The notes under the pieces are model-generated. The model was not told where the DNA came from. It did not search any database and was given only the letters and a program-made list of their open reading frames with translations. The position numbers and the translations under genes are program-made. From an uncultured Gammaproteobacteria bacterium (GTDB taxonomy: Bacteria > Patescibacteriota > Microgenomatia > Levybacterales > UBA12049): 64,000 nucleotides of DNA. Positions 1-64,000 of the stretch are shown here, piece after piece. Every line of letters starts with the position of its first letter. Position 1 is the stretch's first letter. Where the stretch lies: assembly GCA_964424775.1 (NCBI GenBank), contig CAYRJZ010000003.1, positions 124,127-188,126 on the forward strand. Direction: 5' to 3'.

Positions 1-652
1 CATGACAAATATTATTTTTATGCACAGTCTCAACAGCATCATAGGACGAAATTCTTCCATCTCTATCCCGCACTGTGACAACAGCTAATTCATTTGTAAA
101 CGAGACGAGCTCTTCATAATATACAGGAGTAGTTTCAAAGTCTTCATATGCTTTTTGGATATCACCTTCATCTCGTATAACCCTATTTCCCCTTCCATCG
201 AGTCCACCAAAACGTTGCTTAAGAACTCCCGGTCCTACCTCTTTCCATACATCGTGTATGTATCGCTTTTTATCAACGTCTGGTACAAAAACAAATCGTG
301 GAACAGGAAGACCAACTGATTGAAGTACTAATTTCTGCTTTGCTTTATCATGTATCCAGGAAATATCCTCAGGAAATGGGTGAACTTCCCTTCCACGTTG
401 TTGAAGTAATGCCAGTGCTTCAGTATTCACCCCATCCAACTCAACTGTCACCACATCACTTCGCTCTCCAAGAAGAAGTGTATGATGATAGTCAGTGTAG
501 CCTGCTTTAATATGATCTGCCCCTACCTGAACTGCAGGACCTTCAGGATTTGGTCCCATTGCTGTAAATGACACATTATATGGCTTTGCACCATCAATAA
601 GCATTCGAGCTAACTGTCCATCTCCTACTATGCCAATGCGTCTCTCACTCAT
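1..652 (-). CDS. purK: N5-carboxyaminoimidazole ribonucleotide synthase (PurK-like ATP-grasp), 3' end outside window
   Basis: Minus-strand ATG at 652..650. Translation MSERRIGIVGDGQLARMLIDGAKPYN... aligns with the PurK N-terminus (GxGQLGRML), the KxxxKQ and GGxDGRG motifs. Absent from the ORF track because it runs off the window edge. Confidence 0.6.
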   Translation of the reverse strand, partial: MSERRIGIVGDGQLARMLIDGAKPYNVSFTAMGPNPEGPAVQVGADHIKAGYTDYHHTLLLGERSDVVTVELDGVNTEALALLQQRGREVHPFPEDISWIHDKAKQKLVLQSVGLPVPRFVFVPDVDKKRYIHDVWKEVGPGVLKQRFGGLDGRGNRVIRDEGDIQKAYEDFETTPVYYEELVSFTNELAVVTVRDRDGRISSYDAVETVHKNNICH

Positions 653-691
653 GAGAGTGAAGATAGCTTATTTAGTTTGAATTTGCAATAT

Positions 692-1270
692 TTATTCTTT
701 ATAAACGACCAGTTTTGGCCAGAGTGAAAGCCAGTTTTTCTTCTCAATTCTTCTATAAAATTCATCAAGATTATTTTTAAAATATTCTGTTGGCCGAACT
801 CTTAATGACACTAAATCATCTATTCCATATGGTGCAATGATTTTTAAATTACTTGTTTGGTCTAATTTTATTCCTACACATGTGGCAGTTTCTACCCAGT
901 GAGACAGTGCATCTTCTGAAGACGAATAAGGTTCATCATTATGGAGTAAATGCATTCTCGCTTGATTCTTCACAGACCATTTAACAAGTGGCATAACATC
1001 TCTTAATTGTTTTTCATAGGTATCTTCCGATGATGTTGATTTCACATTCATCTCTCCGTCAGGAATATCATGCGGATCAAAATATATAACATCAACATCA
1101 TTAAGAGGTGTTGAAACATCTTTTGAGAGCAAGTAATCCCAAACAGCATTCCTCACAAATCCAGCACCTATCCACCAATCAGAAAGATGTAACTCCGCAA
1201 CAGTATTTAGTATCTGCATTCTAAAAACATCACGTTGAATTAATTCACAGATCCCTTTCTCATCAAGCAT
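692..1270 (-). CDS. nucleotidyltransferase family protein (NTP_transf_6/DUF925-like)
   Basis: Motif GAGFVRN...DVDVIYFD matches the pol-beta-type NTase signature (G[GA]xxRN ... DxD). Confidence 0.5.
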   Translation of the reverse strand: MLDEKGICELIQRDVFRMQILNTVAELHLSDWWIGAGFVRNAVWDYLLSKDVSTPLNDVDVIYFDPHDIPDGEMNVKSTSSEDTYEKQLRDVMPLVKWSVKNQARMHLLHNDEPYSSSEDALSHWVETATCVGIKLDQTSNLKIIAPYGIDDLVSLRVRPTEYFKNNLDEFYRRIEKKNWLSLWPKLVVYKE

Positions 1271-1328
1271 AAATGAAGTATAACACTTCGTTTACAAACA
1301 TCAGTGCTTCCCCCATAATAAGAGTAAT

Positions 1329-3530
1329 ATGTCCATATCTGCTATACTAACGTACTTTCGATCTCGTTATAAGATTGTGAGTGAAAATCCCCGTATGATA
1401 ACAACTATTATCAAAGAGTTATTTGTAACATTCAAAAAGCCGCTTCTTGTGGCATTCCTGGCAGGGATAGCACTTCTCATTATTATCCCTATACTCACCT
1501 ACCTCTTTTTTATTCGAGATCTTTCAAGCAAGGAAAATATTCTTTCACGTAAAAGTGCAGGAGTAATTCTTACTGATCGTAATGACAAACCTTTCTTTAC
1601 TTTCTATCAGGCCAAACAACAAAATAATGTCCCAATAGCTGAAATACCAGAGGAGATACAACAGGCAGTTGTTGCAGCAGAGGATCGGGATTTTTACAAA
1701 CACCAAGGATTTTCTATTGAAGGATTTGGACGCGCAATTCTCACCAATATTCGTGAAGAAGAATTGTCGCAAGGAGGCTCGACAATAACACAACAACTTG
1801 TTAAAAATACCCTTCTTAGTCAGGAAAAAAGCTTTTTTAGAAAGTATCAGGAACTTTTCTTAGCAATTGAAGTCGACAGACGATTTAGTAAAGAAGATAT
1901 TCTTGAAATGTATCTCAATACATCTTATTTTGGTGAAGGAGCATATGGAGTTCAGGATGCAGCAAAAATCTATTTCAGCAAAGAATCGTCTGAGCTAACT
2001 CTCGCAGAAAGTGCTCTCCTGACAGGTATTCTCCCCGCTCCCTCAGCGCTGTCTCCATTGAGTGGCAATAGAGAAAGAGCATTTGCTCGTCAACAACTCG
2101 TTCTCAAACTCATGAAAGACCAAGGATACATTACTGAAGAAGAACGAATGCAGGCAGAATCAGAAGAAATTGCTTTCAACCCAACAATTGAAGAAAGAAA
2201 TGTGAAGGCGCCTCATTTTGCTCTTATGGTAAAAGACGAACTGATTAAAAAATACGGAGAACAACGAGTCGCGAGATCTGGTTTTACTGTTAAAACAACA
2301 ATTAATCTTGAAGACCAAGAATATGCTGAGACAACTGTGGCCAATCAAGTCACTCGTCTCGCGCGAAATAAAGTAACAAATTCAGCTGCTGTAGCGCTTG
2401 ATCCAAAGACAGGTGAAATTCTGGCACTTGTGGGAAGTCATGACTGGTTTGACGAAGAAAACGGAAAAATAAACATGGCCATAAGGGCAAGACAGCCCGG
2501 TTCTTCATTCAAGCCTCTCGTCTATGCGAAAGCACTTGAGGACCGAATAATTACTCCTGCCACACAGCTAGAGGACAAGCCGGTTACCTATCCGGGTGGA
2601 TATAAACCAAAAAATTATGATGGGAAATTTAGAAATGAAGTACTTGTTCGTTTTGCGCTTGCTAACTCGCTCAACATACCTGTCCTTCACGTTCTTGAAC
2701 AAGTAGGAATACCTGATGTCCTTTCCTTTGCAGAACGTATGGGAATTACAACACTTAAAAGTCCTTCAAGTTATGGTCTTTCACTGGCATTGGGGGCAGC
2801 GGAAGTACCTCTAATTGAGATGACTTCAGCATTTGGGACATTTGCCAATAAGGGCAAACTCGTCAAACCAACATCAATTCTTGAGATCAAAGATAAAAGA
2901 GGGAAAATTATATTTACTCATGTTCCATCGGAACAGAATGCTCTCTCTGAAGAAGTTGCGTTTCAAATATCATCAATTCTTTCTGATAATGCAACAAGAG
3001 CTGAGGTCTTTGGAAATTCTCTCACTCTCTCACGCCCTGCTGCCGTAAAAACAGGTACAACTGAAGATTATCGTGATGCACTCACTATTGGGTACACACC
3101 AAGTCTTGTTGTAGGGGTGTGGGTTGGAAATAATGATAACTCTCCAATGGATAGTATTGCAGGTTCTTCTGGTGCTGCACCAATTTGGAGAAGTATTATG
3201 GAGAGACTGTTTGCAGGAACACCTGTAGAACGATTTAGACAGCCATCAGGTATTCTGACAACTCAAGTATGTCGTGAAAATGGATTACGCTCAGTTACTG
3301 CAACAAGTAGTGCGTATTCAGAATTCTTCCTTCCGGGAACTCTTCCTCGCAAAGCATGTAATGAAGCATCTCCAACCCCTGACATTTCAGAAACACCTAC
3401 CCCTACCGAGTCACCTGATGATACACCTACACCGACTCCAACAGCTCAAGTAGAACAACCAACGCCTACTCCAACGAGTACACCTACGCCAACACCTTCA
3501 TCTCCAATTGTGGTAACAATTGCTCCCTAA
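1329..3530 (+). CDS. class A penicillin-binding protein (bifunctional transglycosylase/transpeptidase, PBP1A) with C-terminal TP-rich tail
   Basis: N-terminal TM helix. GT51 motifs EDRDFYKHQG and GGSTITQQL. Transpeptidase motifs SSFKP (SxxK), SLN (SxN) and KTGT. C-terminal PTPTPT low-complexity linker at about 3360-3510. Confidence 0.9.
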   Translation: MSISAILTYFRSRYKIVSENPRMITTIIKELFVTFKKPLLVAFLAGIALLIIIPILTYLFFIRDLSSKENILSRKSAGVILTDRNDKPFFTFYQAKQQNNVPIAEIPEEIQQAVVAAEDRDFYKHQGFSIEGFGRAILTNIREEELSQGGSTITQQLVKNTLLSQEKSFFRKYQELFLAIEVDRRFSKEDILEMYLNTSYFGEGAYGVQDAAKIYFSKESSELTLAESALLTGILPAPSALSPLSGNRERAFARQQLVLKLMKDQGYITEEERMQAESEEIAFNPTIEERNVKAPHFALMVKDELIKKYGEQRVARSGFTVKTTINLEDQEYAETTVANQVTRLARNKVTNSAAVALDPKTGEILALVGSHDWFDEENGKINMAIRARQPGSSFKPLVYAKALEDRIITPATQLEDKPVTYPGGYKPKNYDGKFRNEVLVRFALANSLNIPVLHVLEQVGIPDVLSFAERMGITTLKSPSSYGLSLALGAAEVPLIEMTSAFGTFANKGKLVKPTSILEIKDKRGKIIFTHVPSEQNALSEEVAFQISSILSDNATRAEVFGNSLTLSRPAAVKTGTTEDYRDALTIGYTPSLVVGVWVGNNDNSPMDSIAGSSGAAPIWRSIMERLFAGTPVERFRQPSGILTTQVCRENGLRSVTATSSAYSEFFLPGTLPRKACNEASPTPDISETPTPTESPDDTPTPTPTAQVEQPTPTPTSTPTPTPSSPIVVTIAP

Positions 3531-4117
3531 TTATCTTCGACATAATATCGGATAGGATCCTTCTCTGGATCAAGGAGTTGATAAAGAAATGTAATCTCTT
3601 CATCTAAATGTCGGATACATCCAGAACTTCCTAAGTTCTCATCAGATAATTTTGATGAATCTCCCCCAGTGCCATGAAGACCAAATGCTCCTGGCAAAAT
3701 CCAGTTACATTGTTCACCGTTACATTCTGTATATGGTGAGGGTCCATATGGCTCCTCACTTGGAGCAGGGACATCAAGTGTTAAAAAATATGGTGAAGTC
3801 TCAGGATTGTCTGGAGAGGGTTCTTTCTTAATAATATTCCAGTACTCTCGACCAACGAGTTGTGGGAGTGGTGTCGGCCTCTCACCAGGGATACCAGTTT
3901 TTACTTTAAACTCACGAACGAGTTGAGATGACTCGCGATTACCAGGAACTCCATAAAGTAATTCTTCTCTATTTGATTTTCTATGGAGTACCATCCAGTA
4001 TTTTTCGCGTGTCGACGTCATTTCTGCCTTTTCGACGTTGTGGGAGCGAAGATAGAGAAATCCTGCAGTACCAACAATGAATAGAATACCTATAAGTAAA
4101 AGCTGTTTCAAAAACAT
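3527..4117 (-). CDS. L,D-transpeptidase (YkuD domain), membrane anchored
   Basis: N-terminal TM helix. Catalytic signature LHGTGG...SSGCIRH (H...S...GC[IV]R). Confidence 0.75.
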   Translation of the reverse strand: MFLKQLLLIGILFIVGTAGFLYLRSHNVEKAEMTSTREKYWMVLHRKSNREELLYGVPGNRESSQLVREFKVKTGIPGERPTPLPQLVGREYWNIIKKEPSPDNPETSPYFLTLDVPAPSEEPYGPSPYTECNGEQCNWILPGAFGLHGTGGDSSKLSDENLGSSGCIRHLDEEITFLYQLLDPEKDPIRYYVEDN

Positions 4118-4139
4118 GGAGCTATTGTATCACGGTACA

Positions 4140-4706
4140 TTATTTGGAGAGGTATGGATTTTTTATGAATGTTAATTCACTGAATGGATATACTCTCACT
4201 ACAGATTTCCCCACAACCTTTTTTTTATCAAGGACTCCCCACTCACGGCTATCAGAACTATGCGGCCTATTATCTCCCATCACAAGAATATATCCTTCTG
4301 GGACAGAAAGCTCTTGGCCTTCAATCATCGCTTGTCCTCCGCTTGTTCTCACTTCAGATCCAAGATATGCACTCTCATCAAGTCTCGTACCATTAAGATA
4401 GACTCCACCATCAAGGACCATGACATTATCTCCTGGAAGACCTATTACTCTCTTGATATATAACTTTTCTGCCTCGACAGGAGAATGAAAAACAACAACA
4501 TCTCCTCTTTTATAATTGTTTCTTTTGACATCAATAAGATAACTCAACAAAAACTCCTTATCTTTAAATGTCGGGAACATTGACTGACCGCTCACTTCAT
4601 GAGGCTGAATAACAAACGCATAAAGAACCATCAAAATAGAAGCTATAATAAGGAGAGTTTGAAACCCATCCAAAAAAAGTGTTCCAATTTTTTTGAGAAA
4701 TTCCAT
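4140..4706 (-). CDS. lepB: signal peptidase I
   Basis: N-terminal TM helix. Box B GQSMFPTF (catalytic Ser), box D KRVIGLPGD (catalytic Lys), box E GDNRPHSSDSREWG. Confidence 0.85.
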   Translation of the reverse strand: MEFLKKIGTLFLDGFQTLLIIASILMVLYAFVIQPHEVSGQSMFPTFKDKEFLLSYLIDVKRNNYKRGDVVVFHSPVEAEKLYIKRVIGLPGDNVMVLDGGVYLNGTRLDESAYLGSEVRTSGGQAMIEGQELSVPEGYILVMGDNRPHSSDSREWGVLDKKKVVGKSVVRVYPFSELTFIKNPYLSK

Positions 4707-4811
4707 ATATCTATTGTCTGAACAACCATCCGTTCTGTCAACTCACGTATTCTTACATGTTACCTACATTTTCCACTAGACGGCGAAATTATTTTCGTAT
4801 ATTATTTTCTA

Positions 4812-5498
4812 ATGTTCAGTTGCCACATCAAAACATATGGCAAACCTTCTGCCAAAAACATCATCATTTTCCCAGGAGTCGCATTTTCACAGAAATATGG
4901 AACATTTTTAGGATATCTCTTTGCCGCTTGTGGGTACCAAGCTCATGTAATTTACTACTCATCAAATATTTTTGGTACTCATCCAAAAGATATTCGTGAG
5001 AATATTATGCACGTTGTGCATAAAGCCGCTGAACATATCAAAAAAAATAAAAAGAAAAAAATGAGTTGGTATGTATTCGGTACTAGCCTCGGATCAGTTA
5101 TGGCTCTTAAGTTATCCAATGATTTGCCGAAAATCGAAAAGGCTATTATCAACCTTTGTCCATTAAGTCTTTCCTCATCAATCCTCAGTTGGAGTAACCC
5201 ATACAAAAAAATAAAAGATGCTTATTTTAAACACAAAGATATGAATAAAAAAATATTTTCTGAAATATCACCCATATCTCCGGACAATAATATTTCGCAT
5301 GTGAGCAAACAAGAGATTTTGTTTTATATGGCAAAAAACGATAAAATCTTCCCATTCGACGAAGCAAATAAACTTCTAAAAAAGATGGAAGAAAAAGGGA
5401 GTAAAGTGACTGCAGTCATCAATGATAGACACAATCATCAGGTAAGTGAAGCAATAAATATATTTAAGACAGAAACCTATCTTAATTTCCTGAAGTAG
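4812..5498 (+). CDS. putative alpha/beta-fold hydrolase
   Basis: Nucleophile elbow FGTSLGS (GxSxG) followed by Asp/His (NDRHNH) in alpha/beta-hydrolase order. No closer family recognised. Confidence 0.4.
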   Translation: MFSCHIKTYGKPSAKNIIIFPGVAFSQKYGTFLGYLFAACGYQAHVIYYSSNIFGTHPKDIRENIMHVVHKAAEHIKKNKKKKMSWYVFGTSLGSVMALKLSNDLPKIEKAIINLCPLSLSSSILSWSNPYKKIKDAYFKHKDMNKKIFSEISPISPDNNISHVSKQEILFYMAKNDKIFPFDEANKLLKKMEEKGSKVTAVINDRHNHQVSEAINIFKTETYLNFLK

Positions 5499-6588
5499 TC
5501 ACACTCATAACAGCCGACTTTGCTTCTTCGCTGTTAACGTTATAATAAAGAGCTTTTTCAAACTCCTCCTGTGCTTTTTGAAAACTCCCCTGTTCCCTAT
5601 AAACATATCCCCTTAACAAATACATCTCAGAATACGCAGTGTTACCTCTATTAAGAATATCTGTTGCAAGTGAGAGTACTTTCTCATACTGTTTTGATTT
5701 GAGATAAGCATCAAGTATTTCATATTGATACCACAACATGCGAGAAGGTAGCGCTGAGGACACTTTCTCATACTCATTTATACTTTTTTCATAATCTTCC
5801 AAGTAGTACAACGCCGTCGCTAAGTTGAAATGAGAGTATGAGTCAGCACTTCCAGTTGCAATTTCTCTTTCTGCATTTTCTTTCGCATTTTTCCATGCTA
5901 TTTTTTCATTAAATTCATCACCTAAAATTGCTTCCACTACGTCACTTTTCTCTTTTGGATAGACCAAGATATAGCCATAATTAAATGGTTTCCACATCTG
6001 ACGAAATGTCTCATATGAATACTCTAAATTTGGTCCCTCATACGAATCATCCTGAATGAAAACACCACGCGTATCATCAAATCCCCTTACGATTCGGAAA
6101 TGCCCAATATCTTCATCTGGATGAAGCCATGTCCTCACAACAACAGGAATATCATTTGCTACCAATTTTTTTAAAATGTCTTCATTTCCATTTGGCCGAC
6201 TGAGACTCTCAAAGCCGTACTTTTTCGCCGTCTCAACGAATTCATGTGCGAAAATAGATTTGTCATCAACTCCTCCAGCTGGATTGTTAAAAGGACGCAT
6301 GATACTTGCTAAGTCTTGTTGACTGACATCTTTACCCATCATGGACATCACCATTGATAAAGATGCTGGGCCACAATTATTAAAGGTTTGAGAGACAAAT
6401 CGAGACGTCCCCAACGTATACTGGGACGGCGGCATCTTATATTTAATTTGTGAAGTAGACGGTGTTACACTCTGTTGAGTTATTTTATTTTTATAAGTGT
6501 CTTCACTTCCACTAGACCGCGTTAAAAAGAATAAACTTCCTGTAACAAATACGACAATGAAACATAAAAGTAATATGAGGCGTTTCAT
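5482..6588 (-). CDS. membrane-anchored peptidase C39-like domain protein with C-terminal TPR-like repeats
   Basis: Start moved to MKRLILLL (ATG at 6588), which precedes a TM helix. CGPASLSMVMSMMGKD resembles the C39-like Cys region. The C-terminus has TPR-like helical repeats (AWKNAKENAE..., YLLRGYVYREQGSFQKAQEEFEKAL). Confidence 0.5.
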   Translation of the reverse strand: MKRLILLLCFIVVFVTGSLFFLTRSSGSEDTYKNKITQQSVTPSTSQIKYKMPPSQYTLGTSRFVSQTFNNCGPASLSMVMSMMGKDVSQQDLASIMRPFNNPAGGVDDKSIFAHEFVETAKKYGFESLSRPNGNEDILKKLVANDIPVVVRTWLHPDEDIGHFRIVRGFDDTRGVFIQDDSYEGPNLEYSYETFRQMWKPFNYGYILVYPKEKSDVVEAILGDEFNEKIAWKNAKENAEREIATGSADSYSHFNLATALYYLEDYEKSINEYEKVSSALPSRMLWYQYEILDAYLKSKQYEKVLSLATDILNRGNTAYSEMYLLRGYVYREQGSFQKAQEEFEKALYYNVNSEEAKSAVMSVTTSGN

Positions 6589-6631
6589 GAGTGCCCATTG
6601 TAGCACGTTGAGGGAAGATGAACAAAAGAGG

Positions 6632-6955
6632 TTATTGCCAGGTACCGTTCCCCATCTCCTCATCAGAGAGATAAGAGTCCACTTGCTGATTGATAATATT
6701 ATCTATTTGAGTCTGAGCATCTTGCCCTGTCTTGAGTTGATACTGTCTTTTTAATTCTTCATGTGCCTCAGTATCAGTTGTCTGGGCTTCAATTGCGGCA
6801 AATCCATCTTCACCAATAATATTTTTTGCACCAGCCATAAATTGTTCGAATGCTGCCTCACCGATATGAGCACACACTTCAGCAACCTGATCTTCTGAAT
6901 ATCCTTTATTCAGTAAATGTGTAATTAATTCTTTAACTTTTTGATTTGTATCCAT
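6632..6955 (-). CDS. hypothetical acidic protein
   Basis: 107-aa ORF in an operon-like position, same strand as neighbours. No recognisable motif. Confidence 0.35.
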   Translation of the reverse strand: MDTNQKVKELITHLLNKGYSEDQVAEVCAHIGEAAFEQFMAGAKNIIGEDGFAAIEAQTTDTEAHEELKRQYQLKTGQDAQTQIDNIINQQVDSYLSDEEMGNGTWQ

Positions 6956-6964
6956 AGTTACTTA

Positions 6965-9145
6965 TTAAAATATACCAAGAAATTTCTTTCTCTGTTGTAC
7001 AGGTGCCTGCACTTGCTGTTCTGCGGGTGGCTGTGTTGGAATACCTGCTGTACTCACATTTGATGCGATAGTATTTGTTGCTATAGGATTAACAGGATTT
7101 TCCTGAACTGAAGTCGCTGCTAATGGAGAAACTGGTTCATGTGATGTATTATCTCCTGCTCCACCTGCTGCAGATGCTAGGGCTCCCAGTGGTGATGAAA
7201 CTGCTGGCGAAGAGAGCGGTGCTGTGTTACTGACCATAGAAACAGGTGTTGATGTAGATTCATTCCTAACATTTTCAGTCGGAGCTGTTGATTCATTATC
7301 ATGTTCTTCCATATCTTTCTTTGTCTCTTCAATTTCATGAAGAAGAGTTGGGAATGATGCTGGATCTTCTTTATAACTATCTACGAGGTCGTGATAAACA
7401 TCTTTTCCATCTTGAGGAGTTGCAGGGACATAATATTCCTGTCCTTGTTCCACCATATCTGCTCCGTGTTGGGTAATTTCAAGGAGTTTGGCCTGAGCTT
7501 CTGCATCGCCACCATCTGCCTTTACGACTAACTGCATGTACTCATCAAGACTCGTTGGAAATCCTTCTTTCCCTTTCCAAGACTCCTGAAATTCTTCCCA
7601 ATTGTAAAGTACTATTCCCGTCATAATCTGAGGATCCTGATAATATTTCTCATTAAATTCTTCTGTTGGCATGTTATGCTCATCACTCATACTTTGACTA
7701 ATAGAGTCACCAGGCTTATCAATATCTACCTCTACCATATTTGCATCGGGAAGTTCAGACTCTTCTTCATTGTTTCCGGGAACTGCCGCATCAGGAATTG
7801 CATCCGTTGTATTTTCTGGCTGTGCTGGTGAGGTCTCTGATTGAGGAAGTCCACCTGGGGTTACTGGTTCAGATGGAGCAACTGGTTGAGATTCAGAAGC
7901 AGCACCCCCAGTAGGACCAGTTGAGACTGGATTGTTCTCAGGCAAATCATAGGGCGTATCTGCATCAGTTGATTGTGATGCAGGTGATTCAATTCCTTGT
8001 GGAGACAATGGTGATGTAGATGCTTCAACTCCGGGAGCCTTCGCACCTTCTTTCAAAAGAAGTGCTCCAAAAATTGCTGCTCCAATTGCCAAACCTACAC
8101 GAGTCTTCATCCCTCCAACTCGTTCTTTCGCTTTCTCACGACTTTTTTCAAGAATTCGCTGTACTTGTTCTTCAGTGACTGCTTTTTCTTGAGTTAAAGA
8201 AGGTACAGTCTCACTTGAAACGGAAGGTGTCTCACTAAGAGCATTGTTTTGCCCTAAACTAGTCCTGAACTGAGATATATCGTTTGCAGCAGCAGTTAAC
8301 TTATCAGTATGTGTTAATTCAGAAGCCTGTGCTGGCTGAGCTAATGCATTATTCTGACCTAGACTTTCTCGAAAAGCGGAAATATCATCGGCTGCAGCAG
8401 CCAATTTATCAGAATGCGTCGGTTCAACCGCATCAGTTGTTGATTGAATTGTTGTAGGCTGTGAGGAAACTGTTTCATTTAAAGCATTATTTTGACCTAG
8501 ACCAGCGCGAAATGCAGTAATATCTTCAGCTGCAGCTGCTAGTTTATCAGCATGAGATTGTTCTTGAGGCTGAGACGATTGATTTAATGCATTATTCTCA
8601 CCAAGTCCTACTCGAAATGCTTGAAGTGAATCTGCTGCATTTGCTAACTTTTGTGTGTACTCATCCTCAGTTGGCTTTGGTGTTTCAGGAGTTGGAGAAG
8701 GAGCAGCCGTCGTCATTGCTTCATTTTGAGTACTATCCTGTGCTGTTTGTTCTGAGAATCCTGATGACACAGGAATAGATGGTGTCATACGATCTAGCTG
8801 AAGAGGTGAAGACAATGTATCACTTATCTCTGTTGCAACTGGAGGGACTGTATTTTCCATCCCCTGCTGCACTTGTCTTTGGAAATTTTCTCTCCCAACA
8901 ATTGTATTAATATTTTCTGTTACGAGCTGGTCTTGTATTTTTTGTGCGCGAACATCATCGAGGTTGATAATATTTGAAGGAACATCAATTGTTGGAGAAG
9001 ACTCTGATGAAGGACCGAGAACTGAAAACCCTCTTTTCACTAACTCTGCCTGCAATTCATCATCTGAGAATTGATCAAGTTGAGATTTTGTCTCTGGTTT
9101 GGGAAATTCTGTAACTTGTGATGAAGGTAGTGCTGGCTCGGACAT
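6965..9145 (-). CDS. hypothetical single-pass membrane protein with four 36-aa tandem repeats and Ser/Thr/Pro-rich low-complexity regions
   Basis: 726 aa. Internal repeats H[AST]DKL[AT]AAAxDI[ST]xFRxxLGQNNAL occur four times. One predicted TM helix (GLAIGAAIFGALLL). Long acidic, S/T/P-rich segments. Confidence 0.6.
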   Translation of the reverse strand: MSEPALPSSQVTEFPKPETKSQLDQFSDDELQAELVKRGFSVLGPSSESSPTIDVPSNIINLDDVRAQKIQDQLVTENINTIVGRENFQRQVQQGMENTVPPVATEISDTLSSPLQLDRMTPSIPVSSGFSEQTAQDSTQNEAMTTAAPSPTPETPKPTEDEYTQKLANAADSLQAFRVGLGENNALNQSSQPQEQSHADKLAAAAEDITAFRAGLGQNNALNETVSSQPTTIQSTTDAVEPTHSDKLAAAADDISAFRESLGQNNALAQPAQASELTHTDKLTAAANDISQFRTSLGQNNALSETPSVSSETVPSLTQEKAVTEEQVQRILEKSREKAKERVGGMKTRVGLAIGAAIFGALLLKEGAKAPGVEASTSPLSPQGIESPASQSTDADTPYDLPENNPVSTGPTGGAASESQPVAPSEPVTPGGLPQSETSPAQPENTTDAIPDAAVPGNNEEESELPDANMVEVDIDKPGDSISQSMSDEHNMPTEEFNEKYYQDPQIMTGIVLYNWEEFQESWKGKEGFPTSLDEYMQLVVKADGGDAEAQAKLLEITQHGADMVEQGQEYYVPATPQDGKDVYHDLVDSYKEDPASFPTLLHEIEETKKDMEEHDNESTAPTENVRNESTSTPVSMVSNTAPLSSPAVSSPLGALASAAGGAGDNTSHEPVSPLAATSVQENPVNPIATNTIASNVSTAGIPTQPPAEQQVQAPVQQRKKFLGIF
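8218..8653 (-). repeat. 4 x ~108-bp tandem coding repeats (36-aa units) inside CDS 6965..9145
   Basis: The DNA shows four units beginning gcattrttytgmcctara...ctgcagc(a/t)gc, matching the repeated peptide units. Confidence 0.7.
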
Positions 9146-9205
9146 AGTTTACCTATCCATCATCATAAATTTCAACAAAAAAGTCAACACCGGATGAGAT
9201 AATTT

Positions 9206-10249
9206 TTACTTACCTTTGACGTACTTATCGAAGAATTCAACAGATCTTTGTGCAGCTATCCCAAAATTACTCGTAATGTCATGATCGTCACCTAGATACT
9301 CATAGTACTCAACAGTCTTTCCTGCATCCTTCATTTGTTTTTCTAATTTTTGCGAGAACTCAACAGGAACTGACTCATCCAGTGTGCCGTGATGCAGTTG
9401 AAGTGGGCCTGAAATATCATCTAAATAGAAATTAGCTGAAATAGATCTCCAGAAAGAAGATGATTCTGAGGGCTGGCCAAATTGTTCAACAAGTGTCTGT
9501 CTCCACCTCCTTGCCCCGCTTGGTAAAGGAGAAGGTGTGACTGTCGAATTTCCTCTCCTCCAGTTATTAACAAGATCTGGATATGATGCTACTACTCCTC
9601 CCCATATGACACCTGCTTTAATATCTTTATTCACGACCATTGAACGAAGTGTTATATATCCTCCCATTGAGTGTCCCCACATCCCTATTCTTTGAGGATC
9701 TGAGTCTTTATATTTTTTCATTGTTGAAAGAGCATTGAGGACATCTATGGTATAGCCATTATTCCCATACCCTCCAGTTGCTTGTCCTTCAGAATTCCCA
9801 TGGCCTCGATAATCAGGTCTGAAAAGAATATATCCATTTCGTGAAAATGCATCTGTATAAGCAATATACCGCTCTGTTGTCACATACTCACGAGGTGGAA
9901 TATATCCATGATTGAAGATTATAACAGGCCAACCTTTTGCTGGCTTTTCTCCCTGAGGAACAGTCAGAAGACCATAAATTTTCAGCCCATCTGACCTGTA
10001 TGAGGCAATATAACGATTGTAATTACTACCAGATGTTAATGTCTCTTCAATTACCAATTCACTTCCTGGTGTTTCTTCCTTTCGAAGACTTTCAATGCTC
10101 AATGGATTAACATTCTCAACAATTTTATCAACAATACTCTCTCCTTCATTCTCATCTGTCGTATTTTGGAGTGAACCATTTGTTCTCTGCCAGAAAAAAA
10201 TAGCAGCGAGTACCAACAGCAGAACAGCTAGCAACCCAATTTTTTTCAT
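9206..10249 (-). CDS. secreted alpha/beta hydrolase (peptidase S9 / dienelactone-hydrolase-like)
   Basis: Signal peptide or TM helix MKKIGLLAVLLLVLAAIFF. Nucleophile elbow WGHSMGG. Downstream Asp/His residues consistent with an S9-type triad. Confidence 0.7.
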   Translation of the reverse strand: MKKIGLLAVLLLVLAAIFFWQRTNGSLQNTTDENEGESIVDKIVENVNPLSIESLRKEETPGSELVIEETLTSGSNYNRYIASYRSDGLKIYGLLTVPQGEKPAKGWPVIIFNHGYIPPREYVTTERYIAYTDAFSRNGYILFRPDYRGHGNSEGQATGGYGNNGYTIDVLNALSTMKKYKDSDPQRIGMWGHSMGGYITLRSMVVNKDIKAGVIWGGVVASYPDLVNNWRRGNSTVTPSPLPSGARRWRQTLVEQFGQPSESSSFWRSISANFYLDDISGPLQLHHGTLDESVPVEFSQKLEKQMKDAGKTVEYYEYLGDDHDITSNFGIAAQRSVEFFDKYVKGK

Positions 10250-10311
10250 GAGGCTATCCTATCAATGGGTATAAAAAATGTAAAGTAGTTACAAAGAAGG
10301 AAGTGGTGAGT

Positions 10312-10341
10312 GGGAGCGCGGACCTCCTAGGCCGCGCTCCC
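10312..10341. terminator. perfect 10-bp GC hairpin GGGAGCGCGG-N10-CCGCGCTCCC (loop contains CCTAGG) immediately 3' of the transporter gene
   Basis: Seen directly in the sequence. Lies 30 bp downstream of the stop of the 10372..11733 minus-strand gene. There is no clean U-run, so a terminator role is uncertain. Confidence 0.4.
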
Positions 10342-10371
10342 ATCACATTACCGCCAACAGCGGTGATCAGA

Positions 10372-11733
10372 CTACAATAGGAAACGAATCATGGACATCC
10401 AGAGAAGGTACACAGCAAAGCCACTTGCGAAGGCCGCAGAGTTGCCTAGCGATGCTTCTCGGATATAACGAAGGTAGGTCATCTTCTCGCCGAGTTTTCC
10501 GAGGATGATAATACCCGGCAGTGAGCCGAGCAACATAATTGGGCCCCCCATCGCCACACTAAAGGCGAGGAGCCCCCACATCCACGGATCACTTGTTGGC
10601 ATGATGATGATCGCAACGGCTGTGAGCGGGACATTGTCAATGAACATGCTCAACAGCCCAAGGATCAGGATCGCGATGATGATTCGTGTCGTGGACGGAT
10701 TATCTCCGAACACGAGACGAGACAGGTCATTGAATGCACCTGTCGTTCTGACCCCCTCAACAATGAGGATGATCGGAACAATGACCAAGAATGTCGCCAG
10801 CTCGACACGCTCGATCGACTTCTCAAGCGTCCGGCTGAGCAACGTCTGTGCTTGCTCCTCAAGCTGTGGGAGCTCAAGGGAATGGACTTGTCCGCTCGTT
10901 CGCAGTTTCTCGATCCTCCTTCTTCTCCCTTCATTGAGGAAGTGATAAAGGCCGGAAGTCACACCGTACGCTCCCATCAATCCCAAGAATGGCGGCATGT
11001 GAGCCGCGTACTTGAAGAGCAAAGGAAGCGTAACAAGAGTGAGAATACCTATGGCCATAACCAGGTAGTCCGTGAAGGTGGGATGGTACGCCTGGGTAGG
11101 ACGGACATGACGTGGGGAGTTACTCAGTTTCCTTGCGAAGAACTTTGACCCCACGTAGGCAGAGGTGATCGCCGATGGGAATGTCATGTAAAACAGTTGG
11201 TCGGGTGCGATCTTGCCGCTCTCGACCACCATTATTGATGTGACATCCCCAAGGAAGCTGAAAACTCCTCCTGCATTTGCATACAGGACAAAGCCCAGGC
11301 AAGCCGTGACGTAGGTAGCAGTGATCTCCTCGGTAACGGTGAGGAATACCACGGTTGAGATTGTAACAAGGACGATGGTGATCGTGACGTTGTCAACGAG
11401 AGCTGAACCGAAAAAGCATACCCAACCCATTCGGTTGAATAGCTTCTGGTCAGTCATGTCTCCTCGGTAGATGACTTGTTGCAGGACGTCGAAGAGCCCA
11501 GCAAAGCCCAGCACAGCAACGAGCGAGAGGGCGTACAAAATGAACATCCCAATCTCGACCGCGTTGAATGTCGCATGCATGATCTCCACTTCGGCTACTT
11601 CGGGGTTATGTCCTCGCCCGAAGAAGAACCAGATAGTAGAGGCGAAGAAGCTCAGGATCGAAATCCTATGGAGCCGTGTTTGAGCCTCAAATGTGAGGAG
11701 CACGTACGCTACAAGCGCTTGTGCAACAATCAT
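10372..11733 (-). CDS. ion-transporter superfamily permease (ArsB/NhaD/CitMHS-like), about 12 TM helices, anomalously high GC
   Basis: 453-aa polytopic membrane protein with the two-half architecture typical of ArsB/NhaD-type permeases. GC is roughly 52-55% by eye against a roughly 38-40% background. Confidence 0.6.
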   Translation of the reverse strand: MIVAQALVAYVLLTFEAQTRLHRISILSFFASTIWFFFGRGHNPEVAEVEIMHATFNAVEIGMFILYALSLVAVLGFAGLFDVLQQVIYRGDMTDQKLFNRMGWVCFFGSALVDNVTITIVLVTISTVVFLTVTEEITATYVTACLGFVLYANAGGVFSFLGDVTSIMVVESGKIAPDQLFYMTFPSAITSAYVGSKFFARKLSNSPRHVRPTQAYHPTFTDYLVMAIGILTLVTLPLLFKYAAHMPPFLGLMGAYGVTSGLYHFLNEGRRRRIEKLRTSGQVHSLELPQLEEQAQTLLSRTLEKSIERVELATFLVIVPIILIVEGVRTTGAFNDLSRLVFGDNPSTTRIIIAILILGLLSMFIDNVPLTAVAIIIMPTSDPWMWGLLAFSVAMGGPIMLLGSLPGIIILGKLGEKMTYLRYIREASLGNSAAFASGFAVYLLWMSMIRFLL

Positions 11734-11812
11734 CCCTGTCCTCCCTGTGTAACTTTCCTGAGTCCGGCACAGTTACCGTGACTCTCCTTTGTTATTCTTT
11801 CCTTTCCTGAAT

Positions 11813-11854
11813 GCTGATACCGGATCAAGGGGCATTGCCTGATCTGGTATCAGC
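11813..11854. other. long imperfect hairpin (about 17-bp stem) in the leader of the transporter gene
   Basis: gctgataccggatcaagg-ggcattg-cctgatctggtatcagc. Located between the antiporter stop (11981) and the transporter start (11733). No U-run on the minus strand. Confidence 0.4.
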
Positions 11855-11980
11855 ATAAATTTCATTTATTCATACATAACGCAATTGTTATGGTGAATGA
11901 AAGGTAGTCTGATTATTAACGTGCAAACCTACAGAAGTAGGGATAGGAATTATAAAGAAAATGAAGAGGAAAAATCAATA

Positions 11981-13933
11981 CTATCGGATGAGAGAGGAGA
12001 TACTTGCCTTTTGATATGTAACAGCAATTTCTGGATACTTCTTTTCAAGACCTTTCACTTCATTTTGATTCTTATCAATAAAGCTTTCCTGAATTTTTCT
12101 TACCTCATCAATTGCTTTCTTCAGATCCTTCTCCGTTATTAATTTATTAACACGATCCAGATATTCAAGAACAGCATAGGACGTAAATAATCGAGCTCTT
12201 AATAGTCCATATCTGTCCCGCACAAGAGAATCCTCAGTCATATCTAACATCTTACTGAGCCATCCAAAAGATGTAGCGAACTTTCGAAGTCTAAATAATC
12301 TCTTTCTAAATGAAGCACCAGTATTTATCATTCCCTCTTTACCAACTGTTCGAATATCCTGAAGATCAGGATACTCCAAAGCATCTTGTTGTATATCTAA
12401 CTCCGATTCAAATTCATGAAAAACAACTTCATTAAATCTTCCCTGTTCATAGAGTTTACGCAGTGTATTTCTTTCAATTGAAAGAGCTTGCAGTTTTAGA
12501 CTTTGTAAAAATTCAGCTGGAGTAGAAATAGTCGTAAGATCTTTCTTAATGCTAAGCTCTTTATTTGCTAATTCTTTATCAATTTCACTGATAATTCCCT
12601 CTTTAAATTGTTGACGAGACAGCTGAGTCAATTTTTGTCTCTTCTCATCAATTTCAAAGAGGGCAAGTTCATCTGCGATGATCTGTTCTTCCTTCTTCGG
12701 TAAATGAAGTTTTAATTTAAGTAAAAGCGATTTTATTGTCAGACCATTAACAAAAAGGGTGAAAAGTAAAGTAGCGAAGGTAAATTGAAGAAAGGTCTCT
12801 TTATATATAAAATCATCAGGAAGAGAATAAACAAGAACGAGCGGAATTACCCCTCTCAATCCTCCCCAGTTCAGAATATGTTGCCAGCTCATTGGAATAT
12901 TGGGCTCGTCATTAAAGAATGGCAATTTGTTACTCAGATAGGCTGTCACATAAACAGACACCGCTCGTGCCACAAGAACCACTGCAATAACAATTGCTAA
13001 TACAGGTAATTGCTCTTGGAATAAAGTAAGGTCGAGCTGATATGCCGCAAAGAAAAAGACGAGTGAAAGTGAAAAAAATCCTGCATACTCCCAAAACTCT
13101 TCAATATAATGCATTACCGTTCCATGTACTTTTCTTCGACCAAAATTACCAACAATGACTCCAGCAATTACGGTCGTAATGACACCTGAAAGATGAAAGA
13201 AATGCTCCGCACCAGTAAAGGAAACGAGCGCTATTCCAGTCGTGACACTTGCAAGAAGTATTCTTTCATGGCGGAGTTTTTCAAAAAGCCATGTAGTAAA
13301 GAATCCAATTACGAATCCCAAAATAATACTTCCAATAAAAACATACAGGAACTGTGCAGTACTCTCAAGAATTGTTAAGGGCTTGAAAGCTGTTTGGGCA
13401 ATTGCAAATGTTGATATAACACGGAATGCAATGACTGCAGTTGCGTCGTTGAACATACTCTCTCCATCTGCAAGAAGAGCAAGTCTTTTAGGTGCTCCTA
13501 ATGACTTAAAAAGAGCAAGGACAGCAATTGGGTCTGTTGCAGATATTAACGCTCCAAAAAGAAGTGCAACAGGTAACGGCATACCAAGCATACTTGCTAA
13601 GGCAAAGCCTACAACAAAGATAGAGACAAGGAGGCCAAATGTGGCAAGAAAAGTAATTGTTTTAAATTGTCTTTTAAATTCATGAATATTGATGTGAAGA
13701 GATGCTTCAAAAAGAAGTATAGGAAGCAATATGAAAAAAATGATATCAGGAGAAAGTGCTAAAGGACCACCTAAATGGACAATATGACCTATAAACTGTG
13801 TAACAAATCCTGCTAGAAGTAATGCAACGGTAAATGGAAATGATACTCTCTTCGTAAGCCATTGAAGTATTCCCATACTTGTTAAAAAAGCTCCGATAAA
13901 TATCACCCCTTCGATAAAAATATGTTTTTCCAT
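11981..13933 (-). CDS. CPA1-family Na+/H+ (cation:proton) antiporter with C-terminal cytoplasmic domain
   Basis: 650 aa, with about 12 TM helices at the N-terminus. Na+/H+ exchanger-family conserved segments (ATDPIAVLALF, FNDATAV). Long hydrophilic C-terminal domain. Confidence 0.8.
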   Translation of the reverse strand: MEKHIFIEGVIFIGAFLTSMGILQWLTKRVSFPFTVALLLAGFVTQFIGHIVHLGGPLALSPDIIFFILLPILLFEASLHINIHEFKRQFKTITFLATFGLLVSIFVVGFALASMLGMPLPVALLFGALISATDPIAVLALFKSLGAPKRLALLADGESMFNDATAVIAFRVISTFAIAQTAFKPLTILESTAQFLYVFIGSIILGFVIGFFTTWLFEKLRHERILLASVTTGIALVSFTGAEHFFHLSGVITTVIAGVIVGNFGRRKVHGTVMHYIEEFWEYAGFFSLSLVFFFAAYQLDLTLFQEQLPVLAIVIAVVLVARAVSVYVTAYLSNKLPFFNDEPNIPMSWQHILNWGGLRGVIPLVLVYSLPDDFIYKETFLQFTFATLLFTLFVNGLTIKSLLLKLKLHLPKKEEQIIADELALFEIDEKRQKLTQLSRQQFKEGIISEIDKELANKELSIKKDLTTISTPAEFLQSLKLQALSIERNTLRKLYEQGRFNEVVFHEFESELDIQQDALEYPDLQDIRTVGKEGMINTGASFRKRLFRLRKFATSFGWLSKMLDMTEDSLVRDRYGLLRARLFTSYAVLEYLDRVNKLITEKDLKKAIDEVRKIQESFIDKNQNEVKGLEKKYPEIAVTYQKASISSLIR

Positions 13934-14084
13934 AAAAATTCCCCGAACGTTGATTATATTTTGTAAGAGCCTCCTTTTTCAAGTACCATTCTTTCTTATT
14001 TCTTACACCACCCATATATCTTTGTAACTCAGCAGTTCTAAAGTAGACCAATAGCTTAAGCGCCTATGCTCAAGCTTCTTTTTT

Positions 14085-14834
14085 ATGTCAATTGCACTTA
14101 CAGGGAAGAAAAAAGAACAGGCTGAAAAGTTCTACAATAAATTACTCACAACTTTAATTCGACGAAAATTACCTTTCATGGTCGGTGGGACATTTGCGTT
14201 CATGGAATATACAGGAATTGAGCGCGATACGGGTGATATTGATATTAAAATTCCTTTTGAGTCATATCCTGATATTCTCAAGTCTCTCAGTGAAGCTGGA
14301 TATAAAACTGAATTAGCGGAAATTGAACTCAACTGGCTCGCAAAGGTCACTGACCCAGAAGGATTTTATACCGACCTTATTTATGCTGAGAGAAATGGGC
14401 TTTATAAAGTTGAGGCTTCATGGCTTGATCGTTCAGGAGAAGGAACAGTTCTTGGACATAAAGTAAAGCTTGAGCCAGTTGACGAAATGATTCGCTCCAA
14501 AGCATACGTTCAAAATCGTCATCGACATGATGGAATTGATGTTATTCACCTCATCTTGAGACAAGGAAAAAATGTTAATTGGGATCTCCTTCTTGAAAAA
14601 ATGGATGAACACTGGGAGCTACTCTTAGGACATATCATCACTTTCCTTTTTGTTTATCCATCTGAAAGACAAGTTATCCCAACCAAAGTAATAAAGAGGC
14701 TTGTTGGCAAATTAGAAGATCGGATTTCACATCCACCTACAAAAGAAAAAATAACTCGTGGACTTCTTCTCTCAAATGACTATCAAGTCGGTCCTGCGCA
14801 ATGGGGATTCACTCCTATTACAGATTTGAAATAA
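14085..14834 (+). CDS. hypothetical protein, possible pol-beta-type nucleotidyltransferase fold
   Basis: GGTFAF...ERDTGDIDIKI fits the hG[GS]-x(9-13)-Dh[DE]h signature. Otherwise unassigned. Confidence 0.45.
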   Translation: MSIALTGKKKEQAEKFYNKLLTTLIRRKLPFMVGGTFAFMEYTGIERDTGDIDIKIPFESYPDILKSLSEAGYKTELAEIELNWLAKVTDPEGFYTDLIYAERNGLYKVEASWLDRSGEGTVLGHKVKLEPVDEMIRSKAYVQNRHRHDGIDVIHLILRQGKNVNWDLLLEKMDEHWELLLGHIITFLFVYPSERQVIPTKVIKRLVGKLEDRISHPPTKEKITRGLLLSNDYQVGPAQWGFTPITDLK

Positions 14835-14836
14835 CT

Positions 14837-15568
14837 ATGACAGAACGGGTAAAAAAAATAAAAGTTGCTGCTGTTGGAGATATACATGTTAAGTCTCACT
14901 TTAGTGGTGAATATAAAGAATTATTTACATCCGTTTCAGATCAGGCGGATGTCCTCGTACTTTGTGGGGATTTGACTGACCTTGGGACACCTCAAGAAGC
15001 AGAACTCCTTGCAGATGATATGCGCTACTGTAAAATTCCTATCGTTGGAGTTCTCGGCAATCACGATTATCAGTCAGATCAATCAACGGAAGTTGCACGA
15101 ATTCTTGAACAGAATTCCAATGTTACTATTCTCAAACAAGAACCAATTATCCATCATGAAATAGGGTTTGCAGGGGTCAAAGGATTTATGGGAGGGTTTG
15201 ATAGTCATGCGTTGGGAGCATTTGGAGAGCCAGAGCTCAAAGGAATTGTAAAAGAACGAGACAATCACGCTTACGCTTTAGAAAATCAGCTCAAACAACT
15301 TCCTATGGAGAGAAAAGTAGTCATTATGCACTACTCACCTATTCGAGCTACTGTTGCTGATGAACCAGCGGATATCATGCCCTTTCTTGGATCAACACGC
15401 TATGAACAGGTCATCGATCAATACGGTGCAACTGTTGTCTTTCATGGACATGCAAATATGGGACCACACGAAGGACGAACAAAAACAGGTATTCCCGTTT
15501 TTAACGTCGCACTTCCCCTTCTTGAAACACTCAAACCAAGAGTTCAATATAAAATTATTGAACTGTAA
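14837..15568 (+). CDS. metallophosphoesterase (calcineurin-like phosphoesterase)
   Basis: Start moved to MTERVKK (ATG at 14837). Motifs GDIHV, CGDLTDLG, GNHDY, GHAN. Confidence 0.75.
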   Translation: MTERVKKIKVAAVGDIHVKSHFSGEYKELFTSVSDQADVLVLCGDLTDLGTPQEAELLADDMRYCKIPIVGVLGNHDYQSDQSTEVARILEQNSNVTILKQEPIIHHEIGFAGVKGFMGGFDSHALGAFGEPELKGIVKERDNHAYALENQLKQLPMERKVVIMHYSPIRATVADEPADIMPFLGSTRYEQVIDQYGATVVFHGHANMGPHEGRTKTGIPVFNVALPLLETLKPRVQYKIIEL

Positions 15569-15573
15569 ATAAA

Positions 15574-16248
15574 CTATTTGCCAAATCGTCTCTCACGATC
15601 AGTATACCAATCAATTGCGACCTGGAGTTCCTCAGGTGTATAGTCAGGCCAAAGAACATCTGTAAAATACAACTCACTATACACAGATTGCCAGGTGAGG
15701 AAATTACTGAGTCTTTGCTCTCCACCTGTTCTGATAATAAGATCTGGATCTGGTTGTCCGGAAGTATCAAGTAATTCAGAAATCCCTTTCTCAGTTACCT
15801 TTTCTCCCTTTTCCATAAGACATGAAACCGCACGAATAATTTCATCGCGTCCACCGTAATTAAGTGCGAAATTTGCAGTAATGGTGGAATTATCTTTACT
15901 CATCTCATGGATTTCCTCAACTCTCTCAACAATATCCTGAGGGAATGCTGTGTAATTTCCAATAATATTCACTCGTACTCCCTTTTCTTGAAGTCGATCA
16001 ACAGCGGGATCGTGTAACATTTTACGGAAAATAGAAATTATTTTTTGAACCTCAAGCGGATTTCTTTTCCAATTTTCTGTAGAAAAAGAATAAAAAGTAA
16101 TGTATTTAACGCCATTTTTTGCAGCAGCTTCTACGAGAGGCTCAATACACTTTGCACCTTGTTCATGTCCTTCAGAGATTTCAAGTCCTTTTGCCTTTGC
16201 CCATCGTCTATTCCCATCCATGATGATGCCGATATGTTGTGGAGTCAT
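15574..16248 (-). CDS. uppS: undecaprenyl diphosphate synthase (cis-prenyltransferase)
   Basis: Start moved to MTPQHIGIIMDGNRRWA (ATG at 16248). The DGNRRWA and C-terminal ERRFGK motifs are typical of UppS. Confidence 0.9.
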   Translation of the reverse strand: MTPQHIGIIMDGNRRWAKAKGLEISEGHEQGAKCIEPLVEAAAKNGVKYITFYSFSTENWKRNPLEVQKIISIFRKMLHDPAVDRLQEKGVRVNIIGNYTAFPQDIVERVEEIHEMSKDNSTITANFALNYGGRDEIIRAVSCLMEKGEKVTEKGISELLDTSGQPDPDLIIRTGGEQRLSNFLTWQSVYSELYFTDVLWPDYTPEELQVAIDWYTDRERRFGK

Positions 16249-16413
16249 TGTTGAATTATACCAAATAAAAAACGCCTCCTTTATTATCTCCTTAGATAAT
16301 GAGGTAGGCGTTTTATTTCTCAAGCAGAAAGCTGTCTGCACTTCTGTCCAAATCCTGTAAAAATGGACGTACAAACAGCTTCCTGCTCATGAATAAAATG
16401 ATCAAGGATGTAG

Positions 16414-16453
16414 GTCGTCCCCCCGGCTTACGCCGGGGGGACTCCCCAAGACA
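16414..16453. repeat. island hairpin repeat, copy 1 (GTCGTCCCCCCGGCTTACGCCGGGGGGACTCCCCAAGACA)
   Basis: 40-bp element with an 11-bp stem (GTCCCCCCGGC/GCCGGGGGGAC) and loop TTAC, followed by TCCCCAAGACA. Lies 5 bp downstream of the stop of ORF 16458..16766. Confidence 0.85.
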
Positions 16454-16457
16454 AAGA

Positions 16458-16766
16458 TTAATGCCGCCTGATAAATTCATCATAGAAATCAAGAAGATAC
16501 CCTGACACAGGCCAATTTGCCCATATCAGAGCATGATACCACTTGACTTTAAACTTATAGATCTTCTCCACTGTTGTTGTGGAGAAGGTTGTGAGATGAA
16601 GTTGGTAATCATTACCACTCACCTCAACCTTAACCTGGACGATGATAGGTACTCCGTTTTTGGAAGCACGGAGATAGTCATTTTCCAGGCGGACGTGGTA
16701 CCCGGCATCCTGCAGGAGTTTGCCGAGAAACCGAAGTGACGCTTTTTTAAGCTTTTCAGTTCTCAT
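16458..16766 (-). CDS. cassette ORF A, hypothetical 102-aa protein
   Basis: SD-like GAAGGAGTGAGGA before the ATG. Flanked 3' by repeat copy 1 and 5' by a type-1 palindromic leader. No recognisable domain. Confidence 0.5.
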   Translation of the reverse strand: MRTEKLKKASLRFLGKLLQDAGYHVRLENDYLRASKNGVPIIVQVKVEVSGNDYQLHLTTFSTTTVEKIYKFKVKWYHALIWANWPVSGYLLDFYDEFIRRH

Positions 16767-16793
16767 TCCTCACTCCTTCTTGTTAACGGCAGT

Positions 16794-16809
16794 GTTCCTT
16801 CTCAGGAAC
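16794..16809. promoter_or_regulatory. type-1 leader palindrome GTTCCT-TCTC-AGGAAC followed by GAAAAA (upstream of ORF A)
   Basis: The same TTCCT-N4-AGGAA[C/G]AAAAA element recurs at 17309..17324 and 19686..19701. Confidence 0.5.
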
Positions 16810-16848
16810 GAAAAAAGACTTTCTCTTTTCACTCATGAGAATAAAAAG

Positions 16849-16888
16849 GTCGTCCCCCCGGCTTACGCCGGGAGGACTCCCCAAGACA
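16849..16888. repeat. island hairpin repeat, copy 2
   Basis: GTCGTCCCCCCGGCTTACGCCGGGAGGACTCCCCAAGACA. Stem carries one C/A mismatch. Ends 7 bp before the stop of ORF B. Confidence 0.85.
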
Positions 16889-16894
16889 TGTGAG

Positions 16895-17251
16895 CTAGAA
16901 CTCGTCGACCTCGAGCTCGTTCCGAAGAACGACGTAGCCTTGGAAGGCTGGCTCGAGCACGTTCGGATCATCCGAACGGTAGTTGGCCATGATGACCCTT
17001 TCGGGCATGGCCTCAGCAAGCGCCGCCTTTGTGAGAAGCGTCGCCTGACAGTCGAGAACGATGAAGTCTGCACGGTGCTCGAAAGCAGCCGCGATGACTT
17101 CTGCCTGCGTCACCCTCTGATCAGAGGGGACATTCGTCTCAATAACGTGGCAGTCGCTCCCGAATTTTTCCGAGAGCAATTCCCATCGATCGCCTGTCAC
17201 TGGACGAGATGCAAATCGAACGATAACAGTTCGAGGTGTATACGGCCGCAT
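16895..17251 (-). CDS. cassette ORF B, hypothetical 118-aa protein (high GC)
   Basis: SD-like GGAGACAGAACC before the ATG. About 55% GC by eye. Flanked by repeat copy 2 (3') and a type-1 leader (5'). Confidence 0.5.
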   Translation of the reverse strand: MRPYTPRTVIVRFASRPVTGDRWELLSEKFGSDCHVIETNVPSDQRVTQAEVIAAAFEHRADFIVLDCQATLLTKAALAEAMPERVIMANYRSDDPNVLEPAFQGYVVLRNELEVDEF

Positions 17252-17308
17252 GGTTCTGTCTCCATCTGTATGATCCCAGCGTAAGCACGCAGGTCGAAAA
17301 TCACACAG

Positions 17309-17324
17309 CTTCCTTGTGAGGAAG
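17309..17324. promoter_or_regulatory. type-1 leader palindrome CTTCCT-TGTG-AGGAAG followed by AAAAAA (upstream of ORF B)
   Basis: Variant of the 16794..16809 element. Confidence 0.45.
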
Positions 17325-17373
17325 AAAAAATTACTTTCTTTATAACTTCTTTCTCATCACAAAAATTTAGTAG

Positions 17374-17413
17374 GTCGTCCCCCCGGCTTACGCCGGGAGG
17401 ACTCCCCAAGACA
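17374..17413. repeat. island hairpin repeat, copy 3
   Basis: Identical to copy 2 over the 37-bp core. Confidence 0.85.
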
Positions 17414-17530
17414 AATGTGCATTCATGATGCCTCTCGATTCCTCACCTCCGTGAGGGATAACGCATCACTAGGTAGCACACCTAGGCAGTTACAGACATG
17501 CCAGTCTTTAAATTGGGTTGTCCCTGGATG

Positions 17531-17776
17531 CTAGATCCAGATTCCGCGATCGCGTTGTCGCTCCTCTTCGGCCTTGTCGGCCTCCTCCTCGCGGAGGTTG
17601 TCCCGACGGACGATCATCGCCGAGAGAACACGACGCACGCGGGGGGTGTCTGGCAACAAGCCTTTCAGCTTCACCAGATCGGGAACGTAGAGCTTGAACT
17701 CCTCAAGGTCTCTGGACCTTTTCATTTCGGACCAGATCCGCTCGAGCTCCTTGAGCGCCTCTTCCGAGGTCGTCAT
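17531..17776 (-). CDS. cassette ORF C1, hypothetical 81-aa highly charged helical protein
   Basis: RBS GGAGGGTGA before the ATG. Preceded by a type-2 leader at 17777..17840. Confidence 0.5.
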   Translation of the reverse strand: MTTSEEALKELERIWSEMKRSRDLEEFKLYVPDLVKLKGLLPDTPRVRRVLSAMIVRRDNLREEEADKAEEERQRDRGIWI

Positions 17777-17840
17777 TTCACCCTCCTATTTTCTTCATCT
17801 GCTTGACAAGCAGACGGGTCTAACAAAGACCGAGAAATGC
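17777..17840. promoter_or_regulatory. type-2 conserved leader (GGTCTTTGTTAGACCC + short hairpin CTGCTTGTCAAGCAG + SD)
   Basis: Aligns with the leaders at 18537..18603, 19219..19285 and 20170..20240. Consensus on the gene strand is GGTCTTyGTCAAAGrCCCATCCG, then a variable 5-7-bp hairpin, then GGAG and the start codon. Confidence 0.55.
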
Positions 17841-17884
17841 CTTAAATGCACTTTTCGCTCTTAGCAAAACTCCTTGTCGGAGCG

Positions 17885-17926
17885 GGATCTCTCCCGCCCC
17901 GACGATAGACCAAGACAAATGAAGCG
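17885..17926. repeat. island hairpin repeat, degenerate copy (GTCGGAGCGGGATCTCTCCCGCCCCGACGATAGACCAAGACA)
   Basis: Keeps the GTCG start, an internal GC hairpin (GCGGGA-TCTC-TCCCGC) and the terminal CCAAGACAAATG. Lies 5 bp downstream of the stop of ORF C2. Confidence 0.6.
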
Positions 17927-17930
17927 AAAA

Positions 17931-18536
17931 TTAGGCCCCGCTTCCGAGCCTGATAGAGTACACATTCCCGAACTCAGGAATTTGGTACGGGAGGAGCTTG
18001 ATACCCCTCCCCTCCAGACTCTGTCGAACGATTTCCGACCGAATATTGTGGTAGTCGCTGTCTGTGACAGCGAACCACTGTGCCAGCGGAGCCACCTCCG
18101 ACGCGAACGCCGTGATGGTGACGATGTCAGGCTCAGCCTGCATCCCCGCATCGACCGCCGACCAATGCTTGGCCGGCATCGTGACGAGCAGCTCCGGAAC
18201 CTCCGGGCTGAACTTGCTAATCGCGAAGTGCGGGATGATCTCCCGCTGCGCGAATTTGGGGACATCGCCCCCGACCAGTTCGGTCGCGAAGGTGATGGTC
18301 TGACCATCCACCTTCCCCGTTGTCCGCAGCAGGACTTTATCATTCCGAGCGGAGGGCATGACACTCCACGCGATGAGACTCTCGTCGCTTCCCCATTTGG
18401 TGACGACGAGTTTGTCCCCCCTCTGCCGTACCTCGTAACCGAGGGCGGTGAGGGTCCCGGCGAACTCCTTCACCGGGACAGGCCACTCGTGAGAGTGGTA
18501 ATTGAGGAACTCTTCGAGACCAGGGCTGCGGTACAT
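17931..18536 (-). CDS. cassette ORF C2, hypothetical 201-aa protein
   Basis: RBS GGAGGG 5 nt before the ATG. Flanked by the degenerate repeat (3') and a type-2 leader (5'). The overlapping plus-strand ORFs are Arg-rich antisense artefacts. Confidence 0.55.
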   Translation of the reverse strand: MYRSPGLEEFLNYHSHEWPVPVKEFAGTLTALGYEVRQRGDKLVVTKWGSDESLIAWSVMPSARNDKVLLRTTGKVDGQTITFATELVGGDVPKFAQREIIPHFAISKFSPEVPELLVTMPAKHWSAVDAGMQAEPDIVTITAFASEVAPLAQWFAVTDSDYHNIRSEIVRQSLEGRGIKLLPYQIPEFGNVYSIRLGSGA

Positions 18537-18603
18537 GATGTACCCTCCATTTTTCTACACCCGCTTGACTGGCGGATGGGTCTTTGACAAAGACCAAATC
18601 AAT
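18537..18603. promoter_or_regulatory. type-2 conserved leader (GGTCTTTGTCAAAGACCCATCCG ...)
   Basis: Near-perfect 17-bp palindrome GGTCTTTG-T-CAAAGACC, followed by a CCGCCAGTCAAGCGGG hairpin and the SD. Confidence 0.55.
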
Positions 18604-18649
18604 AGCAAATATTTTTACTACTGCTTTGCTTCTTATCAAAATTACGTTG

Positions 18650-18689
18650 GACGTCCCCCCGCCTTTCGGCGGGAGGACTCCCCAAGACA
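18650..18689. repeat. island hairpin repeat, copy 4 (variant GACGTCCCCCCGCCTTTCGGCGGGAGGACTCCCCAAGACA)
   Basis: Stem and loop variant (CGCC-TTTC-GGCG) with compensatory base changes that preserve the hairpin. Confidence 0.85.
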
Positions 18690-18696
18690 TGTGATG

Positions 18697-19218
18697 CTAT
18701 TCAAGCACCTTGTAAGAAATTTTTCCGGGAAGGTACACGTGGTTGAAGTTCGGATCGAGCTCAGCTCGGGTCCCGAAGACCTCCACGATCGTTCGATCGT
18801 GGAACGCGATGTACGCTTCATCGTCGCTCTCAAAAGAGTCAACGTGTTCCCCGAGATTTGGGTCCCAGAACGACTTGTCTTTGAGCCCCGATGCCATCGC
18901 GAGCAGGCGCCACGCCTGACGTGTCTGGTAGTTTTCCCGACCGAAGCCGGGATTGTTCAGCTTCTCGATGGCCTTGCGCACTTTCGGAAGCTCCATCTCG
19001 AGAATCGAGATAGTTTCGCGAAAGTACGGCATGATGTTCCGAGAGAAATCCGGCGTGAGCCGGTCAGTGTTCTCCATCAGCCAGCCGAGGATGTCTCCAG
19101 GATCGAACTCGAGCCAGAGGATCAGCTGGACCACGTCCTGCTCGGACGCGAGCTGCGTTGGAGCGGTAAGCTCCACCAACTCGTCTCGCTGACGAGTCGA
19201 ACCAAAGCTGAGTTTCAT
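18697..19218 (-). CDS. cassette ORF D, hypothetical 173-aa protein
   Basis: SD-like GGAGATTTCC before the ATG. Flanked by repeat copy 4 (3') and a type-2 leader (5'). Confidence 0.55.
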   Translation of the reverse strand: MKLSFGSTRQRDELVELTAPTQLASEQDVVQLILWLEFDPGDILGWLMENTDRLTPDFSRNIMPYFRETISILEMELPKVRKAIEKLNNPGFGRENYQTRQAWRLLAMASGLKDKSFWDPNLGEHVDSFESDDEAYIAFHDRTIVEVFGTRAELDPNFNHVYLPGKISYKVLE

Positions 19219-19285
19219 TGGAAATCTCCTCTAATTCTTCATCCGCACTCACGGATGGGCCTTTGACGAAGACCTTTCAAAGAAA
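19219..19285. promoter_or_regulatory. type-2 conserved leader (GGTCTTCGTCAAAGGCCCATCCG + hairpin CATCCGTGAGTGCGGATG)
   Basis: Aligned to the other type-2 leaders. Confidence 0.5.
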
Positions 19286-19317
19286 TTACTCTGAAAGCTT
19301 TTCATCAAATTTAATAG

Positions 19318-19357
19318 GTTGTCCCCCCGCCTTTCGGCGGGAGGACTCCCCAAGACA
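19318..19357. repeat. island hairpin repeat, copy 5 (variant GTTGTCCCCCCGCCTTTCGGCGGGAGGACTCCCCAAGACA)
   Basis: Same variant as copy 4. Confidence 0.85.
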
Positions 19358-19367
19358 AATACAGATC

Positions 19368-19646
19368 CTACAAGAATTCGTGGACCTGCTTCCGGACGCC
19401 ACGTGGCACGGTGTTGAACACCGGCACGAGACGGAACTGCCACTTCTCGGTCTTGCCGTCGTAACGGCGGACCGAGAGCGCGACGAACCGGTCGATCCTG
19501 GTGATGAGCAGCTCGTAGCTGCCCTGAGACGTGGAGATGTAGTCTTTCCCACCGAGATTGCGGTGGTTGGGCCTCATTCCCCACTTTTTCAGCTTCTCGA
19601 GAACGATCTCGAGAACGACCCGATTATTTTTCTCACGCGTTGACAT
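19368..19646 (-). CDS. cassette ORF E, hypothetical 92-aa protein
   Basis: RBS GGAGG before the ATG. Flanked by repeat copy 5 (3'). A type-1 leader palindrome lies upstream at 19686..19701. Confidence 0.5.
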   Translation of the reverse strand: MSTREKNNRVVLEIVLEKLKKWGMRPNHRNLGGKDYISTSQGSYELLITRIDRFVALSVRRYDGKTEKWQFRLVPVFNTVPRGVRKQVHEFL

Positions 19647-19685
19647 GACTGCCTCCGGTAAAGCTACAGCAGGGTCTCCCTGCCA

Positions 19686-19701
19686 GTTCCTGACGAGGAA
19701 C
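19686..19701. promoter_or_regulatory. type-1 leader palindrome GTTCCT-GACG-AGGAAC followed by GAAAAA (upstream of ORF E)
   Basis: Third copy of the TTCCT-N4-AGGAA[C/G]AAAAA element. Confidence 0.45.
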
Positions 19702-19794
19702 GAAAAATATCGATAAATCGAGACTTATCGCTAATCATCAAAAACTCCTGTGCCGGAGCCCAAGAAAGTTCGTGGAATTTGCCGTAGTCGACGG

Positions 19795-20169
19795 CTAGGC
19801 TCCACGAAGAGCCTGTTTGCTGAGACGGTGCGCCCTGCGGACGCGATAGATGACCTGGATTTCTCGAAAAATGCACCAGAAGCCGTAGCCCCAAGTGCAG
19901 AACCAGAAGATCCAAGCCGTATTGCTGCTCACGTTGTATGTGTAAGCAGCTTCCATGGCGATGAGCGCCGTAAACGCCGGGATTCCTGCGCCGACCCCGA
20001 AGAGTCGGGCATAATGCCCTTCTCCAAGGGCGTCGTCGACATCCTGATCGTGATCGCCAACGAACATCATCAGCCCACCCATGAGGCAGGCCAATATTCC
20101 AGCAACGATCGACCAGGCGACTATGATACAACTTGAAATGATAATAATACCCTCGACGATTTCGCCCAC
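19795..20169 (-). CDS. cassette ORF F, hypothetical small membrane protein (about 124 aa, 3-4 TM helices)
   Basis: Start reassigned to the in-frame GTG at 20169, preceded by GGAGAATTACC and the type-2 leader. The longer ORF-track start at 20298 would run through the leader. Hydrophobic segments IIIISSCIIVAWSIVAGILACLMGGLMMFV and AWIFWFCTWGYGFWCIF. Confidence 0.45.
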   Translation of the reverse strand: MGEIVEGIIIISSCIIVAWSIVAGILACLMGGLMMFVGDHDQDVDDALGEGHYARLFGVGAGIPAFTALIAMEAAYTYNVSSNTAWIFWFCTWGYGFWCIFREIQVIYRVRRAHRLSKQALRGA

Positions 20170-20240
20170 GGTAATTCTCCTCAGCAGATACAAACCCACG
20201 ACCTGTGGGTTAGCCTTTGACGAAGACCACGAAAAAAGCC
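20170..20240. promoter_or_regulatory. type-2 conserved leader (GGTCTTCGTCAAAGGC ... CCCACAGGTCGTGGG hairpin)
   Basis: Aligned to the other type-2 leaders. Confidence 0.45.
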
Positions 20241-20866
20241 TAGCCTCAAATGAAGCTAGACTCACCTTCGTGCTCTCCGTCATGAAAGCACACATCATTA
20301 TTCATTCCGTTGCCCCGCGAGGTCGTTAAGAACACTGATATTTGTTAACGTTCCATCTCTCCGTCTGGTAGGAATCTGAAGGCGACGCCTTTCGTCTGAT
20401 AGATCAGGGCAGAAAATCGACCTTCAGGTTCCTACCTGTTTCGTACTTTGCCGAAGCTTTCGCTTCAATTAGCCTCGAAACAATGTAGGCACTTGTCTTG
20501 GGTTCTTGAGCCATCTTCGTCGTCTTTTGGACGCAATGTCCGAAGATAACGTATCAAGCTTTCAGTACGTTGTAGCATTAGCCAACGATAAATTCAGTTC
20601 CGCAATTTGACCTTTGTATGACAGAGGATGCCGAACTGACTTTATCTGTGGCTATGTGAAGAAAATGAGGCTAAAACACAAAAAAACCAGCCCTGATACT
20701 AGATCTGAGGAATATCGGCTTACAGGCTCCGATATACTCGTGGCTGGTGAAGTAACTATTTAATTTGTTAAAGATGCAATCGAACTGACGATTACAACAC
20801 ACATCCTATCATACTATGGGACTTTTGTCAAGGGGGTACATAGCCTTGATCTGAGGCTAAAAATGA

Positions 20867-22267
20867 TCAGTCTGAGGCTAACTTTTTTATCTCCACTCCT
20901 GAGGCTGTATCCTGGATATCAAAACCCAGCTTTTTGATCTTATTTCGAATATGATCAGCCTGGACATATTGCTTATTCTTACGGGCTATTCTTCGCTCTT
21001 CTATAAGAGCCGTTACGTCCTCAGGTACATCCGCTGGCTTCCCAGCTGTAGCCTCATAAAACTCACGAAGCCCAAGTCCCAACACTTCATCCATCTTAAA
21101 GAGCGTGTGGAGCTTCTGTTCCTCAGGTATTTCAGCTTTGATCATCTCCCACATGACAGCAACTGCTTGAGGGGTATTGAGGTCATCATTGAGTGCCTCG
21201 AAAAATTTCTCTTCAAATTCATGAGCCCCTTCCTCCCCTTCTTTCCATTTCACGATAATATTGTGAAGTCGCTCAAGCGCATTTTTGCCAGCCTCAAGAG
21301 CGGCAAAAGTAAAATTCATTTCCTGTCGATAATGTGCGTTGAGATAGAGATATCGAAGATGCTCTGGGCTAAATCCCTCTTTTTCCAGATCATAAAGACG
21401 ATAATTATTCCCCTTACTTTTACTCATTCGCTCACCTGCAACGAGCATAAAAGCAGAATGTACCCAGTACTTAGCGAATTGCTGATGAGTCACTGCCTCA
21501 GATTGTGCAATTTCATTCGGATGATGTGTTTCTTTCAGGTCAATCCCTCCAGCATGAATATCAAAACTCTCACCCAAATACTTCATGCTCATCGCCGAAC
21601 ACTCAATATGCCAGCCGGGAAATCCTTTGCCCCATGGACTTTCCCACTCCATCTGTCTCTTTTCATCCTTTGGTGAGAACTTCCACAGTGCAAAATCACG
21701 AGGATTTCTTTTTTGAGGATTTACTTCGACTCGTGCTCCTTCTTTTATCTCATCAAGAGATGAGAGTTGGCCATATTCTGGAAAGAGTGACGTGTCAAAA
21801 TAAATCCCATCATCAGTTGTGTAAGTATAACCATTGTCCTCAAGTCTTTTTACGAGATCTATCTGCTCCTCGATATGATCCGTTGCTTTGGCAAAAAGCT
21901 CTGGCTGGGTAAGTCCCAATTTTTTGTAATCGTCAAGAAATGCATCGGCATAAAATGCAGCAACTTCCCAGGCTGTTTTTCCTTCTTTCGCTGCAGATTT
22001 TTCCATACGATCCTCGCCCGTATCAGCATCACCCAAATTATCTCCTGTTAAATGCCCAACGTCTGTTAGGTTCATGATGTATTTAACATCATATCCTTGT
22101 GCTTTCAGTGTCCGGATAAGGATATCTGCAGTGGTATACGTTCGGAAATTTCCGATATGTGCAAAACTATACACTGTTGGACCACAGGTATACATTCCCA
22201 CTTTTCCAGGTGTAAGAGACTTAAATTCTTCAACTTCTCGTGACAATGAATTAAAGAGACGTAACAT
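20867..22267 (-). CDS. cysS: cysteinyl-tRNA synthetase
   Basis: Class I motifs HIGN and KMSKS (RMSKSKGN). Length and order match CysS. Confidence 0.92.
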   Translation of the reverse strand: MLRLFNSLSREVEEFKSLTPGKVGMYTCGPTVYSFAHIGNFRTYTTADILIRTLKAQGYDVKYIMNLTDVGHLTGDNLGDADTGEDRMEKSAAKEGKTAWEVAAFYADAFLDDYKKLGLTQPELFAKATDHIEEQIDLVKRLEDNGYTYTTDDGIYFDTSLFPEYGQLSSLDEIKEGARVEVNPQKRNPRDFALWKFSPKDEKRQMEWESPWGKGFPGWHIECSAMSMKYLGESFDIHAGGIDLKETHHPNEIAQSEAVTHQQFAKYWVHSAFMLVAGERMSKSKGNNYRLYDLEKEGFSPEHLRYLYLNAHYRQEMNFTFAALEAGKNALERLHNIIVKWKEGEEGAHEFEEKFFEALNDDLNTPQAVAVMWEMIKAEIPEEQKLHTLFKMDEVLGLGLREFYEATAGKPADVPEDVTALIEERRIARKNKQYVQADHIRNKIKKLGFDIQDTASGVEIKKLASD

Positions 22268-22347
22268 ACTCTGTATTCTACCACACTTGAGGCAAAAATC
22301 GGGCTTGACACTACTCTTTCACATGAGTCTTAATAAAAGTACTGCCC

Positions 22348-23379
22348 ATGAATATTCGAACAGTAACACATGAAGAGTTTACCCTTGTAGACGTTCACAA
22401 TCCTCAAGAATTTGAATTAAAATTCCTGCGACATAATTATGGATTTGATGAAGTACATCTTGAGGATTTTATCAACCGCCAACAGACTCCAAAAGTAGAG
22501 ATAGAAAAAGAATACGCACTTATTGTATTGGACTTTCCTTCAATTGAAGGCCAGAAAGAAGATAAAGAAAAAAAGAATGAAGCATCACACCATGAAAAAA
22601 AGCCAACAGTTCTCCCATCATCTCCAGTGACGCTTCCACATTTTTCTTTTGGAAATTCTAAGAAAAAAAGGATCAGAACAGGGCATATTAGTTTTTTTAT
22701 AAGTGATCGCTTTCTTGTAGTACTTCATGATGACTCACTCACCCCACTCGTTGATGACATATTTACGGAGTGTCAAAAAACACTTAAAAATCGAGAAGAA
22801 TTTATGGGACTTGGAGGAGCGTACCTTTTTTATAGAATTGTTGATGTCCTTGTCGATGCATCAAATGCATTTCTCAACGATATTACAGCAACGATTGATA
22901 AAATCGATCGCCATCTTCTTGATGATAATCCAGCTGAGAAAGTTGTCGAAGATATTTCAGCAACGAGGCGAAACATTGTTGTCTTTCAGACAATGACCAA
23001 GCCAGCACTTCAAATATTCTCAGATCTTGAAAATGGGAAGTATGAAGGACTGAACGGCCCATTAACTTCTTCCTGGAGTAACATTCGTGACCATCTGCAG
23101 CGTATCTGGTATCGCCTCGAAGACAGTCGCGAACTCATTGAAGGAATTGCGATCAGCCATGAATCACTCCTTACAGCCAAAACAAACGAGATAGTGAAAG
23201 TTCTGACAATGTTCACAGCCATATTGCTTCCGCTCACTCTCGTTGCAAGTATTTATGGCATGAATGTCGTTGGTCTTCCGCATGCTGAGGAGCCGCATGT
23301 TCTTACGACAATTACACTCATTATGGTGGCTATGGCTGTTGTCATGGTAGTACTATTCAAACTCAAAAAATGGCTCTAG
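22348..23379 (+). CDS. corA: CorA-family Mg2+/Co2+ transporter
   Basis: C-terminal two TM helices with the YGMNV (GMN) signature. Confidence 0.85.
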   Translation: MNIRTVTHEEFTLVDVHNPQEFELKFLRHNYGFDEVHLEDFINRQQTPKVEIEKEYALIVLDFPSIEGQKEDKEKKNEASHHEKKPTVLPSSPVTLPHFSFGNSKKKRIRTGHISFFISDRFLVVLHDDSLTPLVDDIFTECQKTLKNREEFMGLGGAYLFYRIVDVLVDASNAFLNDITATIDKIDRHLLDDNPAEKVVEDISATRRNIVVFQTMTKPALQIFSDLENGKYEGLNGPLTSSWSNIRDHLQRIWYRLEDSRELIEGIAISHESLLTAKTNEIVKVLTMFTAILLPLTLVASIYGMNVVGLPHAEEPHVLTTITLIMVAMAVVMVVLFKLKKWL

Positions 23380-23909
23380 CCTGAGGCGCCTCTATTCATC
23401 TCTGCAGTTCTCTTTGCACGCGACAGTGCGATTGGCTCATCTTTCTTTTTCTGTTCTTCGAGTTTGATCATCTTTTTCTGTTCTTCTTCTTGCTCTTCTT
23501 TTTCCAACTTTTCCTGTTTGGAAGGTTCTGGCTTCGGAGTAGTTAATTTCTTAAAATACTCTGCGTGAAGTTTTCTTCTTGCAGCCTCTAATTTCTGATC
23601 TGCTTCTGCTTCTTTTTGCTTTTCTAATTGATCAATTTGAAGAGGATTGAGATGTGGATCTTGGCTCGAGTGCTGAGTATGCTGTTGCTGCTGTGTGTTT
23701 GTTTCATTTATTGGATCAGGGGTAACAGACGTATCTGCTTGGGGTGTTCCCGCATCTGTTGGAGCAGATTGTTGTGTCTTCTGGCCAATAATTTGTGAAG
23801 CAACAGCCTGTGCTGTTACTTTCACTTGATTACCAACTGCTTTCTTCGTTGTACTTACTCCTTGCTCAAATGCATCTTCAAATGAATCACCAAAAGGATT
23901 TTGTGGCAT
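23376..23909 (-). CDS. hypothetical low-complexity charged (K/E/Q-rich) protein
   Basis: 177-aa ORF with compositional bias. 4-bp overlap with corA (convergent). Confidence 0.35.
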   Translation of the reverse strand: MPQNPFGDSFEDAFEQGVSTTKKAVGNQVKVTAQAVASQIIGQKTQQSAPTDAGTPQADTSVTPDPINETNTQQQQHTQHSSQDPHLNPLQIDQLEKQKEAEADQKLEAARRKLHAEYFKKLTTPKPEPSKQEKLEKEEQEEEQKKMIKLEEQKKKDEPIALSRAKRTAEMNRGASG

Positions 23910-23918
23910 ATCCCTATA

Positions 23919-24227
23919 CTACCTTATAATTCCTAATTCTTCCAATTGCTCATCAGAAATTTTATCCGGGTCCCAGGGTGGATCCCAAACCAAGTTTATC
24001 TTTACTTCTTTTACCCCATCAACTTTTTTAACAGCCTCTGGTATAACGTCTTGGAAAATATAAGAAAGAGGACACCCAGGAGTCGTGAGTGTCATGGTAA
24101 TTTTTATTTCTCCCGATTCTTGATTTATCTCAATATCATAAATGAGACCGAGATCAACTATATTAATATGTAATTCAGGATCTATTATCGTTTTTAATGC
24201 TTCAGTAATGTGATTTTTATCAATCAT
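23919..24227 (-). CDS. DUF59/MIP18-family Fe-S cluster assembly protein (SufT-like)
   Basis: IIDPELHINIVDLGLIY and the conserved GCP motif typical of DUF59. Confidence 0.7.
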   Translation of the reverse strand: MIDKNHITEALKTIIDPELHINIVDLGLIYDIEINQESGEIKITMTLTTPGCPLSYIFQDVIPEAVKKVDGVKEVKINLVWDPPWDPDKISDEQLEELGIIR

Positions 24228-24260
24228 TTTTAATCAAAATAATTGTATCATTATTAATAG

Positions 24261-25034
24261 ATGAGTTATTCCTCAGAAACACTCAGAATTGCTGGTATTA
24301 GCGACACTCACTTTTCTGCCTCTGATACTCACCCGAGAATTTCAAAAGAAGAATATATTGAACATGTTAAGGACATGTCAAGAAGTGCTGATCTCATTGT
24401 CCATTGTGGTGATTTTACTGACGAAGGAGATACAGAAAGCGCTCTTTTAGTTGCTGACATCTTCAGACACAGCTCAATACCAGTTGTGGGAGTGATGGGA
24501 AATCATGATTATCGAAATGGAAATGGTGAATATGTTAAAAAAACACTCACAGAGGATGGAGGCGTCCTTTTACTTAGTGGAGATCTCTTTACATATAGAA
24601 AAAAAACCACACCTGTTGGAATAATAGGAGCAACAGGATTTACTTCAGCAAGAAAAGCATTACATATGGCATCCATGCAGCTAACTGAGGAAGAATATCA
24701 TGACTTTGCTCAAGGCGAACTTGATGCTTTTAAAAGTAATATCTCTTATTTGCCAAGTGATAGTAATGTGGGAATTTTCCATTTTGAACCGTACCGAAGA
24801 AAAAGAAACAGTCGAGGTGTTGCAAATGGAAAATTACGAAGTTCAAATTATGGAAGTATTATTACCAATTATAAAGATCAATTCAGCATTATTTTTCATG
24901 GACACGACCATCGAGGAGAAAGTGAACCGATAAATACAAAAAATGGATTTGATCAGGTAAATGTGGCTGCACCTGTTACTATTGCGATGACTCGAGGAAT
25001 CCCGTACCGCATTGCTGAAATTCCAATAGTTTAG
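24261..25034 (+). CDS. metallophosphoesterase (calcineurin-like), paralog of 14837..15568
   Basis: Motifs ISDTHF, CGDFTDEGD, GNHDY, GHDH. Confidence 0.7.
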   Translation: MSYSSETLRIAGISDTHFSASDTHPRISKEEYIEHVKDMSRSADLIVHCGDFTDEGDTESALLVADIFRHSSIPVVGVMGNHDYRNGNGEYVKKTLTEDGGVLLLSGDLFTYRKKTTPVGIIGATGFTSARKALHMASMQLTEEEYHDFAQGELDAFKSNISYLPSDSNVGIFHFEPYRRKRNSRGVANGKLRSSNYGSIITNYKDQFSIIFHGHDHRGESEPINTKNGFDQVNVAAPVTIAMTRGIPYRIAEIPIV

Positions 25035-25645
25035 TAGGAACTTCTTCCTTCTAAAGCTCTTTGAAGAGTGACACTATCCGCATATTCAAGATCAGCTCCA
25101 ATTGGAAGCCCTCTTCCAATTCGTGTCACAGTAATTGATGGATGATGAGACTTAAGTTGGCGGGAAATATACATTGCAGTTGCCTCCCCTTCCATTGTAG
25201 GATTGGTCGCTAAAATTACTTCTTTAATACTATGACCATTCTGACTTTCTGCAATTCTTTTAAATAACTGATGCACATAAATTTCATCTGGTCCGATACT
25301 ATTTAATGGATCTATTTTCCCATGAAGTACATGATAAACTCCCATAAATCTGCCACTCTTCTCTAGTGCTAATACATCAAGTGGCTGCTCGACAACACAA
25401 ATAAGTGATTGATCTCGTTGAGAATCACTACAATAAATGCATGGGTCATTCTCAGCGACACTATAACAGACTGAGCAAAGAAGTGTCTTATTCTTCAGAC
25501 TTGAGAGACTTTCTGCAAATCTATCCAGTTCGTGTTGAGGAACATGCAGAAGATAAAAAGTTAAACGCTGAGCAGTCTTTGGGCCAACTCCAGGAAGTTT
25601 TTCAAATGATTCAATAACATTTTGGATAGCTTTTGGAATCTTCAT
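25031..25645 (-). CDS. recR: recombination protein RecR
   Basis: Start moved to MKIPKAIQ. HhH (LPGVGPKTAQR), C4 zinc finger (CSVCYSV...CIYC) and Toprim region. Confidence 0.9.
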   Translation of the reverse strand: MKIPKAIQNVIESFEKLPGVGPKTAQRLTFYLLHVPQHELDRFAESLSSLKNKTLLCSVCYSVAENDPCIYCSDSQRDQSLICVVEQPLDVLALEKSGRFMGVYHVLHGKIDPLNSIGPDEIYVHQLFKRIAESQNGHSIKEVILATNPTMEGEATAMYISRQLKSHHPSITVTRIGRGLPIGADLEYADSVTLQRALEGRSSY

Positions 25646-25694
25646 TGAGGTTACAGCGTAGCACAAATGAGGCTCACTCTCAAGCTAATGGGTA

Positions 25695-26588
25695 CTACAA
25701 TTGTTCAGCAATACTTTTTGAAAAACTTAGAATATGGAGTTTTGAGAATTTCTTTTCTTCTGGCACATCCACACTATCAGTTACATATACTCGATCAACT
25801 GATGAATCTTGAAGTAGTTTTGGAGCATCTTGAGAAAAAACAGGATGTGTCACAAAGACATATACTTCCTCTGCACCTTTTTCTCGAAGCATGTTATTCG
25901 CCTGAACAATTGTCTTTCCACTCGATGCCATATCATCTACGATAAGTGCTCGTCTCATTACTTCTCCTTGAAGTCCACTTGAAGCAATATTTCCTGTAGC
26001 AAGATCACGATCTTTCACAATAGTTACAAAAGGCATATCAGTCAGCATTTCTGACATTAATTTGATTCGTCGTATGCCACCCATATCTGGAGAGACCAGA
26101 ACACTGTCTAATTTATCCCAACCTTGTTTTTTTATCTCTTCTGCAAAAAGCGGAAGTGCTGACAGATGCGTCAATGGAATCTTAAAAAACTCTGGAATCT
26201 TTATTGAATGAAGATCACACGCAATAACTCTCTCTATCCCTAATGATTCAAGCGTTTTGATAACTACCTGAAGTGAGACTGCCTCCCCTGTCCGAAAAAC
26301 ATGATCTTGTCTTTGATATCCCATATAGGGCATAACAACTGTAATTTGCCGAGCTCCATTTCTTTTAAGCGCATCAGCAATAAAGAAAAGCTCCATATAA
26401 TTCTCAGCAGCTGGAGTTGCAGTTGACTGAACGATAACACAATCTTCATCTACAACATCTACTTGGACCTGTACCCTCTTCTCTCCATCAGGGAAAACAA
26501 ATATCTCAAGCGGTGAAAGAGGTATACCTAATTCTGTTGCAATTTTTTCAGCTAAAGAGACATTCGAGGAGCCACTGAAAAGTTTCAT
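25695..26588 (-). CDS. prs: ribose-phosphate pyrophosphokinase (PRPP synthetase)
   Basis: N-terminal MKLFSGSSNVSLAEKIATELG, DLHS motif and PRPP-binding loop DDMASSGKT. Confidence 0.92.
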   Translation of the reverse strand: MKLFSGSSNVSLAEKIATELGIPLSPLEIFVFPDGEKRVQVQVDVVDEDCVIVQSTATPAAENYMELFFIADALKRNGARQITVVMPYMGYQRQDHVFRTGEAVSLQVVIKTLESLGIERVIACDLHSIKIPEFFKIPLTHLSALPLFAEEIKKQGWDKLDSVLVSPDMGGIRRIKLMSEMLTDMPFVTIVKDRDLATGNIASSGLQGEVMRRALIVDDMASSGKTIVQANNMLREKGAEEVYVFVTHPVFSQDAPKLLQDSSVDRVYVTDSVDVPEEKKFSKLHILSFSKSIAEQL

Positions 26589-26626
26589 TATTATTTATTC
26601 TACATACTCAAGGAAAAGGTATCAAC

Positions 26627-26944
26627 TTACTCATTTTCCAAATCATCTATTGGTGGAGGCGTAATCTCGTGCTTGTTTGGAAGTTGAGAAAGAAAACGTC
26701 GTCTTGCTTCAGTACTTTGTGCACTCGTCATCGGAGCAAGACTTAAATGTTTACGAATACTTTTCACTTTTTCCAAACTAATTCCCAGTTGATTGGAAAT
26801 AAGTGCATCAGGAAGACCATTGGTGTGCATATCAGTTACTCTCTGATAATATTTTTCATCAGACTGAACACCCCAATACTTTTGCTGTCTGTGTTTCTTG
26901 GAACTCAACTGATCTATTGGATTTCCTTCACCTGTCTCACACAT
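26627..26944 (-). CDS. hypothetical small protein with possible HTH
   Basis: LPDALISNQLGISLEKVKSIRK resembles a sigma-70 region-4-type HTH. Weak. Confidence 0.35.
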   Translation of the reverse strand: MCETGEGNPIDQLSSKKHRQQKYWGVQSDEKYYQRVTDMHTNGLPDALISNQLGISLEKVKSIRKHLSLAPMTSAQSTEARRRFLSQLPNKHEITPPPIDDLENE

Positions 26945-27034
26945 AAAGATTCAAACTAAATTTAGTCTACAACAAAAAGAACGCTTTTCTCGTTCATTTA
27001 TAAATAGTCTTTTTTATCATAACAGTAACCAAAA

Positions 27035-27316
27035 TTACTTCATTCCTCCTAAAAGACCGCCAAGGCCTCCTGACATTTGTTGTAATTTTTTAGCTGCAAC
27101 TTCTTGAGATTTTTTAATAGCTTCATTCACTGCTTCGACAATATCCTTATCTGATTTGCCATTTGTTTTGATCTCTTTTATTTTTTGATCCCCACTGATA
27201 ACAACAAGCACACCCTTTTTCTCAATAGTTACTTCTTCTGCTTGAAGCTGACGCTGGATTTGCATCGCCTGATCTCGCATTTTCTTTAATTCTCCTAATT
27301 GTCCAAATGGATTCAT
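27035..27316 (-). CDS. ybaB: nucleoid-associated protein YbaB/EbfC
   Basis: 93 aa, QMQ...GGLGGLLGGM C-terminal signature. Sits in the canonical dnaX-ybaB-recR neighbourhood. Confidence 0.85.
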   Translation of the reverse strand: MNPFGQLGELKKMRDQAMQIQRQLQAEEVTIEKKGVLVVISGDQKIKEIKTNGKSDKDIVEAVNEAIKKSQEVAAKKLQQMSGGLGGLLGGMK

Positions 27317-27337
27317 AATCTTTCACCTCCTTCAATA

Positions 27338-28864
27338 TTATTTTAATTGTATGGTAATACTCACTGGATTGCCAATCAATTCTGCACAAACATCACCTAA
27401 TATCTTAAATGTTTTTGCTTCTTCAAGTCTTTCTTTATGAAAAGTTGACGCAGCAAGAATTGTGAGAGCTTTTCGATCATATCCAATGATTCGACATGAT
27501 CGAAGAACACCTGCAATCATGTGGTTGTGACTTTTCATCTCAGCAATAATATTTTTCCATAACGTCTCGACCCACTCCTCACTCACATCACCTGTTGCAG
27601 AAAATTTCAGAATACTTACATCTGCTGGATCCCGCCTTACTGTCTCTTCTTTTGTCTCTTTTACTTCCCCAGCAACTGCTCGTTCTTTTGCCATGTTCCC
27701 GAGTTGTTTTCGAAGTGTATTCACTGAAACTTCTTCATTGGTCTGCGTGGCAAATCTTACAACTTCTTTTTGAAGAGATGCATCCTGAGTCGGGGCACCT
27801 CCTTCACACCACGTAATTACAGCAAGTTCAAGTGGAAGAGATGGAACAACAGCTGACTTTGAGTCACTCATCGCTTCGGTCATGAGGGAGAGAAGAGTTC
27901 GTAAATCAGACAAACTCAACGAAGTCGTCGCATTTGACCCTTCAACTCCAACTTTAACGAGCAGTAATTCATGCAGAAATTCAATAAAACTACTTAAAAA
28001 GAACTTACTGTCTATTCCTTGAGACGTTGTCTCTGCTATGACAGATAAAGCTGATTTAACATTCTTCTCTTCAAGTGTTGCTAACAATTTCTTTTTACTT
28101 TGATCGATACTCTCTACATGAAATTTCCCCTCAAGAAATGCCTCATCTATTGTATTTCCTCCGGAGAGAGCAACTAGCTCTTCAAGAATTTTTGTCCCAT
28201 CCCGAAATCCTCCGTCAGCAAGTCTAGCAATTTTTTTCAATATTTTCTCTTCTACCTCTATTCCTTCCCCTTTCATCACTCGTTGAAATGCCCGTACTAG
28301 TTCATCCTCCGTTGCAAGTGTAAAACCGATATGAAAACACCTCGATAGAATAGTGGGAGGAATTTTATGAACCTCAGTTGTACATAACATAAAAACAGCA
28401 TGTTCTGGAGGTTCTTCTAACGTTTTGAGGAGAGCGTTAAATGCTTCAGTTGTGAGCATATGAACTTCATCAATAATGTAAATTTTCTTTTTCGCTTTGA
28501 GTGGAGCAAGACGAATTTTTTCTTTCAGATCACGCATTTCATCAATACCACGATTCGATGCAGCGTCAATCTCAAGAATATCCATATTTGTTCCATTTGT
28601 AATACTCGTGCATTGTTCACAAGAGTTACATGGTTCAATATCTTTCCCTGAGGTATCTTTTCGCCCGGTACAGTTAATAACTTTCGCAACGATTCTGGCT
28701 GTTGATGTTTTACCAAGTCCTTTTGGTCCTGTAAAAAGAAAGGCATGTGGTACGGTAATAAAAGTAGGAGCACTTTTTGAGAGAACAGATGTTAATTTTG
28801 TTCGTATCTCATTGCTATCAAGCTCTCCAATTTTCTGTGGGCGGTACTTTCGATAATAAACCAT
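27338..28864 (-). CDS. dnaX: DNA polymerase III subunit gamma/tau
   Basis: Walker A GPKGLGKTS, zinc module CNSCEQC, and the DEVHML sensor region. Confidence 0.9.
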   Translation of the reverse strand: MVYYRKYRPQKIGELDSNEIRTKLTSVLSKSAPTFITVPHAFLFTGPKGLGKTSTARIVAKVINCTGRKDTSGKDIEPCNSCEQCTSITNGTNMDILEIDAASNRGIDEMRDLKEKIRLAPLKAKKKIYIIDEVHMLTTEAFNALLKTLEEPPEHAVFMLCTTEVHKIPPTILSRCFHIGFTLATEDELVRAFQRVMKGEGIEVEEKILKKIARLADGGFRDGTKILEELVALSGGNTIDEAFLEGKFHVESIDQSKKKLLATLEEKNVKSALSVIAETTSQGIDSKFFLSSFIEFLHELLLVKVGVEGSNATTSLSLSDLRTLLSLMTEAMSDSKSAVVPSLPLELAVITWCEGGAPTQDASLQKEVVRFATQTNEEVSVNTLRKQLGNMAKERAVAGEVKETKEETVRRDPADVSILKFSATGDVSEEWVETLWKNIIAEMKSHNHMIAGVLRSCRIIGYDRKALTILAASTFHKERLEEAKTFKILGDVCAELIGNPVSITIQLK

Positions 28865-28870
28865 GTTAAT

Positions 28871-29257
28871 TTACTGATGATGAATACCTAATAAGTGAGT
28901 GAGTCCATGACGAACGAGCATATCTACTCTATCATCCACCATTTCCTCCTCAAGCGCTGCTTCCCGGATAAGTTCAGGATAGGAAATAACAATATCTCCA
29001 AGTCGTAAGACACTTCCAGGCAAAACTGTCTGCTCTCCTTCCGATAGAGGAAAAGATAAAATATTTGACGTTTTATCTAAGTTTCTAAATTTCTGATTGA
29101 GTGATCTCATTTTCCGATCTCCAACAAAAGCGAGAGACACTTCACACGGACTTGAGATACCATGTTCATCAAGCACAGCGTGAACTGTCTCTTTTATTCG
29201 CTTTCTGTTGACTTTATATCTGCTTTCAACAAAGGTAAGAATTTTGACGGTAGCCAT
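28871..29257 (-). CDS. ybeY: rRNA maturation endoribonuclease YbeY
   Basis: NILSFPL and the H-x3-H-x5-H zinc motif (VRHGLTHLLGIHH). Confidence 0.8.
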   Translation of the reverse strand: MATVKILTFVESRYKVNRKRIKETVHAVLDEHGISSPCEVSLAFVGDRKMRSLNQKFRNLDKTSNILSFPLSEGEQTVLPGSVLRLGDIVISYPELIREAALEEEMVDDRVDMLVRHGLTHLLGIHHQ

Positions 29258-29260
29258 TTA

Positions 29261-29443
29261 TTACACGACCTTTCGTCGATTGCGGCGGCTTTCCTCCTGC
29301 TTCAACTTTTTAGCAAGAGATGGTTTGAGATAAAATTGTCGCCTTTTCGCCTCATTCACAATTCCCGCGTCAATTACTTTACGAGAGAACTTTCGAATGA
29401 TTACGTCATCACTATCACCTGGTTGTTTTTTAACATATACCAT
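29261..29443 (-). CDS. rpsU: 30S ribosomal protein S21
   Basis: 60-aa basic protein. VIIRKFSRKV...EAKRRQFYLKPS matches the S21 pattern. Confidence 0.75.
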   Translation of the reverse strand: MVYVKKQPGDSDDVIIRKFSRKVIDAGIVNEAKRRQFYLKPSLAKKLKQEESRRNRRKVV

Positions 29444-29559
29444 AAAAAAACACCTCCTTCACAATAAATTCCAAAAGAATTTATCTGGTCCACGCAATTT
29501 TCAACGTGGTAGTCTCCTATTTTACCGCAAATAATATGAGATGTAAACGTGAAGAGTAC

Positions 29560-29883
29560 TTATTCAGTACTAGTTATTGGACCCATGATGTGAATGTGAA
29601 GATGGTTAACTTCTTGTGCTCCACCACCATTCATGACAATTTTATACCCTTTATCCTGAAGTTCTTTCTCCCCTATAATTTTTTTAACAACTGAAAAAAG
29701 GTGTTTATATACATCAGGATCTTCAACCGCGATAAATTCCTGAATGTGATCTCTTGGAATGACCAAGACATGAACTGGTTTCATGGGATGAATATCATGA
29801 AATGCAACTACCTTATCATCCTCATAGATAAAGTTGGTCGGTATTTCTTTTTTAACTAATTTGCAAAATAAACAATTTTCCAT
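29560..29883 (-). CDS. HIT-family (HINT) nucleotide hydrolase
   Basis: Histidine triad HLHIHIM near the C-terminus. Confidence 0.85.
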   Translation of the reverse strand: MENCLFCKLVKKEIPTNFIYEDDKVVAFHDIHPMKPVHVLVIPRDHIQEFIAVEDPDVYKHLFSVVKKIIGEKELQDKGYKIVMNGGGAQEVNHLHIHIMGPITSTE

Positions 29884-29884
29884 A

Positions 29885-30796
29885 TCAGTAAATACTTTTT
29901 ATAACATCAATGAGCTGTTCAAGACTTAATTTTGATGGGATCATTTTAGGATTTTTTGGTGTACCATTCAATAACATTTTTTTAGAAACATGTAAGAACC
30001 ATGTTGCATCAGGATCAATCTTCTTCAATTTTTCCGATGCCAATGTTAAGTCAATATCATCTTTTTCACTAGACGCAGGTCTTACCTTTATGCGAACATA
30101 ACCCTTTCGTGGATCTTTACGAATCACCAATGTATAACCCATCTTTTGAGATAATTTAATAACAGTATCATTCACCGTCTCAAATCCAATTGCTTTCAGT
30201 CCCGATTTGAGCGCGAACTCAATTCCTTTCTCATTAATTTCTTTTTCTGCCCAAATTCGATTTTCAAATTCGTGTGTAAGACTATCAAGAGCCTGAATCC
30301 CAAAATCAACATATAACTGATCCTGATCTGGACTGGCAAACTTTAATCCATCGAGTACACCAAGAAGTGAGAATTCATGATAATCAGCTGTTGGATTCTC
30401 CCAAAAAACCTCACGGAAGTGATCAATTTGTACGATTATTTTAACAATTCGATCAACAGCCTCCTCATGCTCTGGAGTTAATTTATCACCTGCATCACTC
30501 AGTATCTTTTTAACATAATCCCACACGAGAGACGTTCCGCATACAGATTTATCAGACGTCTGATGATGATCAAGTGGCAGAAGTCCAGTATCAACATGAA
30601 TTATTTCTTCCTCACCCACCTTTACTATTGGATCAGTATCGGAAATTTCTTTGACATTTTTTACAAGTGGACTTCTCTGTCCTGCTGGAACAAACTGAAC
30701 AAGTGCCTCCTGCCACCCAGGAAGAAACTTCTTCAGTAGCCACGTCCCACCAATTGCATCCCAGTCGGGTGAAGTATGTGTAACAATAATTTTCAT
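29885..30796 (-). CDS. DHH-family phosphoesterase (NrnA-like nanoRNase/pAp phosphatase)
   Basis: N-terminal HTSPDWDAIGG motif and DHH motif (LPLDHHQ). Confidence 0.7.
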   Translation of the reverse strand: MKIIVTHTSPDWDAIGGTWLLKKFLPGWQEALVQFVPAGQRSPLVKNVKEISDTDPIVKVGEEEIIHVDTGLLPLDHHQTSDKSVCGTSLVWDYVKKILSDAGDKLTPEHEEAVDRIVKIIVQIDHFREVFWENPTADYHEFSLLGVLDGLKFASPDQDQLYVDFGIQALDSLTHEFENRIWAEKEINEKGIEFALKSGLKAIGFETVNDTVIKLSQKMGYTLVIRKDPRKGYVRIKVRPASSEKDDIDLTLASEKLKKIDPDATWFLHVSKKMLLNGTPKNPKMIPSKLSLEQLIDVIKSIY

Positions 30797-30835
30797 TGGT
30801 GAAAGTATAGCTAAGTATTGTGCTGAAGGAAAGTA

Positions 30836-32092
30836 TTAACTTTTGGAACTAAGAATATATGGCCGAGCTTTACCATCCTTTGGACGTCCCCCACCATTTA
30901 TTTCCAGTCCAAACTTACTTAATTTAACTTTTTGCTGTGAAACTGCGACTGAAACTAAGATTCTATCACCTGGTGTGTCCTCTTTACCAACAACTCTTAA
31001 TAATTCATCAAGTGTAAGACCTTCTGAGCTATCTATTAATGCTTCAACAATTTTTTTTGCTATACTTTCTCCTCGATACGTTTTTAATACTTCATCTTTA
31101 TTTATGACTGGTTGTATTTTTTTTGGTTTTTCTTTCACAATTTTCTTCTCTACTGTAATAGGACGATGTCTAAGCTCACGAGGCACTTCTCCACCTGTTA
31201 TTATACTTCTCTGAATTACTTGTCTGTCAGAAGCAGTAATAGACCTTACTCCAACAACGATATTTCTTTTTTCTGGATTTAGAAATTGCCCTTCTAGCTG
31301 AGTAGCAACAGGAGTTGAGATAGCTAACATATCCTTTTGAGACATATCTTCATTCATTGGTTGAAGCGAGAACGACTGTTCTCCACATTCATTGCTGACA
31401 ACGAGCTGCCATCCCATCTCACGCGCTAATACTCCCATATTTATCCGGAATTGAAGAACATCGCGTGAAGTCTCGATATCAGGACAATATGATTGAAGGT
31501 GTGTTAAGGAAAGGCTTTGCTCTACCATTGCCTCTGCAAGACTTTTATAATTCGCTGAAAAACGCCCGTAATTTCCTACAGTGTTGAATTTCGCTCGAAA
31601 ATCTTCACTAAATCTTTTCCTTAATGCAGAATCTTGTTGCACTTGAACTGGAGCTTGTCTATCATGAACATTGTTAATTTTATACCCTTGTTTTATTCTT
31701 GCCAGTACATCAGGATCTTCTATTTCCTCATCGTCACTTCCATAGACTGCGAGCCAATATGAAGGACCTTGTCCATAATTTTCAGTATTTGGGGTTTTAC
31801 GGATATTAAAAACTGAAGGATTGAGCAGGCTTCTCAACTGTTCATTTCTTTGACGAAGAACTGTTAATCCCTGTATATTGTCTCTCAAACTTAATTCTGC
31901 AAGCAATTCAATTTGCCGTAATGGTTCATCACAAAGGTTATCAACAAAAATATCAAGAAGTGCAGCAATTTTCGTGTCCAATTCTTCTCTTTGAGGAAAG
32001 GCAGCAATAATTTCACTAATAATCTGTTCCTCAACTTCACCAGAGTGATGGAAGTCGACACCAGTTGAACTTCTTTCAATAGATATTGCCAT
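30836..32092 (-). CDS. hypothetical protein (418 aa)
   Basis: Long ORF with no recognisable motif. Same strand as neighbours. Confidence 0.45.
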   Translation of the reverse strand: MAISIERSSTGVDFHHSGEVEEQIISEIIAAFPQREELDTKIAALLDIFVDNLCDEPLRQIELLAELSLRDNIQGLTVLRQRNEQLRSLLNPSVFNIRKTPNTENYGQGPSYWLAVYGSDDEEIEDPDVLARIKQGYKINNVHDRQAPVQVQQDSALRKRFSEDFRAKFNTVGNYGRFSANYKSLAEAMVEQSLSLTHLQSYCPDIETSRDVLQFRINMGVLAREMGWQLVVSNECGEQSFSLQPMNEDMSQKDMLAISTPVATQLEGQFLNPEKRNIVVGVRSITASDRQVIQRSIITGGEVPRELRHRPITVEKKIVKEKPKKIQPVINKDEVLKTYRGESIAKKIVEALIDSSEGLTLDELLRVVGKEDTPGDRILVSVAVSQQKVKLSKFGLEINGGGRPKDGKARPYILSSKS

Positions 32093-32168
32093 ATAAGAGT
32101 GAGATTATAGCGAATATAAACTCATCAGTAAAGCTATAGGATGATTGACAAAATAAGAGAGATGCAAG

Positions 32169-32681
32169 ATGATTAATGTAAGTATTCATATGGATCCTAA
32201 GACTGCCCAGAATTTAGACCCAAAACTCCGAGAGGTTTATGAACGTGTGATGGGAACATCTGCTTCACCAAAACCAGCTCCCGCTTCTCCTATGCCCTCA
32301 CAATCCCTCACCCCACCTCAGGATACAATGGCAAAATTAAGTTCATCTCCATTACCTTCGTCACTTAACTCTCAAGTGCCTAAATCTGCAGTAGACTATA
32401 CAGCGCTTAGTACCAAACCACTCGCCTCTACACCTGTCTCACCAACTGTTGCTGCTCCAACAACTGGGTATGTTGCACCTCAAACAAAAACTCCTCCACC
32501 TACTGTAGGTGTCGTAAATAACTCAACTGATATCTCGAAAAAATCTGAAAATACTGAAAAAAAAGGGTCTTTAGGAAAAAAGCTTCTCCTTTTCATCGGA
32601 ATTCCTCTATTTATTCTTATCTATACTGCAATCTGGATAGTGGTCTTTGGAGTTGAGTTGCCTTTCGCTCTTCCTCTTTAA
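32169..32681 (+). CDS. hypothetical Pro/Ser-rich protein with C-terminal TM helix
   Basis: Low-complexity P/S/T region and the hydrophobic tail LLLFIGIPLFILIYTAIWIVVFGV. Confidence 0.35.
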   Translation: MINVSIHMDPKTAQNLDPKLREVYERVMGTSASPKPAPASPMPSQSLTPPQDTMAKLSSSPLPSSLNSQVPKSAVDYTALSTKPLASTPVSPTVAAPTTGYVAPQTKTPPPTVGVVNNSTDISKKSENTEKKGSLGKKLLLFIGIPLFILIYTAIWIVVFGVELPFALPL

Positions 32682-33883
32682 CTATTTAATTTCTGGAGAA
32701 CTTCATCAATTGTTAATATTTCAACTGTATCACTCTTTCGCTCTTTCCACTCAATTTTTTCTTCTGTTTTGTTACTAACGACTAGTCGGACCGGAATACC
32801 AAGAAGATCTGCATCGGCAAATTTTGCTCCTGCACCAACGTCTTTTCTCTCATCAAAAAGTACTTCGATATTATTTTCAATTAACTTCTTATAGACTTCA
32901 TCAGCTTTATCATTGAGTCCAATCAAATGGACCTGGAAAGGTGCAACACTCTGAGGCCAGACTATCCCTTTGTCGTCATGGAAAATTTCAACAATTGTTC
33001 CCATGACTCGGGTTGGACCAATGCCATAACTTGCAAACCACACTGGTTTACGTGTTCCATCCTGATCGGTAAAAAGTGCCTGCATTTTTTCAGCATACAT
33101 TGTCCCAAGTGGAAAGATGTTTCCCACCTCAATTGAAGTTGCACTTTGTACGTCAGGATCATTCAGCTCTTCATCGTTCATCACTTCTTTATTCTTCCAG
33201 TACTTCCAGCCTTCTTTGAAATAAATAGTATCCTCACCAACTTCTGAAAGAGCCTGAAATTCATGCGTATGAGATTTGGTAAAAACACCTCCACTTGCCT
33301 CTGTGATTTTGACATTGAGTCCAATTCTTTCAAATACTCTCATATATGCATCTGCTACCTCCCAGTAATACTTCATCAAATCTTCCTCAGATGTGTGAGC
33401 ACTATAGAGATCCTTCATCATAAACTCACGACCCCTCAAAATTCCTGATTTTGCACGTAGTTCATTTCTGAATTTTGTTGAAAAATGATAAACCTTAACA
33501 GGGAGATCTTTATATGAGTTAATATGTTTTCGAATAAGATCCATAACTATTTCTTCATGTGTAAAAGAGAGTGCATACTCTTTGTCATTTTTCTCAAATT
33601 GATACATTACTTCTTTTGCACTATCCCAACGACCTGTTTCATTCCATATCTCTTTTGGATGAAGAAGAGGCATAAGGAGTTCTTGTGCCCCCGTTTTGTT
33701 CATTTCCTCACGAATAATTCCGTTAATTTTTTGCACAACACGCATACCTAAAGGAAGGAGTGTGTATGAGCCAGCCATTAGCTTGTCTATAAAACCACCA
33801 CGAATAAGATACTGTGCATTCACTGCAACTTCATCTTTTGGAGCTTCTTTCAGAGTTGATGGAAAGAATTGAGAATATAGCAT
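32678..33883 (-). CDS. proS: prolyl-tRNA synthetase (bacterial-type lacking editing insertion)
   Basis: Start moved to MLYSQFFPSTLKEAP, which aligns to E. coli ProS MRTSQYLLSTLKETP. Class II motifs (LPLGMRV, FRNELRAKSGILRGREFMMKD) and a C-terminal anticodon-binding domain. Confidence 0.88.
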   Translation of the reverse strand: MLYSQFFPSTLKEAPKDEVAVNAQYLIRGGFIDKLMAGSYTLLPLGMRVVQKINGIIREEMNKTGAQELLMPLLHPKEIWNETGRWDSAKEVMYQFEKNDKEYALSFTHEEIVMDLIRKHINSYKDLPVKVYHFSTKFRNELRAKSGILRGREFMMKDLYSAHTSEEDLMKYYWEVADAYMRVFERIGLNVKITEASGGVFTKSHTHEFQALSEVGEDTIYFKEGWKYWKNKEVMNDEELNDPDVQSATSIEVGNIFPLGTMYAEKMQALFTDQDGTRKPVWFASYGIGPTRVMGTIVEIFHDDKGIVWPQSVAPFQVHLIGLNDKADEVYKKLIENNIEVLFDERKDVGAGAKFADADLLGIPVRLVVSNKTEEKIEWKERKSDTVEILTIDEVLQKLNS

Positions 33884-33918
33884 AACTTGCAGTAGTATAT
33901 CATGATTTTCAGGCTCTT

Positions 33919-34239
33919 GTGTATAATATGCAAATGTCTGAGAGAACGAGGCCACCATTAAAATTTGAATTTGGAAGTGATAATAAAGTGAGACGACTGC
34001 TCATTCATCCAACGTGTCATCCTGATCAAGCAAGAGAAATTCTCGAATACCAACTTCCTCGAGATACACAGCCGCAAAAAGCAAACAGACGAATTAGCAT
34101 TGTCGGCAGATACTCATCTGAACATTACCAGCCATATAGGATAAAAGAAATTATTAAAACTCCTGATGATAAGAAGAAGCTTTTGCGAAGTTGGGAGAGA
34201 AAAAGAAAGAGGAATGTGATTGTAATCGAAGAAGAATAA
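33919..34239 (+). CDS. hypothetical basic protein
   Basis: 106-aa ORF on the opposite strand from its neighbours. No motif recognised. Confidence 0.3.
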   Translation: MYNMQMSERTRPPLKFEFGSDNKVRRLLIHPTCHPDQAREILEYQLPRDTQPQKANRRISIVGRYSSEHYQPYRIKEIIKTPDDKKKLLRSWERKRKRNVIVIEEE

Positions 34240-34242
34240 ACA

Positions 34243-35178
34243 TTATTTCTTCTCCACTTTATGACCGCCAAATTCATGCCGAAGTGCCGCCACCATCCGA
34301 GCTGCAAAGGATTCACGAACTTTACTATCTGTTTTTGAACGGTGTCTAAAGTCTAGTGATTGATCAATGTTTTCAGCAAATACACCTTCTTCTTTCGCTT
34401 GATTAACAGTCCACTCAGCTTCTCCTGTTGCATCAATGACACCATCCAATTCAGATAAAGTTGGATCTTTTTCTAAGGCATTTTTCGCACACTCCATAAG
34501 AAAACTTGTCACAATTGTTCCTCTCTGCCATAACTTCGCTGTTTGCAAAAGATCTAAATCATAAGGAGATTTTTCTAAAACGCCAAACCCTTCCCCGATC
34601 GCCTGCATCATTCCATACTCAATACCGTTATGTACCATTTTCACAAAATGACCTGCACCACCTTCTCCAAAATACTCATATCCACCGTTTGGTAGTATTA
34701 ATGTCTCAAGAAGTGGCTTAATTTCATCAAATGCAGACTTTTCTCCTCCAATCATGAGTGGATACCCATTTTCTGCTGCTATTACCCCCCCACTCACACC
34801 TATTCCCAAGAATCTTATGCCTTTTTCCCTCAGCTCTTCAAAACGTCTCTGTGTATCTTTATAAAAAGCATTTCCTCCATCAATAACAATGTCACCTTTC
34901 TCAACATAAGAGACAACTTCATCAAGTACACCTTGCGTTGCTTCACCTGCAGGAAGCATGAGCCAAATTATTCGTGGTGACGTAAGTCCTTTTACAATAC
35001 TTTGAATATCATTTGCTGAAATAAATGAGTCCTGAAGATTTTGATCTGCTAAATGTAATTTAAACTGTTCTAATACATCAGCTGATCGATTCCATCCAAC
35101 AACTGTATGGCCTCCTGAAAGAAGTTTTTCTACCATGCGGGTACCCATCTTCCCAAGTCCGATAAATCCTATTTGCAT
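34243..35178 (-). CDS. gnd: 6-phosphogluconate dehydrogenase (decarboxylating), short Gnd/YqeC-like form
   Basis: Start moved to MQIGFIGLGKMG (Rossmann GxGxxG). C-terminal domain of 6PGDH type. Confidence 0.8.
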   Translation of the reverse strand: MQIGFIGLGKMGTRMVEKLLSGGHTVVGWNRSADVLEQFKLHLADQNLQDSFISANDIQSIVKGLTSPRIIWLMLPAGEATQGVLDEVVSYVEKGDIVIDGGNAFYKDTQRRFEELREKGIRFLGIGVSGGVIAAENGYPLMIGGEKSAFDEIKPLLETLILPNGGYEYFGEGGAGHFVKMVHNGIEYGMMQAIGEGFGVLEKSPYDLDLLQTAKLWQRGTIVTSFLMECAKNALEKDPTLSELDGVIDATGEAEWTVNQAKEEGVFAENIDQSLDFRHRSKTDSKVRESFAARMVAALRHEFGGHKVEKK

Positions 35179-35182
35179 ATAT

Positions 35183-36607
35183 TTAAAGCCACTTCCTCCC
35201 ATCTCGCTCTATGAGTTCGTTTGCGCCGTCTGGCCCCATACTTCCATCCTCATATACATATAATTCAGGCTGGAATTTCTCCCACCCTTCCAAAATATCA
35301 GTCATAAACTCCCATGAACTAGATAACTCGTCTGATCTGTTAAAAAGTGTCTGGTCAGATGCAAAAATATCTAACAATAATTTTTGATACGCATCTGTCC
35401 CTTTTACTCCAAAATCAGAGTCATAGGAAAATTTCATATTGACCTCACCTAGTGCCACTCTCGTTCCCGGTTTTTTTGCAATTACTCTCATACTAATTCC
35501 CTCATCAGGTTGAATTCTAATAGTCAGGACATTTCCAATTTCTGGACATCCATACTCCTTAAAGAGGATATGACATGTTTGTCGAAAAACAAGTGATATT
35601 TCTACCACATCCTTTTTCATTTTTTTCCCTGCCCGGGCATAAATTGGAACACCCTTAAAACGTGGAGTATTCAGGAAAAATTTCATAGCAACATATGTCT
35701 CAGTCTGTGAATCTGGTGCAATGTCTTCTTCATTTTTATATGAAGCATACTGCCCACGTACCACATTTTTTTCAACTTCAGAAGGTGTAATTTTCTGCAA
35801 TGATTTTATTGCGTTTGCACGCGCATCACGAACATCTTCCTTCATAAAAGATTTTGGCTGCTCCATTGTCACTGCTGCTATGAGTTGTAATAAATGATTT
35901 TGCGCAACATCTCGAAGATTGCCAACACCATCAAAAAATTTTCCTCTTTTTGTGATGCCGTTTTTTTCACTCACCGTTACTTGAATATGATCAACGTACT
36001 CTTTATTCCAAACAGGCTCAAAAATTGAATTTGCGAAACGAAACGCAATCATATTCTGAACAGTATCTTTTCCTAAATAATGATCAACTCTAAATATCTG
36101 TTTTTCATCAAAAATTGTATCGAGTTTAGCATCTAGCTGTCGTGCTGTTTCAAGATCTCTTCCAAATGGTTTTTCAATAATAATTTTTGTCCACTTATTG
36201 CTTCCTTGGCCACATCCCTCGGAAAGCTTTGTCGTGTGGAGATGTTCCAAAATTGGTTCATAATTACTAGGAGGTGTAGCCAAGTAAAAAAGTCTTGTAA
36301 CACACGCTCCCATTTGTTCATCAATTTTTTCAAGTCTTTTTATCAGGGACAAATATCCTTCTTGATTTTGAAAATCACCCTGTTGATAATAAAGATGCCG
36401 ACTAAATTCCTCCCATTTCGCATCCTGAACTAAGTTATCAAAATGAACTCGTAAGTTTTCATCACGTAGTTTTCTTCGTGCAAAACCGAAAACAAAAAAA
36501 TCACTAGGAAGTAATCCTTCTTTAAAAAGTGAAAAAAGAGCAGGAATTAATTTATAGTGTGCGAGATCACCTGTTACCCCAAAGATGACCATGACAAATG
36601 GAGACAT
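35183..36607 (-). CDS. zwf: glucose-6-phosphate 1-dehydrogenase
   Basis: GVTGDLA NADP-binding motif and the signature RVDHYLGK. Confidence 0.9.
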   Translation of the reverse strand: MSPFVMVIFGVTGDLAHYKLIPALFSLFKEGLLPSDFFVFGFARRKLRDENLRVHFDNLVQDAKWEEFSRHLYYQQGDFQNQEGYLSLIKRLEKIDEQMGACVTRLFYLATPPSNYEPILEHLHTTKLSEGCGQGSNKWTKIIIEKPFGRDLETARQLDAKLDTIFDEKQIFRVDHYLGKDTVQNMIAFRFANSIFEPVWNKEYVDHIQVTVSEKNGITKRGKFFDGVGNLRDVAQNHLLQLIAAVTMEQPKSFMKEDVRDARANAIKSLQKITPSEVEKNVVRGQYASYKNEEDIAPDSQTETYVAMKFFLNTPRFKGVPIYARAGKKMKKDVVEISLVFRQTCHILFKEYGCPEIGNVLTIRIQPDEGISMRVIAKKPGTRVALGEVNMKFSYDSDFGVKGTDAYQKLLLDIFASDQTLFNRSDELSSSWEFMTDILEGWEKFQPELYVYEDGSMGPDGANELIERDGRKWL

Positions 36608-36773
36608 AAAACACATTATACAAACTCAGGTTTGAATAACAAGAGGTTACTTCGTCGTAAGTAGCAAATAGAAATACGATAAAACAATCAGAACTATAAT
36701 TATGAGAAGAATTATTGCTAATTTACCTTTTGAGTATCCCAACAGTTGCAGTAATGCTTCAACAGGATGCATA

Positions 36774-37565
36774 TCAAATCTTTTGATCTGTAATAATAAT
36801 TGTTCGTCTTGCAATTTCGGGTCTTTTGAAAAATCTGCCTGGCACTTCTTCTTCAGGACCATCTTGAAAAACCTGTTCGAGTGCAAATTTCTTATCTTCA
36901 CCAAAAACGAGGACAACAAAAAGATCTAACATTGAAAGCCCCATGAATGTCATCGTTATCCGTTCTTTAAATGGACCTTTCAAGTCACTAAAAGCTCCAA
37001 CGAGTGCACCTGGATCATTTGACGTAAAGAGTGGATTTTGGAATGCTTCAATTGTACTTGCCTGTGATTCTTTTCTATTCCCTGCAATACCTGCTGTGTG
37101 TCCATCAAGTCCAATTCCAAGTATCCCAATACTCTTTGGAAATCCCGCAAAAAGATATCTTAATGTCATATCATAATTCTTTGCTGTTCCAGCCAAGTCT
37201 TGTTGTTCTTCAAGAAGGATTGGATAGAAAGGAACACCTTTCTCAGTTAACATAGGGAGAAGCCCTGTGTCACGAATCATTTTTTCATTGCTTGTATTAT
37301 GAAATTTACTTCCGTATCTTTCATCAATTAATGCCAACGCACCAGGAAAAAGTTTTTTATCTATTGCGAGGTTTTCATAGAGATCCTTAGGAGTTCTTCC
37401 ACCGGAAAGATAGAGAACACTCTTTCGATCTGCCAATGGAATGAGTATTTCTTTTGCAATTTTAAATCCTTCATACATGAGTGGGACACGACATACAGTA
37501 ATTCCTTCTCTATCAACTGTCTGAATATTATGTGTTAAAAGGATATTTTTAACTTCACTAACCAT
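36774..37565 (-). CDS. pgl: 6-phosphogluconolactonase (NagB/Pgl family)
   Basis: LSGGRTP motif. Positioned with zwf and gnd. Confidence 0.78.
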   Translation of the reverse strand: MVSEVKNILLTHNIQTVDREGITVCRVPLMYEGFKIAKEILIPLADRKSVLYLSGGRTPKDLYENLAIDKKLFPGALALIDERYGSKFHNTSNEKMIRDTGLLPMLTEKGVPFYPILLEEQQDLAGTAKNYDMTLRYLFAGFPKSIGILGIGLDGHTAGIAGNRKESQASTIEAFQNPLFTSNDPGALVGAFSDLKGPFKERITMTFMGLSMLDLFVVLVFGEDKKFALEQVFQDGPEEEVPGRFFKRPEIARRTIIITDQKI

Positions 37566-37612
37566 ACGCTTTCCTGTATATCATATTTTGATGGGTTTAA
37601 CTAGCGAGAAAA

Positions 37613-38758
37613 TTAAATGGGAGCTTGAGTAACTTGTGGGTATTTCGCACACGATTCGCTTCCGTTTACGGTTACCATGCATAATGAAAATCCTTGATTA
37701 TTATCGGTAGGTGTATAAACATATTCATACTCACTCTCTTCAAAAGTAGGCAGATTTTCAACATACCCATTGTCAACTAACTCAATTAATTCAGTTGGAA
37801 ATTCTCCCTGGTCTGTGTAAAATTGTAAAACTCCTGAGTAAACGTCTGTTTGGATTGCTTCTGGATTGCCAATTCGCTGTTCTTGTCTCTCTTGCATCTG
37901 TTGATTAAATAGATCTTGAACTCCAGATATAATTCTTGGGACAGCATAAAAGCTGAGAAGAATAAGGAGTAACAAACCTATCACCGGTATACCAATATAG
38001 ACTTTCTTATTTCCAGATGGTACTTCTTTCGGAACTTCCACCCCTTTTTTCAGATGCGTATATAAAACATAACCATAGGCTATATAAAATGGACCTGTGA
38101 AAAGTGAGATGAGTTCAAAAATTCCGCTACTTGCAGCAGATTGCTCCTCTGAGATCATTCCACTAATAAACCCTATGAGAATAAAAGGAAGATACGCAAC
38201 TATCCAACGTCCAATATATTGCCAAAATCTTCCACGGATATATTCCCTACTTGTATGAAGAGCCAGTAAATTCTTTTTTTTCTCAAAAATGACAATGAAC
38301 TGCCCGAGGGAGAACCAAATCGCAAAAAGAAATGCTGGAATAATGAAAAATAATGACGCACCAAAGGTAATGAGTCCTGAAATCGATCCAGTAATGAGAA
38401 TTGGAAGAATAAATCCCCTTGCCTTTTGGAATGTTTCTTTCAGCCCAATCTTATCTTTTCCACCAGATGCAAGTACCCATGCTCCCTGAAGGAGTGTTGA
38501 CAGATAAATCATGGCTATTACAAAGAGAATAAAGAGTACTCCGGCAGTCAAAATAAATGGGACTGAATCAAATCTTCCCCCTAAGGCAAAAAATGTAATA
38601 ACACCAAGTATTCCAACAACAGCAAAAAGTCCAATATAAAGAAGAATTGTGAAAAAGAAAATTCCAGCAAATATCCAGAAGCGCGCTTTATAAATTTCCC
38701 AAGCTTCCTTTGCTAACTCTAAAGGACCAGGGAGCTGATGATGTGCCTTGGTAGTCAT
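37613..38758 (-). CDS. hypothetical polytopic membrane protein with C-terminal extracytoplasmic domain
   Basis: About 8 predicted TM helices followed by a hydrophilic ~100-aa tail. Confidence 0.5.
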   Translation of the reverse strand: MTTKAHHQLPGPLELAKEAWEIYKARFWIFAGIFFFTILLYIGLFAVVGILGVITFFALGGRFDSVPFILTAGVLFILFVIAMIYLSTLLQGAWVLASGGKDKIGLKETFQKARGFILPILITGSISGLITFGASLFFIIPAFLFAIWFSLGQFIVIFEKKKNLLALHTSREYIRGRFWQYIGRWIVAYLPFILIGFISGMISEEQSAASSGIFELISLFTGPFYIAYGYVLYTHLKKGVEVPKEVPSGNKKVYIGIPVIGLLLLILLSFYAVPRIISGVQDLFNQQMQERQEQRIGNPEAIQTDVYSGVLQFYTDQGEFPTELIELVDNGYVENLPTFEESEYEYVYTPTDNNQGFSLCMVTVNGSESCAKYPQVTQAPI

Positions 38759-38804
38759 TTCTCTAAGTCAAGCAGAACAGTAAGGAGTATGTCAATGATA
38801 GATA

Positions 38805-39983
38805 TCACAGGAGGAACTGAAATACATCCTTAAAGGTAACGAGAACAATGAGCGATAAGAGAACTGCCATTCCGATAGTGTGTGCCAAAGTCTCAAATTT
38901 TGGATTGACTTTTTTCCTCGTAACTCCTTCTATAAGAATAAAGAAAAGTCTTCCTCCATCAAGAGCAGGTATAGGAAGAATATTAAAGACAGCAAGTGAA
39001 ATAGATAAAATTCCAGCTAAGTTAAGAACTTGTAATACTCTTTCTTTTAGATCTGGTATCTGAACAATAGTTCCAACGAGAGAATAAATACCAACTGGGC
39101 CAGCAACTCCTTCACCAATAGGAGCAGCATTTCTTTCCTGAATCGATACTTTGACAAGTTGAGCCATTAAATTAAAGTTATAACTCATGAGGTTATATGG
39201 ATGGATAAATCCTGAGAAAACTTTCTGAATTGGAGAATCATATGAAAGAACTGCTGTGCGAGACTCAAAAAGTCCGACACCAAGCGCACCTTGATTTTTC
39301 CCTGGATTGACCCGAGGTGTAACTTTTTTCGTCACAACTTTTTGTGTTTCAGGACTTCTCATGACAAGAGTCACTTCTTTTCCCTGCTGTTTTTTAACGA
39401 TATCTGAGAATTCACTTGTACTTTCAATAGGCTCATTATTTAGCTTCAGAACTTGAACAAATTCAGGAACTCCCGCTTTTTCGGCTGGGGATCCTTTCTC
39501 AATACTGGAAATATACACATCACTTCTGATCGTATCATTTACTCCTTTAAAATCATGTTCTCCGAGAAGCGGTAATTCCGTCTTAAAATTTGAAAGACCG
39601 AGGAATGCATAATAAATCACAACAGCAAGGAGGGTATTCATGACGACACCTGCAGTTACGACTGCTGCTCTCTGATGAACTGGACGTGCAAAAAATGCCC
39701 GCTTTTTATCTTTTCCTTTTATCTTTTCACTTGGGTCTGAAAGATCAACTCTTCCCCCACCTGCTTCATCTTCACCAAATAATTTAACAAATCCTCCAAT
39801 TGGTAAAAGATTTATTGAGTAAAGCGTCTCGCCAATTTTCTTTCCCCAGACACGCGGAGGAAATCCATAACCAAATTCTTCAACTTTAATTCCTAATTTT
39901 TTTGCAACGATATAATGCCCAAATTCATGTATGAGAACTAATACTGAAAGAATAAGGAGAAATACAAGAAGTGTAACGATCAT
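38805..39983 (-). CDS. rseP: RIP zinc metalloprotease RseP (site-2 protease, M50)
   Basis: HEFGHY (HExxH) at the N-terminal TM, a PDZ region and the C-terminal LDGG motif. Confidence 0.85.
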   Translation of the reverse strand: MIVTLLVFLLILSVLVLIHEFGHYIVAKKLGIKVEEFGYGFPPRVWGKKIGETLYSINLLPIGGFVKLFGEDEAGGGRVDLSDPSEKIKGKDKKRAFFARPVHQRAAVVTAGVVMNTLLAVVIYYAFLGLSNFKTELPLLGEHDFKGVNDTIRSDVYISSIEKGSPAEKAGVPEFVQVLKLNNEPIESTSEFSDIVKKQQGKEVTLVMRSPETQKVVTKKVTPRVNPGKNQGALGVGLFESRTAVLSYDSPIQKVFSGFIHPYNLMSYNFNLMAQLVKVSIQERNAAPIGEGVAGPVGIYSLVGTIVQIPDLKERVLQVLNLAGILSISLAVFNILPIPALDGGRLFFILIEGVTRKKVNPKFETLAHTIGMAVLLSLIVLVTFKDVFQFLL

Positions 39984-40028
39984 AGAGGTTTGATTATAAC
40001 ATGGAAAAAAGAAGTAGCAATCCTCCTA

Positions 40029-40586
40029 CTAAATCTGGAGAAGTTCTTCTTCTTTTTGTTTGCCGATTGAGTCAATTGTTGTCATTGTATCATCTATAAT
40101 TTTTTGGATATCTTTCTCAAAACGTGTTGCATCATCATCTGAGATACTCTTGTCATTATGTTGTTTCTTCACATCATTCATTGCTTCTTGCCGTGCTTGA
40201 CGCACCATTATACGACCATTTTCTAATTTTTGTTTCATCATCTTGATGAGTTCTTCGCGTCTCTCTTGTGACAATGGAGGAATATTAATTCTAAGCACCT
40301 GTCCATCATCGACTGGGTTAAGTCCAGTTCCTGCCTCCATTATTCCTTTTCGAATATCATCGCGTGTTGAAGGATCAAAAGGTGAGATAACAAGTGTCTG
40401 AGGATCACTAGCTGAGATAGTCGCTAATTCTAAAACACGAAGCTTCGTAGTTCCTCCATATGTGACGATGGAGATATTTTCAACAAGACCTGAATTCGCC
40501 CGTCCTGTACGAATAGTACTGACATCACTCTTAATTAGATCTAATACTTTTTGAATTTGACTTCTTAGGCCGTTAATTGCTTCCAT
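40029..40586 (-). CDS. frr: ribosome recycling factor
   Basis: 185 aa with the RRF signature. Confidence 0.92.
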   Translation of the reverse strand: MEAINGLRSQIQKVLDLIKSDVSTIRTGRANSGLVENISIVTYGGTTKLRVLELATISASDPQTLVISPFDPSTRDDIRKGIMEAGTGLNPVDDGQVLRINIPPLSQERREELIKMMKQKLENGRIMVRQARQEAMNDVKKQHNDKSISDDDATRFEKDIQKIIDDTMTTIDSIGKQKEEELLQI

Positions 40587-40627
40587 ACGGTTATTATAAA
40601 GATGAGGGTTAAAAAAGCAACAGGCGA

Positions 40628-41083
40628 TTAGATCGCAAGCCGCTTGAATTCACGAACTGTAATGTTTTCTCCAATTTTACCAATGACACTCTTAATTACT
40701 TGCTCAATTGTCTGGCCAGCATCCCGAATATATTCCTGCTTGAGGAGCTCATCAACTGACTCTGGATTCATCGCTGCGATGTGAAGAGCTAATTCTTTAG
40801 CAAGTGCTTTAAATTCATCTGTTTTTGCTACAAAATCTGTTTCACACTGAAGAACAACAAGAACTCCTACCTTTGCACCATTATGAATGTATGCCTCAAC
40901 AATTCCCTGTGATGTTTCACGATCTGATTTCTTTTCAGCTTTTTCCAATCCACGCTTCTTGAGCCAATCTTTTGCCTGATCATAATTGTTATCAGTTTCC
41001 TCAAGTGCCATTCGGCAATCAGCGATAGATGCTGATGTTTCAGCTCGGAGTTTTTTCAGTAGATCAATATTTGCTTGTGCCAT
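40628..41083 (-). CDS. tsf: elongation factor Ts (short form)
   Basis: N-terminal LLKKLRAETSASIADCRMALEE UBA-like motif. 151 aa. Confidence 0.85.
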   Translation of the reverse strand: MAQANIDLLKKLRAETSASIADCRMALEETDNNYDQAKDWLKKRGLEKAEKKSDRETSQGIVEAYIHNGAKVGVLVVLQCETDFVAKTDEFKALAKELALHIAAMNPESVDELLKQEYIRDAGQTIEQVIKSVIGKIGENITVREFKRLAI

Positions 41084-41098
41084 AAAAGTATTATATCG

Positions 41099-42007
41099 CT
41101 ATTTTGAAGTTTTTTTTGTAGTCTTCTTCACTTTTTTCTCAGTTGCAACTTCTGCTGATTTGACATCTTTTTCCATTTCCTTCTCTTTTTCCATCTTTTC
41201 ATCAATCTCAACAGATGCTTCTGCTACTTCTTTTGAGACTTCTGCTTTTTTTGCTTTTGGAGCTGCCTTTTTCTGATCTTTCTCAGACTCTTCTGGCTGT
41301 CCAGCTGACTTTCTACCTTCAATCCATGCATCAACAATGTGATCAACAATGAGTTTGACAGATCCAGCCGCATCATCATTTGCAGGAATTGGGTAATCAA
41401 TTATTGTTGGGTCTGCATTGGTATCTGTAATTCCAATTGTTGTAACATTAGTTGCAATTGCTTCACGAACTGCTAAATTCTCTTTATGAGTATCGATAAT
41501 AAATACTGCCTGTGGAGTTGAAGGCATATCCAAAACTCCCCAGTAAAATGACTCAAGTTTTACTCTCTCTCGTTCCATAAGTGCAATTTCTTTCTTTTTG
41601 AATCGAGCTTTTTCACTTGGAGTATTCATGAATTTATTAAGATCATTGAGTCTTTTAAAATTCTTTGAAACTTCTTGAAAATTTGTGAGGATTCCACCGA
41701 TCCATCTATTAGTGACAAAATAAAGTCCGTCTACGCCAGCTTCTTTTACTCGTGCTGCATTTTCTTTGACAACTGGCTCAGCTTGACGTTTTGCACCAAG
41801 AATGATCATTGATCCACCTTTTTTAGCTAGATTACGAACAAAAAGTGCTGCTTCATCAAGACCTTCTTTTGTTTTACCAAGGTCGATAATGTGAATATTG
41901 TCACGAGACTCAAATACGTACTCGCGCGCTTTGGGGTTTTGTCTTGTTACCTGGTGTCCAAAATGACATCCAGCTTCCAATAATTCTTCTAGAGATACTT
42001 CTCGCAT
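41099..42007 (-). CDS. rpsB: 30S ribosomal protein S2 with Lys/Glu-rich C-terminal extension
   Basis: Start moved to MREVSLEELLEAGCHFGHQ (canonical S2 N-terminus). C-terminal KKAAPKAKKAE tail. Confidence 0.92.
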   Translation of the reverse strand: MREVSLEELLEAGCHFGHQVTRQNPKAREYVFESRDNIHIIDLGKTKEGLDEAALFVRNLAKKGGSMIILGAKRQAEPVVKENAARVKEAGVDGLYFVTNRWIGGILTNFQEVSKNFKRLNDLNKFMNTPSEKARFKKKEIALMERERVKLESFYWGVLDMPSTPQAVFIIDTHKENLAVREAIATNVTTIGITDTNADPTIIDYPIPANDDAAGSVKLIVDHIVDAWIEGRKSAGQPEESEKDQKKAAPKAKKAEVSKEVAEASVEIDEKMEKEKEMEKDVKSAEVATEKKVKKTTKKTSK

Positions 42008-42146
42008 AATGTGTCCTTTATTCCTCCATCCGATCATGTAGTTGGCAAGGACATCTATCGGATGTGTGTGATGAATGTATTATACAAAATGTGCTCTCTT
42101 TACGCAACAGCCACAATAATTCATAAATTTCATGTAATATGGAATT

Positions 42147-42668
42147 ATGAAAAAAATAATTACTTCTTTTAAAAAAGCTAATATTACTCTCACAATTTTT
42201 ATTCTGCTCAGTTTGGGGACTCTCGTTGTCGGGACAAAAGTTGTACTAGCGTACCTACCAACTATTCAATATTTTTTGAATATTAATTCGAAGCCTTCAT
42301 CACAAGAAGCGAGAATTTTAGAAAAAATGGGGAAAAAGCTCTCCGAAACTGAAAATAAAAATCTTTTTAATGATGTAAAAAACTCAAGTAGAAATTATCC
42401 CTACCTAGAAATTGCTAAATGTATACCTCGTCCTCGCATTATGCACATTGAAGCTAATACTTACCTTTTGGTTCACAATGCTGATAATCAAATCAGACAT
42501 ATATCTTTTGGCCCTGATAAAAAGTATGCTATTTACCCCGGTGAAACAAAAGGAATTCTTTTGAACTTTTTCCCACATATCCCAGCATATATTGCTTATG
42601 GCTGCGACTCTCATCCAAACGCAGTCGGAATTATTTACGCAACATCTCCCATTTCAATATTACAGTAG
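42147..42668 (+). CDS. membrane-anchored/secreted cupredoxin-like small protein (copy A)
   Basis: N-terminal TM or signal. ANTYLLVHNADNQIRH and YGCDSHPNAVGII align to amicyanin/plastocyanin TVxWxNxDxxxHN and YxCTPHPFMRG. The Cys and both His are retained; the axial Met is replaced. Confidence 0.5.
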   Translation: MKKIITSFKKANITLTIFILLSLGTLVVGTKVVLAYLPTIQYFLNINSKPSSQEARILEKMGKKLSETENKNLFNDVKNSSRNYPYLEIAKCIPRPRIMHIEANTYLLVHNADNQIRHISFGPDKKYAIYPGETKGILLNFFPHIPAYIAYGCDSHPNAVGIIYATSPISILQ

Positions 42669-43835
42669 AGAGCTGCATGAACTATTGAGATAATCTTTAG
42701 GTACTTTTGAACAAAGTTGAGTTAGCTCAGATAGATTTAATACGTAAGCTTTGAACTGGCGTTGAAGCATATCATAACATGCTGCAGGAGCGTCTTCTGG
42801 CAATGAATCACATAACTTAAATGGCAAAACCCTATCCCCCATGGAAAAGAATGAATTTGCAATACTTATGACACACTGACTCTTCCATCCAACTGGCATT
42901 CTGTCACATGAGATATACACCTTCTCCAAATTTCCATTCACCATAGGAACAATTTGACGAGCGACAGAATCAAAACATGTCTCTCTATACTCAATATTCT
43001 TTACCTCTGAGCACATTTTACCGATACCTACCAAATCACCTGGCCTTATATCTTTAAACACCATTTGTGGTTGATTGGACCAGCATGCTTTTCGATATTT
43101 TTCATCAATACGTGAGTCATAACATGGATAGGTAGGATCGTCCATTTTTATCCACTTATCAGGAGATGGCTGACCATTATTGTGAACCGCCCAATTGTTC
43201 TCCATAAATGCGCCGTCATAACAATTATAAGCAGTGAAATCTTTTGATAATGTTGCAACTGTATCGCAGTCTTTCAATGCTTGAGGTAAATTCGCATAGT
43301 CTCGCCACGCCAAAAGACCATGACCAATTGCATGTGAGCATTGAGTGGCTGTTGCCTCACTAATATTTTGACACTCTTTCATTATTGAGTCGAGCTGGTC
43401 CATGCCATGTTCTCCAATGGAACGAATGAGAAACCCATGATAACAAGAAGAAAGGAAATAATCTTTACAATAGATCATCCCTTTTTCTTTAAACTTTTCG
43501 TACAGCCAGTCACCGGCAGTATGATTGAGAAGATGTGCTGTCCCATCAAAAGGAATTCCTGAATGCTGTAACTCCTCTTGTGCCTGGACTGGTCCTACCC
43601 GCTCCATAAGCTGACGATACAGTGTCTCTTTAACCTTCATCACCTGGGTTTCTTTTATGCCTTGAATTTCTTTTGCATATGCAGAACTTACTGGAGTTGA
43701 CTGAGGCTTACTGGATGGGAAAAAAGACTTAACTATAAAACCGATAAGGACAATATTAATGACAATAAGAAGACTTACAGCTGCGAGTCTTTTCCCTCTC
43801 TTTTTTTTTAAAATTGCTGCAAGTGATTTATACAT
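42660..43835 (-). CDS. membrane-anchored Cys-pair repeat protein (8 x C-x7-14-C)
   Basis: N-terminal TM. Eight units, each C-x(7-14)-C followed by an aromatic-Gly/Ala-hydrophobic stretch. Paralogous to the C-terminal domain of 43863..45227. Confidence 0.55.
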   Translation of the reverse strand: MYKSLAAILKKKRGKRLAAVSLLIVINIVLIGFIVKSFFPSSKPQSTPVSSAYAKEIQGIKETQVMKVKETLYRQLMERVGPVQAQEELQHSGIPFDGTAHLLNHTAGDWLYEKFKEKGMIYCKDYFLSSCYHGFLIRSIGEHGMDQLDSIMKECQNISEATATQCSHAIGHGLLAWRDYANLPQALKDCDTVATLSKDFTAYNCYDGAFMENNWAVHNNGQPSPDKWIKMDDPTYPCYDSRIDEKYRKACWSNQPQMVFKDIRPGDLVGIGKMCSEVKNIEYRETCFDSVARQIVPMVNGNLEKVYISCDRMPVGWKSQCVISIANSFFSMGDRVLPFKLCDSLPEDAPAACYDMLQRQFKAYVLNLSELTQLCSKVPKDYLNSSCSSLL

Positions 43836-43862
43836 GTCCTATCCCATGTTATTATAACTCTA

Positions 43863-45227
43863 ATGCGGATTAAAATAAAAAAGCATCTTCTACTCCAAGC
43901 ACTCATCGCTATTACTTTTATAAATGTTCTTGTCATTTCTTTTCTGCTCATTAATCCACTAAAAGAACAAGTTATTGTCATGAATAAGGATGGATTTTCG
44001 CCTGATACACTTCGGGTAGCTCAAAATACCAAAGTCGTTTTTGTCAATAAAGACTCAACAGACAGATGGCCGGCAAGTAATATTCATCCAACACACGATG
44101 AGTACCCTGAATTTGATCCTCAACGACCTTTAAGACCATATGAGGAGTGGGAATTTTATCCTGAAAAAATTGGTACCTGGCAATTTCATGATCATCTCCT
44201 TCCTCATAAAAAAGGAACAATTATCGTTACTTCACCCTCCTTTATTCAGCAATTTTTTCAAAGATTTCAGAACAAACCTGCAAAAAAAAGTCTCGCTAAT
44301 CGTAAAAATGATCTCAATATAAAAAATAATGAACAAAATACACAAACATATAATCAAATGAGAGAAATTGCAAAAAATGAAGGGACTCAAGCTGTCTGGC
44401 AATTCGTCCTCACGACATATGGAGACCAAGATGGTACTCAAGGATCTATTCATGACATTGCTCACTTTGCGGGCAAACTCATTTATGAGAAAGATGGACT
44501 CTCAGGCATTTCTATCTGTACTCCTGTCTTTGCATTTGGCTGTTACCATGGACTCCTTGATACTGCATTTTCCAAAAATCTCGACCAGCTAGATGAAGCT
44601 GAAAAAGCATGCGCTACACTTGGGGGGAATAAATCGGGTCCATACAATGCCTGTGTTCACGGTATAGGTCATGGAGTTGCTAGTTATCATAAATCTAAAG
44701 ACCTTAAGGCTGCTCTGTCTTCCTGTGAAAAAATGGTAAAAGAGGCACAGTACTCGTGTTTCGACGGTGTCTTCATGGAATTTGACCGTGAAGCTCCAAG
44801 TTCATACTATAAAAAAGATGATCCCCTCTCTCCTTGCAACACTCTTGACGTTAAATACCAATATCCGTGTGGTCGCAATCAAGTAAGTGTCATGACCAAC
44901 CGTCACAAATTATCTTTTAACGAAATTGTAAAAGTATGTGCAGCATCTTCACAAAGAGACCTGAAAAATGCATGTTTTGTCGCACTGGGATTTCAAACTG
45001 TCTATCAGTCCGTCGGTGATACAGAAAAAATAAAAAGTATGTGTCTATCACCCAAAAATAATGACTTTGCTAGCCAATGTCTTTCAGCCGCAGCGGGCGA
45101 ACTCATGTTTCAAAATATGGATAACTGGCAAAATAAATATCTTGAGCTTTGTAACGCATTGTCCGGAGAAAACAATCAAAAATGTCTCGATTATACGAAT
45201 ATGATAAGAAAAGAATATAATCTGTAA
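43863..45227 (+). CDS. membrane-anchored fusion protein: N-terminal cupredoxin-like domain + C-terminal Cys-pair repeat domain
   Basis: N-terminal TM. KVVFVNKDSTDRWPASNIH and WQFHDHLLPHKKGTIIV align to the cupredoxin strands, with Asp in place of the ligand Cys. C-terminal 7 x C-x(8-14)-C units homologous to 42660..43835. Confidence 0.6.
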   Translation: MRIKIKKHLLLQALIAITFINVLVISFLLINPLKEQVIVMNKDGFSPDTLRVAQNTKVVFVNKDSTDRWPASNIHPTHDEYPEFDPQRPLRPYEEWEFYPEKIGTWQFHDHLLPHKKGTIIVTSPSFIQQFFQRFQNKPAKKSLANRKNDLNIKNNEQNTQTYNQMREIAKNEGTQAVWQFVLTTYGDQDGTQGSIHDIAHFAGKLIYEKDGLSGISICTPVFAFGCYHGLLDTAFSKNLDQLDEAEKACATLGGNKSGPYNACVHGIGHGVASYHKSKDLKAALSSCEKMVKEAQYSCFDGVFMEFDREAPSSYYKKDDPLSPCNTLDVKYQYPCGRNQVSVMTNRHKLSFNEIVKVCAASSQRDLKNACFVALGFQTVYQSVGDTEKIKSMCLSPKNNDFASQCLSAAAGELMFQNMDNWQNKYLELCNALSGENNQKCLDYTNMIRKEYNL

Positions 45228-45462
45228 TACTACTTGATATATTTTTCTCTTAACTTTACGATTAAGTTATGTCTTCTTCATTTTCTAACCTGATTCATAC
45301 AGAAGTAAAATCACATTTTCTTTTTGAAAGCTTAATTTATACTCAAATAATACTTTAATCCTACAAAATTATTTAACTCTAGGATAACTACGAGTTAGGT
45401 TTTTGCCCAAAATTTTTGATACTTTTGAACTTAATTGTCATTTTTTCTTACATATTTTTACC

Positions 45463-45491
45463 TTGACATTAAAAAACAGCTCTGATATTAT
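45463..45491 (+). promoter_or_regulatory. sigma-70-like promoter TTGACA-N17-TATTAT upstream of the secreted-protein module
   Basis: Perfect -35 (45463..45468), 17-nt spacer, near-consensus -10 (45486..45491), in an AT-rich 300-bp intergenic region. The downstream gene ATG is at 45534. Confidence 0.45.
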
Positions 45492-45533
45492 AAGATGCAA
45501 GGATATTGATATAGTATATCTTTATCATTGTAT

Positions 45534-46631
45534 ATGTCAGAAAGAGACAGTTCATATAATTCTCCTCTTCAGGAAGCTTTTTCCCAACGTCTTTCCCGAC
45601 GAAAATTTATCCGTCAAAGTGCACTCGCCTTAGGTTCTCTAGCTGCGGGAACACTTCTTAGAACACATGAATCATCTGCAGCAAATGCATTTGATGGAGG
45701 TGTAGAAGATGCAGTGCCAATCTACAATCTTGATAGACTTTTTAATGGAGAAATAAAAAGACCTGAAGATTTGAAGCATTTCTTGCAAACTAGGTTAATC
45801 CCACCTGATGCTAGGCTAGCGGAGAGAGCTCACACACCAATTAATGATTTCACCTTAAATCCTGATAAAGAACTTTTTGCAAATCTTGAAGGATATAAAA
45901 GTCCTAAAAATAGACTCGATAAAGCTGTTCTTAAATTTTTTGCATTAGCAGAAGGAGTACGTAGTGATACTGAAACAATGGCTGAAATGGAAATAGAAAC
46001 AGTTGAGGATAGACTTGCTACTCCTGTAGGTGAAAGAGAACCCTATGCAGGTCTTCCAGAAGCAGTGCCAGAGGAAAGAATTCTTGAATTACTTGCAGAT
46101 CCTGATTATCGTATTCCACTCTTTGCATATAAAGAAGGAGAGATTGATCCAAAAAAGTATGAAAAGTTCGATATTGATCCACATGTTGGAATTGAAATTG
46201 AATTGCTTGATGATAGACCAGAGAGAAAACCTATGATTGGATTATACGCTAACTATGGATTTACCCCCACTGTCATTGAACATCAGGTAATTCAGGACGG
46301 GGAACAAGATACAAGATATGGTTTACGCATTGGGTTATTTTCAAATGACTATAAATTTCCAGGTAGTCCAGCTCAATCTCCTCAAGAAGAAGCAGATGGT
46401 TTATATTCAATTTTACTTTACCAATACATGGAATCATCCATATATGTAACCCCTCCACTTATGCAATTTTATAATAGTACAAACGGAGAAAATACATATT
46501 GGGCTAAAAGACAAGAATCTCAGGGTTACGTTTTCTATCCAGATATTATAGAGCAAATTGGTGGTCCTTTAAATGAAAATGGAAGTTTCAATTCAGCTCC
46601 TGTACTTCATATTGATTCACCAAACCTCTAA
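45534..46631 (+). CDS. Tat-signal exported protein of unknown function (module copy 1)
   Basis: Start placed at the ATG (MSERD...). The ORF track uses an upstream TTG. Twin-arginine motif SRRKFIRQSALALGSLAAG. Paralog of 50627..51706. Confidence 0.6.
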   Translation: MSERDSSYNSPLQEAFSQRLSRRKFIRQSALALGSLAAGTLLRTHESSAANAFDGGVEDAVPIYNLDRLFNGEIKRPEDLKHFLQTRLIPPDARLAERAHTPINDFTLNPDKELFANLEGYKSPKNRLDKAVLKFFALAEGVRSDTETMAEMEIETVEDRLATPVGEREPYAGLPEAVPEERILELLADPDYRIPLFAYKEGEIDPKKYEKFDIDPHVGIEIELLDDRPERKPMIGLYANYGFTPTVIEHQVIQDGEQDTRYGLRIGLFSNDYKFPGSPAQSPQEEADGLYSILLYQYMESSIYVTPPLMQFYNSTNGENTYWAKRQESQGYVFYPDIIEQIGGPLNENGSFNSAPVLHIDSPNL

Positions 46632-46676
46632 TTAGCTTCTTGCATACAACTAAAAAAAATATAGAATAGAATAGGT

Positions 46677-47219
46677 ATGCAATTAAAGAGAAAATACCTA
46701 TATTTATTAATTTTTATTCTATTTCTAATTTCAATAATTTTAATTGGATTAGTTTATCTCAAGAACAATACGTTGATACATATTAAAAACTCTGATCAAA
46801 ATATCACTGTATTTTATAAAAAAACAGAATATCTTAATAAATTATTAACTTCTTGGGGGATAGTAACTAATAATAAAAACTCAATTCAAAAAATAAACAT
46901 TACTTTCACTTCCCAACCTCAAGCAGAGTATGTTGTCAAAGATATTGTTACAAAAGAGACATATCAGAGTTTAAGTTGGAATGAAACAGACAATGAATAT
47001 AATATTATAATTAACTTAGAAAGTTCTTATCATAATAAACTATCAGAAAGAGATCTATCATTAAATGCAAATGGATCTGTAGTTAAGGCTTTGTACTATT
47101 TATCACATTCTGAAAATGCAAAATCTCAAAAAATACCCACAGAACTTTTAAAGGTTTATAGTGACTTTACAAAAATCAAAGAACTTCCTTTTACTGCAAT
47201 TTTCAATAAGAGTAAATGA
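46677..47219 (+). CDS. N-terminally membrane-anchored hypothetical protein (module copy 1)
   Basis: TM helix YLYLLIFILFLISIILIGLVYL. Paralog of 51762..52298. Stop overlaps the start of the next gene (ATGA). Confidence 0.55.
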   Translation: MQLKRKYLYLLIFILFLISIILIGLVYLKNNTLIHIKNSDQNITVFYKKTEYLNKLLTSWGIVTNNKNSIQKINITFTSQPQAEYVVKDIVTKETYQSLSWNETDNEYNIIINLESSYHNKLSERDLSLNANGSVVKALYYLSHSENAKSQKIPTELLKVYSDFTKIKELPFTAIFNKSK

Positions 47220-50071
47220 AATTAAATTCACTAATATATAAACTTTCTTTAGTAATATTATTTCTACTATTTTCTTTTGTTTTAAATTCTAAATCAACAT
47301 ATGCTCAGTCCTGTAGTGGTTGGGTTGTATGTTGTTTGGCTTGGCAAGAAGGGGGATGCTTCGTAAATGGGACTGGAACTGACATAGCTAATCCTCCTGT
47401 CCCATGTAATCCTCTTCAAAATCCTGGAAATTGTACGTGCAATGAGGGATCATGTTACTCTGCAACGAGTACCTATTGCGATGCCTCCTGCGGAGCTGGG
47501 GCATGTGATGCCAGTATTCCAGGGCATGTAAGTAATTGTTCCTGGTCTGGAGGATATGGCTCAAATCCTGGATACGGTTCAAATCCATCATATTCTTATC
47601 CATACCCATATCCTTACCCCTATCCATATCCTTATCCCTATCCCTATCCTGCGCCTGCTGATTTTCATGTTCAGTCTTTCTATACTGCAGATGTAGATGG
47701 CAATAGGAGTTATAACTTCGCTGAAGGGGAAAATATTTACTGGTATGCTCGAATTCGCAATGATGGCGAACTTTATCCAGAATCATCTAATGATCGAATT
47801 TATACTAACTTCTATCAAAACCAACCAAATCCAATGGGCATCACTTCCAATCACACCTCTATTTATATCGACACGAACGACAACTGGGCTCCTGAAACAA
47901 ATAGAACATTTGCTTCCTATCCTGACGGAGAAAATAGAGGTTCATATGAAGGAGCATTTAGCTTTGAGCGAATTGGCGGCCAAACGAATAATGGACTTCC
48001 CCTCTATGCGAGAATCTTTGTAGATCACGACAATAGAGTTGATGAGCCATCAGGACATAATACCGATGAAAATCAAGCTACTTTCCGCTATACCGTTGGA
48101 GATACACCCGATCTCCAAATAACAGATTTCCATCTTCGAGATAGTAATGGTGAAGAGACAAATCGCTTTGCCCCAGGGCAAAGAATATACACCAAGCTCA
48201 CCTACTACAATTATGGTGGAACAACTGCTTTTAACAGAGACCCAGATGATCCATATATTTATACAGCTTTTTATAGAAGTCGGGAAAACCCTGTTGCAGA
48301 AGACACTGCTTCTAGTGCCAACATGTATATTCGTGGAAATGAACTTGATCCAAATGACGGTGACACCTTTTATTGCAAACCTGATCCAGGAAATAAATGT
48401 AGTCGGTTTACTGCTGATGATTACTGGACAGTAGATGAGGCAGGAAGATATACTGCTCGCGCATATGTTAACTACAATGATGATGTTGTTGAAGGGCCGA
48501 AAAGTAACAATCAAGCAACGTATGAATATTCCGTAGGCCGAGTAATATCAGGTTACGTATACAGTGATACAAACGAGAGTGGAACGAAAGCAACAAGTGA
48601 ACCAGGACTAGCCAACATTCGAGTAACTCTCTACAGGAAAGCTGCAAATGGACAATACACAACTCGTATAGGGTCTACACGAACTGATAATGATGGATTT
48701 TATGACTTTGATGCGCTTGAGGATAATGATTATCGTGTATTTATAGACACTCCAGACCAACCAGCAAATTATGCATTTACTACACCAACAGAGTATGAAG
48801 TAACGTTACCTCCAAATACCAGACGTGATTTTGGACTTCTCGAAAATACCTTTACGATTTCAGGGAATATATTCTTAGATCAAAATACCAATCGTGTCAA
48901 AGATGGAGAAGAAGCAAATGCGACAAATATAAGTAGCACGAGCATCACGATTGATGGTTCAAATACCGGTGTTACTCTTAATAGTGACGGAAGTTATATT
49001 ATCCAAAATGTAAGTTATGGTACACACACTATTCGATTTAGCCCACTTCCATCTGGTTATTTTATTACCCATCCTCGCTCAACTACTCCTCCCTCATATA
49101 CGGTAACAGTTGGTAATTCTTGTGCACCCTCCCCACTCAATCCAGGTGGAACATGTAGCGATAGAAATATCATCAATCTTAATTTTGGAATAAAAGAAGG
49201 AGAGCCATGGATCCAGGCATATGGACTTGATATCCGATTTGATGGAGGAATAAATAATCCTCTTCCTGCTTCACCTAATGCAGCTTGTGGAGGTGCGTAT
49301 ACCATTATTGCCGGAAGTGGTAGCACACCTGGGGTTGGATATACGGGTAGTGTTAGTCCAGACTTTGGACTTGGTGCAATTTCAGCATTAAATAGAATTG
49401 TTGGAGGAACAACATACCCCGAAGTATTTACCCCTCTCTCAACAAATGTAATTCGAACATCATATGGGTATTTAAAGAGTACAATGAGGCAGTCTAATAT
49501 TTCATCCTCTCCTCTTCCAAATGTCTGTTCTGGTGGGATATCAGACTGTAGCCTGACCGGCAGTCTTCCAAGTGGTATTTATGAAGCATCAACGAGCGCA
49601 ACACTTAATGGATTTACCGTTGGAGCTGACCGGGATATAATTCTTATCATCAATGGCGACATTCTTATAAGAGGTGCTATTGATGTTCCAACAACTTCCA
49701 CACTTACCGTTATATCTTCTGGAAGTATTCGTGTTGCAAGCACTGTGGGAACAACAGCCTCTTGCCCTGCTCCCAGCAATGGAACGACAGCAAATGGAAC
49801 ACTTGAAGGATTTTATAGCGCAGATCTCAACTTCACACTTGATACCGGTGCTGACTGTTCAGCTAGTACATCAGATCTCCAGCTCAATATGCAAGGGAGT
49901 GTTGTAGTGAATGCGGCAAAAAGAGGTGGAGACTTTATTAACAATCGCACACTTTGTACCGACAATACTCAATATCCATCCTTTACCATTCGAGAAAGAC
50001 CTGACTTTATCTTGAATGCACCAGATATTATCAAAACTCAAAGCTTTATTTGGCAGGAGGTCGCACCATAA
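47216..50071 (+). CDS. large secreted surface protein: N-terminal Cys-rich domain, YP-repeat linker, CnaB/SdrD-B-like (carboxypeptidase-regulatory-like) domains (module copy 1)
   Basis: Signal peptide. Cys-rich QSCSGWVVCCLAWQEGGCFVNGTG...CTCNEGSCY...CDASCGAGAC. 9 x YP repeats. Segments SGYVYSDTNESG...IRVTLYRK...NDGFYDFDALEDNDYRVFID typical of the Cna-B/SdrD-B fold. Conserved C-terminus IIKTQSFIWQEVAP. Confidence 0.7.
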   Translation: MKLNSLIYKLSLVILFLLFSFVLNSKSTYAQSCSGWVVCCLAWQEGGCFVNGTGTDIANPPVPCNPLQNPGNCTCNEGSCYSATSTYCDASCGAGACDASIPGHVSNCSWSGGYGSNPGYGSNPSYSYPYPYPYPYPYPYPYPYPAPADFHVQSFYTADVDGNRSYNFAEGENIYWYARIRNDGELYPESSNDRIYTNFYQNQPNPMGITSNHTSIYIDTNDNWAPETNRTFASYPDGENRGSYEGAFSFERIGGQTNNGLPLYARIFVDHDNRVDEPSGHNTDENQATFRYTVGDTPDLQITDFHLRDSNGEETNRFAPGQRIYTKLTYYNYGGTTAFNRDPDDPYIYTAFYRSRENPVAEDTASSANMYIRGNELDPNDGDTFYCKPDPGNKCSRFTADDYWTVDEAGRYTARAYVNYNDDVVEGPKSNNQATYEYSVGRVISGYVYSDTNESGTKATSEPGLANIRVTLYRKAANGQYTTRIGSTRTDNDGFYDFDALEDNDYRVFIDTPDQPANYAFTTPTEYEVTLPPNTRRDFGLLENTFTISGNIFLDQNTNRVKDGEEANATNISSTSITIDGSNTGVTLNSDGSYIIQNVSYGTHTIRFSPLPSGYFITHPRSTTPPSYTVTVGNSCAPSPLNPGGTCSDRNIINLNFGIKEGEPWIQAYGLDIRFDGGINNPLPASPNAACGGAYTIIAGSGSTPGVGYTGSVSPDFGLGAISALNRIVGGTTYPEVFTPLSTNVIRTSYGYLKSTMRQSNISSSPLPNVCSGGISDCSLTGSLPSGIYEASTSATLNGFTVGADRDIILIINGDILIRGAIDVPTTSTLTVISSGSIRVASTVGTTASCPAPSNGTTANGTLEGFYSADLNFTLDTGADCSASTSDLQLNMQGSVVVNAAKRGGDFINNRTLCTDNTQYPSFTIRERPDFILNAPDIIKTQSFIWQEVAP
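47597..47650 (+). repeat. 9 x (TAT CCN) Tyr-Pro dipeptide repeat linker
   Basis: tat cca tac cca tat cct tac ccc ... seen directly. The paralog carries a poly-Pro linker at the equivalent place. Confidence 0.7.
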
Positions 50072-50077
50072 AGATGT

Positions 50078-50578
50078 ATGAAGACAGTAACTCCACTTTT
50101 AACTGCTACTCGCTCTCACTTGTTATTAAGTAGTTTTTTTCTCCTCCTAATTGCTTTATTCATTGCCACTTTTTTTTCTTATCGTAGTTTTAGTCCAACT
50201 ATAAATAAATTTCTGGGACTCCATAAAGATCAACAAATCGTAGAACATATTAATAAATTCACATCACTCAAAACACCCGAACAATACCAAGAATATAATA
50301 AGCAAACAGAAAAAATTGCTGTTTCAGCGCCTTATCTGGATATTACATCCTGCTCACCTTCACCTCAAATTCTCAAAGTTAAGGCAAATACTCTACTTGT
50401 TGTTAAAAATAGTTCAACAAAAGAACATCTGATTACATTAAATGAAAAGAGTGCATATTCTATTGGACCACATAAAAACACCTCAATTCTTCTTAATACA
50501 TACCCTGTTGTTCCAGGATCGTATTTGTATCATTGTGACCAAAATTTAAATGTTGGAATGATATTTGTGCAACTGTAA
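50078..50578 (+). CDS. membrane-anchored/secreted cupredoxin-like small protein (copy B)
   Basis: Homologous to 42147..42668. YLYHCDQNLNVGMIFV keeps the Cys and the axial Met, but the second His is Asn. Confidence 0.5.
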   Translation: MKTVTPLLTATRSHLLLSSFFLLLIALFIATFFSYRSFSPTINKFLGLHKDQQIVEHINKFTSLKTPEQYQEYNKQTEKIAVSAPYLDITSCSPSPQILKVKANTLLVVKNSSTKEHLITLNEKSAYSIGPHKNTSILLNTYPVVPGSYLYHCDQNLNVGMIFVQL

Positions 50579-50626
50579 CAGATATCATTGACAGAGAAAA
50601 ACCACAGCAGTATAGTGCAAACAAGT

Positions 50627-51706
50627 ATGTCAGAAAGAGAAACACCGAGGAGAATTTCATCAGCAATTAGCGAAGGGAAAATGACGAGACGTCGATTTCT
50701 CCAAGGTGCACTTGTAGGCGCTTCCATGCTTCTGCCTGATACAATGCTACCCCACACTACCACTGCTGAAGACACACCCACTGATGAACAAGTTCTCAAT
50801 CTGGATCTGTTATTTAAAGGCGAAATCAATCGACCTGAAGATATGAAATATTTTCTGCAGACTCGACTCCTTCCTCCGGATGAAAGACTTGCAAAAAGAA
50901 GTCAAACTCCCATAACAGGATTGACATTAAATCCAGATAAAGAGATTTTTGAGAATTTGGAAGGATATAAAAGTCCTAAAAATAGACTCGATAAAGCAGT
51001 CTTAAAAGCTATTGCTCTTCTTGAAAGTGTGCGAGGTGACACAGAGGCAATGACAGATATGAAAATTGAGACTGTTAATGATAGGCTTGCCAGTCCAGTT
51101 GGTCAACGTGAAACAACGGGTGCTTATCTACCCGAACCAGTACCAGAAGAAAGAATTCTTGAACTGATGAGTGATCCGGAGTATCGTCTTCCCATCATGG
51201 GATATCCTGAGGGAGAATTTGATCCTGATAAATACAAACGATTTGATATTGATCCTCATCTTGGAATTGAAATTGAAATCCTAGATGATAGACCAGAACA
51301 CAAACCGAAAGTTGGCATTTTTGGTTCGTATGGCTTTACCCCAACTGTTGTAGAACATGCTGTCAGACATCAGAACAAAACAGAACAAAGATATGGACTA
51401 AGAATAGGTCTTTTCGCCAATGACACCAGATTTATTGGAAGTGATTTTTTTGACCCCCAGGGAGAAGCTGATGCACTCTACTCAATGCTATTAAATCAAT
51501 ATATTGAAAGAATATCATTCATTACTCCTCCTCTCATGACATATTACAGTAGTGTTAACGAGCAAAATCCTTACTGGACAAAATTAATGCAGTCTCCAGG
51601 ATTTGTCTATTATCCTGAGATTGCTACACTAACAAATGGCCCACACAGTGCAGACAATAGACATACAACAGCTCCTGTACTCCATATTGTCTCTCCTACC
51701 TTATAA
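50627..51706 (+). CDS. Tat-signal exported protein of unknown function (module copy 2)
   Basis: Start at the ATG (MSERETPRR...), with the same tatgtcagaaagaga context as copy 1. Twin-arginine motif TRRRFLQGALVGASM. About 55-60% identity to copy 1 by eye. Confidence 0.6.
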   Translation: MSERETPRRISSAISEGKMTRRRFLQGALVGASMLLPDTMLPHTTTAEDTPTDEQVLNLDLLFKGEINRPEDMKYFLQTRLLPPDERLAKRSQTPITGLTLNPDKEIFENLEGYKSPKNRLDKAVLKAIALLESVRGDTEAMTDMKIETVNDRLASPVGQRETTGAYLPEPVPEERILELMSDPEYRLPIMGYPEGEFDPDKYKRFDIDPHLGIEIEILDDRPEHKPKVGIFGSYGFTPTVVEHAVRHQNKTEQRYGLRIGLFANDTRFIGSDFFDPQGEADALYSMLLNQYIERISFITPPLMTYYSSVNEQNPYWTKLMQSPGFVYYPEIATLTNGPHSADNRHTTAPVLHIVSPTL

Positions 51707-51761
51707 ATAGTGTCGCTCATCATTGACACCTGCGAAAAGAAAAAAATAGAATGAATAAGAT

Positions 51762-52298
51762 ATGCTTATTAAGAAAAAATATATTTATCTTCTTCTTTCC
51801 TTTTTCTTATTAAGTATTTCTTTGATCTTAGGAATATTCATTTCAAGAAAAAATACATTTATTCAACTTCATGATAAAGATGTTAACTTCTCTTTTTCGT
51901 ATACTGAAACTGATCTTTTTAAAAGTTATCTTCAGCAATGGAAGATAAGAGAAAATGGAAAGAGTTCTCCTACACGAGTAAGTATTACATTTACGACTTC
52001 GCCACAAGCCAGTTATGTTATGCGTGATTATGTCACAAAAGAAATGATTCAAAGTTATTCATGGAAAAAAAATAAGAATTCTATCATCATTGTTATTCAT
52101 CTTGATCCCAAATATCACACAAAACTAAATGAACGTGATCTTTCATTAAGTGCAAACGCAGCAGTACTCAAAGCTCTCTATTTTCTCTCTCACCCAGAAC
52201 AAACAAAAGTGGATGTCATTCCCAAAGAACTTATGGATGTCTATTCAAAATTTCAAAAAGAAAAAATAATCCCAATACAAGTTGGAAAAAATAATTAA
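51762..52298 (+). CDS. N-terminally membrane-anchored hypothetical protein (module copy 2)
   Basis: Paralog of 46677..47219. Confidence 0.55.
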   Translation: MLIKKKYIYLLLSFFLLSISLILGIFISRKNTFIQLHDKDVNFSFSYTETDLFKSYLQQWKIRENGKSSPTRVSITFTTSPQASYVMRDYVTKEMIQSYSWKKNKNSIIIVIHLDPKYHTKLNERDLSLSANAAVLKALYFLSHPEQTKVDVIPKELMDVYSKFQKEKIIPIQVGKNN

Positions 52299-52299
52299 T

Positions 52300-55110
52300 A
52301 TGAAGAGATACCTATCATTTATTTCTCTTTTTTCTATTATCATTTTTATTCCTCTAATCCTTTCCCCTTCTCGCATTTCTGCACAAACATGCAATGGATA
52401 TGTCGTCTGTTGTCTCGCTTGGATGGAGGGGGGCTGTTTTGTCAATGGAACGGGAACTTCAATTTCCAATCCACCTATATCATGCAATCCAGCTATTCGT
52501 TCTGACTGTACCTGCAATTCGGGATCTTGTTATTCAGCAACGACGACTTATTGTGATGCAGCTTGTGGTGTTGGAAATTGTGATGGAAATATTCCAGGCC
52601 ATATTAGTGCATGTTACTGGTCGGGTGGTGGTGATACGGGAGGTGGAGATCCACCTCCACCTCCACCTCCACCTCCACCACCACCTCCGCCACCACCTCC
52701 ACCTTCTGATTTGGTGGTAAATGATTTTTATGTCACAGATGCAAACGGCGGAAAAAGCTACAACTTTGCTGAAGGTGAAAGAATTTACTGGTATACGAGA
52801 GTAACGAATGATGGAACTTATTACTACCAGACAGAACCAGGACGTGTTGAGATGAATCTTTATCAAAATCAGCAAAGTATTCCGGGTGTTACTCCGGATA
52901 ACACGTCTATATACATTTCTACTGACGGAACGACCTGGGAGCCTGGGTTGACTCGAGCATTTGGCTCGTATGCAGATGGTACCAATAGACAAGATTTTGA
53001 AAATGCATATAGTTTTACAAGGACTGGTGGCCAAACAAATGAAGGCAAACCTCTCTTCGCAAGACTCGTTGTTGATCCGGCTGACGAGATCCCATCATAT
53101 AGAGATGAAACAAGAAATAACAATCATGCTGTCTTCAGATACACAGTTGGAGATACTCCAGATTTAACTATCACTGACTTTGAACTGAGAGATAGTGATG
53201 GAAATCCCAAAACAAAATTTAATCCAGGACAACGAATTTATCCCAAATTTACCTATTACAACTATGGAGGAACTACAGCCTTCTCTCGCGATATAAATGA
53301 TCCACACATTTATTCTGTAATTTATAGTGACAAAGAAAATTCAGTTGCTATTGGCACACAAAGTGATGTCGATATATCAATTCAAGCACCAGAACTTGAT
53401 AAAGATGACGGAGATGCATTCTGGTGTGTCCCCTCCCCTTCCAATAAATGTGAGATGTTTCGTGATAAAACATATTGGCAAATGAATACACCTGGACGAT
53501 ATGTTGCTCGTGTTTTTGTTAACTATGATAACAATGTCGTTGAAGGAGGTAATCGCACCAACAACCAAATGACTATTGAGTATTCTGTAGGAAGAATTAT
53601 ATCTGGATATGTTTATCTTGATGCAAATGAAAGTGGTGGGAATAAAGGATCAACTGAGGATGGAATTTCTGGAGTTCGGGTAACACTCTATCGAAAAGCT
53701 AGTGATGGAACATACAGCCGACGAATTGGATCAACTCGTACTAATAATGAAGGTTTTTATGAATTTGATGCACTTGAAGATAATGATTATAGAGTATTTA
53801 TTGACGACCCCGACCGCCCTGAAAATTATACGTTCACTACAGCAACAGAATACCGTGTTACCGTTCCACCAAATATAAGGCGCGACTTTGGACTTCTGGA
53901 AGATAATTACACAATCTCTGGGAATACTTTTATTGACGCGAATGGAAATAAAATTAAAGAGACAGAAGAAGAACTTTTCACTGATGCTCCATCCGGAAGT
54001 ATTCAAGTTGATGGATCCACTTCAAATGTCTTGCTACAAAATGGGGTTTATACAATCTCCAAACTTTCTCGTGGACAACATATTGTCCGCTTCACGGGAC
54101 TTCCTCAAGGATATTCTATGACACATCCGCTCGTTACTATTCCACCATCATTTACCGTCACAGTTGGAAGCAGTTGTACCCCATCATCCTCAACGCCTGG
54201 TGGTACATGCACTGATGCTGGTAATATCGACAATCTCAATTTCGGATTTAAACAAGGAGAGCCCTGGATTCAAATCTATGGCCTTGATATTCGATTTGAT
54301 AACGCAATTTCAAATCCAGTTCCTTCATCACCTAATGCAACTTGTGGTGGCGCATATACTCTTGCAGTTGGTAATACAGGAACTCATGGTGTACTGTATA
54401 CAGGAAATGCTCCTTCTTCTAGTGGACTTGGAAATATATCAGAAAATAATTGGGTAGTTGGCGGAACACAATTTCCTGAACTTTTCTCTCCTCTTTCAAA
54501 TAACATTATCAAGACGTCTTATGGATATGTTCAATCAGTTCTTAAACAATCTAATATTACTCCAACAGATCTCACATCAATATGCGAAAATCTCGCTGAC
54601 TGTTCACTCCCCACAACATTAGAAAATGGAGTTTATCATGCAGAAAAAGATCTTCTGCTTCGCGCTTTTACTGCATCACCAAATAGAGATTTAGTGCTTC
54701 TCATCAAGGGTGATCTCCTTATAACAGGACCAATTAATATTCCTACTTCATCAACTTTCACTGTTATTACATCAGGAAGTATCAGAGTTGATAGTACAGT
54801 TGGAAGTACAGCTTCTTGTCCGGCTCCTGAGGCAGGAAGAGTTGAAGGATTTTACAGTGCAGACTCCAACTTTACTCTCGAGTCAGCGTCAGATTGTACC
54901 CTCAACTCCCCTGATCTTCAATTGAATATGGAAGGAAGTATTGTTGTAAATGCAGGTAAAAAAGGTGGCAATTTTATTAACAAAAGAGATTTATGCACGA
55001 GTAATTCAAGCTATCCTGTATTCACTATAAAAGGAAGACCAGATTTCGTCCTGAACGCTCCGGATATTATCAAAACTCAAAGTTTTATTTGGCAAGAAGT
55101 CGCTCCATAG
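52300..55110 (+). CDS. large secreted surface protein, paralog of 47216..50071 with poly-Pro linker (module copy 2)
   Basis: Start moved to MKRYLSF (ATG at 52300, directly after the upstream stop), giving a signal peptide parallel to copy 1. Same Cys-rich N-domain, CnaB-like domains and C-terminal IIKTQSFIWQEVAP. Confidence 0.7.
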   Translation: MKRYLSFISLFSIIIFIPLILSPSRISAQTCNGYVVCCLAWMEGGCFVNGTGTSISNPPISCNPAIRSDCTCNSGSCYSATTTYCDAACGVGNCDGNIPGHISACYWSGGGDTGGGDPPPPPPPPPPPPPPPPPPSDLVVNDFYVTDANGGKSYNFAEGERIYWYTRVTNDGTYYYQTEPGRVEMNLYQNQQSIPGVTPDNTSIYISTDGTTWEPGLTRAFGSYADGTNRQDFENAYSFTRTGGQTNEGKPLFARLVVDPADEIPSYRDETRNNNHAVFRYTVGDTPDLTITDFELRDSDGNPKTKFNPGQRIYPKFTYYNYGGTTAFSRDINDPHIYSVIYSDKENSVAIGTQSDVDISIQAPELDKDDGDAFWCVPSPSNKCEMFRDKTYWQMNTPGRYVARVFVNYDNNVVEGGNRTNNQMTIEYSVGRIISGYVYLDANESGGNKGSTEDGISGVRVTLYRKASDGTYSRRIGSTRTNNEGFYEFDALEDNDYRVFIDDPDRPENYTFTTATEYRVTVPPNIRRDFGLLEDNYTISGNTFIDANGNKIKETEEELFTDAPSGSIQVDGSTSNVLLQNGVYTISKLSRGQHIVRFTGLPQGYSMTHPLVTIPPSFTVTVGSSCTPSSSTPGGTCTDAGNIDNLNFGFKQGEPWIQIYGLDIRFDNAISNPVPSSPNATCGGAYTLAVGNTGTHGVLYTGNAPSSSGLGNISENNWVVGGTQFPELFSPLSNNIIKTSYGYVQSVLKQSNITPTDLTSICENLADCSLPTTLENGVYHAEKDLLLRAFTASPNRDLVLLIKGDLLITGPINIPTSSTFTVITSGSIRVDSTVGSTASCPAPEAGRVEGFYSADSNFTLESASDCTLNSPDLQLNMEGSIVVNAGKKGGNFINKRDLCTSNSSYPVFTIKGRPDFVLNAPDIIKTQSFIWQEVAP
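52651..52704 (+). repeat. poly-proline tract (18 consecutive Pro codons)
   Basis: cca cct cca cct ... seen directly. Occupies the position of the YP repeat in the paralog. Confidence 0.7.
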
Positions 55111-55423
55111 CAACATTCTGAACCAAATTTAAGTTATCGAGATTTGATGAAACATAAATTGCTTCCTCTGGTGTAGCTTCACCTTTTCGAGCATTTTCAA
55201 CACTTGCATCAAAAAGAACTTGACTAAAAGGTAATTTTTTTATTTCCTGAAGGACTTCCTTTCTTCTTTTCTTCCTCTCTCTTCTCCATATCTTCTGTGG
55301 CACTTCTAATCTTCTCTCTCCATTGAGAGCCCAACCTGTTTTTTCCTGATTCATTGAGTGGTGTGCAAGGGGGCTCTGTGAACGCATCACTATTCTTCTC
55401 TCATGATCTATTCTGCTGCTCAT
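55085..55423 (-). CDS. hypothetical basic protein downstream of glyA
   Basis: ORF begins 28 bp after the glyA stop on the same strand. Its 3' end overlaps the convergent giant gene by 26 bp. No motif recognised. Confidence 0.3.
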   Translation of the reverse strand: MSSRIDHERRIVMRSQSPLAHHSMNQEKTGWALNGERRLEVPQKIWRRERKKRRKEVLQEIKKLPFSQVLFDASVENARKGEATPEEAIYVSSNLDNLNLVQNVAMERLLAK

Positions 55424-55451
55424 TCGAAGTATTCTAACAAAAAAACATAAA

Positions 55452-56771
55452 TTATGGTAAGGGGTATTTTGAAGTAAGTGCTTTTACTTCTTTTGCAATT
55501 GCAAGAAGCTTTTTATTCTTCCAGATATCTTTTTTGTATTGTTTCCAGAAAGCAGATCTTGCTTCTTTTTCTACTGGGAATTGATGTACCTTTACCTCTT
55601 CGACAACTTCATTTATCCAGTTGGCAATCTTGACCATTTCTCGCTCCTTCATTCCTCGAGTTGTAATCGCAGGTGTACCAAGTCGAATACCTGATGGATA
55701 AAAAGGAGGCATCGTATCACGAGGTACAGAATTTTTGTTAACAACAATATTCGCAACTTCAAGGGCAAGAGCAACAACAGCACCATTAGTATTTTTATTT
55801 CGGAGATCAAGAAGAAGAAGATGGTTGTCTGTTCCTCCACTTATTATTTCAAATCCATGCGCCTGTAACTTTTCAGCTAATTTTTTCGCATTCTTGACGA
55901 CCTGTTCCCCATATTTTTTAAACTTTGCAGTAGATGCTTCTTTGAGGGCAACAGCAATAGCTGCTGTTTGATTATCATGTGGACCACCTTGGAGTCCAGG
56001 AAATACTGCTTTATCAATTTTATCTGCAAGATCAGGATCTTTTTTAAGTCCTTTTTCAGTAACGAAGAGTATTGCGCCTCTTGGACCACGAAGTGTTTTG
56101 TGAGTTGTTGTCATAAAGGTGTGAGCGTAAGGAGCAGGACTTGGATGGACACCCGCTGCAACAAGTCCTGAAATATGACTAATATCCGCGTGAAGATATG
56201 CACCAACTTTATCCGCAATTTTTGCAAACTTTTTAAAATCAATGACTCGAGAGTATGCAGTTGTTCCACAAATAATGAGCTTTGGCTTTTCTTTTTCTGC
56301 CAACTTCTCAATTGCATCATAATCTAATAACCCGTCGTCCCCTAATTCATACTGAACAGATTTAAAATATTTTCCGGTAATGGAGACTTCAGCTCCATGT
56401 GTAAGATGTCCTCCGAAAGCAAGAGAAAATCCCATAACTTTATCACCAGGATTCATAAGCGCTAAATAAACAGCTAAATTTGCAGGACTCCCAGAATATG
56501 GTTGAACATTCACATGAGGTACGTGGAATAATTCTTTTGCGCGTTCTTCAGCTAAAAGTTCGACACTATCAATATATGCATTGCCTTGATAGTATCTTTT
56601 CTTTGCATATCCTTCAGAATATTTATTATTGAGGACATTTCCTAATGCTTCAAGAACTGCTTGTGATGTGTAATTTTCAGAGGGAATCATTTCGAGGACT
56701 TCTTTTTGACGTTTTTCCTCGCTCTTAATAAGTTCATGAATTTGGGGATCAGTAATTTTGAGATGTTTCAT
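55452..56771 (-). CDS. glyA: serine hydroxymethyltransferase
   Basis: PLP-lysine region TTTHKTLRGPRGA and the SHMT N-terminus. Confidence 0.93.
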   Translation of the reverse strand: MKHLKITDPQIHELIKSEEKRQKEVLEMIPSENYTSQAVLEALGNVLNNKYSEGYAKKRYYQGNAYIDSVELLAEERAKELFHVPHVNVQPYSGSPANLAVYLALMNPGDKVMGFSLAFGGHLTHGAEVSITGKYFKSVQYELGDDGLLDYDAIEKLAEKEKPKLIICGTTAYSRVIDFKKFAKIADKVGAYLHADISHISGLVAAGVHPSPAPYAHTFMTTTHKTLRGPRGAILFVTEKGLKKDPDLADKIDKAVFPGLQGGPHDNQTAAIAVALKEASTAKFKKYGEQVVKNAKKLAEKLQAHGFEIISGGTDNHLLLLDLRNKNTNGAVVALALEVANIVVNKNSVPRDTMPPFYPSGIRLGTPAITTRGMKEREMVKIANWINEVVEEVKVHQFPVEKEARSAFWKQYKKDIWKNKKLLAIAKEVKALTSKYPLP

Positions 56772-56832
56772 CGAACATTATCAGTATACAACTCGTCGAT
56801 TAGATCGACAAGATAACAAAATACATCAATTC

Positions 56833-57912
56833 TTACGTTCTATCAAAGACAATATGTGGAAGATTTTCCTTCTGTGTTGCTGCTGATACAAGACCAAACC
56901 TAGTCTTTTCATAATATTCTTCAAGTGTATGTGCCCCAACATATGACATAGAGCTTCGAAGCCCACCACTTATATCACGGACGACATGTTCTACAGGTCC
57001 AATAGCATCAACAAGTGTTTTAATTCCTTCAGCAGTTCTATGATCTGTAAGTGGAATATCATAGGTATTCATATAATCTGATGACGCCTGTCCCCTCACA
57101 ACTTTTTTCCTTTTACCTTTATCCTCAACTATCTCACCAGGTGTCTCATCAGTTCCTCCGAACATAGATCCGATCATTACCATTTCTGCTCCTGCAGCTA
57201 AAGCTTTCCCTACATCTCCTGGAGATTTTATTCCACCATCAGCAATAACATAAATACCTGTCTCCGTTGTTTCAAAAACAGCTGAAAGTTGTGGTACTCC
57301 AATTCCTGTTTTTACTCGGGTTGTACAAAGTCCACCACCACCAATACCCACTCTAGCTATATCAATTCCATACCTTTGATAATCTTCAGCTTGTTCAAAG
57401 GTGGCAATATTCCCAGCAACTATTGTTAAGTCCAATTTATCTTTTATTTCATGAGCTAAATTCTTAACAGCGGTAGTTCCTCCATTCGCGACATCAAGAA
57501 GCACCATCTGCGCTCCTCTTTCTTTAAGCATTTTTGCATGTTCAAATCCCCCAATCCCTTCCCGCCCAGGCTTGAGACCAACTGAATAGAGACATGGGAT
57601 ATTATTCTCTGAATATTGCTCGCACAAGTCCAAACTATCTTGAACATGACCTCGAGGAAGCGCCCCTATTCCACCGAGCTCGGCCATTTTCCTGACCATT
57701 TCATCACCAGTTATTGTGTCCATTGGTGCAGTTACTATTGGAAGAGATAAGCTATACGGTCCGAAACATACACTGGTGTCAACATTTTTTCTTGACTCAA
57801 CTTCTGAATTTCGAGGCATGATGAGAACATCATCATATGTAAGACTCATTGCTTGAGGAACATCTGGCCAAGTAGCAGTTTTTCCCAGTCCCTGATAAAA
57901 CTCTTTCGACAT
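56833..57912 (-). CDS. IMP dehydrogenase/GMP reductase family protein lacking CBS domains
   Basis: TIM-barrel active-site loop [11 protein letters not shown] (catalytic Cys) and GGIGAL. At 359 aa it has no room for a CBS pair. Confidence 0.72.
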
Positions 57913-57951
57913 AAGAAAAGTAGTATACTATTCTTTGTCGGAAATGCAAGA

Positions 57952-58455
57952 TTAGCGCTCTAATGTAAGAAAAGTAAATGTTCTCCCGTTTTCTTCCCCT
58001 GATTCTTCCTCAAGTATCTTCTTAAAATCTGAATAGTCTGGAAAATAGACATCACCTTGCACCTGTTCATGAACAATAGTCAGATAAAGTCTATTTACTT
58101 TTTTTATAGCCTCTGCAAACACTTGTCCTCCACCAAAAATAAATATTTCTGAGTCACCACCAGGACATTTTTTAGCAATTTCAATTGCATCTTCAAGAGA
58201 TGACGCCTTCCTGACACTTGCGGGTACATTTAATTTTTCTGGCTCACGAGATATGATAATTGATGTTCTCCCAGGCAATGGCATCCCAATTGATTCATAG
58301 GTTTTTCTTCCCATAATAAGCGGATGTCCCATGGTGATAGTCTTGAGTCTTTTCATATCAGATCGAAGATGCCAAGGTAAATTATTATCACGGCCGATGA
58401 CTAGATTTTCAGAAAGTGCAGCAATGATGGAAAGTCTGGGAGATGAAGTTGACAT
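57952..58455 (-). CDS. folA: dihydrofolate reductase
   Basis: IIAALSENLVIGRDNNLPW...IMGRKTYESIG, the DHFR signature. Confidence 0.88.
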   Translation of the reverse strand: MSTSSPRLSIIAALSENLVIGRDNNLPWHLRSDMKRLKTITMGHPLIMGRKTYESIGMPLPGRTSIIISREPEKLNVPASVRKASSLEDAIEIAKKCPGGDSEIFIFGGGQVFAEAIKKVNRLYLTIVHEQVQGDVYFPDYSDFKKILEEESGEENGRTFTFLTLER

Positions 58456-59417
58456 TATTTCTTTTTGCCCTCAAAAAGGCCGCCTGCAACAGTAAGTTCA
58501 CCTTTGAGTACTGGATGAGGATCATAATTTTCAAGAGTAACATGCGAAGGAAGGAAATCATCAATATCCTTTACGCTATCATCAATTTTTATAGTTGGAA
58601 AAGGACGAGGATCACGAGAGAGCTGTTCTTTAACCTGTTCAATATGGTTTTCATAAATGTGTGCATCACCAAATGTATGAATGAATTCCCCTGGCTGAAG
58701 CTTAAGAACTTTTGCCAAAATAATTGTTAAGAGTGAATAACTCGCAATATTAAATGGAACTCCGAGAAAAAGATCCGCACTTCTCTGATAAAGTTGGAGG
58801 TAGAGTTTTCCATCCTTTTGACTCACTTGATACATATTGTGGCAAATTGGAAATCTATTCGCATCTTCTGGAAGTGCCATTGTATAAAGATATTTAGGAT
58901 CCCAAGAAGTAACAATTGCATTTCGAGCGTCCGGATCTTCAGTTAGTTCATTAATTACCCAACGAAGTTGATCAATTGTTCGCTCAGTTCCAGTTGGCCA
59001 TCGTCTCCAACTTTCTCCATATATATGTCGCAATTCACCATGAATTTTTGCAAATTCTGTGTCATCTTTAATTTTTTGTACAAATTCCTCTTTACTTATT
59101 TCTGGGGACTCACCTTTCTTGACTTTACTCATATATAATTTATATGGATAGTCATCCCAAATATGGACATTGTTATCGACGAGGTATTTGATATTCGACT
59201 GCCCAGACATGAACCAGTACAACTCATGAAGAACACCTTTCCAGTAAACTTTTTTCGTTGTTAAAAGAGGAAATCCTTCAGATAAATCATAACGTGTTTG
59301 TCGACCAAAAAGACTATATGAAACAGCTCCCGTTCCACGATCGACATTTTTAATTCCCGTATCAAGAACTTCTTGAAGTAAATTTAGATATTGATATTCA
59401 GGATGTTGTTTGGTCAT
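58455..59417 (-). CDS. thyA: thymidylate synthase
   Basis: Conserved FPLLTTKKV, LPPCH-region (FPICHNMYQ) and the C-terminal motifs. 1-bp overlap with folA. Confidence 0.92.
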   Translation of the reverse strand: MTKQHPEYQYLNLLQEVLDTGIKNVDRGTGAVSYSLFGRQTRYDLSEGFPLLTTKKVYWKGVLHELYWFMSGQSNIKYLVDNNVHIWDDYPYKLYMSKVKKGESPEISKEEFVQKIKDDTEFAKIHGELRHIYGESWRRWPTGTERTIDQLRWVINELTEDPDARNAIVTSWDPKYLYTMALPEDANRFPICHNMYQVSQKDGKLYLQLYQRSADLFLGVPFNIASYSLLTIILAKVLKLQPGEFIHTFGDAHIYENHIEQVKEQLSRDPRPFPTIKIDDSVKDIDDFLPSHVTLENYDPHPVLKGELTVAGGLFEGKKK

Positions 59418-59418
59418 A

Positions 59419-59958
59419 TTACACTTGAACTTCTCTTTTTGTTGCGGCTACACGCCCACCTTGCCACTGACCCCGATATTGACTGCCTTCACCTAATACT
59501 TCTTCAAATTGAGCATGGACAAACCGTGCTCCCATCTCGATTGTCACTTCAATAGGTCCTTCATTTTTCAATCCAAATGTTAATTTCCCAGAATACCCTG
59601 GCGCGCCATTCCCAGTTCGTAAAAAGAGTCCACTTCTAAAGGTTGTTGTTCGAGGTTTGAAATTAACGGTAAGCCAGAGAGGAATATTTACTTTCTCAAT
59701 TGTAGATACTAAAAAGTAATCACCTGGCTTGATTGTAATTGTTCTTTTTTCACCTGCTTTGTACTCCTCTATAAGTTCAATATCAGCAGTTTTTCGTTCT
59801 GTTTCTCCCAAGAAAGCGTCACCAGAGATTTTATACACTTCACCAAGTCTCAGGTCAAACCCGGCACCTTCCGGATTGGTAAGTTCACGTTCTGACAATC
59901 CTTCTACTAATTTCTCTTTTTCTACTAATTCGAGTAATGCTTTTGGTCCGAGTATCAT
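59419..59958 (-). CDS. dCTP deaminase/dUTPase-superfamily protein (second paralog)
   Basis: dUTPase-like beta-barrel motifs (GAGFDLRLG, PGDYFLVSTIE). Distinct from the canonical Dcd at 61772..62344. Confidence 0.65.
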   Translation of the reverse strand: MILGPKALLELVEKEKLVEGLSERELTNPEGAGFDLRLGEVYKISGDAFLGETERKTADIELIEEYKAGEKRTITIKPGDYFLVSTIEKVNIPLWLTVNFKPRTTTFRSGLFLRTGNGAPGYSGKLTFGLKNEGPIEVTIEMGARFVHAQFEEVLGEGSQYRGQWQGGRVAATKREVQV

Positions 59959-60704
59959 AATTTTTTTGGAGATTTCTTGAGTATTTGTATCATATTTTCT
60001 GTAACGTCATCAATAGAACACTCTGCATCAATTACGTGAAATTCTTCTGGGAATTCTTGGAGAAGAAGGTCATACCCTCTTTTCACTGATTCCATAACAT
60101 CCTTCTTTTCATAAATATCATGATCGTCTCGTCGCTTCATTCTTTTCAATGCTGTGCCTGGTGAAACAGATAAGTAGATAGTCAAATCGGGAACGTAAAA
60201 TTGATTGTGCTTTGATAAAAGTCCATTTGCAATCATAAGACTTTGTGCATAGGAAATATCTGAGCCTTTGTTATTATCCCAAAGACCATAAGCAACAGAG
60301 GAATAACAGTGAAATCTATCAGTTATCACAATTTCTCCTTTTTGGAGTCGAGGAGCGATTTCTTCCTTTTCGAGCATACTATAGTCTGCTGAAAATAAGT
60401 ACTGGATAGCTGACTTGGGGATAACGGTATTTCCGCTCAGAACATTCTTATTGATCTCTGCCAAAACTCCTGCATCTCGCCTAGGGAACTGCATAATAGA
60501 TGCCTTTTCCCCTTCTTTTTCCAGGTACTTCTTCAATACTTCTGACTGTGTCGTTTTACCAGATCCATCAATGCCTTCCAGTGCTATATAAAAACCCGGA
60601 AAGGGATTTCTTTTTAGATCTGATGAAAACTCAAATGAATAAGACACATGAATTATAGTATCACTATTTTTCCAAAAAATCCCGTGTTTATAAGCAAAAT
60701 CCAT
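59955..60704 (-). CDS. tmk: thymidylate kinase
   Basis: P-loop LEGIDGSGKTTQ, DRF motif (ITDRFHCYS), lid region. About 35-aa N-terminal extension if the ORF-track start is used. Confidence 0.8.
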   Translation of the reverse strand: MDFAYKHGIFWKNSDTIIHVSYSFEFSSDLKRNPFPGFYIALEGIDGSGKTTQSEVLKKYLEKEGEKASIMQFPRRDAGVLAEINKNVLSGNTVIPKSAIQYLFSADYSMLEKEEIAPRLQKGEIVITDRFHCYSSVAYGLWDNNKGSDISYAQSLMIANGLLSKHNQFYVPDLTIYLSVSPGTALKRMKRRDDHDIYEKKDVMESVKRGYDLLLQEFPEEFHVIDAECSIDDVTENMIQILKKSPKKL

Positions 60705-60729
60705 GTAAATCTGCTAGAATACGCTCCCT

Positions 60730-61770
60730 ATGGAGAAAGCTAATAAAATAGGTCTTGAAGCTCAGGCTTTTACTGCTCCCAGAACGCGATTTGATATTCA
60801 AACCAAAACACAAGAGACGGTACTCATGGGTACACCTATTGATAGACCCAATGGATATGAGCCACTCATTCAAACATTTATGAGCCAACGAAATGAAGAT
60901 GGCACAAGTCGCTTCTGGCCAATTTTTATTGGATCTCATAAAGCCCATCCAGCAGGATTTCCTCTGATGGAAGAAGCAGCGTATGTACGTGATACTGCTA
61001 ATGAAGTTCTCCCTGAAGATGAGCAGCTTCGTCGCTCGCTCATAATACTTGCAGCTACCATGAAAAAAGGTCAAAGCAAAGACATCGCGACTGGATTGGA
61101 AAAGGCACAACCTGTTATTGATAAATTGCAAACAGACACACTTGGTGTTCTCAGACCAAAAGATGTTAAAGATTTTCCCGAAGAAAAAAGAAAATCTCTA
61201 CTGGAAGAAAACAGACGTTTGCAGTTAGCTACCCTTGGTAAGGTAGTTGAAAATGGGCAATCAATAATTGTCCTTCCTGAAGGAACAGTACAAAGTGGAA
61301 GATATAAAGAAGGAGGAAGGCCAGGAGAAATAAATGGATTGGTTGCTCTTCAACCCGACTCTCTTACCTACCTCGCACAAATATTGAGAAGACAAGGAAA
61401 AGAACCACTTTTGTTCTTTCTAGGAATTAGTGGGGAGAATAGAATTTATGACCCAAATCGAGGAGAAAATGGTAAAATCGTATTTAGTGCACGAGTACGT
61501 GCTGGAGCACGTGCAATACCACCTTTTGGAAGAATCGTTCCTCCCATCATGAGCGCAGTTGTTGATTTCCCTACACCTTACTCTGATATTGTGAACGCTT
61601 TTGGAACAAATGGCAGACTTGAAAGAGGAATACTGGAACAATACTGTGGAGAAAGACTTGCGCAACTCCTTCCTCTGGATGAACGAGGCAGCGTCTATAA
61701 TGATCCAGCACTTTTGCCTGAATCACCACAAATTCTTCGAAGAAATACTGATTATATTTTCAGAAGATAG
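60730..61770 (+). CDS. hypothetical protein (weak PEGT acyltransferase-like motif)
   Basis: IIVLPEGTVQSG resembles block III of PlsC-type acyltransferases, but no clear HxxxxD block. Only plus-strand gene in this stretch. Confidence 0.35.
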   Translation: MEKANKIGLEAQAFTAPRTRFDIQTKTQETVLMGTPIDRPNGYEPLIQTFMSQRNEDGTSRFWPIFIGSHKAHPAGFPLMEEAAYVRDTANEVLPEDEQLRRSLIILAATMKKGQSKDIATGLEKAQPVIDKLQTDTLGVLRPKDVKDFPEEKRKSLLEENRRLQLATLGKVVENGQSIIVLPEGTVQSGRYKEGGRPGEINGLVALQPDSLTYLAQILRRQGKEPLLFFLGISGENRIYDPNRGENGKIVFSARVRAGARAIPPFGRIVPPIMSAVVDFPTPYSDIVNAFGTNGRLERGILEQYCGERLAQLLPLDERGSVYNDPALLPESPQILRRNTDYIFRR

Positions 61771-61771
61771 A

Positions 61772-62344
61772 TTACTTTTTATCGAGATGAAGCCTGCTTT
61801 CTTCAGGACCTGCTTGAACTGCATATTTTGCTTTTTTCTTTTTGGTATAGGGAGTTTCGGCAGGACTCGATAATTCTTCAAAGGTCATTGCACAAATTCT
61901 CATCCCGGGATAGAGGGCAACAGCAATATTACTTAAATTACCAAGTTCAAGAACTGGATTTCCGTCCCATCCAGGATCAAATACTGATGCAGTTGAATGA
62001 ACAACAATTCCCAATCTTCCAAGACTAGACCTTCCTTCAAGTCGCCCAAGGAGATCCGGACTTATTGTTACTTTCTCAAGAGTAACAGCGAGAACAAAAT
62101 CCCCTGGCTGCATAATAAACCGCTCCCCTTTCCTCACTTTTATCTCACGGGTTATATCATGGGAATAATCTTTATTATTAGGATCAATAAATGGATGTTT
62201 ACTATGTTCAAAAACACGAAATGCATTTCCAAGTCTTAAATCAATAGAGCACGATCCTAACTGTTCATTAACATCTAATTTTGGGGAAACTTTAATTCTT
62301 CCTGTCTTCAAAGCCTTTTTTATATCTCTATCTGATAAAACCAT
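61772..62344 (-). CDS. dcd: dCTP deaminase
   Basis: Aligns along its length with E. coli Dcd (SDRDIKKAL, IDLRLGN, PGDFVLAVTLE, GRLEGRSSLGRLGI, DPGW). 2-bp overlap with the gene at 60730..61770. Confidence 0.88.
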   Translation of the reverse strand: MVLSDRDIKKALKTGRIKVSPKLDVNEQLGSCSIDLRLGNAFRVFEHSKHPFIDPNNKDYSHDITREIKVRKGERFIMQPGDFVLAVTLEKVTISPDLLGRLEGRSSLGRLGIVVHSTASVFDPGWDGNPVLELGNLSNIAVALYPGMRICAMTFEELSSPAETPYTKKKKAKYAVQAGPEESRLHLDKK

Positions 62345-62447
62345 ACAGGTAGTCTACAAAACTTTCTTTTTAATTACAACACGGCACAGTTATTGACAAT
62401 GTATCTCTTTCTCCTCTACGCTGTATAGTAAGGGAAAATCCCAAAAT

Positions 62448-64000
62448 ATGTGGCAACGTGTTCAGAATATTAAACCAAAACACCTCTTTTCTTTACTCGG
62501 ATTTCTATTAATTGCCGCTGTTGTTCCTCTAACATTAAGCCTTAATCAGGAGCAACAAGACGTAAGACAACGAGCAGCCGAACCAACCCCAGTTGTATGT
62601 ACAGCAGACCAACCAACAGATACTATGCTTATTTTTGATGCTTCGGGGAGTATGAAAGAAGAAACGAGTGCAACTGACCCGACTCCCAGAATAGATCGAG
62701 CTCGAGCTGCAGCAACAGCATTTGTAGATAAGATGGCTCAAAGGACTGCTTCTCCACGACATCTCATCGGGTTTTCCAAATTTAACGCTATGACTGAAGT
62801 AACACTTGAACAGGAAATGACAATTGACTATGCAAAAGTGAAGACAGCAATTGCAAATACAAATTTTGCTAGCGATACCTGTACCGAGTGTGGCATTAAG
62901 GATGCTCACGAAGCTTACCGACGTGATGATAGATCAAATGTAAAAAACGTCGCAATTCTCCTTTCAGATGGAGGTGCTACCAGATACATTGGTGCACAGC
63001 CTCCTTTCACAACAGATACTCACAGAGAAGCTGAGAAGCGTTCTGTTGATGCTGCAGTTGCCATGTACAATCAGTACAAAACAACAATATATACTATTGG
63101 ATTTGGCTCTGACGTGCGTGACGGATTTCTCAAAGAAATCGCACAAAAAACAGGTGGTAAATACTATTTTGCACCTGATGGAGCGACACTTAACCAGATC
63201 TATCAGGATATCCTGGTCATTATAGGAAAAGGAGAAGTTTCTGGAAAAGTTTATAATGATCTAAACAAGAACAATACATTTGATGGAGCTGATCAACTCC
63301 TCGCAGACCAAACAGTTGAACTAGTTAATCCAAATAATGATACACGCGTTAAAACAACGGTCACCGATGATGCAGGTGTGTATCGTTTCTCAAGCATCTG
63401 TGATGCATCATATGAAGTTCATGTCAAACCTGTTGGACAATGGACGCAGACTTATCCAAATAATCCTGATTTTTATCCAATTACCATAAGCGGCGGAACA
63501 GTTGAGGCAAATAAAGACTTTGCACTTCAAATTGTTCCAACACCTACTCCAACGAGTACACCAACACCTACCCCAACTCCCGTGCCAAATGTTACAACGT
63601 TACAATTGACGCTCTTTCTTCATGGACTTGGAAATGCTGGGGATAATGCCAATCCAAATAGTTCAAGTCTGAGTAATAAAAATCCACTTCGAACTGAAAG
63701 AGATGTAACTGTTCAAGTCTTTAATCAAGATAATCAACTTGTACGAGAAAAGACAGGAAAAGTTATCTATAGTAGTGGTACAGGCAACTTTACAGGAACA
63801 GTCAATCTTGGGGAAAATTTCCAAACTGGTTATTACACAGTAAAAATTAAATCAAAACAATACCTTACACGTCGCGTCTCACTCACACTCAATCTACGAG
63901 CTGATCAGAAAAATACTATCCCAACTGTCAGTCTAGTCACGGGTGATGTGGTCACAGATAATGCGCTCAATATTCTTGACTATAACGTCATCGTTGGCTG
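62448..64000 (+). CDS. secreted von Willebrand factor A (VWA) domain protein with CnaB/SdrD-B-like domains and TP linker, 3' end outside window
   Basis: Signal/TM LFSLLGFLLIAAVVPLTL. MIDAS motif LIFDASGSM. SGKVYNDLNKNNTFDGAD...VTDDAGVYRFS CnaB-like unit. PTPTPTSTPTPTPTP linker. Open to the window end, so absent from the ORF track. Confidence 0.7.
   Translation, partial: MWQRVQNIKPKHLFSLLGFLLIAAVVPLTLSLNQEQQDVRQRAAEPTPVVCTADQPTDTMLIFDASGSMKEETSATDPTPRIDRARAAATAFVDKMAQRTASPRHLIGFSKFNAMTEVTLEQEMTIDYAKVKTAIANTNFASDTCTECGIKDAHEAYRRDDRSNVKNVAILLSDGGATRYIGAQPPFTTDTHREAEKRSVDAAVAMYNQYKTTIYTIGFGSDVRDGFLKEIAQKTGGKYYFAPDGATLNQIYQDILVIIGKGEVSGKVYNDLNKNNTFDGADQLLADQTVELVNPNNDTRVKTTVTDDAGVYRFSSICDASYEVHVKPVGQWTQTYPNNPDFYPITISGGTVEANKDFALQIVPTPTPTSTPTPTPTPVPNVTTLQLTLFLHGLGNAGDNANPNSSSLSNKNPLRTERDVTVQVFNQDNQLVREKTGKVIYSSGTGNFTGTVNLGENFQTGYYTVKIKSKQYLTRRVSLTLNLRADQKNTIPTVSLVTGDVVTDNALNILDYNVIVG

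What the first reader, a model, noticed from the sequence alone, without database searches (positions are those of the whole stretch)
42660..45227. Divergently transcribed pair of membrane-anchored Cys-pair-repeat proteins, one fused to a cupredoxin-like domain
Both proteins contain 7-8 units of C-x(7-14)-C followed by an aromatic-G/A-hydrophobic segment, with a period of about 35-45 aa. This suggests disulfide-stapled helical repeats in an extracytoplasmic domain. The fusion of this domain to a cupredoxin-like domain in 43863..45227 links the two families functionally. I do not recognise the repeat as a named family.
Basis: seen in the sequence. Interest (0 to 1): 0.55.

Follow-up and report, generated by a model that had tools for sequence, protein, structure and literature searches.

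The report
Unnamed disulfide-stapled His-cluster domain pair
Two neighbouring genes of an ultra-small (CPR/Patescibacteria) bacterium encode cell-surface proteins built on a widespread but unnamed helical domain that is stapled by 7-8 disulfides and carries an invariant five-histidine pocket, and its regular partnership with a cysteine-free copper-protein-like domain points to an unrecognised extracellular metal-handling system.

Summary
A (42660-43835, -) and B (43863-45227, +) are divergent, N-terminally membrane-anchored paralogs (hhalign E 2.8e-41). They carry 8 and 7 C-x(7-14)-C pairs respectively, and B has a genuine cupredoxin fold.

The shared ~300-aa module matches no Pfam, NCBIfam or PDB family, yet it hits 4,391 protein clusters; every source label that names a clade specifically names a Patescibacteria lineage. 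AlphaFold gives a confident all-alpha hairpin array. Cys pairs 1-7 are 93-100% conserved, and the Cys count is even in 97% of 491 domain instances, which fits disulfides.

Five His plus Met and Glu are at least 98% invariant, and coevolution places them in one pocket formed by the first four repeats.

The cupredoxin is a Cys-free variant in which Asp replaces the copper-binding Cys (HPxH...H-D-H-x3-H in 136 of 136 sequences).

A-type and B-type genes are adjacent or fused in 23 of 27 loci, and stand-alone copies of the cupredoxin also sit next to module genes.

Best reading: a membrane-tethered, hetero-oligomeric extracellular metal-binding or redox module, analogous in logic to EfeO/EfeM. The metal and the reaction are unknown.

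The parts
42660..43835 (-). Gene A: 391-aa membrane-anchored protein consisting of the Cys-pair module only (A-type)
   Evidence: ORF. 257 homologs, all labelled hypothetical and none with a Pfam domain. 16 Cys and 10 His/Asn/Asp/Glu positions (H101, N104, H105, H133, H168, H172, D207, E212, N213, H218) are invariant in 42 sequences.
43731..43787 (-). A signal-anchor / TM helix (residues 17-35), preceded by 7 Lys/Arg
   Evidence: Kyte-Doolittle 19-mer score 2.96. AlphaFold helix 2-38.
43062..43544 (-). A residues 98-258: helix a0 plus repeats 1-4, carrying the invariant H101-x3-H105, C-Y-H133-G, C-x-H168-x2-G-H172-G, C-Y-D207-G-x-F-M211-E212-N and C-W-S-N254-Q motifs (predicted pocket)
   Evidence: Conservation is at least 98% for the 5 His, M211 and E212 over 491 domain instances. 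DCA gives 21 couplings between the flanking segments against 4.6 expected, and a0 couples to B1-B4.
42663..43043 (-). A residues 265-391: repeats 5-8, a regular disulfide-stapled hairpin ladder (pair 8 is present in only about 55% of family domains)
   Evidence: hhalign between units gives E 1.6e-4 to 1.8e-3. DCA shows B4-B5-B6-B7 contacts. Pair 8 statistics.
43836..43862 (.). 27-bp divergent intergenic spacer between the two start codons
   Evidence: Sequence. The only promoter-like feature is a -10-like TATTAT 7 nt before B's ATG, and promoter-like hits are not enriched over shuffles.
43863..45227 (+). Gene B: 454-aa protein with TM anchor, Cys-free cupredoxin, linker and Cys-pair module (B-type)
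   Evidence: ORF. 619 homologs share the architecture. 14 Cys and H197, H201, H229, H270, D301, E306 are invariant.
43899..43955 (+). B signal-anchor / TM helix (residues 13-31)
   Evidence: Kyte-Doolittle score 2.46. AlphaFold helix 7-30.
43962..44231 (+). B cupredoxin-like domain (residues 34-123) with the invariant W-P-A-S-x-x-H75-P-T-H78, D85 and H109-D110-H111-L-x-P-H115 motifs and no Cys
   Evidence: Pfam PF13473, E 4.2e-7. Foldseek TM 0.75 to 5fc9 and 4hcf/4hcg. Amicyanin Cys92 and the H-C-H motif of the 9cck multicopper oxidase both align to D110. The motif is invariant in 145 of 145 and 136 of 136 domains.
44232..44327 (+). B inter-domain linker (residues 124-155), predicted disordered
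   Evidence: pLDDT below 50 for residues 138-156.
44328..45224 (+). B Cys-pair module (residues 156-454), homologous to A residues 63-371
   Evidence: BLASTP E 2e-27. hhalign E 2.8e-41.
42147..42668 (+). Possible accessory gene: 173-aa TM-anchored beta-rich protein with two conserved Cys, convergent with A and overlapping its 3' end by 9 bp
   Evidence: ORF. The same position is occupied by homologs in the close relatives L002 and L003. In 7 more distant loci that slot holds a PF03640 protein instead. No family match for the window protein.

Best explanation
A and B are paralogous subunits of a membrane-tethered protein assembly on the outer face of the cytoplasmic membrane of a Patescibacteria (CPR) cell.

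Shown here:
- Each protein carries a ~300-aa all-alpha module of 7-8 helix-loop-helix units.
- The Cys pairs are invariant and their parity is that expected for one disulfide per unit.
- Five His, one Met and one Glu are essentially invariant across the superfamily.
- The module is obligatorily partnered with paralogs of itself and with a Cys-free cupredoxin domain, whether fused or adjacent.

Inferred:
- Helix a0 and repeats 1-4 close into a bundle whose interior is lined by H101, H105, H133, H168, H172, M211 and E212 (plus D207 and N254). This pocket binds a metal ion or a binuclear metal centre.
- Copper is the most likely metal, because His/Met ligand sets are typical of extracellular copper sites and the fixed partner is cupredoxin-derived. 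Iron is the alternative.
- The cupredoxin domain of B has Asp at the position of the type-1 copper Cys but keeps the flanking His (HPxH ... H-D-H-x3-H). It therefore forms a non-blue His/Asp metal site that captures or redox-cycles the ion and hands it to the helical pockets of B and A.
- This is the same division of labour proposed for EfeO (cupredoxin plus helical metal domain) and its cupredoxin-less paralog EfeM.
- Repeats 5-8 act as a rigid, disulfide-stabilised stalk or docking surface.

The physiological output (metal acquisition, detoxification or an oxidase/reductase reaction) is not resolved.
For: Family and architecture:
- A vs B: BLASTP E 2e-27 and hhalign E 2.8e-41.
- AlphaFold pLDDT 90.2 and 85.9, all-alpha hairpins.
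- All Cys are invariant in both 42-sequence alignments. Cys pairs 1-7 are 93-100% conserved, and the Cys count is even in 475 of 491 instances.
- DsbA-type genes lie next to family genes in 2 loci.

Pocket:
- H101, H105, H133, H168 and H172 are at least 99% conserved; M211 99%, E212 98%, G171 100% over 491 instances, including the multi-copy giant proteins.
- In coevolution analysis the top coupling is N104-S130, and long-range couplings include L102-N254, L136-W252/S253 and D207-N254.
- There are 21 couplings between segments against 4.6 expected, and no circular shift reaches 21.

Cupredoxin:
- Pfam match above threshold.
- TM 0.75 to solved cupredoxins, including B. anthracis Cupredoxin_1 crystallised with Cu and with Zn. 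E. coli EfeO also matches over the full length.
- Asp110 aligns to the Cys ligand of amicyanin and to the H-C-H motif of the 9cck multicopper oxidase.
- The motif is invariant in 136-145 domains.
- The His75 loop has pLDDT below 50, as expected for an apo metal loop.

Partnership:
- A second family domain is adjacent or fused in 23 of 27 loci. Fused cupredoxin-B-A polypeptides occur in L013, L016, L017, L020, L021, L026, L027, and B-type + A-type fusions without a detected cupredoxin in P0021 and P0023.
- Stand-alone cupredoxin variants sit next to module genes.
- Cupredoxin is the dominant fusion partner, in 10 of 48 long representatives.

Precedent:
- The Cup+M75 and M75-only paralogs of the Efe operon, both with metal sites (PMC9174327).
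Against:
- No metal transporter, chaperone or permease is a conserved neighbour.
- Many family members, including 5- and 7-copy giant proteins, have no cupredoxin at all, so the pocket must work without it.
- Other fusion partners and neighbours are cell-envelope enzymes: GH3, polysaccharide deacetylase, PMT_2, PBP1A and glycosyltransferases. These fit a glycan-directed role equally well.
- D207 is only 69% conserved.
- Inter-domain coevolution between the cupredoxin and the pocket was not enriched (41 couplings vs 63.5 expected at Neff 113).
- Invariant His, Met and Glu could serve catalysis or heme ligation instead.
Confidence: 0.45

Rival explanations
1. Cell-envelope glycan or peptidoglycan binding or processing module. 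The solenoid is a surface scaffold like Sel1-like/Hcp or the superhelical domain of Slt70. The His/Glu/Asn pocket binds or hydrolyses a sugar or muropeptide, possibly as a metal-dependent hydrolase, and the cupredoxin is merely a beta-sandwich accessory domain.
For: - Fusion to a GH3 glycosidase in the 7-copy giant P0247 and to a polysaccharide deacetylase and FG-GAP repeats.
- Neighbours include PMT_2, class-A PBP, VanW, GT2, GT4 and Bac_transf.
- In the window, large SdrD_B-type surface proteins lie just downstream.
- Foldseek's generic hits include the Sel1-like protein AlgK.
- From general knowledge, Hcp proteins were described as penicillin-binding proteins (Luthy 2002, cited in PMC8892353).
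Against: - These fusions and neighbours are individually rare (1 of 48 each; 2-3 of 29 loci), whereas the cupredoxin partnership is systematic.
- The cupredoxin keeps an invariant 5-His/2-Asp loop signature, which a passive accessory domain would not need.
- Five invariant His plus Met is atypical for glycan-binding or glycosidase sites.
- No match to any glycoside hydrolase, lyase or lytic transglycosylase family.
Confidence: 0.22
2. Heme-binding redox protein of the COA7 type. A disulfide-tethered alpha/alpha-repeat protein ligates heme b through His/Met (and further bis-His sites) between repeats. It acts as an extracellular electron-transfer or thiol-disulfide redox partner of the cupredoxin-like domain.
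For: COA7 consists of five disulfide-tethered alpha/alpha repeats. It binds heme through His119/Met156 between repeats 3 and 4, despite having no classical heme fold, and it acts on copper chaperones (PMC8892353). The module here has an invariant Met211 and five invariant His on neighbouring helices of repeats 1-3.
Against: - No homology to Sel1-like repeats: HcpC, which matches COA7 at E 3.6e-17, aligns to A1 with 0.2% probability.
- From general knowledge, CPR bacteria typically lack heme biosynthesis and cytochromes.
- Seven invariant polar ligands are more than one heme needs.
- Gly residues packed next to the His (CYHG, HGxGHG) suggest tight helix packing rather than a porphyrin-sized cleft. 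This is inference only.
Confidence: 0.08
3. The conserved Cys pairs are not disulfides but thiolate ligands for Cu(I) or Fe-S clusters, making the module a metal-storage or electron-wire protein comparable to Csp copper-storage bundles.
For: There are 14-16 invariant Cys per domain. The partner domain is related to copper proteins. From general knowledge, many CPR bacteria live in anoxic settings where extracellular thiols could stay reduced.
Against: - Cys occur strictly as one pair per hairpin, with variable loop lengths of 7-14 residues, as in the Hcp/COA7 disulfide staples.
- Even parity holds in 97% of domains.
- B has 7 pairs, which cannot be grouped into four-Cys clusters.
- Export is by a Sec-type signal anchor with no twin-arginine motif.
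- DsbA-type neighbours occur in 2 loci.
Confidence: 0.05
4. A purely structural or adhesive surface protein pair (for example for host attachment by an epibiotic CPR cell), in which the invariant residues stabilise the fold.
For: The alpha-solenoid fold is typical of protein-protein interaction scaffolds. Multi-copy giant proteins and paralog arrays resemble surface adhesin families.
Against: Adhesins evolve fast, whereas orthologs of this module keep 40-70% identity across CPR classes. The module also holds seven polar residues at 98% invariance or better, even in distant paralogs. That pattern is typical of catalytic or cofactor sites.
Confidence: 0.1

Closest known systems
Helicobacter cysteine-rich proteins (HcpB 1KLX, HcpC 1OUV) and other disulfide-bridged Sel1-like repeat proteins, including mitochondrial COA7
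   Same: Secreted or extracytoplasmic all-alpha proteins built from helix-turn-helix units of about 35 aa. In each unit a disulfide joins the end of helix A to the start of helix B. COA7 additionally binds a cofactor through His/Met between repeats and works in a copper pathway (PMC8892353).
   Different: No sequence relationship: Pfam Sel1 finds no hit and hhalign to HcpC gives 0.2% probability. Cys spacing is variable (x7-x14) rather than fixed at x7. The N-terminal repeats appear to close into a bundle around an invariant His5-Met-Glu cluster, which SLR proteins lack. The module is obligatorily paired with paralogs and with a cupredoxin.
EfeO / EfeM (cupredoxin 'Cup' domain + imelysin-like M75 domain; EfeUOB/M iron uptake)
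   Same: An extracytoplasmic two-module design, with an N-terminal EfeO-type cupredoxin (PF13473) followed by an all-alpha domain that has its own metal site. A cupredoxin-less paralog is encoded alongside (PMC9174327). E. coli EfeO 7wgu is a full-length Foldseek hit. UniRef names a B homolog 'EfeO-type cupredoxin-like domain-containing protein'.
   Different: The helical domain is unrelated to M75/imelysin: no Pfam hit, no HxxE motif, and overall rmsd 22 A. No EfeU/FTR1 permease or EfeB peroxidase is linked. The helical domain is disulfide-stapled and repeat-built.
Cupredoxin domain 3 of multicopper oxidases / domain 1 of NirK (motifs HPxHLHGH and H-C-H-x3-H-x4-M; general knowledge)
   Same: B's cupredoxin carries H-P-x-H and, 34 residues later, H-D-H-x3-H. 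The profile alignment to the Nitrosopumilus multicopper oxidase 9cck puts H-D-H on H-C-H. Weak profile hits to Fet3p, ascorbate oxidase and laccases fall on these motif regions.
   Different: The type-1 Cys is Asp in 136 of 136 sequences, and there is no axial Met. There is only one cupredoxin domain, and the L1/L2 HxH motifs of a second cupredoxin domain are absent. No Cu-oxidase Pfam family matches.
Blue copper proteins (amicyanin, plastocyanin) and B. anthracis Cupredoxin_1 (4hcf with Cu, 4hcg with Zn)
   Same: Same Greek-key beta-sandwich fold (TM 0.64-0.81). Amicyanin is the best PDB profile hit (E 2.6e-4), and its His53 ligand aligns to H75.
   Different: There is no Cys ligand, so a blue type-1 site is impossible. 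The ligand loops instead carry 5 His and 2 Asp.
Deoxyhypusine hydroxylase (HEAT-repeat di-iron enzyme; general knowledge, not tested here)
   Same: A precedent for an alpha-solenoid whose repeats donate His and carboxylate ligands to a buried binuclear metal centre.
   Different: It is cytosolic, has no disulfides, uses His-Glu motifs, and showed no detectable similarity (no HEAT Pfam hit in A or B).

Membership tests
Cupredoxin superfamily, Pfam Cupredoxin_1 (PF13473, EfeO-type): B residues 34-123 | Profile match above the curated gathering score | tested here: met
   30.4 bits against a cut-off of 27, E 4.2e-7. Most B homologs carry a precomputed PF13473 hit.
Cupredoxin superfamily, Pfam Cupredoxin_1 (PF13473, EfeO-type): B residues 34-123 | Greek-key beta-sandwich fold | tested here: met
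   The AlphaFold model has 8 strands between residues 36 and 123. Foldseek gives TM 0.75 to 5fc9 and 4hci/4hcf, probability 1.00.
Type-1 (blue) copper proteins | His-Cys-His(-Met) copper ligand set | tested here: not met
   The domain contains no Cys. Asp110 occupies the Cys position in alignments to amicyanin and 9cck, and this holds in all 145 related domains.
Multicopper oxidases | Four His-rich signature motifs (HxHG, HxH, HPxHxHG, HCHxxxHxxxxM) spread over two or more cupredoxin domains | tested here: not met
   Only HPxH and H-D-H-x3-H are present, in a single cupredoxin domain. No Cu-oxidase Pfam hit.
Sel1-like repeat / Hcp family (PF08238) | Helix-turn-helix repeats of about 36 aa, stapled by an intra-repeat disulfide in Hcp and COA7 | tested here: met
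   Period 31-48 aa with one Cys pair per helix-loop-helix unit. This is an architectural similarity only.
Sel1-like repeat / Hcp family (PF08238) | Sequence or profile similarity to Sel1 repeats | tested here: not met
   No Sel1 or TPR Pfam hit at E up to 1. hhalign of A1 against HcpC (sequence verified as 1OUV) gives probability 0.2%.
EfeO/EfeM (imelysin-like, Peptidase_M75) | M75 helical-bundle domain with an HxxE metal motif | tested here: not met
   No Peptidase_M75 hit. The Foldseek match to EfeO 7wgu is driven by the cupredoxin, with overall rmsd 22 A.
EfeO/EfeM (imelysin-like, Peptidase_M75) | Genetic linkage to an EfeU/FTR1 permease and an EfeB peroxidase | tested here: not met
   Neither is in the window neighbourhood or among the recurrent neighbours in 29 loci. 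That table shows only the 25 commonest families, so single occurrences could be hidden.
New family proposed here (Cys-pair His-cluster module) | 7-8 C-x(7-14)-C hairpins plus H-x3-H, C-[YF]-H-G, C-x-H-x2-G-H-G and C-x2-G-x-F-M-E | tested here: met
   Both A and B carry every motif. The motifs are 93-100% conserved in 491 instances.
Csp-type copper storage proteins | Four-helix bundle with its core lined by Cys thiolates that bind many Cu(I) ions | not tested
   Considered only. The position of the Cys at hairpin turns and their even parity argue for disulfides.
Metal-binding protein (generic) | Stoichiometric metal bound by the conserved His/Met/Glu residues | not testable with these tools
   Needs ICP-MS, spectroscopy or coordinates. 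Only conservation and coevolutionary proximity are available.

The most novel reading that the evidence does not exclude
The helical module and the Cys-free cupredoxin together assemble a new kind of multinuclear copper (or mixed-metal) centre at their interface. The cupredoxin keeps exactly those His that in multicopper oxidases and NirK point away from the type-1 site towards the inter-domain cluster (H78 of HPxH; H109 and H111 flanking the former Cys). The helical pocket supplies five more His, two of them as i/i+4 pairs. That gives eight His, the number that ligates the trinuclear cluster of multicopper oxidases. If true, CPR bacteria, which largely lack respiratory chains, would carry a widespread, structurally unprecedented extracellular oxidase or O2/ROS-handling enzyme built from a beta-sandwich and a disulfide-stapled alpha-solenoid.
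Probability: 0.06. Interest if true: 0.85.

Novelty: new variant of a known kind. Interest (0 to 1): 0.6.

Why it matters
CPR/Patescibacteria make up a large share of bacterial diversity, have tiny genomes, and depend on their cell surface for an epibiotic lifestyle, yet most of their conserved surface proteins are unannotated.

This module is abundant: 4,391 clusters at 50% identity, usually 2-5 paralogs per locus, and up to 7 copies in a single protein. It is highly conserved and has no name in any database searched. Its seven invariant polar residues and its fixed partnership with a remodelled cupredoxin give a concrete, testable hypothesis of an extracellular metal site for a lineage whose metal and redox biology is almost unknown.

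It also adds a third independent example, after Hcp and COA7, of disulfide-stapled alpha/alpha repeats. It documents a natural cupredoxin lineage in which the type-1 Cys is replaced by Asp. Defining it as a family would improve the annotation of thousands of 'hypothetical proteins'.

Tried and rejected
- **Family libraries:** Pfam, NCBIfam, PHROGs and PADLOC gave no family for the Cys-rich module or for the 173-aa and 367-aa neighbours.
- **PDB by sequence and profile:** nothing for the module.
- **Foldseek with the A model:** only generic HEAT/ARM/Sel1 solenoids at TM about 0.2, so no specific structural relative was accepted.
- **Homology to Hcp/Sel1:** rejected.
- **Model coordinates:** not exposed to scripts, so disulfide and ligand distances could not be measured. 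Coevolution was used instead.
- **Neighbourhood survey for a transporter or enzyme partner:** nothing consistent apart from PF03640 (7 loci), DsbA-type proteins (2 loci) and sugar transferases.
- **Literature:** searches on PF03640, COG4315, CPR + cupredoxin, CPR + cysteine-rich and CPR + disulfide found nothing about this family.
- **Exact look-up of protein A in assemblies:** not on record, so the source organism is known only by similarity to CPR genomes.
- **Inter-domain coevolution in B-type proteins:** no enrichment at Neff 113, inconclusive.
- **Promoter scan:** not informative for the 27-bp divergent spacer.
- **TAT-signal protein 45528-46631:** not conserved next to the pair in other loci and has no relatives in the PDB, so it was not counted as part of the system.
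- **Fe-S, Cu-thiolate and adhesin readings:** considered and ranked low (see the rival explanations).

Full report
**1. The observation**

The window encodes a 391-aa protein on the minus strand (A, 42660-43835) and a 454-aa protein on the plus strand (B, 43863-45227). Their start codons are 27 bp apart.

A has 16 Cys and B has 14. They fall into 8 and 7 pairs, with intra-pair gaps of 8-15 residues and inter-pair gaps of 21-33, giving a period of 31-48 aa. Such strict alternation appears in only 38 (A) and 101 (B) of 200,000 shuffles of the same residues. The two proteins are the most Cys-rich genuine genes of the window, at 4.1% and 3.0% against a median of 0.66%.

Each protein begins with a Lys/Arg-rich stretch followed by one strongly hydrophobic 19-mer, so the bulk of each protein lies outside the cytoplasmic membrane (helices). 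B residues 34-122 match Pfam Cupredoxin_1 above the curated threshold.

**2. The two proteins share one module**

A and B align by BLASTP at E 2e-27 and by profile-profile comparison at E 2.8e-41, over A63-371 and B156-454.

AlphaFold2 with 42-sequence alignments gives confident models (A: pLDDT 90.2, pTM 0.80; B: pLDDT 85.9, pTM 0.70):
- a TM helix;
- in B, a beta-sandwich (residues 36-123) followed by a disordered linker (138-156);
- an all-alpha array of helix-loop-helix units, with one Cys pair bridging the end of the first helix and the start of the second.

Profile-profile comparison of the individual units detects homology only among units 5-8 (E 1.6e-4 to 1.8e-3). Units 1-4 have diverged beyond detection.

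**3. No known family matches**

- Pfam, NCBIfam, PHROGs and PADLOC give nothing for the module.
- phmmer and profile searches of all PDB sequences give nothing.
- Foldseek with the A model returns only generic solenoids (VPS35, importins, designed ARM repeats, the Sel1-like AlgK) at E of 5e-3 or worse and TM about 0.2.
- The closest analogues I know are the disulfide-bridged Sel1-like repeats of Helicobacter Hcp proteins. I verified the HcpC sequence against 1OUV and compared it with the family profile. The result was probability 0.2%, so the resemblance is architectural and not homologous.
- Literature searches found no description of the family.

**4. The family is large and appears specific to CPR bacteria**

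- A retrieves 257 homologs and B retrieves 619 through the word-indexed search.
- An exhaustive profile search finds 4,391 clusters (50% identity) at E up to 1e-3, of which 2,738 are at E up to 1e-10.
- Source names, where present, are Patescibacteria lineages: Levy-, Davies-, Blackburn-, Chisholm-, Nomura- and Doudnabacteria, Paceibacterota and Spechtbacterales.
- Several machine-labelled TPA bins carry other names, but the one I could compare, L002, has the same rpsB-tsf-frr synteny as the window.
- UniRef annotates only the N-terminal domain of a B homolog, as an EfeO-type cupredoxin-like domain.

**5.

All Cys are invariant in both 42-sequence alignments. Over 491 non-identical domain instances, including the distant paralogs and the multi-copy giants:
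- Cys pairs 1-7 are 93-100% conserved. Pair 8 is present in about 55% of instances.
- The total Cys count is even in 475 of 491 instances. This is the parity expected for obligate disulfides.
- DsbA-type genes flank family genes in two loci.

More important, H101, H105, H133, H168 and H172 (A numbering) are at least 99% conserved. G171 is 100%, M211 99%, E212 98%, G208 99% and F210 96% conserved; D207 is 69%. These residues lie in the motifs H-x3-H, C-[YF]-H-G, C-x-H-x2-G-H-G and C-x-[D]-G-x-F-M-E-[N].

**6. Spatial arrangement**

- The strongest coupling of the whole domain is N104-S130, which ties the H-x3-H helix to the start of the CYH helix.
- Long-range couplings such as L102-N254, L136-W252/S253, D207-N254/S253, L103-A186, S167-N204 and I137-A176 connect the segments that flank the invariant residues.
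- Among the top 120 couplings, 21 link the five flanking segments, against a mean of 4.6 for circularly shifted controls. None of the shifts reaches 21.
- Couplings between non-adjacent segments number 7 against 1.3 expected, and 1.5% of shifts reach that value.
- Helix a0 couples to B1, B2, B3 and B4, whereas repeats 4-7 show only the neighbour-to-neighbour ladder.

I infer that a0 plus repeats 1-4 close into a bundle around the His5-Met-Glu cluster, and that repeats 5-8 form a regular stalk. This remains an inference from coevolution, not a measured geometry.

**7. The cupredoxin**

- The fold is confirmed by Foldseek: TM 0.75 to the Nitrosopumilus purple cupredoxin 5fc9 and to B. anthracis Cupredoxin_1 solved with Cu (4hcf) and with Zn (4hcg). 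E. coli EfeO 7wgu also matches across the full length.
- The best PDB profile hit is amicyanin (E 2.6e-4). Its ligand His53 aligns to H75 and its ligand Cys92 aligns to D110.
- The alignment to the multicopper oxidase 9cck places B's fHDHllP on YHCHAFP.
- The domain has no Cys. All 145 related domains carry W-P-A-S-x-x-H-P-T-H, D85 and H-D-H-L-x-P-H. H-P-x-H lies 34 residues (33-37) before H-D-H-x3-H in 136 of 136 sequences.
- From general knowledge, these resemble the multicopper-oxidase signatures HPxHLHGH and HCHxxxHxxxxM with Cys replaced by Asp. A blue type-1 site is therefore excluded, but a His/Asp (type-2-like) metal site is likely.
- The H75 loop has pLDDT below 50.

**8. Partnership**

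In 27 GTDB loci found with A-type patterns, a second family domain is adjacent or fused in 23, and a 24th locus has a truncated B start at the contig edge. The arrangements are:
- divergent B<>A, as in the window (L001-L004);
- tail-to-tail (L005);
- same-strand operons, as B-C-A triples in L010, L012 and L014 (L009: B next to a tandem A-A fusion);
- single cupredoxin-B-A polypeptides of about 815 aa (L013, L016, L017, L020, L021, L026, L027).

P0021 and P0023 are B+A fusions. Proteins of about 790 aa are cupredoxin + B + a third paralog. One locus has at least five paralogs in a row. Stand-alone copies of the same cupredoxin variant (112-135 aa) also sit beside module genes.

Cupredoxin is the dominant fusion partner, found in 10 of 48 long representatives. 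A plastocyanin-type domain, a polysaccharide deacetylase and FG-GAP repeats occur once each, and one 3,580-aa protein joins 7 modules to a GH3 domain.

**9. Other neighbours**

- The slot convergent with the A-type gene holds a PF03640 (Yx(FWY)xxD repeat, function unknown) protein in 7 loci.
- In the window and its close relatives L002 and L003, that slot holds an unrelated TM-anchored beta-rich 173-aa protein with two conserved Cys (42147-42668).
- No transporter is recurrent.
- Cell-envelope genes (PMT_2, PBP1A, VanW, GT2, GT4, Bac_transf) occur in some loci.

**10. Mechanism**

The best-supported reading (confidence 0.45) is a membrane-tethered, hetero-oligomeric extracellular metal-binding or redox module.
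- The helical pocket binds one or two metal ions through five His, Met and Glu.
- The remodelled cupredoxin provides a second His/Asp site that captures or redox-cycles the ion.
- The disulfide-stapled stalk gives stability outside the cell.

The logic parallels EfeO (Cup + helical M75 domain) and its cupredoxin-less paralog EfeM, which are encoded together and both carry metal sites (PMC9174327).

What is shown: homology, fold class, Cys parity, residue invariance, coevolutionary clustering, and gene linkage and fusion. What is inferred: disulfide formation, metal binding, the identity of the metal, and hand-over between the domains.

Rival readings are:
- a glycan- or peptidoglycan-directed module (0.22), supported by the rare GH3 and deacetylase fusions and by the envelope-gene neighbours;
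- a COA7-like His/Met heme protein (0.08; PMC8892353);
- Cys-thiolate metal storage (0.05);
- a purely structural adhesin (0.10).

An attempt to detect coevolution between the cupredoxin and the pocket in 128 B-type sequences was inconclusive.

**11. Novelty and score**

The kinds of thing involved are known: disulfide-stapled alpha/alpha repeats, and a cupredoxin joined to a helical metal domain. This family is unnamed, has no detectable relatives, and combines the two in a new way with a distinctive invariant pocket and a natural Cys-to-Asp cupredoxin. I rate it a new variant of a known kind, interest 0.6.

The most novel reading not excluded is an inter-domain multinuclear copper centre, with 3 His from the cupredoxin and 5 from the pocket. 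I give it a probability of about 0.06.

Noticed in passing
window 16400-20400 (between the 266-aa ORF at 15574-16374 (-) and the 466-aa ORF at 20867-22267 (-); I read these by eye as uppS-like and cysS-like, with no family search): GC content rises to 0.46-0.62 here against about 0.38 for the rest of the window. Five or six copies of a ~54-nt element with a GC-rich palindromic core (GGTCGTCCCCCCGGCTTACGCCGGGrGGACTCCCCAAGACA) occur at 16403, 16838, 17363, 17895 (weak), 18639 and 19307. The intervening segments hold small GC-rich minus-strand ORFs (102, 118, 81, 201, 173 and 92 aa); I did not check that there is exactly one per copy. Copies 4 and 5 carry compensatory changes in the palindrome arms. 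The region has no Rfam or tRNA match. It looks like an integron-like gene-cassette array or another mobile cassette system of foreign origin.
   Followed up: partly
window 46677-50071 and 51762-55110: A duplicated two-gene unit: a small ~180-aa TM protein followed by a ~950-aa surface protein (951 and 942 aa). The large proteins have SdrD_B / CarboxypepD_reg / SpaA-type Ig-like domains. The 951-aa protein (the only one whose sequence I read) has a Cys-rich N-terminus and a (PY)n run; both proteins have 22 Cys. Relatives of the 951-aa protein lie near the A/B pair in L001-L003.
   Followed up: partly
window 45528-46631 (+): A 367-aa protein with a twin-arginine (TAT) signal (TIGR01409, 18.1 bits against a cut-off of 16.7) lies directly downstream of B. 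It has no Pfam or PDB relatives and is not conserved next to the pair in other loci. A cofactor-exporting TAT substrate of unknown kind in a CPR genome.
   Followed up: partly
window 42147-42668 (+); L002:7091-7645, L003:7113-7589: A 173-aa TM-anchored, beta-rich protein with two conserved Cys, convergent with gene A and overlapping its 3' end by 9 bp. It has no family match. By eye the sequence pattern resembles a small cupredoxin-like sandwich, but no copper ligands are conserved.
   Followed up: partly
L007, L009, L010, L011, L014, L019, L023 (about 7.1-7.8 kb in most loci): In Parcubacteria-type loci the gene convergent with the A-type gene is a TM-anchored PF03640 (Lipoprotein_15, Yx(FWY)xxD repeat) protein of unknown function with a conserved C-x3-C. 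This is a recurrent and possibly functional partner of the module.
   Followed up: partly
window 40628-41083 (-): The 151-aa ORF between the ORFs I read by eye as rpsB and frr looks like a short EF-Ts, about half the usual bacterial length (length comparison from general knowledge; no family search was run on these three ORFs). The equivalent genes in L002 and L003 are also short (155-157 aa), so this is a lineage trait and not a truncation artefact.
   Followed up: no
window 34243-37565 (-): An oxidative pentose-phosphate cluster: a 6-phosphogluconate dehydrogenase-like gene, glucose-6-phosphate dehydrogenase and a 6-phosphogluconolactonase-like gene. It is followed by an M50 (RseP-type) site-2 protease at 38805-39983.
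   Followed up: no

What the first reader, a model, noticed from the sequence alone, without database searches (positions are those of the whole stretch)
45463..55110. Tandemly duplicated four-gene secreted module: cupredoxin-like protein, Tat-signal protein, membrane-anchored protein, ~940-aa Cys-rich/CnaB-like surface giant
Genes 45534..50578 and 50627..55110 are two diverged copies of the same module. The order is cupredoxin-like small protein, Tat-exported ~360-aa protein, N-anchored ~180-aa protein, and a ~940-aa secreted giant. Copy 2 uses the cupredoxin gene at 50078 as its first member; copy 1 uses 42147. Copy 1 has two Cys-pair-repeat genes inserted between its cupredoxin and Tat genes. 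Gene boundaries are tightly coupled: ATGA overlap at 47216, and stop then ATG at 52296..52302. Both Tat genes share the start context tatgtcagaaagaga and an S/TRRxF twin-arginine motif. Tat export implies a cofactor-loaded or prefolded cargo. Tat export, degenerate cupredoxins and Cys-rich extracellular domains together suggest an uncharacterised extracytoplasmic metal or redox system, or a surface-attachment system. A strong sigma-70-like promoter (TTGACA-N17-TATTAT) heads copy 1.
Basis: partly seen in the sequence, partly recalled or inferred. Interest (0 to 1): 0.8.

Follow-up and report, generated by a model that had tools for sequence, protein, structure and literature searches.

The report
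Duplicated Levybacteria surface-fibre operon, Tat partner
Two ancient, diverged copies of a gene set found only in ultra-small Levybacteria-type bacteria encode a Tat-exported protein of unknown fold, a small membrane-anchored protein and a ~940-residue secreted protein with an Ig-like stalk and a beta-solenoid end; it most likely builds a cell-surface attachment fibre, not a metal or redox system.

Summary
B (Tat), C (anchor) and D (giant) occur twice in tandem at 56%, 45% and 57% protein identity; the small A proteins are 32% identical. Synonymous sites are saturated, so the duplication is old.

The promoter, ATGA overlap, shared start context and RR motifs are all present. One correction: one of the two "inserted" Cys-repeat genes is on the minus strand.

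- **B** is a tiny family: 11 hits in 1.84 billion representatives. All full-length homologues carry Tat signals. It has no conserved Cys, His or acidic residues, and its confident model matches no solved structure.

The families co-occur in other Levybacteria genomes, and Tat-signal genes are enriched upstream of D (p about 1e-6). A sister strain has one copy, in which the mature B domain, C and D's N-terminal module are replaced as one cassette behind the same Tat signal.

Best reading: a lineage-specific surface attachment fibre with a swappable base cassette. The metal/redox reading is poorly supported for B-C-D.

The parts
42147..42668 (+). A1: N-anchored small cupredoxin-like protein (173 aa)
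   Evidence: 32% identical to A2. The 7-member family profile's best PDB hit is 4hcf cupredoxin_1, E 0.0086. Only C92, P96, N111, C153 and G161 are invariant, so there is no type-1 Cu ligand set. dN/dS vs L011 is 0.14.
42660..43835 (-). X1: N-anchored Cys/His-rich repeat protein (391 aa, 16 Cys), on the minus strand
   Evidence: The family has at least 265 members, all Patescibacteria hypotheticals with no Pfam match. H101, H105, H133, H168, H172, E212 and 16 Cys are invariant. 92% identical to its L011 orthologue.
43863..45227 (+). X2: Cupredoxin_1 domain (aa 34-122) fused to an X-type Cys/His-rich domain (454 aa)
   Evidence: Pfam PF13473 scores 30.4 bits, above the 27-bit cut-off. H75, H78, H109 and H111 are invariant, and there is no Cys ligand.
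45463..45491 (+). Promoter-like site TTGACA-N17-(TG)TATTAT heading B1-C1-D1
   Evidence: 11/12 match. Conserved exactly in L011, with equivalent sites upstream of the Tat-protein gene in L003, L008 and L017.
45534..46631 (+). B1: Tat-signal protein (365 aa). Signal is about aa 1-52 (SRRKFI, h-region, ANA site); the mature domain is Cys-free.
46677..47219 (+). C1: N-terminally membrane-anchored protein (180 aa, no Cys), translationally coupled to D1 (ATGA)
   Evidence: C-family members sit directly upstream of D in L005, L008, L012, L014 and L038.
47216..50071 (+). D1: secreted giant (951 aa). Layout: Sec signal aa 1-30; 12-Cys module 31-110; GY/PY linker 111-147; two CARDB-like domains 148-440; two SdrD-B domains about 441-650; conserved beta-solenoid C-terminal domain 650-951, ending EVAP.
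50078..50578 (+). A2: N-anchored cupredoxin-like protein (166 aa)
   Evidence: Pfam Cupredoxin_1 E 0.001, 19.5 bits, below the cut-off. Family alignment.
50588..50616 (+). Promoter-like site TTGACA-N17-TATAGT, 11 nt upstream of the B2 ATG
   Evidence: 11/12 match.
50627..51706 (+). B2: Tat-signal protein (359 aa; TRRRFL)
   Evidence: 56% identical to B1. Weak TAT_signal hits.
51762..52298 (+). C2: N-anchored protein (178 aa), with an 11/12 promoter-like site at 51723-51752
52300..55110 (+). D2: secreted giant (936 aa), same architecture as D1 but with a poly-Pro linker

Best explanation
This is a Levybacteria-specific (Patescibacteria) cell-surface apparatus, present here as two ancient paralogous copies of a three-gene operon B-C-D. 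Separately transcribed accessory genes (A, X) lie upstream.

Proposed mechanism:
1. D is exported unfolded by Sec and cleaved at A|Q. It is oxidised outside the cell: 22 Cys, 12 of them in the N-terminal module.
2. D has no wall- or membrane-anchoring signal of its own. It is held at the membrane by the co-translated, N-terminally anchored C protein and by B, which arrives pre-folded through Tat.
3. D's low-complexity Pro/Tyr linker crosses the envelope.
4. The CARDB-like and SdrD-B (CnaB-type) domains form a stalk. The stalk presents the conserved C-terminal beta-solenoid, which binds a repetitive surface, most plausibly the envelope of a host or partner cell, or a polymer.
5. The mature B domain, C and D's N-terminal module form a co-adapted cassette that is exchanged as a unit between strains. 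The Tat signal, stalk and solenoid are kept.

Shown:
- gene content, duplication and purifying selection;
- Tat-type signals conserved in homologues;
- domain composition and fold similarity;
- conserved gene order and promoter;
- the cassette replacement.

Inferred:
- the physical B-C-D complex;
- the orientation (N-terminus proximal);
- the adhesive function.
For: Architecture of D:
- SdrD_B scores 60.9 and 55.3 bits; there are SpaA and CARDB-like hits.
- A Sec signal is present, with no LPXTG or C-terminal TM segment.

Linkage:
- The B-C-D order recurs in L008/L009/L010 and in L038.
- An N-anchored small ORF lies directly upstream of D, on the same strand, in 15 of 24 loci, often overlapping it. 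Background is 29% (p 7e-4).
- Tat-like ORFs are 11 of 72 in the three genes upstream of D versus 5 of 418 elsewhere (p 8e-7).
- The TTGACA-N17 promoter is conserved in front of the Tat gene in five loci.

Cassette:
- Against L011 (84-89% nt identity), only window 45612-47596 is unalignable. That stretch is the mature B1 domain, C1 and the D1 N-terminal module.
- The Tat signal stays 64-67% identical while the mature domain is unrelated.

Real genes: dN/dS vs L011 is 0.04-0.14.

Tat system: Tat components are reported in Microgenomatia (PMC9166423).
Against: - No experiment, expression data or complex prediction exists. B and C have no known fold or family, so their roles are inferred from position only.
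- The C family also occurs with D proteins whose N-terminal modules differ (L005, L012, L014). C-to-Dn specificity is therefore not strict.
- The conserved end of a surface protein is often the anchoring end, so the orientation could be reversed.
- The C-terminal domain model is only partly confident: pLDDT 61 overall, with residues 1-96 poor.
- TatA/TatC could not be looked for in this genome.
- The B family is absent from most D loci.
Confidence: 0.5

Rival explanations
1. Extracytoplasmic metal or redox system. Cupredoxin-like A and X proteins, together with a Tat-exported cofactor-carrying B, would handle copper or iron, or transfer electrons at the cell surface. D would be a scaffold.
For: - X2 has a bona fide Cupredoxin_1 domain (30.4 bits) with four invariant His.
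- The X family has invariant His/Glu motifs.
- In L008/L009 an FTR1 permease gene and a flavodoxin gene lie just upstream of the B-like gene.
- Tat is the classic route for cofactor proteins.
Against: - The B family has no conserved Cys, His, Asp or Glu. Its invariant positions are Gly, Pro and Arg.
- B has no redox or cofactor fold match.
- The A family lacks the type-1 Cu ligands.
- No FTR1, P19, EfeB or cytochrome gene is in the window cluster.
- The X family is Patescibacteria-wide and not specific to D loci.
- Tat-like signals in these genomes sit on cofactor-less hydrolases.
Confidence: 0.12
2. Polymorphic effector cassette. The B-position protein would be a Tat-exported effector or enzyme aimed at a host or competitor envelope. 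The C-position protein would be its cognate membrane-anchored partner or immunity factor. D would be the conserved attachment or delivery scaffold. Strains would swap effector/partner pairs.
For: - There is a cassette swap of non-homologous Tat cargo plus anchor behind the same signal.
- In L017 the Tat protein in the B position has a weak M23 peptidase hit, E 0.0047.
- Two different cassettes exist in one genome.
Against: - B lacks HExxH or any conserved catalytic residue.
- C faces outward, so it could not protect the cytoplasm.
- There are no hits in defence or phage libraries.
- The swapped segment also includes D's N-terminal module. That fits a docking interface better than a toxin.
Confidence: 0.15
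3. Type IV pilus or competence accessory. D's beta-solenoid would be a ComZ- or PilX-like tip module working with the pilus machinery of these bacteria.
For: - Weak DUF7305 hits in 4 of 10 members, best E 1.2e-4.
- Type IV pili are central to cultivated Patescibacteria (PMC12206443 abstract).
Against: - D has a Sec-type signal cleaved at A|Q, not a class III prepilin signal.
- No pilin, PilB, PilC or PilM genes are adjacent in the window or related loci.
- The DUF3494 matches score higher than ComZ.
Confidence: 0.05
4. Ice-binding or antifreeze surface protein, on the basis of the DUF3494-like fold.
Against: - Pfam Ice_binding matches only 1 of 10 members, at E 0.017.
- The homologues come from groundwater, soil and digester MAGs (titles).
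- From general knowledge, the fold also occurs in proteins of organisms from non-icy habitats.
Confidence: 0.03

Closest known systems
Gram-positive MSCRAMM / Sdr-type adhesins (SdrC/D, Cna)
   Same: Secreted modular surface proteins with tandem SdrD-B / CnaB-type Ig-like stalk domains (Pfam PF17210 above threshold), a low-complexity linker and a distinct terminal binding domain.
   Different: - No LPXTG sorting signal or wall anchor.
- The NCBIfam SdrC/SdrD models are hit only over one repeat, far below cut-off.
- The conserved domain is C-terminal and the variable Cys-rich module is N-terminal.
- Encoded with a dedicated anchor protein and a Tat-exported partner.
DUF3494 (IBP-1 fold) beta-solenoid domains, e.g. 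Colwellia IBP 3wp9 and the Shewanella Ig-domain IBP 6bg8
   Different: - Sequence membership is not met: PF11999 hits 1 of 10 members at E 0.017.
- 11-14% identity.
- The first 96 residues of the domain are not confidently modelled.
- No link to cold habitats.
ComZ, the competence-pilus tip pilin of Thermus thermophilus (6qvi)
   Different: D has no pilin N-terminal helix or prepilin signal, and no pilus genes lie nearby.
Tat-exported partners of cupredoxin-containing uptake systems (EfeUOB, FtrABCD)
   Same: Co-occurrence of a Tat-signal protein with Cupredoxin_1-type proteins. FTR1 lies next to the B-like gene in L008/L009.
   Different: - B is not a DyP peroxidase or a P19 protein and has no cofactor residues.
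- No FTR1 permease is in the window cluster.
- A lacks copper ligands.
Polymorphic surface or toxin cassettes (variable modules behind conserved delivery parts)
   Same: Non-homologous cassettes are exchanged between strains at domain boundaries, while the flanking conserved parts are kept.
   Different: The variable part spans three proteins, including the N-terminus of the giant. No toxin or immunity domains are recognisable.

Membership tests
Tat (twin-arginine) substrates | S/T-R-R-x-F-L-K-type motif in the n-region | tested here: met
   B1 has SRRKFI and B2 has TRRRFL. TIGR01409 scores 18.1 bits against a 16.7-bit cut-off for B1. All eight full-length homologues carry RR motifs.
Tat (twin-arginine) substrates | Weakly hydrophobic h-region, basic c-region and an AxA-type cleavage site, conserved in homologues | tested here: met
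   By inspection: B1 ...ALALGSLAAGTLLRTHESSAANA|F; P0014 ...LLRSERVSA|E; P0015 ...GLPRESAHA|Q. No dedicated predictor (TatP/SignalP) was available.
Tat (twin-arginine) substrates | TatA and TatC encoded in the same genome | not testable with these tools
   Only 64 kb of a contig of at least 189 kb is available, and no multi-TM TatC-like ORF is in the window. TatA/TatC are reported in Microgenomatia (PMC9166423).
Tat (twin-arginine) substrates | Cofactor-binding cargo (common but not obligatory) | tested here: not met
   No conserved Cys, His, Asp or Glu in the 10-sequence family alignment. No cofactor fold match.
Cupredoxin (Pfam Cupredoxin_1, PF13473) | Sequence match above the gathering score | tested here: inconclusive
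   A1 has no hit. A2 scores 19.5 bits, below the 27-bit cut-off. The A-family profile's best PDB hit is 4hcf cupredoxin_1 at E 0.0086. X2 passes, at 30.4 bits.
Cupredoxin (type-1 copper site) | His-Cys-His-Met/Gln ligand set | tested here: not met
   In the A family only C153 of the set is invariant, and a second invariant Cys (C92) suggests a disulfide. The X2 domain has four invariant His and no Cys.
SdrD B-like / CnaB-type domain (PF17210) | Pfam match above the gathering score | tested here: met
   D1 scores 60.9 bits and D2 55.3 bits against a 29.7-bit cut-off, with two stretches each.
MSCRAMM adhesins | C-terminal LPXTG sortase signal with TM segment and charged tail | tested here: not met
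   No LPxTG-like motif; the proteins end ...FIWQEVAP. The NCBIfam SdrC/SdrD models score 32-40 bits against cut-offs of 1700-2500.
DUF3494 / ice-binding-like (PF11999) | Beta-solenoid with flanking helix (fold level) | tested here: met
DUF3494 / ice-binding-like (PF11999) | Sequence match to the family model | tested here: not met
   1 of 10 members at E 0.017. DUF7305 hits 4 of 10 members, best E 1.2e-4, below its cut-off for the window copy, the only one whose score was shown.
EfeUOB / FtrABCD iron uptake | FTR1-family permease plus EfeB (DyP) or P19 in the cluster | tested here: not met
   None of the ten cluster proteins hits these families. FTR1 is seen only next to the B-like gene in L008/L009.
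Type IV pilins (ComZ/PilX-like) | Class III prepilin signal and hydrophobic N-terminal helix | tested here: not met
   The D N-termini are Sec-type with an A|Q site in the window copies and several relatives.

The most novel reading that the evidence does not exclude
A previously undescribed three-part surface machine of Levybacteria. A conserved Tat 'address' delivers interchangeable, non-homologous folded cargo. The cargo, a matching membrane anchor and the matching Cys-knot N-terminus of a giant fibre form a strain-specific cassette that determines partner or host specificity. B would then define a new protein fold, and Tat would serve here as an assembly route for a surface organelle rather than for cofactor enzymes.
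Probability: 0.25. Interest if true: 0.7.

Novelty: new variant of a known kind. Interest (0 to 1): 0.5.

Why it matters
How ultra-small Patescibacteria recognise and hold on to partner cells is largely unknown outside type IV pili in Saccharibacteria (PMC12206443 abstract).

This locus gives Levybacteria a concrete candidate: a lineage-restricted, strongly constrained surface fibre whose base cassette differs between sister strains and between the two copies in one genome.

It also supplies:
- a small protein family (B) with a confident predicted structure that matches nothing solved;
- an example of Tat signals being reused on unrelated cargo at one genomic position.

All of this is testable by co-folding, metaproteomics and heterologous export assays.

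Tried and rejected
- **B, C, A, X and D against Pfam, NCBIfam, PHROGs and PADLOC.** Only Cupredoxin_1 (X2), the SdrD_B group (D) and Tat-signal models hit.
- **B against 5.8 billion proteins.** Only itself and its paralogue were found. The exhaustive profile search gave 11 hits.
- **PDB profile searches for B, X and C.** Nothing.
- **Metagenome scan for B relatives.** None confirmed.
- **Exact look-ups of window proteins P0001 and P0024.** Not on record, so the source assembly could not be named.
- **hhalign of the B and C profiles against alternative cassette proteins.** Only the Tat signal aligns. I therefore treat them as non-homologous or undetectably diverged.
- **Alignment of D N-terminal modules of the window and L038.** Not significant, so a strict B-to-Dn type correlation could not be extended.
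- **Recent tandem duplication.** Rejected because synonymous sites are saturated.
- **rRNA as the explanation for the GC-rich island.** Rejected; no Rfam hit.
- **A C1-proximal promoter (TTGCAT).** Rejected; it fails the -35 criterion.


Full report
**1. What is there**

Between rpsB (41099-42037, minus strand) and glyA/SHMT (55452-56771, minus strand) the window carries ten ORFs:

| Gene | Coordinates | Strand | Size | Description |
|---|---|---|---|---|
| A1 | 42147-42668 | + | 173 aa | N-anchored, cupredoxin-like |
| X1 | 42660-43835 | − | 391 aa | N-anchored, 16 Cys |
| X2 | 43863-45227 | + | 454 aa | Cupredoxin_1 domain plus X-type domain |
| B1 | 45534-46631 | + | 365 aa | Tat-signal protein |
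| C1 | 46677-47219 | + | 180 aa | N-anchored |
| D1 | 47216-50071 | + | 951 aa | secreted giant |
| A2 | 50078-50578 | + | 166 aa | N-anchored, cupredoxin-like |
| B2 | 50627-51706 | + | 359 aa | Tat-signal protein |
| C2 | 51762-52298 | + | 178 aa | N-anchored |
| D2 | 52300-55110 | + | 936 aa | secreted giant |

- Paralogue identities are 56% (B), 45% (C), 57% (D) and 32% (A), with E-values from 2e-19 to 0. The duplication is far beyond chance.
- The ATGA overlap, the TAA-T-ATG junction and the 15-mer TATGTCAGAAAGAGA at both B starts are present. The 15-mer occurs only twice in 64 kb.
- The promoter-like site at 45463-45491 is an 11/12 match with a TG extension. Two more 11/12 sites precede B2 and C2.
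- GC content of the region (0.34-0.41) matches the genome background.

**2. Age and constraint**

- Between the two copies, synonymous sites are saturated (dS 1.7-2.8). Nominal dN/dS is 0.13-0.33 for B, C and D.
- Against the sister-strain contig L011, orthologues show dN/dS 0.04-0.14 (A1, X1, X2 and D1 from residue 149).
- These are therefore functional genes and an old duplication, or an old acquisition of a second diverged copy.

**3. The individual proteins**

*D*
- It has a Sec signal with an A|Q site, then 12 Cys within about 75 residues.
- A GY/PY linker (D1) or poly-Pro linker (D2) follows.
- Next come about 290 residues with weak CARDB / Wzt_C-type hits, then two SdrD-B (CnaB-type) domains well above the Pfam threshold.
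- The last 300 residues are the family-defining part: 57% mean column identity over ten sequences, with an invariant ...E-V-A-P terminus.
- At sequence level only sub-threshold DUF7305 and Ice_binding hits appear.
- There is no LPXTG motif and no C-terminal TM segment.

*B*
- It has a canonical Tat signal; TIGR01409 is above its cut-off for B1.
- The word-indexed search of 5.8 billion proteins found only B1 and B2.
- An exhaustive HMM search of 1.84 billion representatives found 11 proteins.
- All eight full-length homologues carry an RR motif, an h-region and an AxA-type site.
- The closest is MBI4097312.1 from Candidatus Levybacteria.
- Nothing but Gly, Pro, Arg and hydrophobic positions are conserved. 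B1 and B2 contain no Cys at all.

*C*
- An N-terminal TM anchor is followed by about 150 residues. It has no Cys and no family, structure or PDB match.

*A*
- A TM anchor is followed by a small beta domain.
- The family profile's best PDB hit is a Cupredoxin_1 protein, 4hcf, at E 0.0086.
- Only two Cys, one Pro, one Asn and one Gly are invariant. It is therefore not a type-1 copper site.

*X*
- This is a large, Patescibacteria-wide family of hypothetical proteins, with at least 265 members.
- It has 16 invariant Cys and invariant His/Glu motifs: H..AH, CYHG, C-x-H-G-x-G-H-G and FME.
- X2's cupredoxin domain passes Pfam's threshold and has four invariant His but no Cys ligand.

**4. Co-occurrence elsewhere**

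D homologues were found by protein search and by scanning species-representative genomes with the C-terminal domain. That scan gave 25 loci, almost all Levybacteria/Patescibacteria MAGs; several are mislabelled 'uncultured Gammaproteobacteria'. I called ORFs in all loci and searched them with iterated HMMs for each family.

- **A with D:** the A family lies within 10 kb of D in L003, L004, L011, L012 and L014.
- **X with D:** the X family does so in L004, L006, L011, L014 and L022.
- **C with D:** the C family sits directly upstream of D in L005, L008-10, L012, L014 and L038.
- **B-C-D order:** it recurs in L008/L009/L010 (B 47%, C 32%, D N-module 55% identical) and in L038 (two B-like genes, a C-like gene, then the start of D).
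- **N-anchored upstream gene:** across 24 D genes with upstream sequence, the adjacent upstream gene is a same-strand N-anchored protein in 15. It often overlaps D by 1-53 nt.
- **Tat-like ORFs:** they are 11 of 72 among the three upstream genes versus 5 of 418 elsewhere (Fisher p 8e-7; 1e-5 after dropping close relatives).
- **Promoter:** a TTGACA-N17-TAnnnT site precedes the Tat-protein gene in L011, L003, L008 and L017 as well.

The refutation test 'the families do not co-occur outside this genome' therefore fails.

**5. Cassette exchange**

L011 is a sister strain (84-89% nt identity). It has a single module, A-X1(−)-X2-B'-C'-D, followed by the same 112-aa ORF, SHMT, DHFR and so on. BLASTN comparison gives:

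| Window segment | Content | Status in L011 |
|---|---|---|
| 42026-45611 | A1, X1, X2, promoter, Tat signal | aligns (84%) |
| 45612-47596 | mature B1, C1, D1 N-terminal module up to the PY linker | no detectable similarity |
| 47597-50070 | rest of D1 | aligns (83%) |
| 50071-54708 | A2, B2, C2, most of D2 | absent |
| from about 55000 | downstream of D2 | resumes at 89% |

- L011's D is D1-like until its last ~90 nt and D2-like thereafter. This is the signature of one recombination between the conserved 3' ends of two D genes, either a deletion in L011 or an insertion here.
- B' (P0022) keeps the B1 Tat signal (64-67% identity over about 52 aa). Its mature domain is unrelated by BLAST and hhalign.
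- C' is unrelated to the C family but is related to the C-position protein of L003.
- The exchanged unit thus ends at the signal-peptide cleavage region of B and at the linker of D.

**6. Interpretation**

- D looks like a modular surface fibre: an Ig-like stalk plus a solenoid, but with no anchor of its own.
- C is a membrane-anchored protein that is translationally coupled to D in many genomes.
- B-position proteins are Tat-addressed and share D's promoter.
- The co-replacement of mature B, C and D's N-terminal module suggests that these three parts work together at the membrane-proximal end. The conserved solenoid would then be the distal binding element. This orientation is inferred, not shown.
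- The metal/redox idea finds support only in X2/X, not in A, B, C or D.
- 'Tat implies cofactor' is weakened by Tat-like signals on a GH10 enzyme and a C39-like peptidase in related loci.
- Tat components are reported for Microgenomatia (PMC9166423). They could not be checked in this genome.

**7. Novelty**

- I found no paper on this family.
- The domains of D are known kinds.
- The B family and its predicted fold, the Tat-cargo/anchor/giant operon organisation and its cassette polymorphism are not described, to my knowledge.
- I file it as a new variant of the modular surface-adhesin theme, with moderate interest. Function is inferred and the organisms are uncultivated.

Noticed in passing
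window 16400-20300: A GC-rich island of about 4 kb (GC 0.46-0.62 against about 0.37 background) lies between an uppS-like gene and cysS. It has no Rfam hit even at E<=0.01. It contains several small minus-strand ORFs (102, 118, 201, 173, 92 and 167 aa). It looks like horizontally acquired DNA.
   Followed up: partly
window 1-64000: No tRNA, tmRNA or any Rfam family at gathering score in the whole 64 kb.
   Followed up: no
window 55085-55423 (minus strand): A 112-aa ORF overlaps the 3' end of D2 by 26 nt. A same-size ORF sits at the same position after D in L011 and L013, and a 104-aa ORF in L001. It has no family hit.
   Followed up: partly
window 42660-45227; alignment A5: The X family is a large Patescibacteria-wide family of anchored or secreted proteins (at least 265 members) with no Pfam model. 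It has 16 invariant Cys and invariant His/Glu motifs (H..AH, CYHG, CxHGxGHG, FME) that look like a metal site.
   Followed up: partly
window 43863-44270 (X2 N-terminal domain): This Cupredoxin_1 domain has four invariant His (WPASxxHPxH ... HDHLxP) and no Cys ligand. It may be a non-classical copper or zinc site.
   Followed up: partly
window 45492-45515 vs L011 about 3467-3490: The first 24 nt downstream of the -10 element of the B1 promoter (AAGATGCAAGGATATTGATATAGT) are identical in the sister strain, while the surrounding DNA is about 84% identical. This may be a leader or operator element.
   Followed up: no
L008 8230-9514; L009 4745-6029: An FTR1-family permease gene and a flavodoxin gene lie immediately upstream of the B-like gene in two Levybacteria assemblies.
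   Followed up: no
L004 4301-5503; L031 435-1895; L017 5458-6246: Tat-like signals occur on a GH10 glycoside hydrolase, a Peptidase_C39_2 protein and a weak M23-like protein in related genomes. This suggests Tat is used for cofactor-less secreted enzymes in this lineage.
   Followed up: partly
L013, L014, L016, L020, L025, L028, L030, L035: MAGs titled 'uncultured Gammaproteobacteria bacterium' carry D-type loci otherwise seen only in Levybacteria/Patescibacteria. At least some also share Patescibacteria-like neighbours (for example L014). The labels are probably generic or wrong.
   Followed up: no
window 42147-50071 vs 55452-56771, compared with L011: dS of A1, X1, X2 and D1 against L011 (0.87-1.18) is about twice that of the adjacent SHMT gene (0.49). 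This hints at recombination with more distant lineages in the surface-protein region.
   Followed up: no
L006 4454-8689: Downstream of a shorter D-type gene lie secreted proteins with cohesin (E 1.6e-6) and dockerin (E 1.4e-5) domains and a VWA + SdrD_B protein. This may be a cohesin-dockerin surface assembly in a Patescibacteria contig.
   Followed up: no
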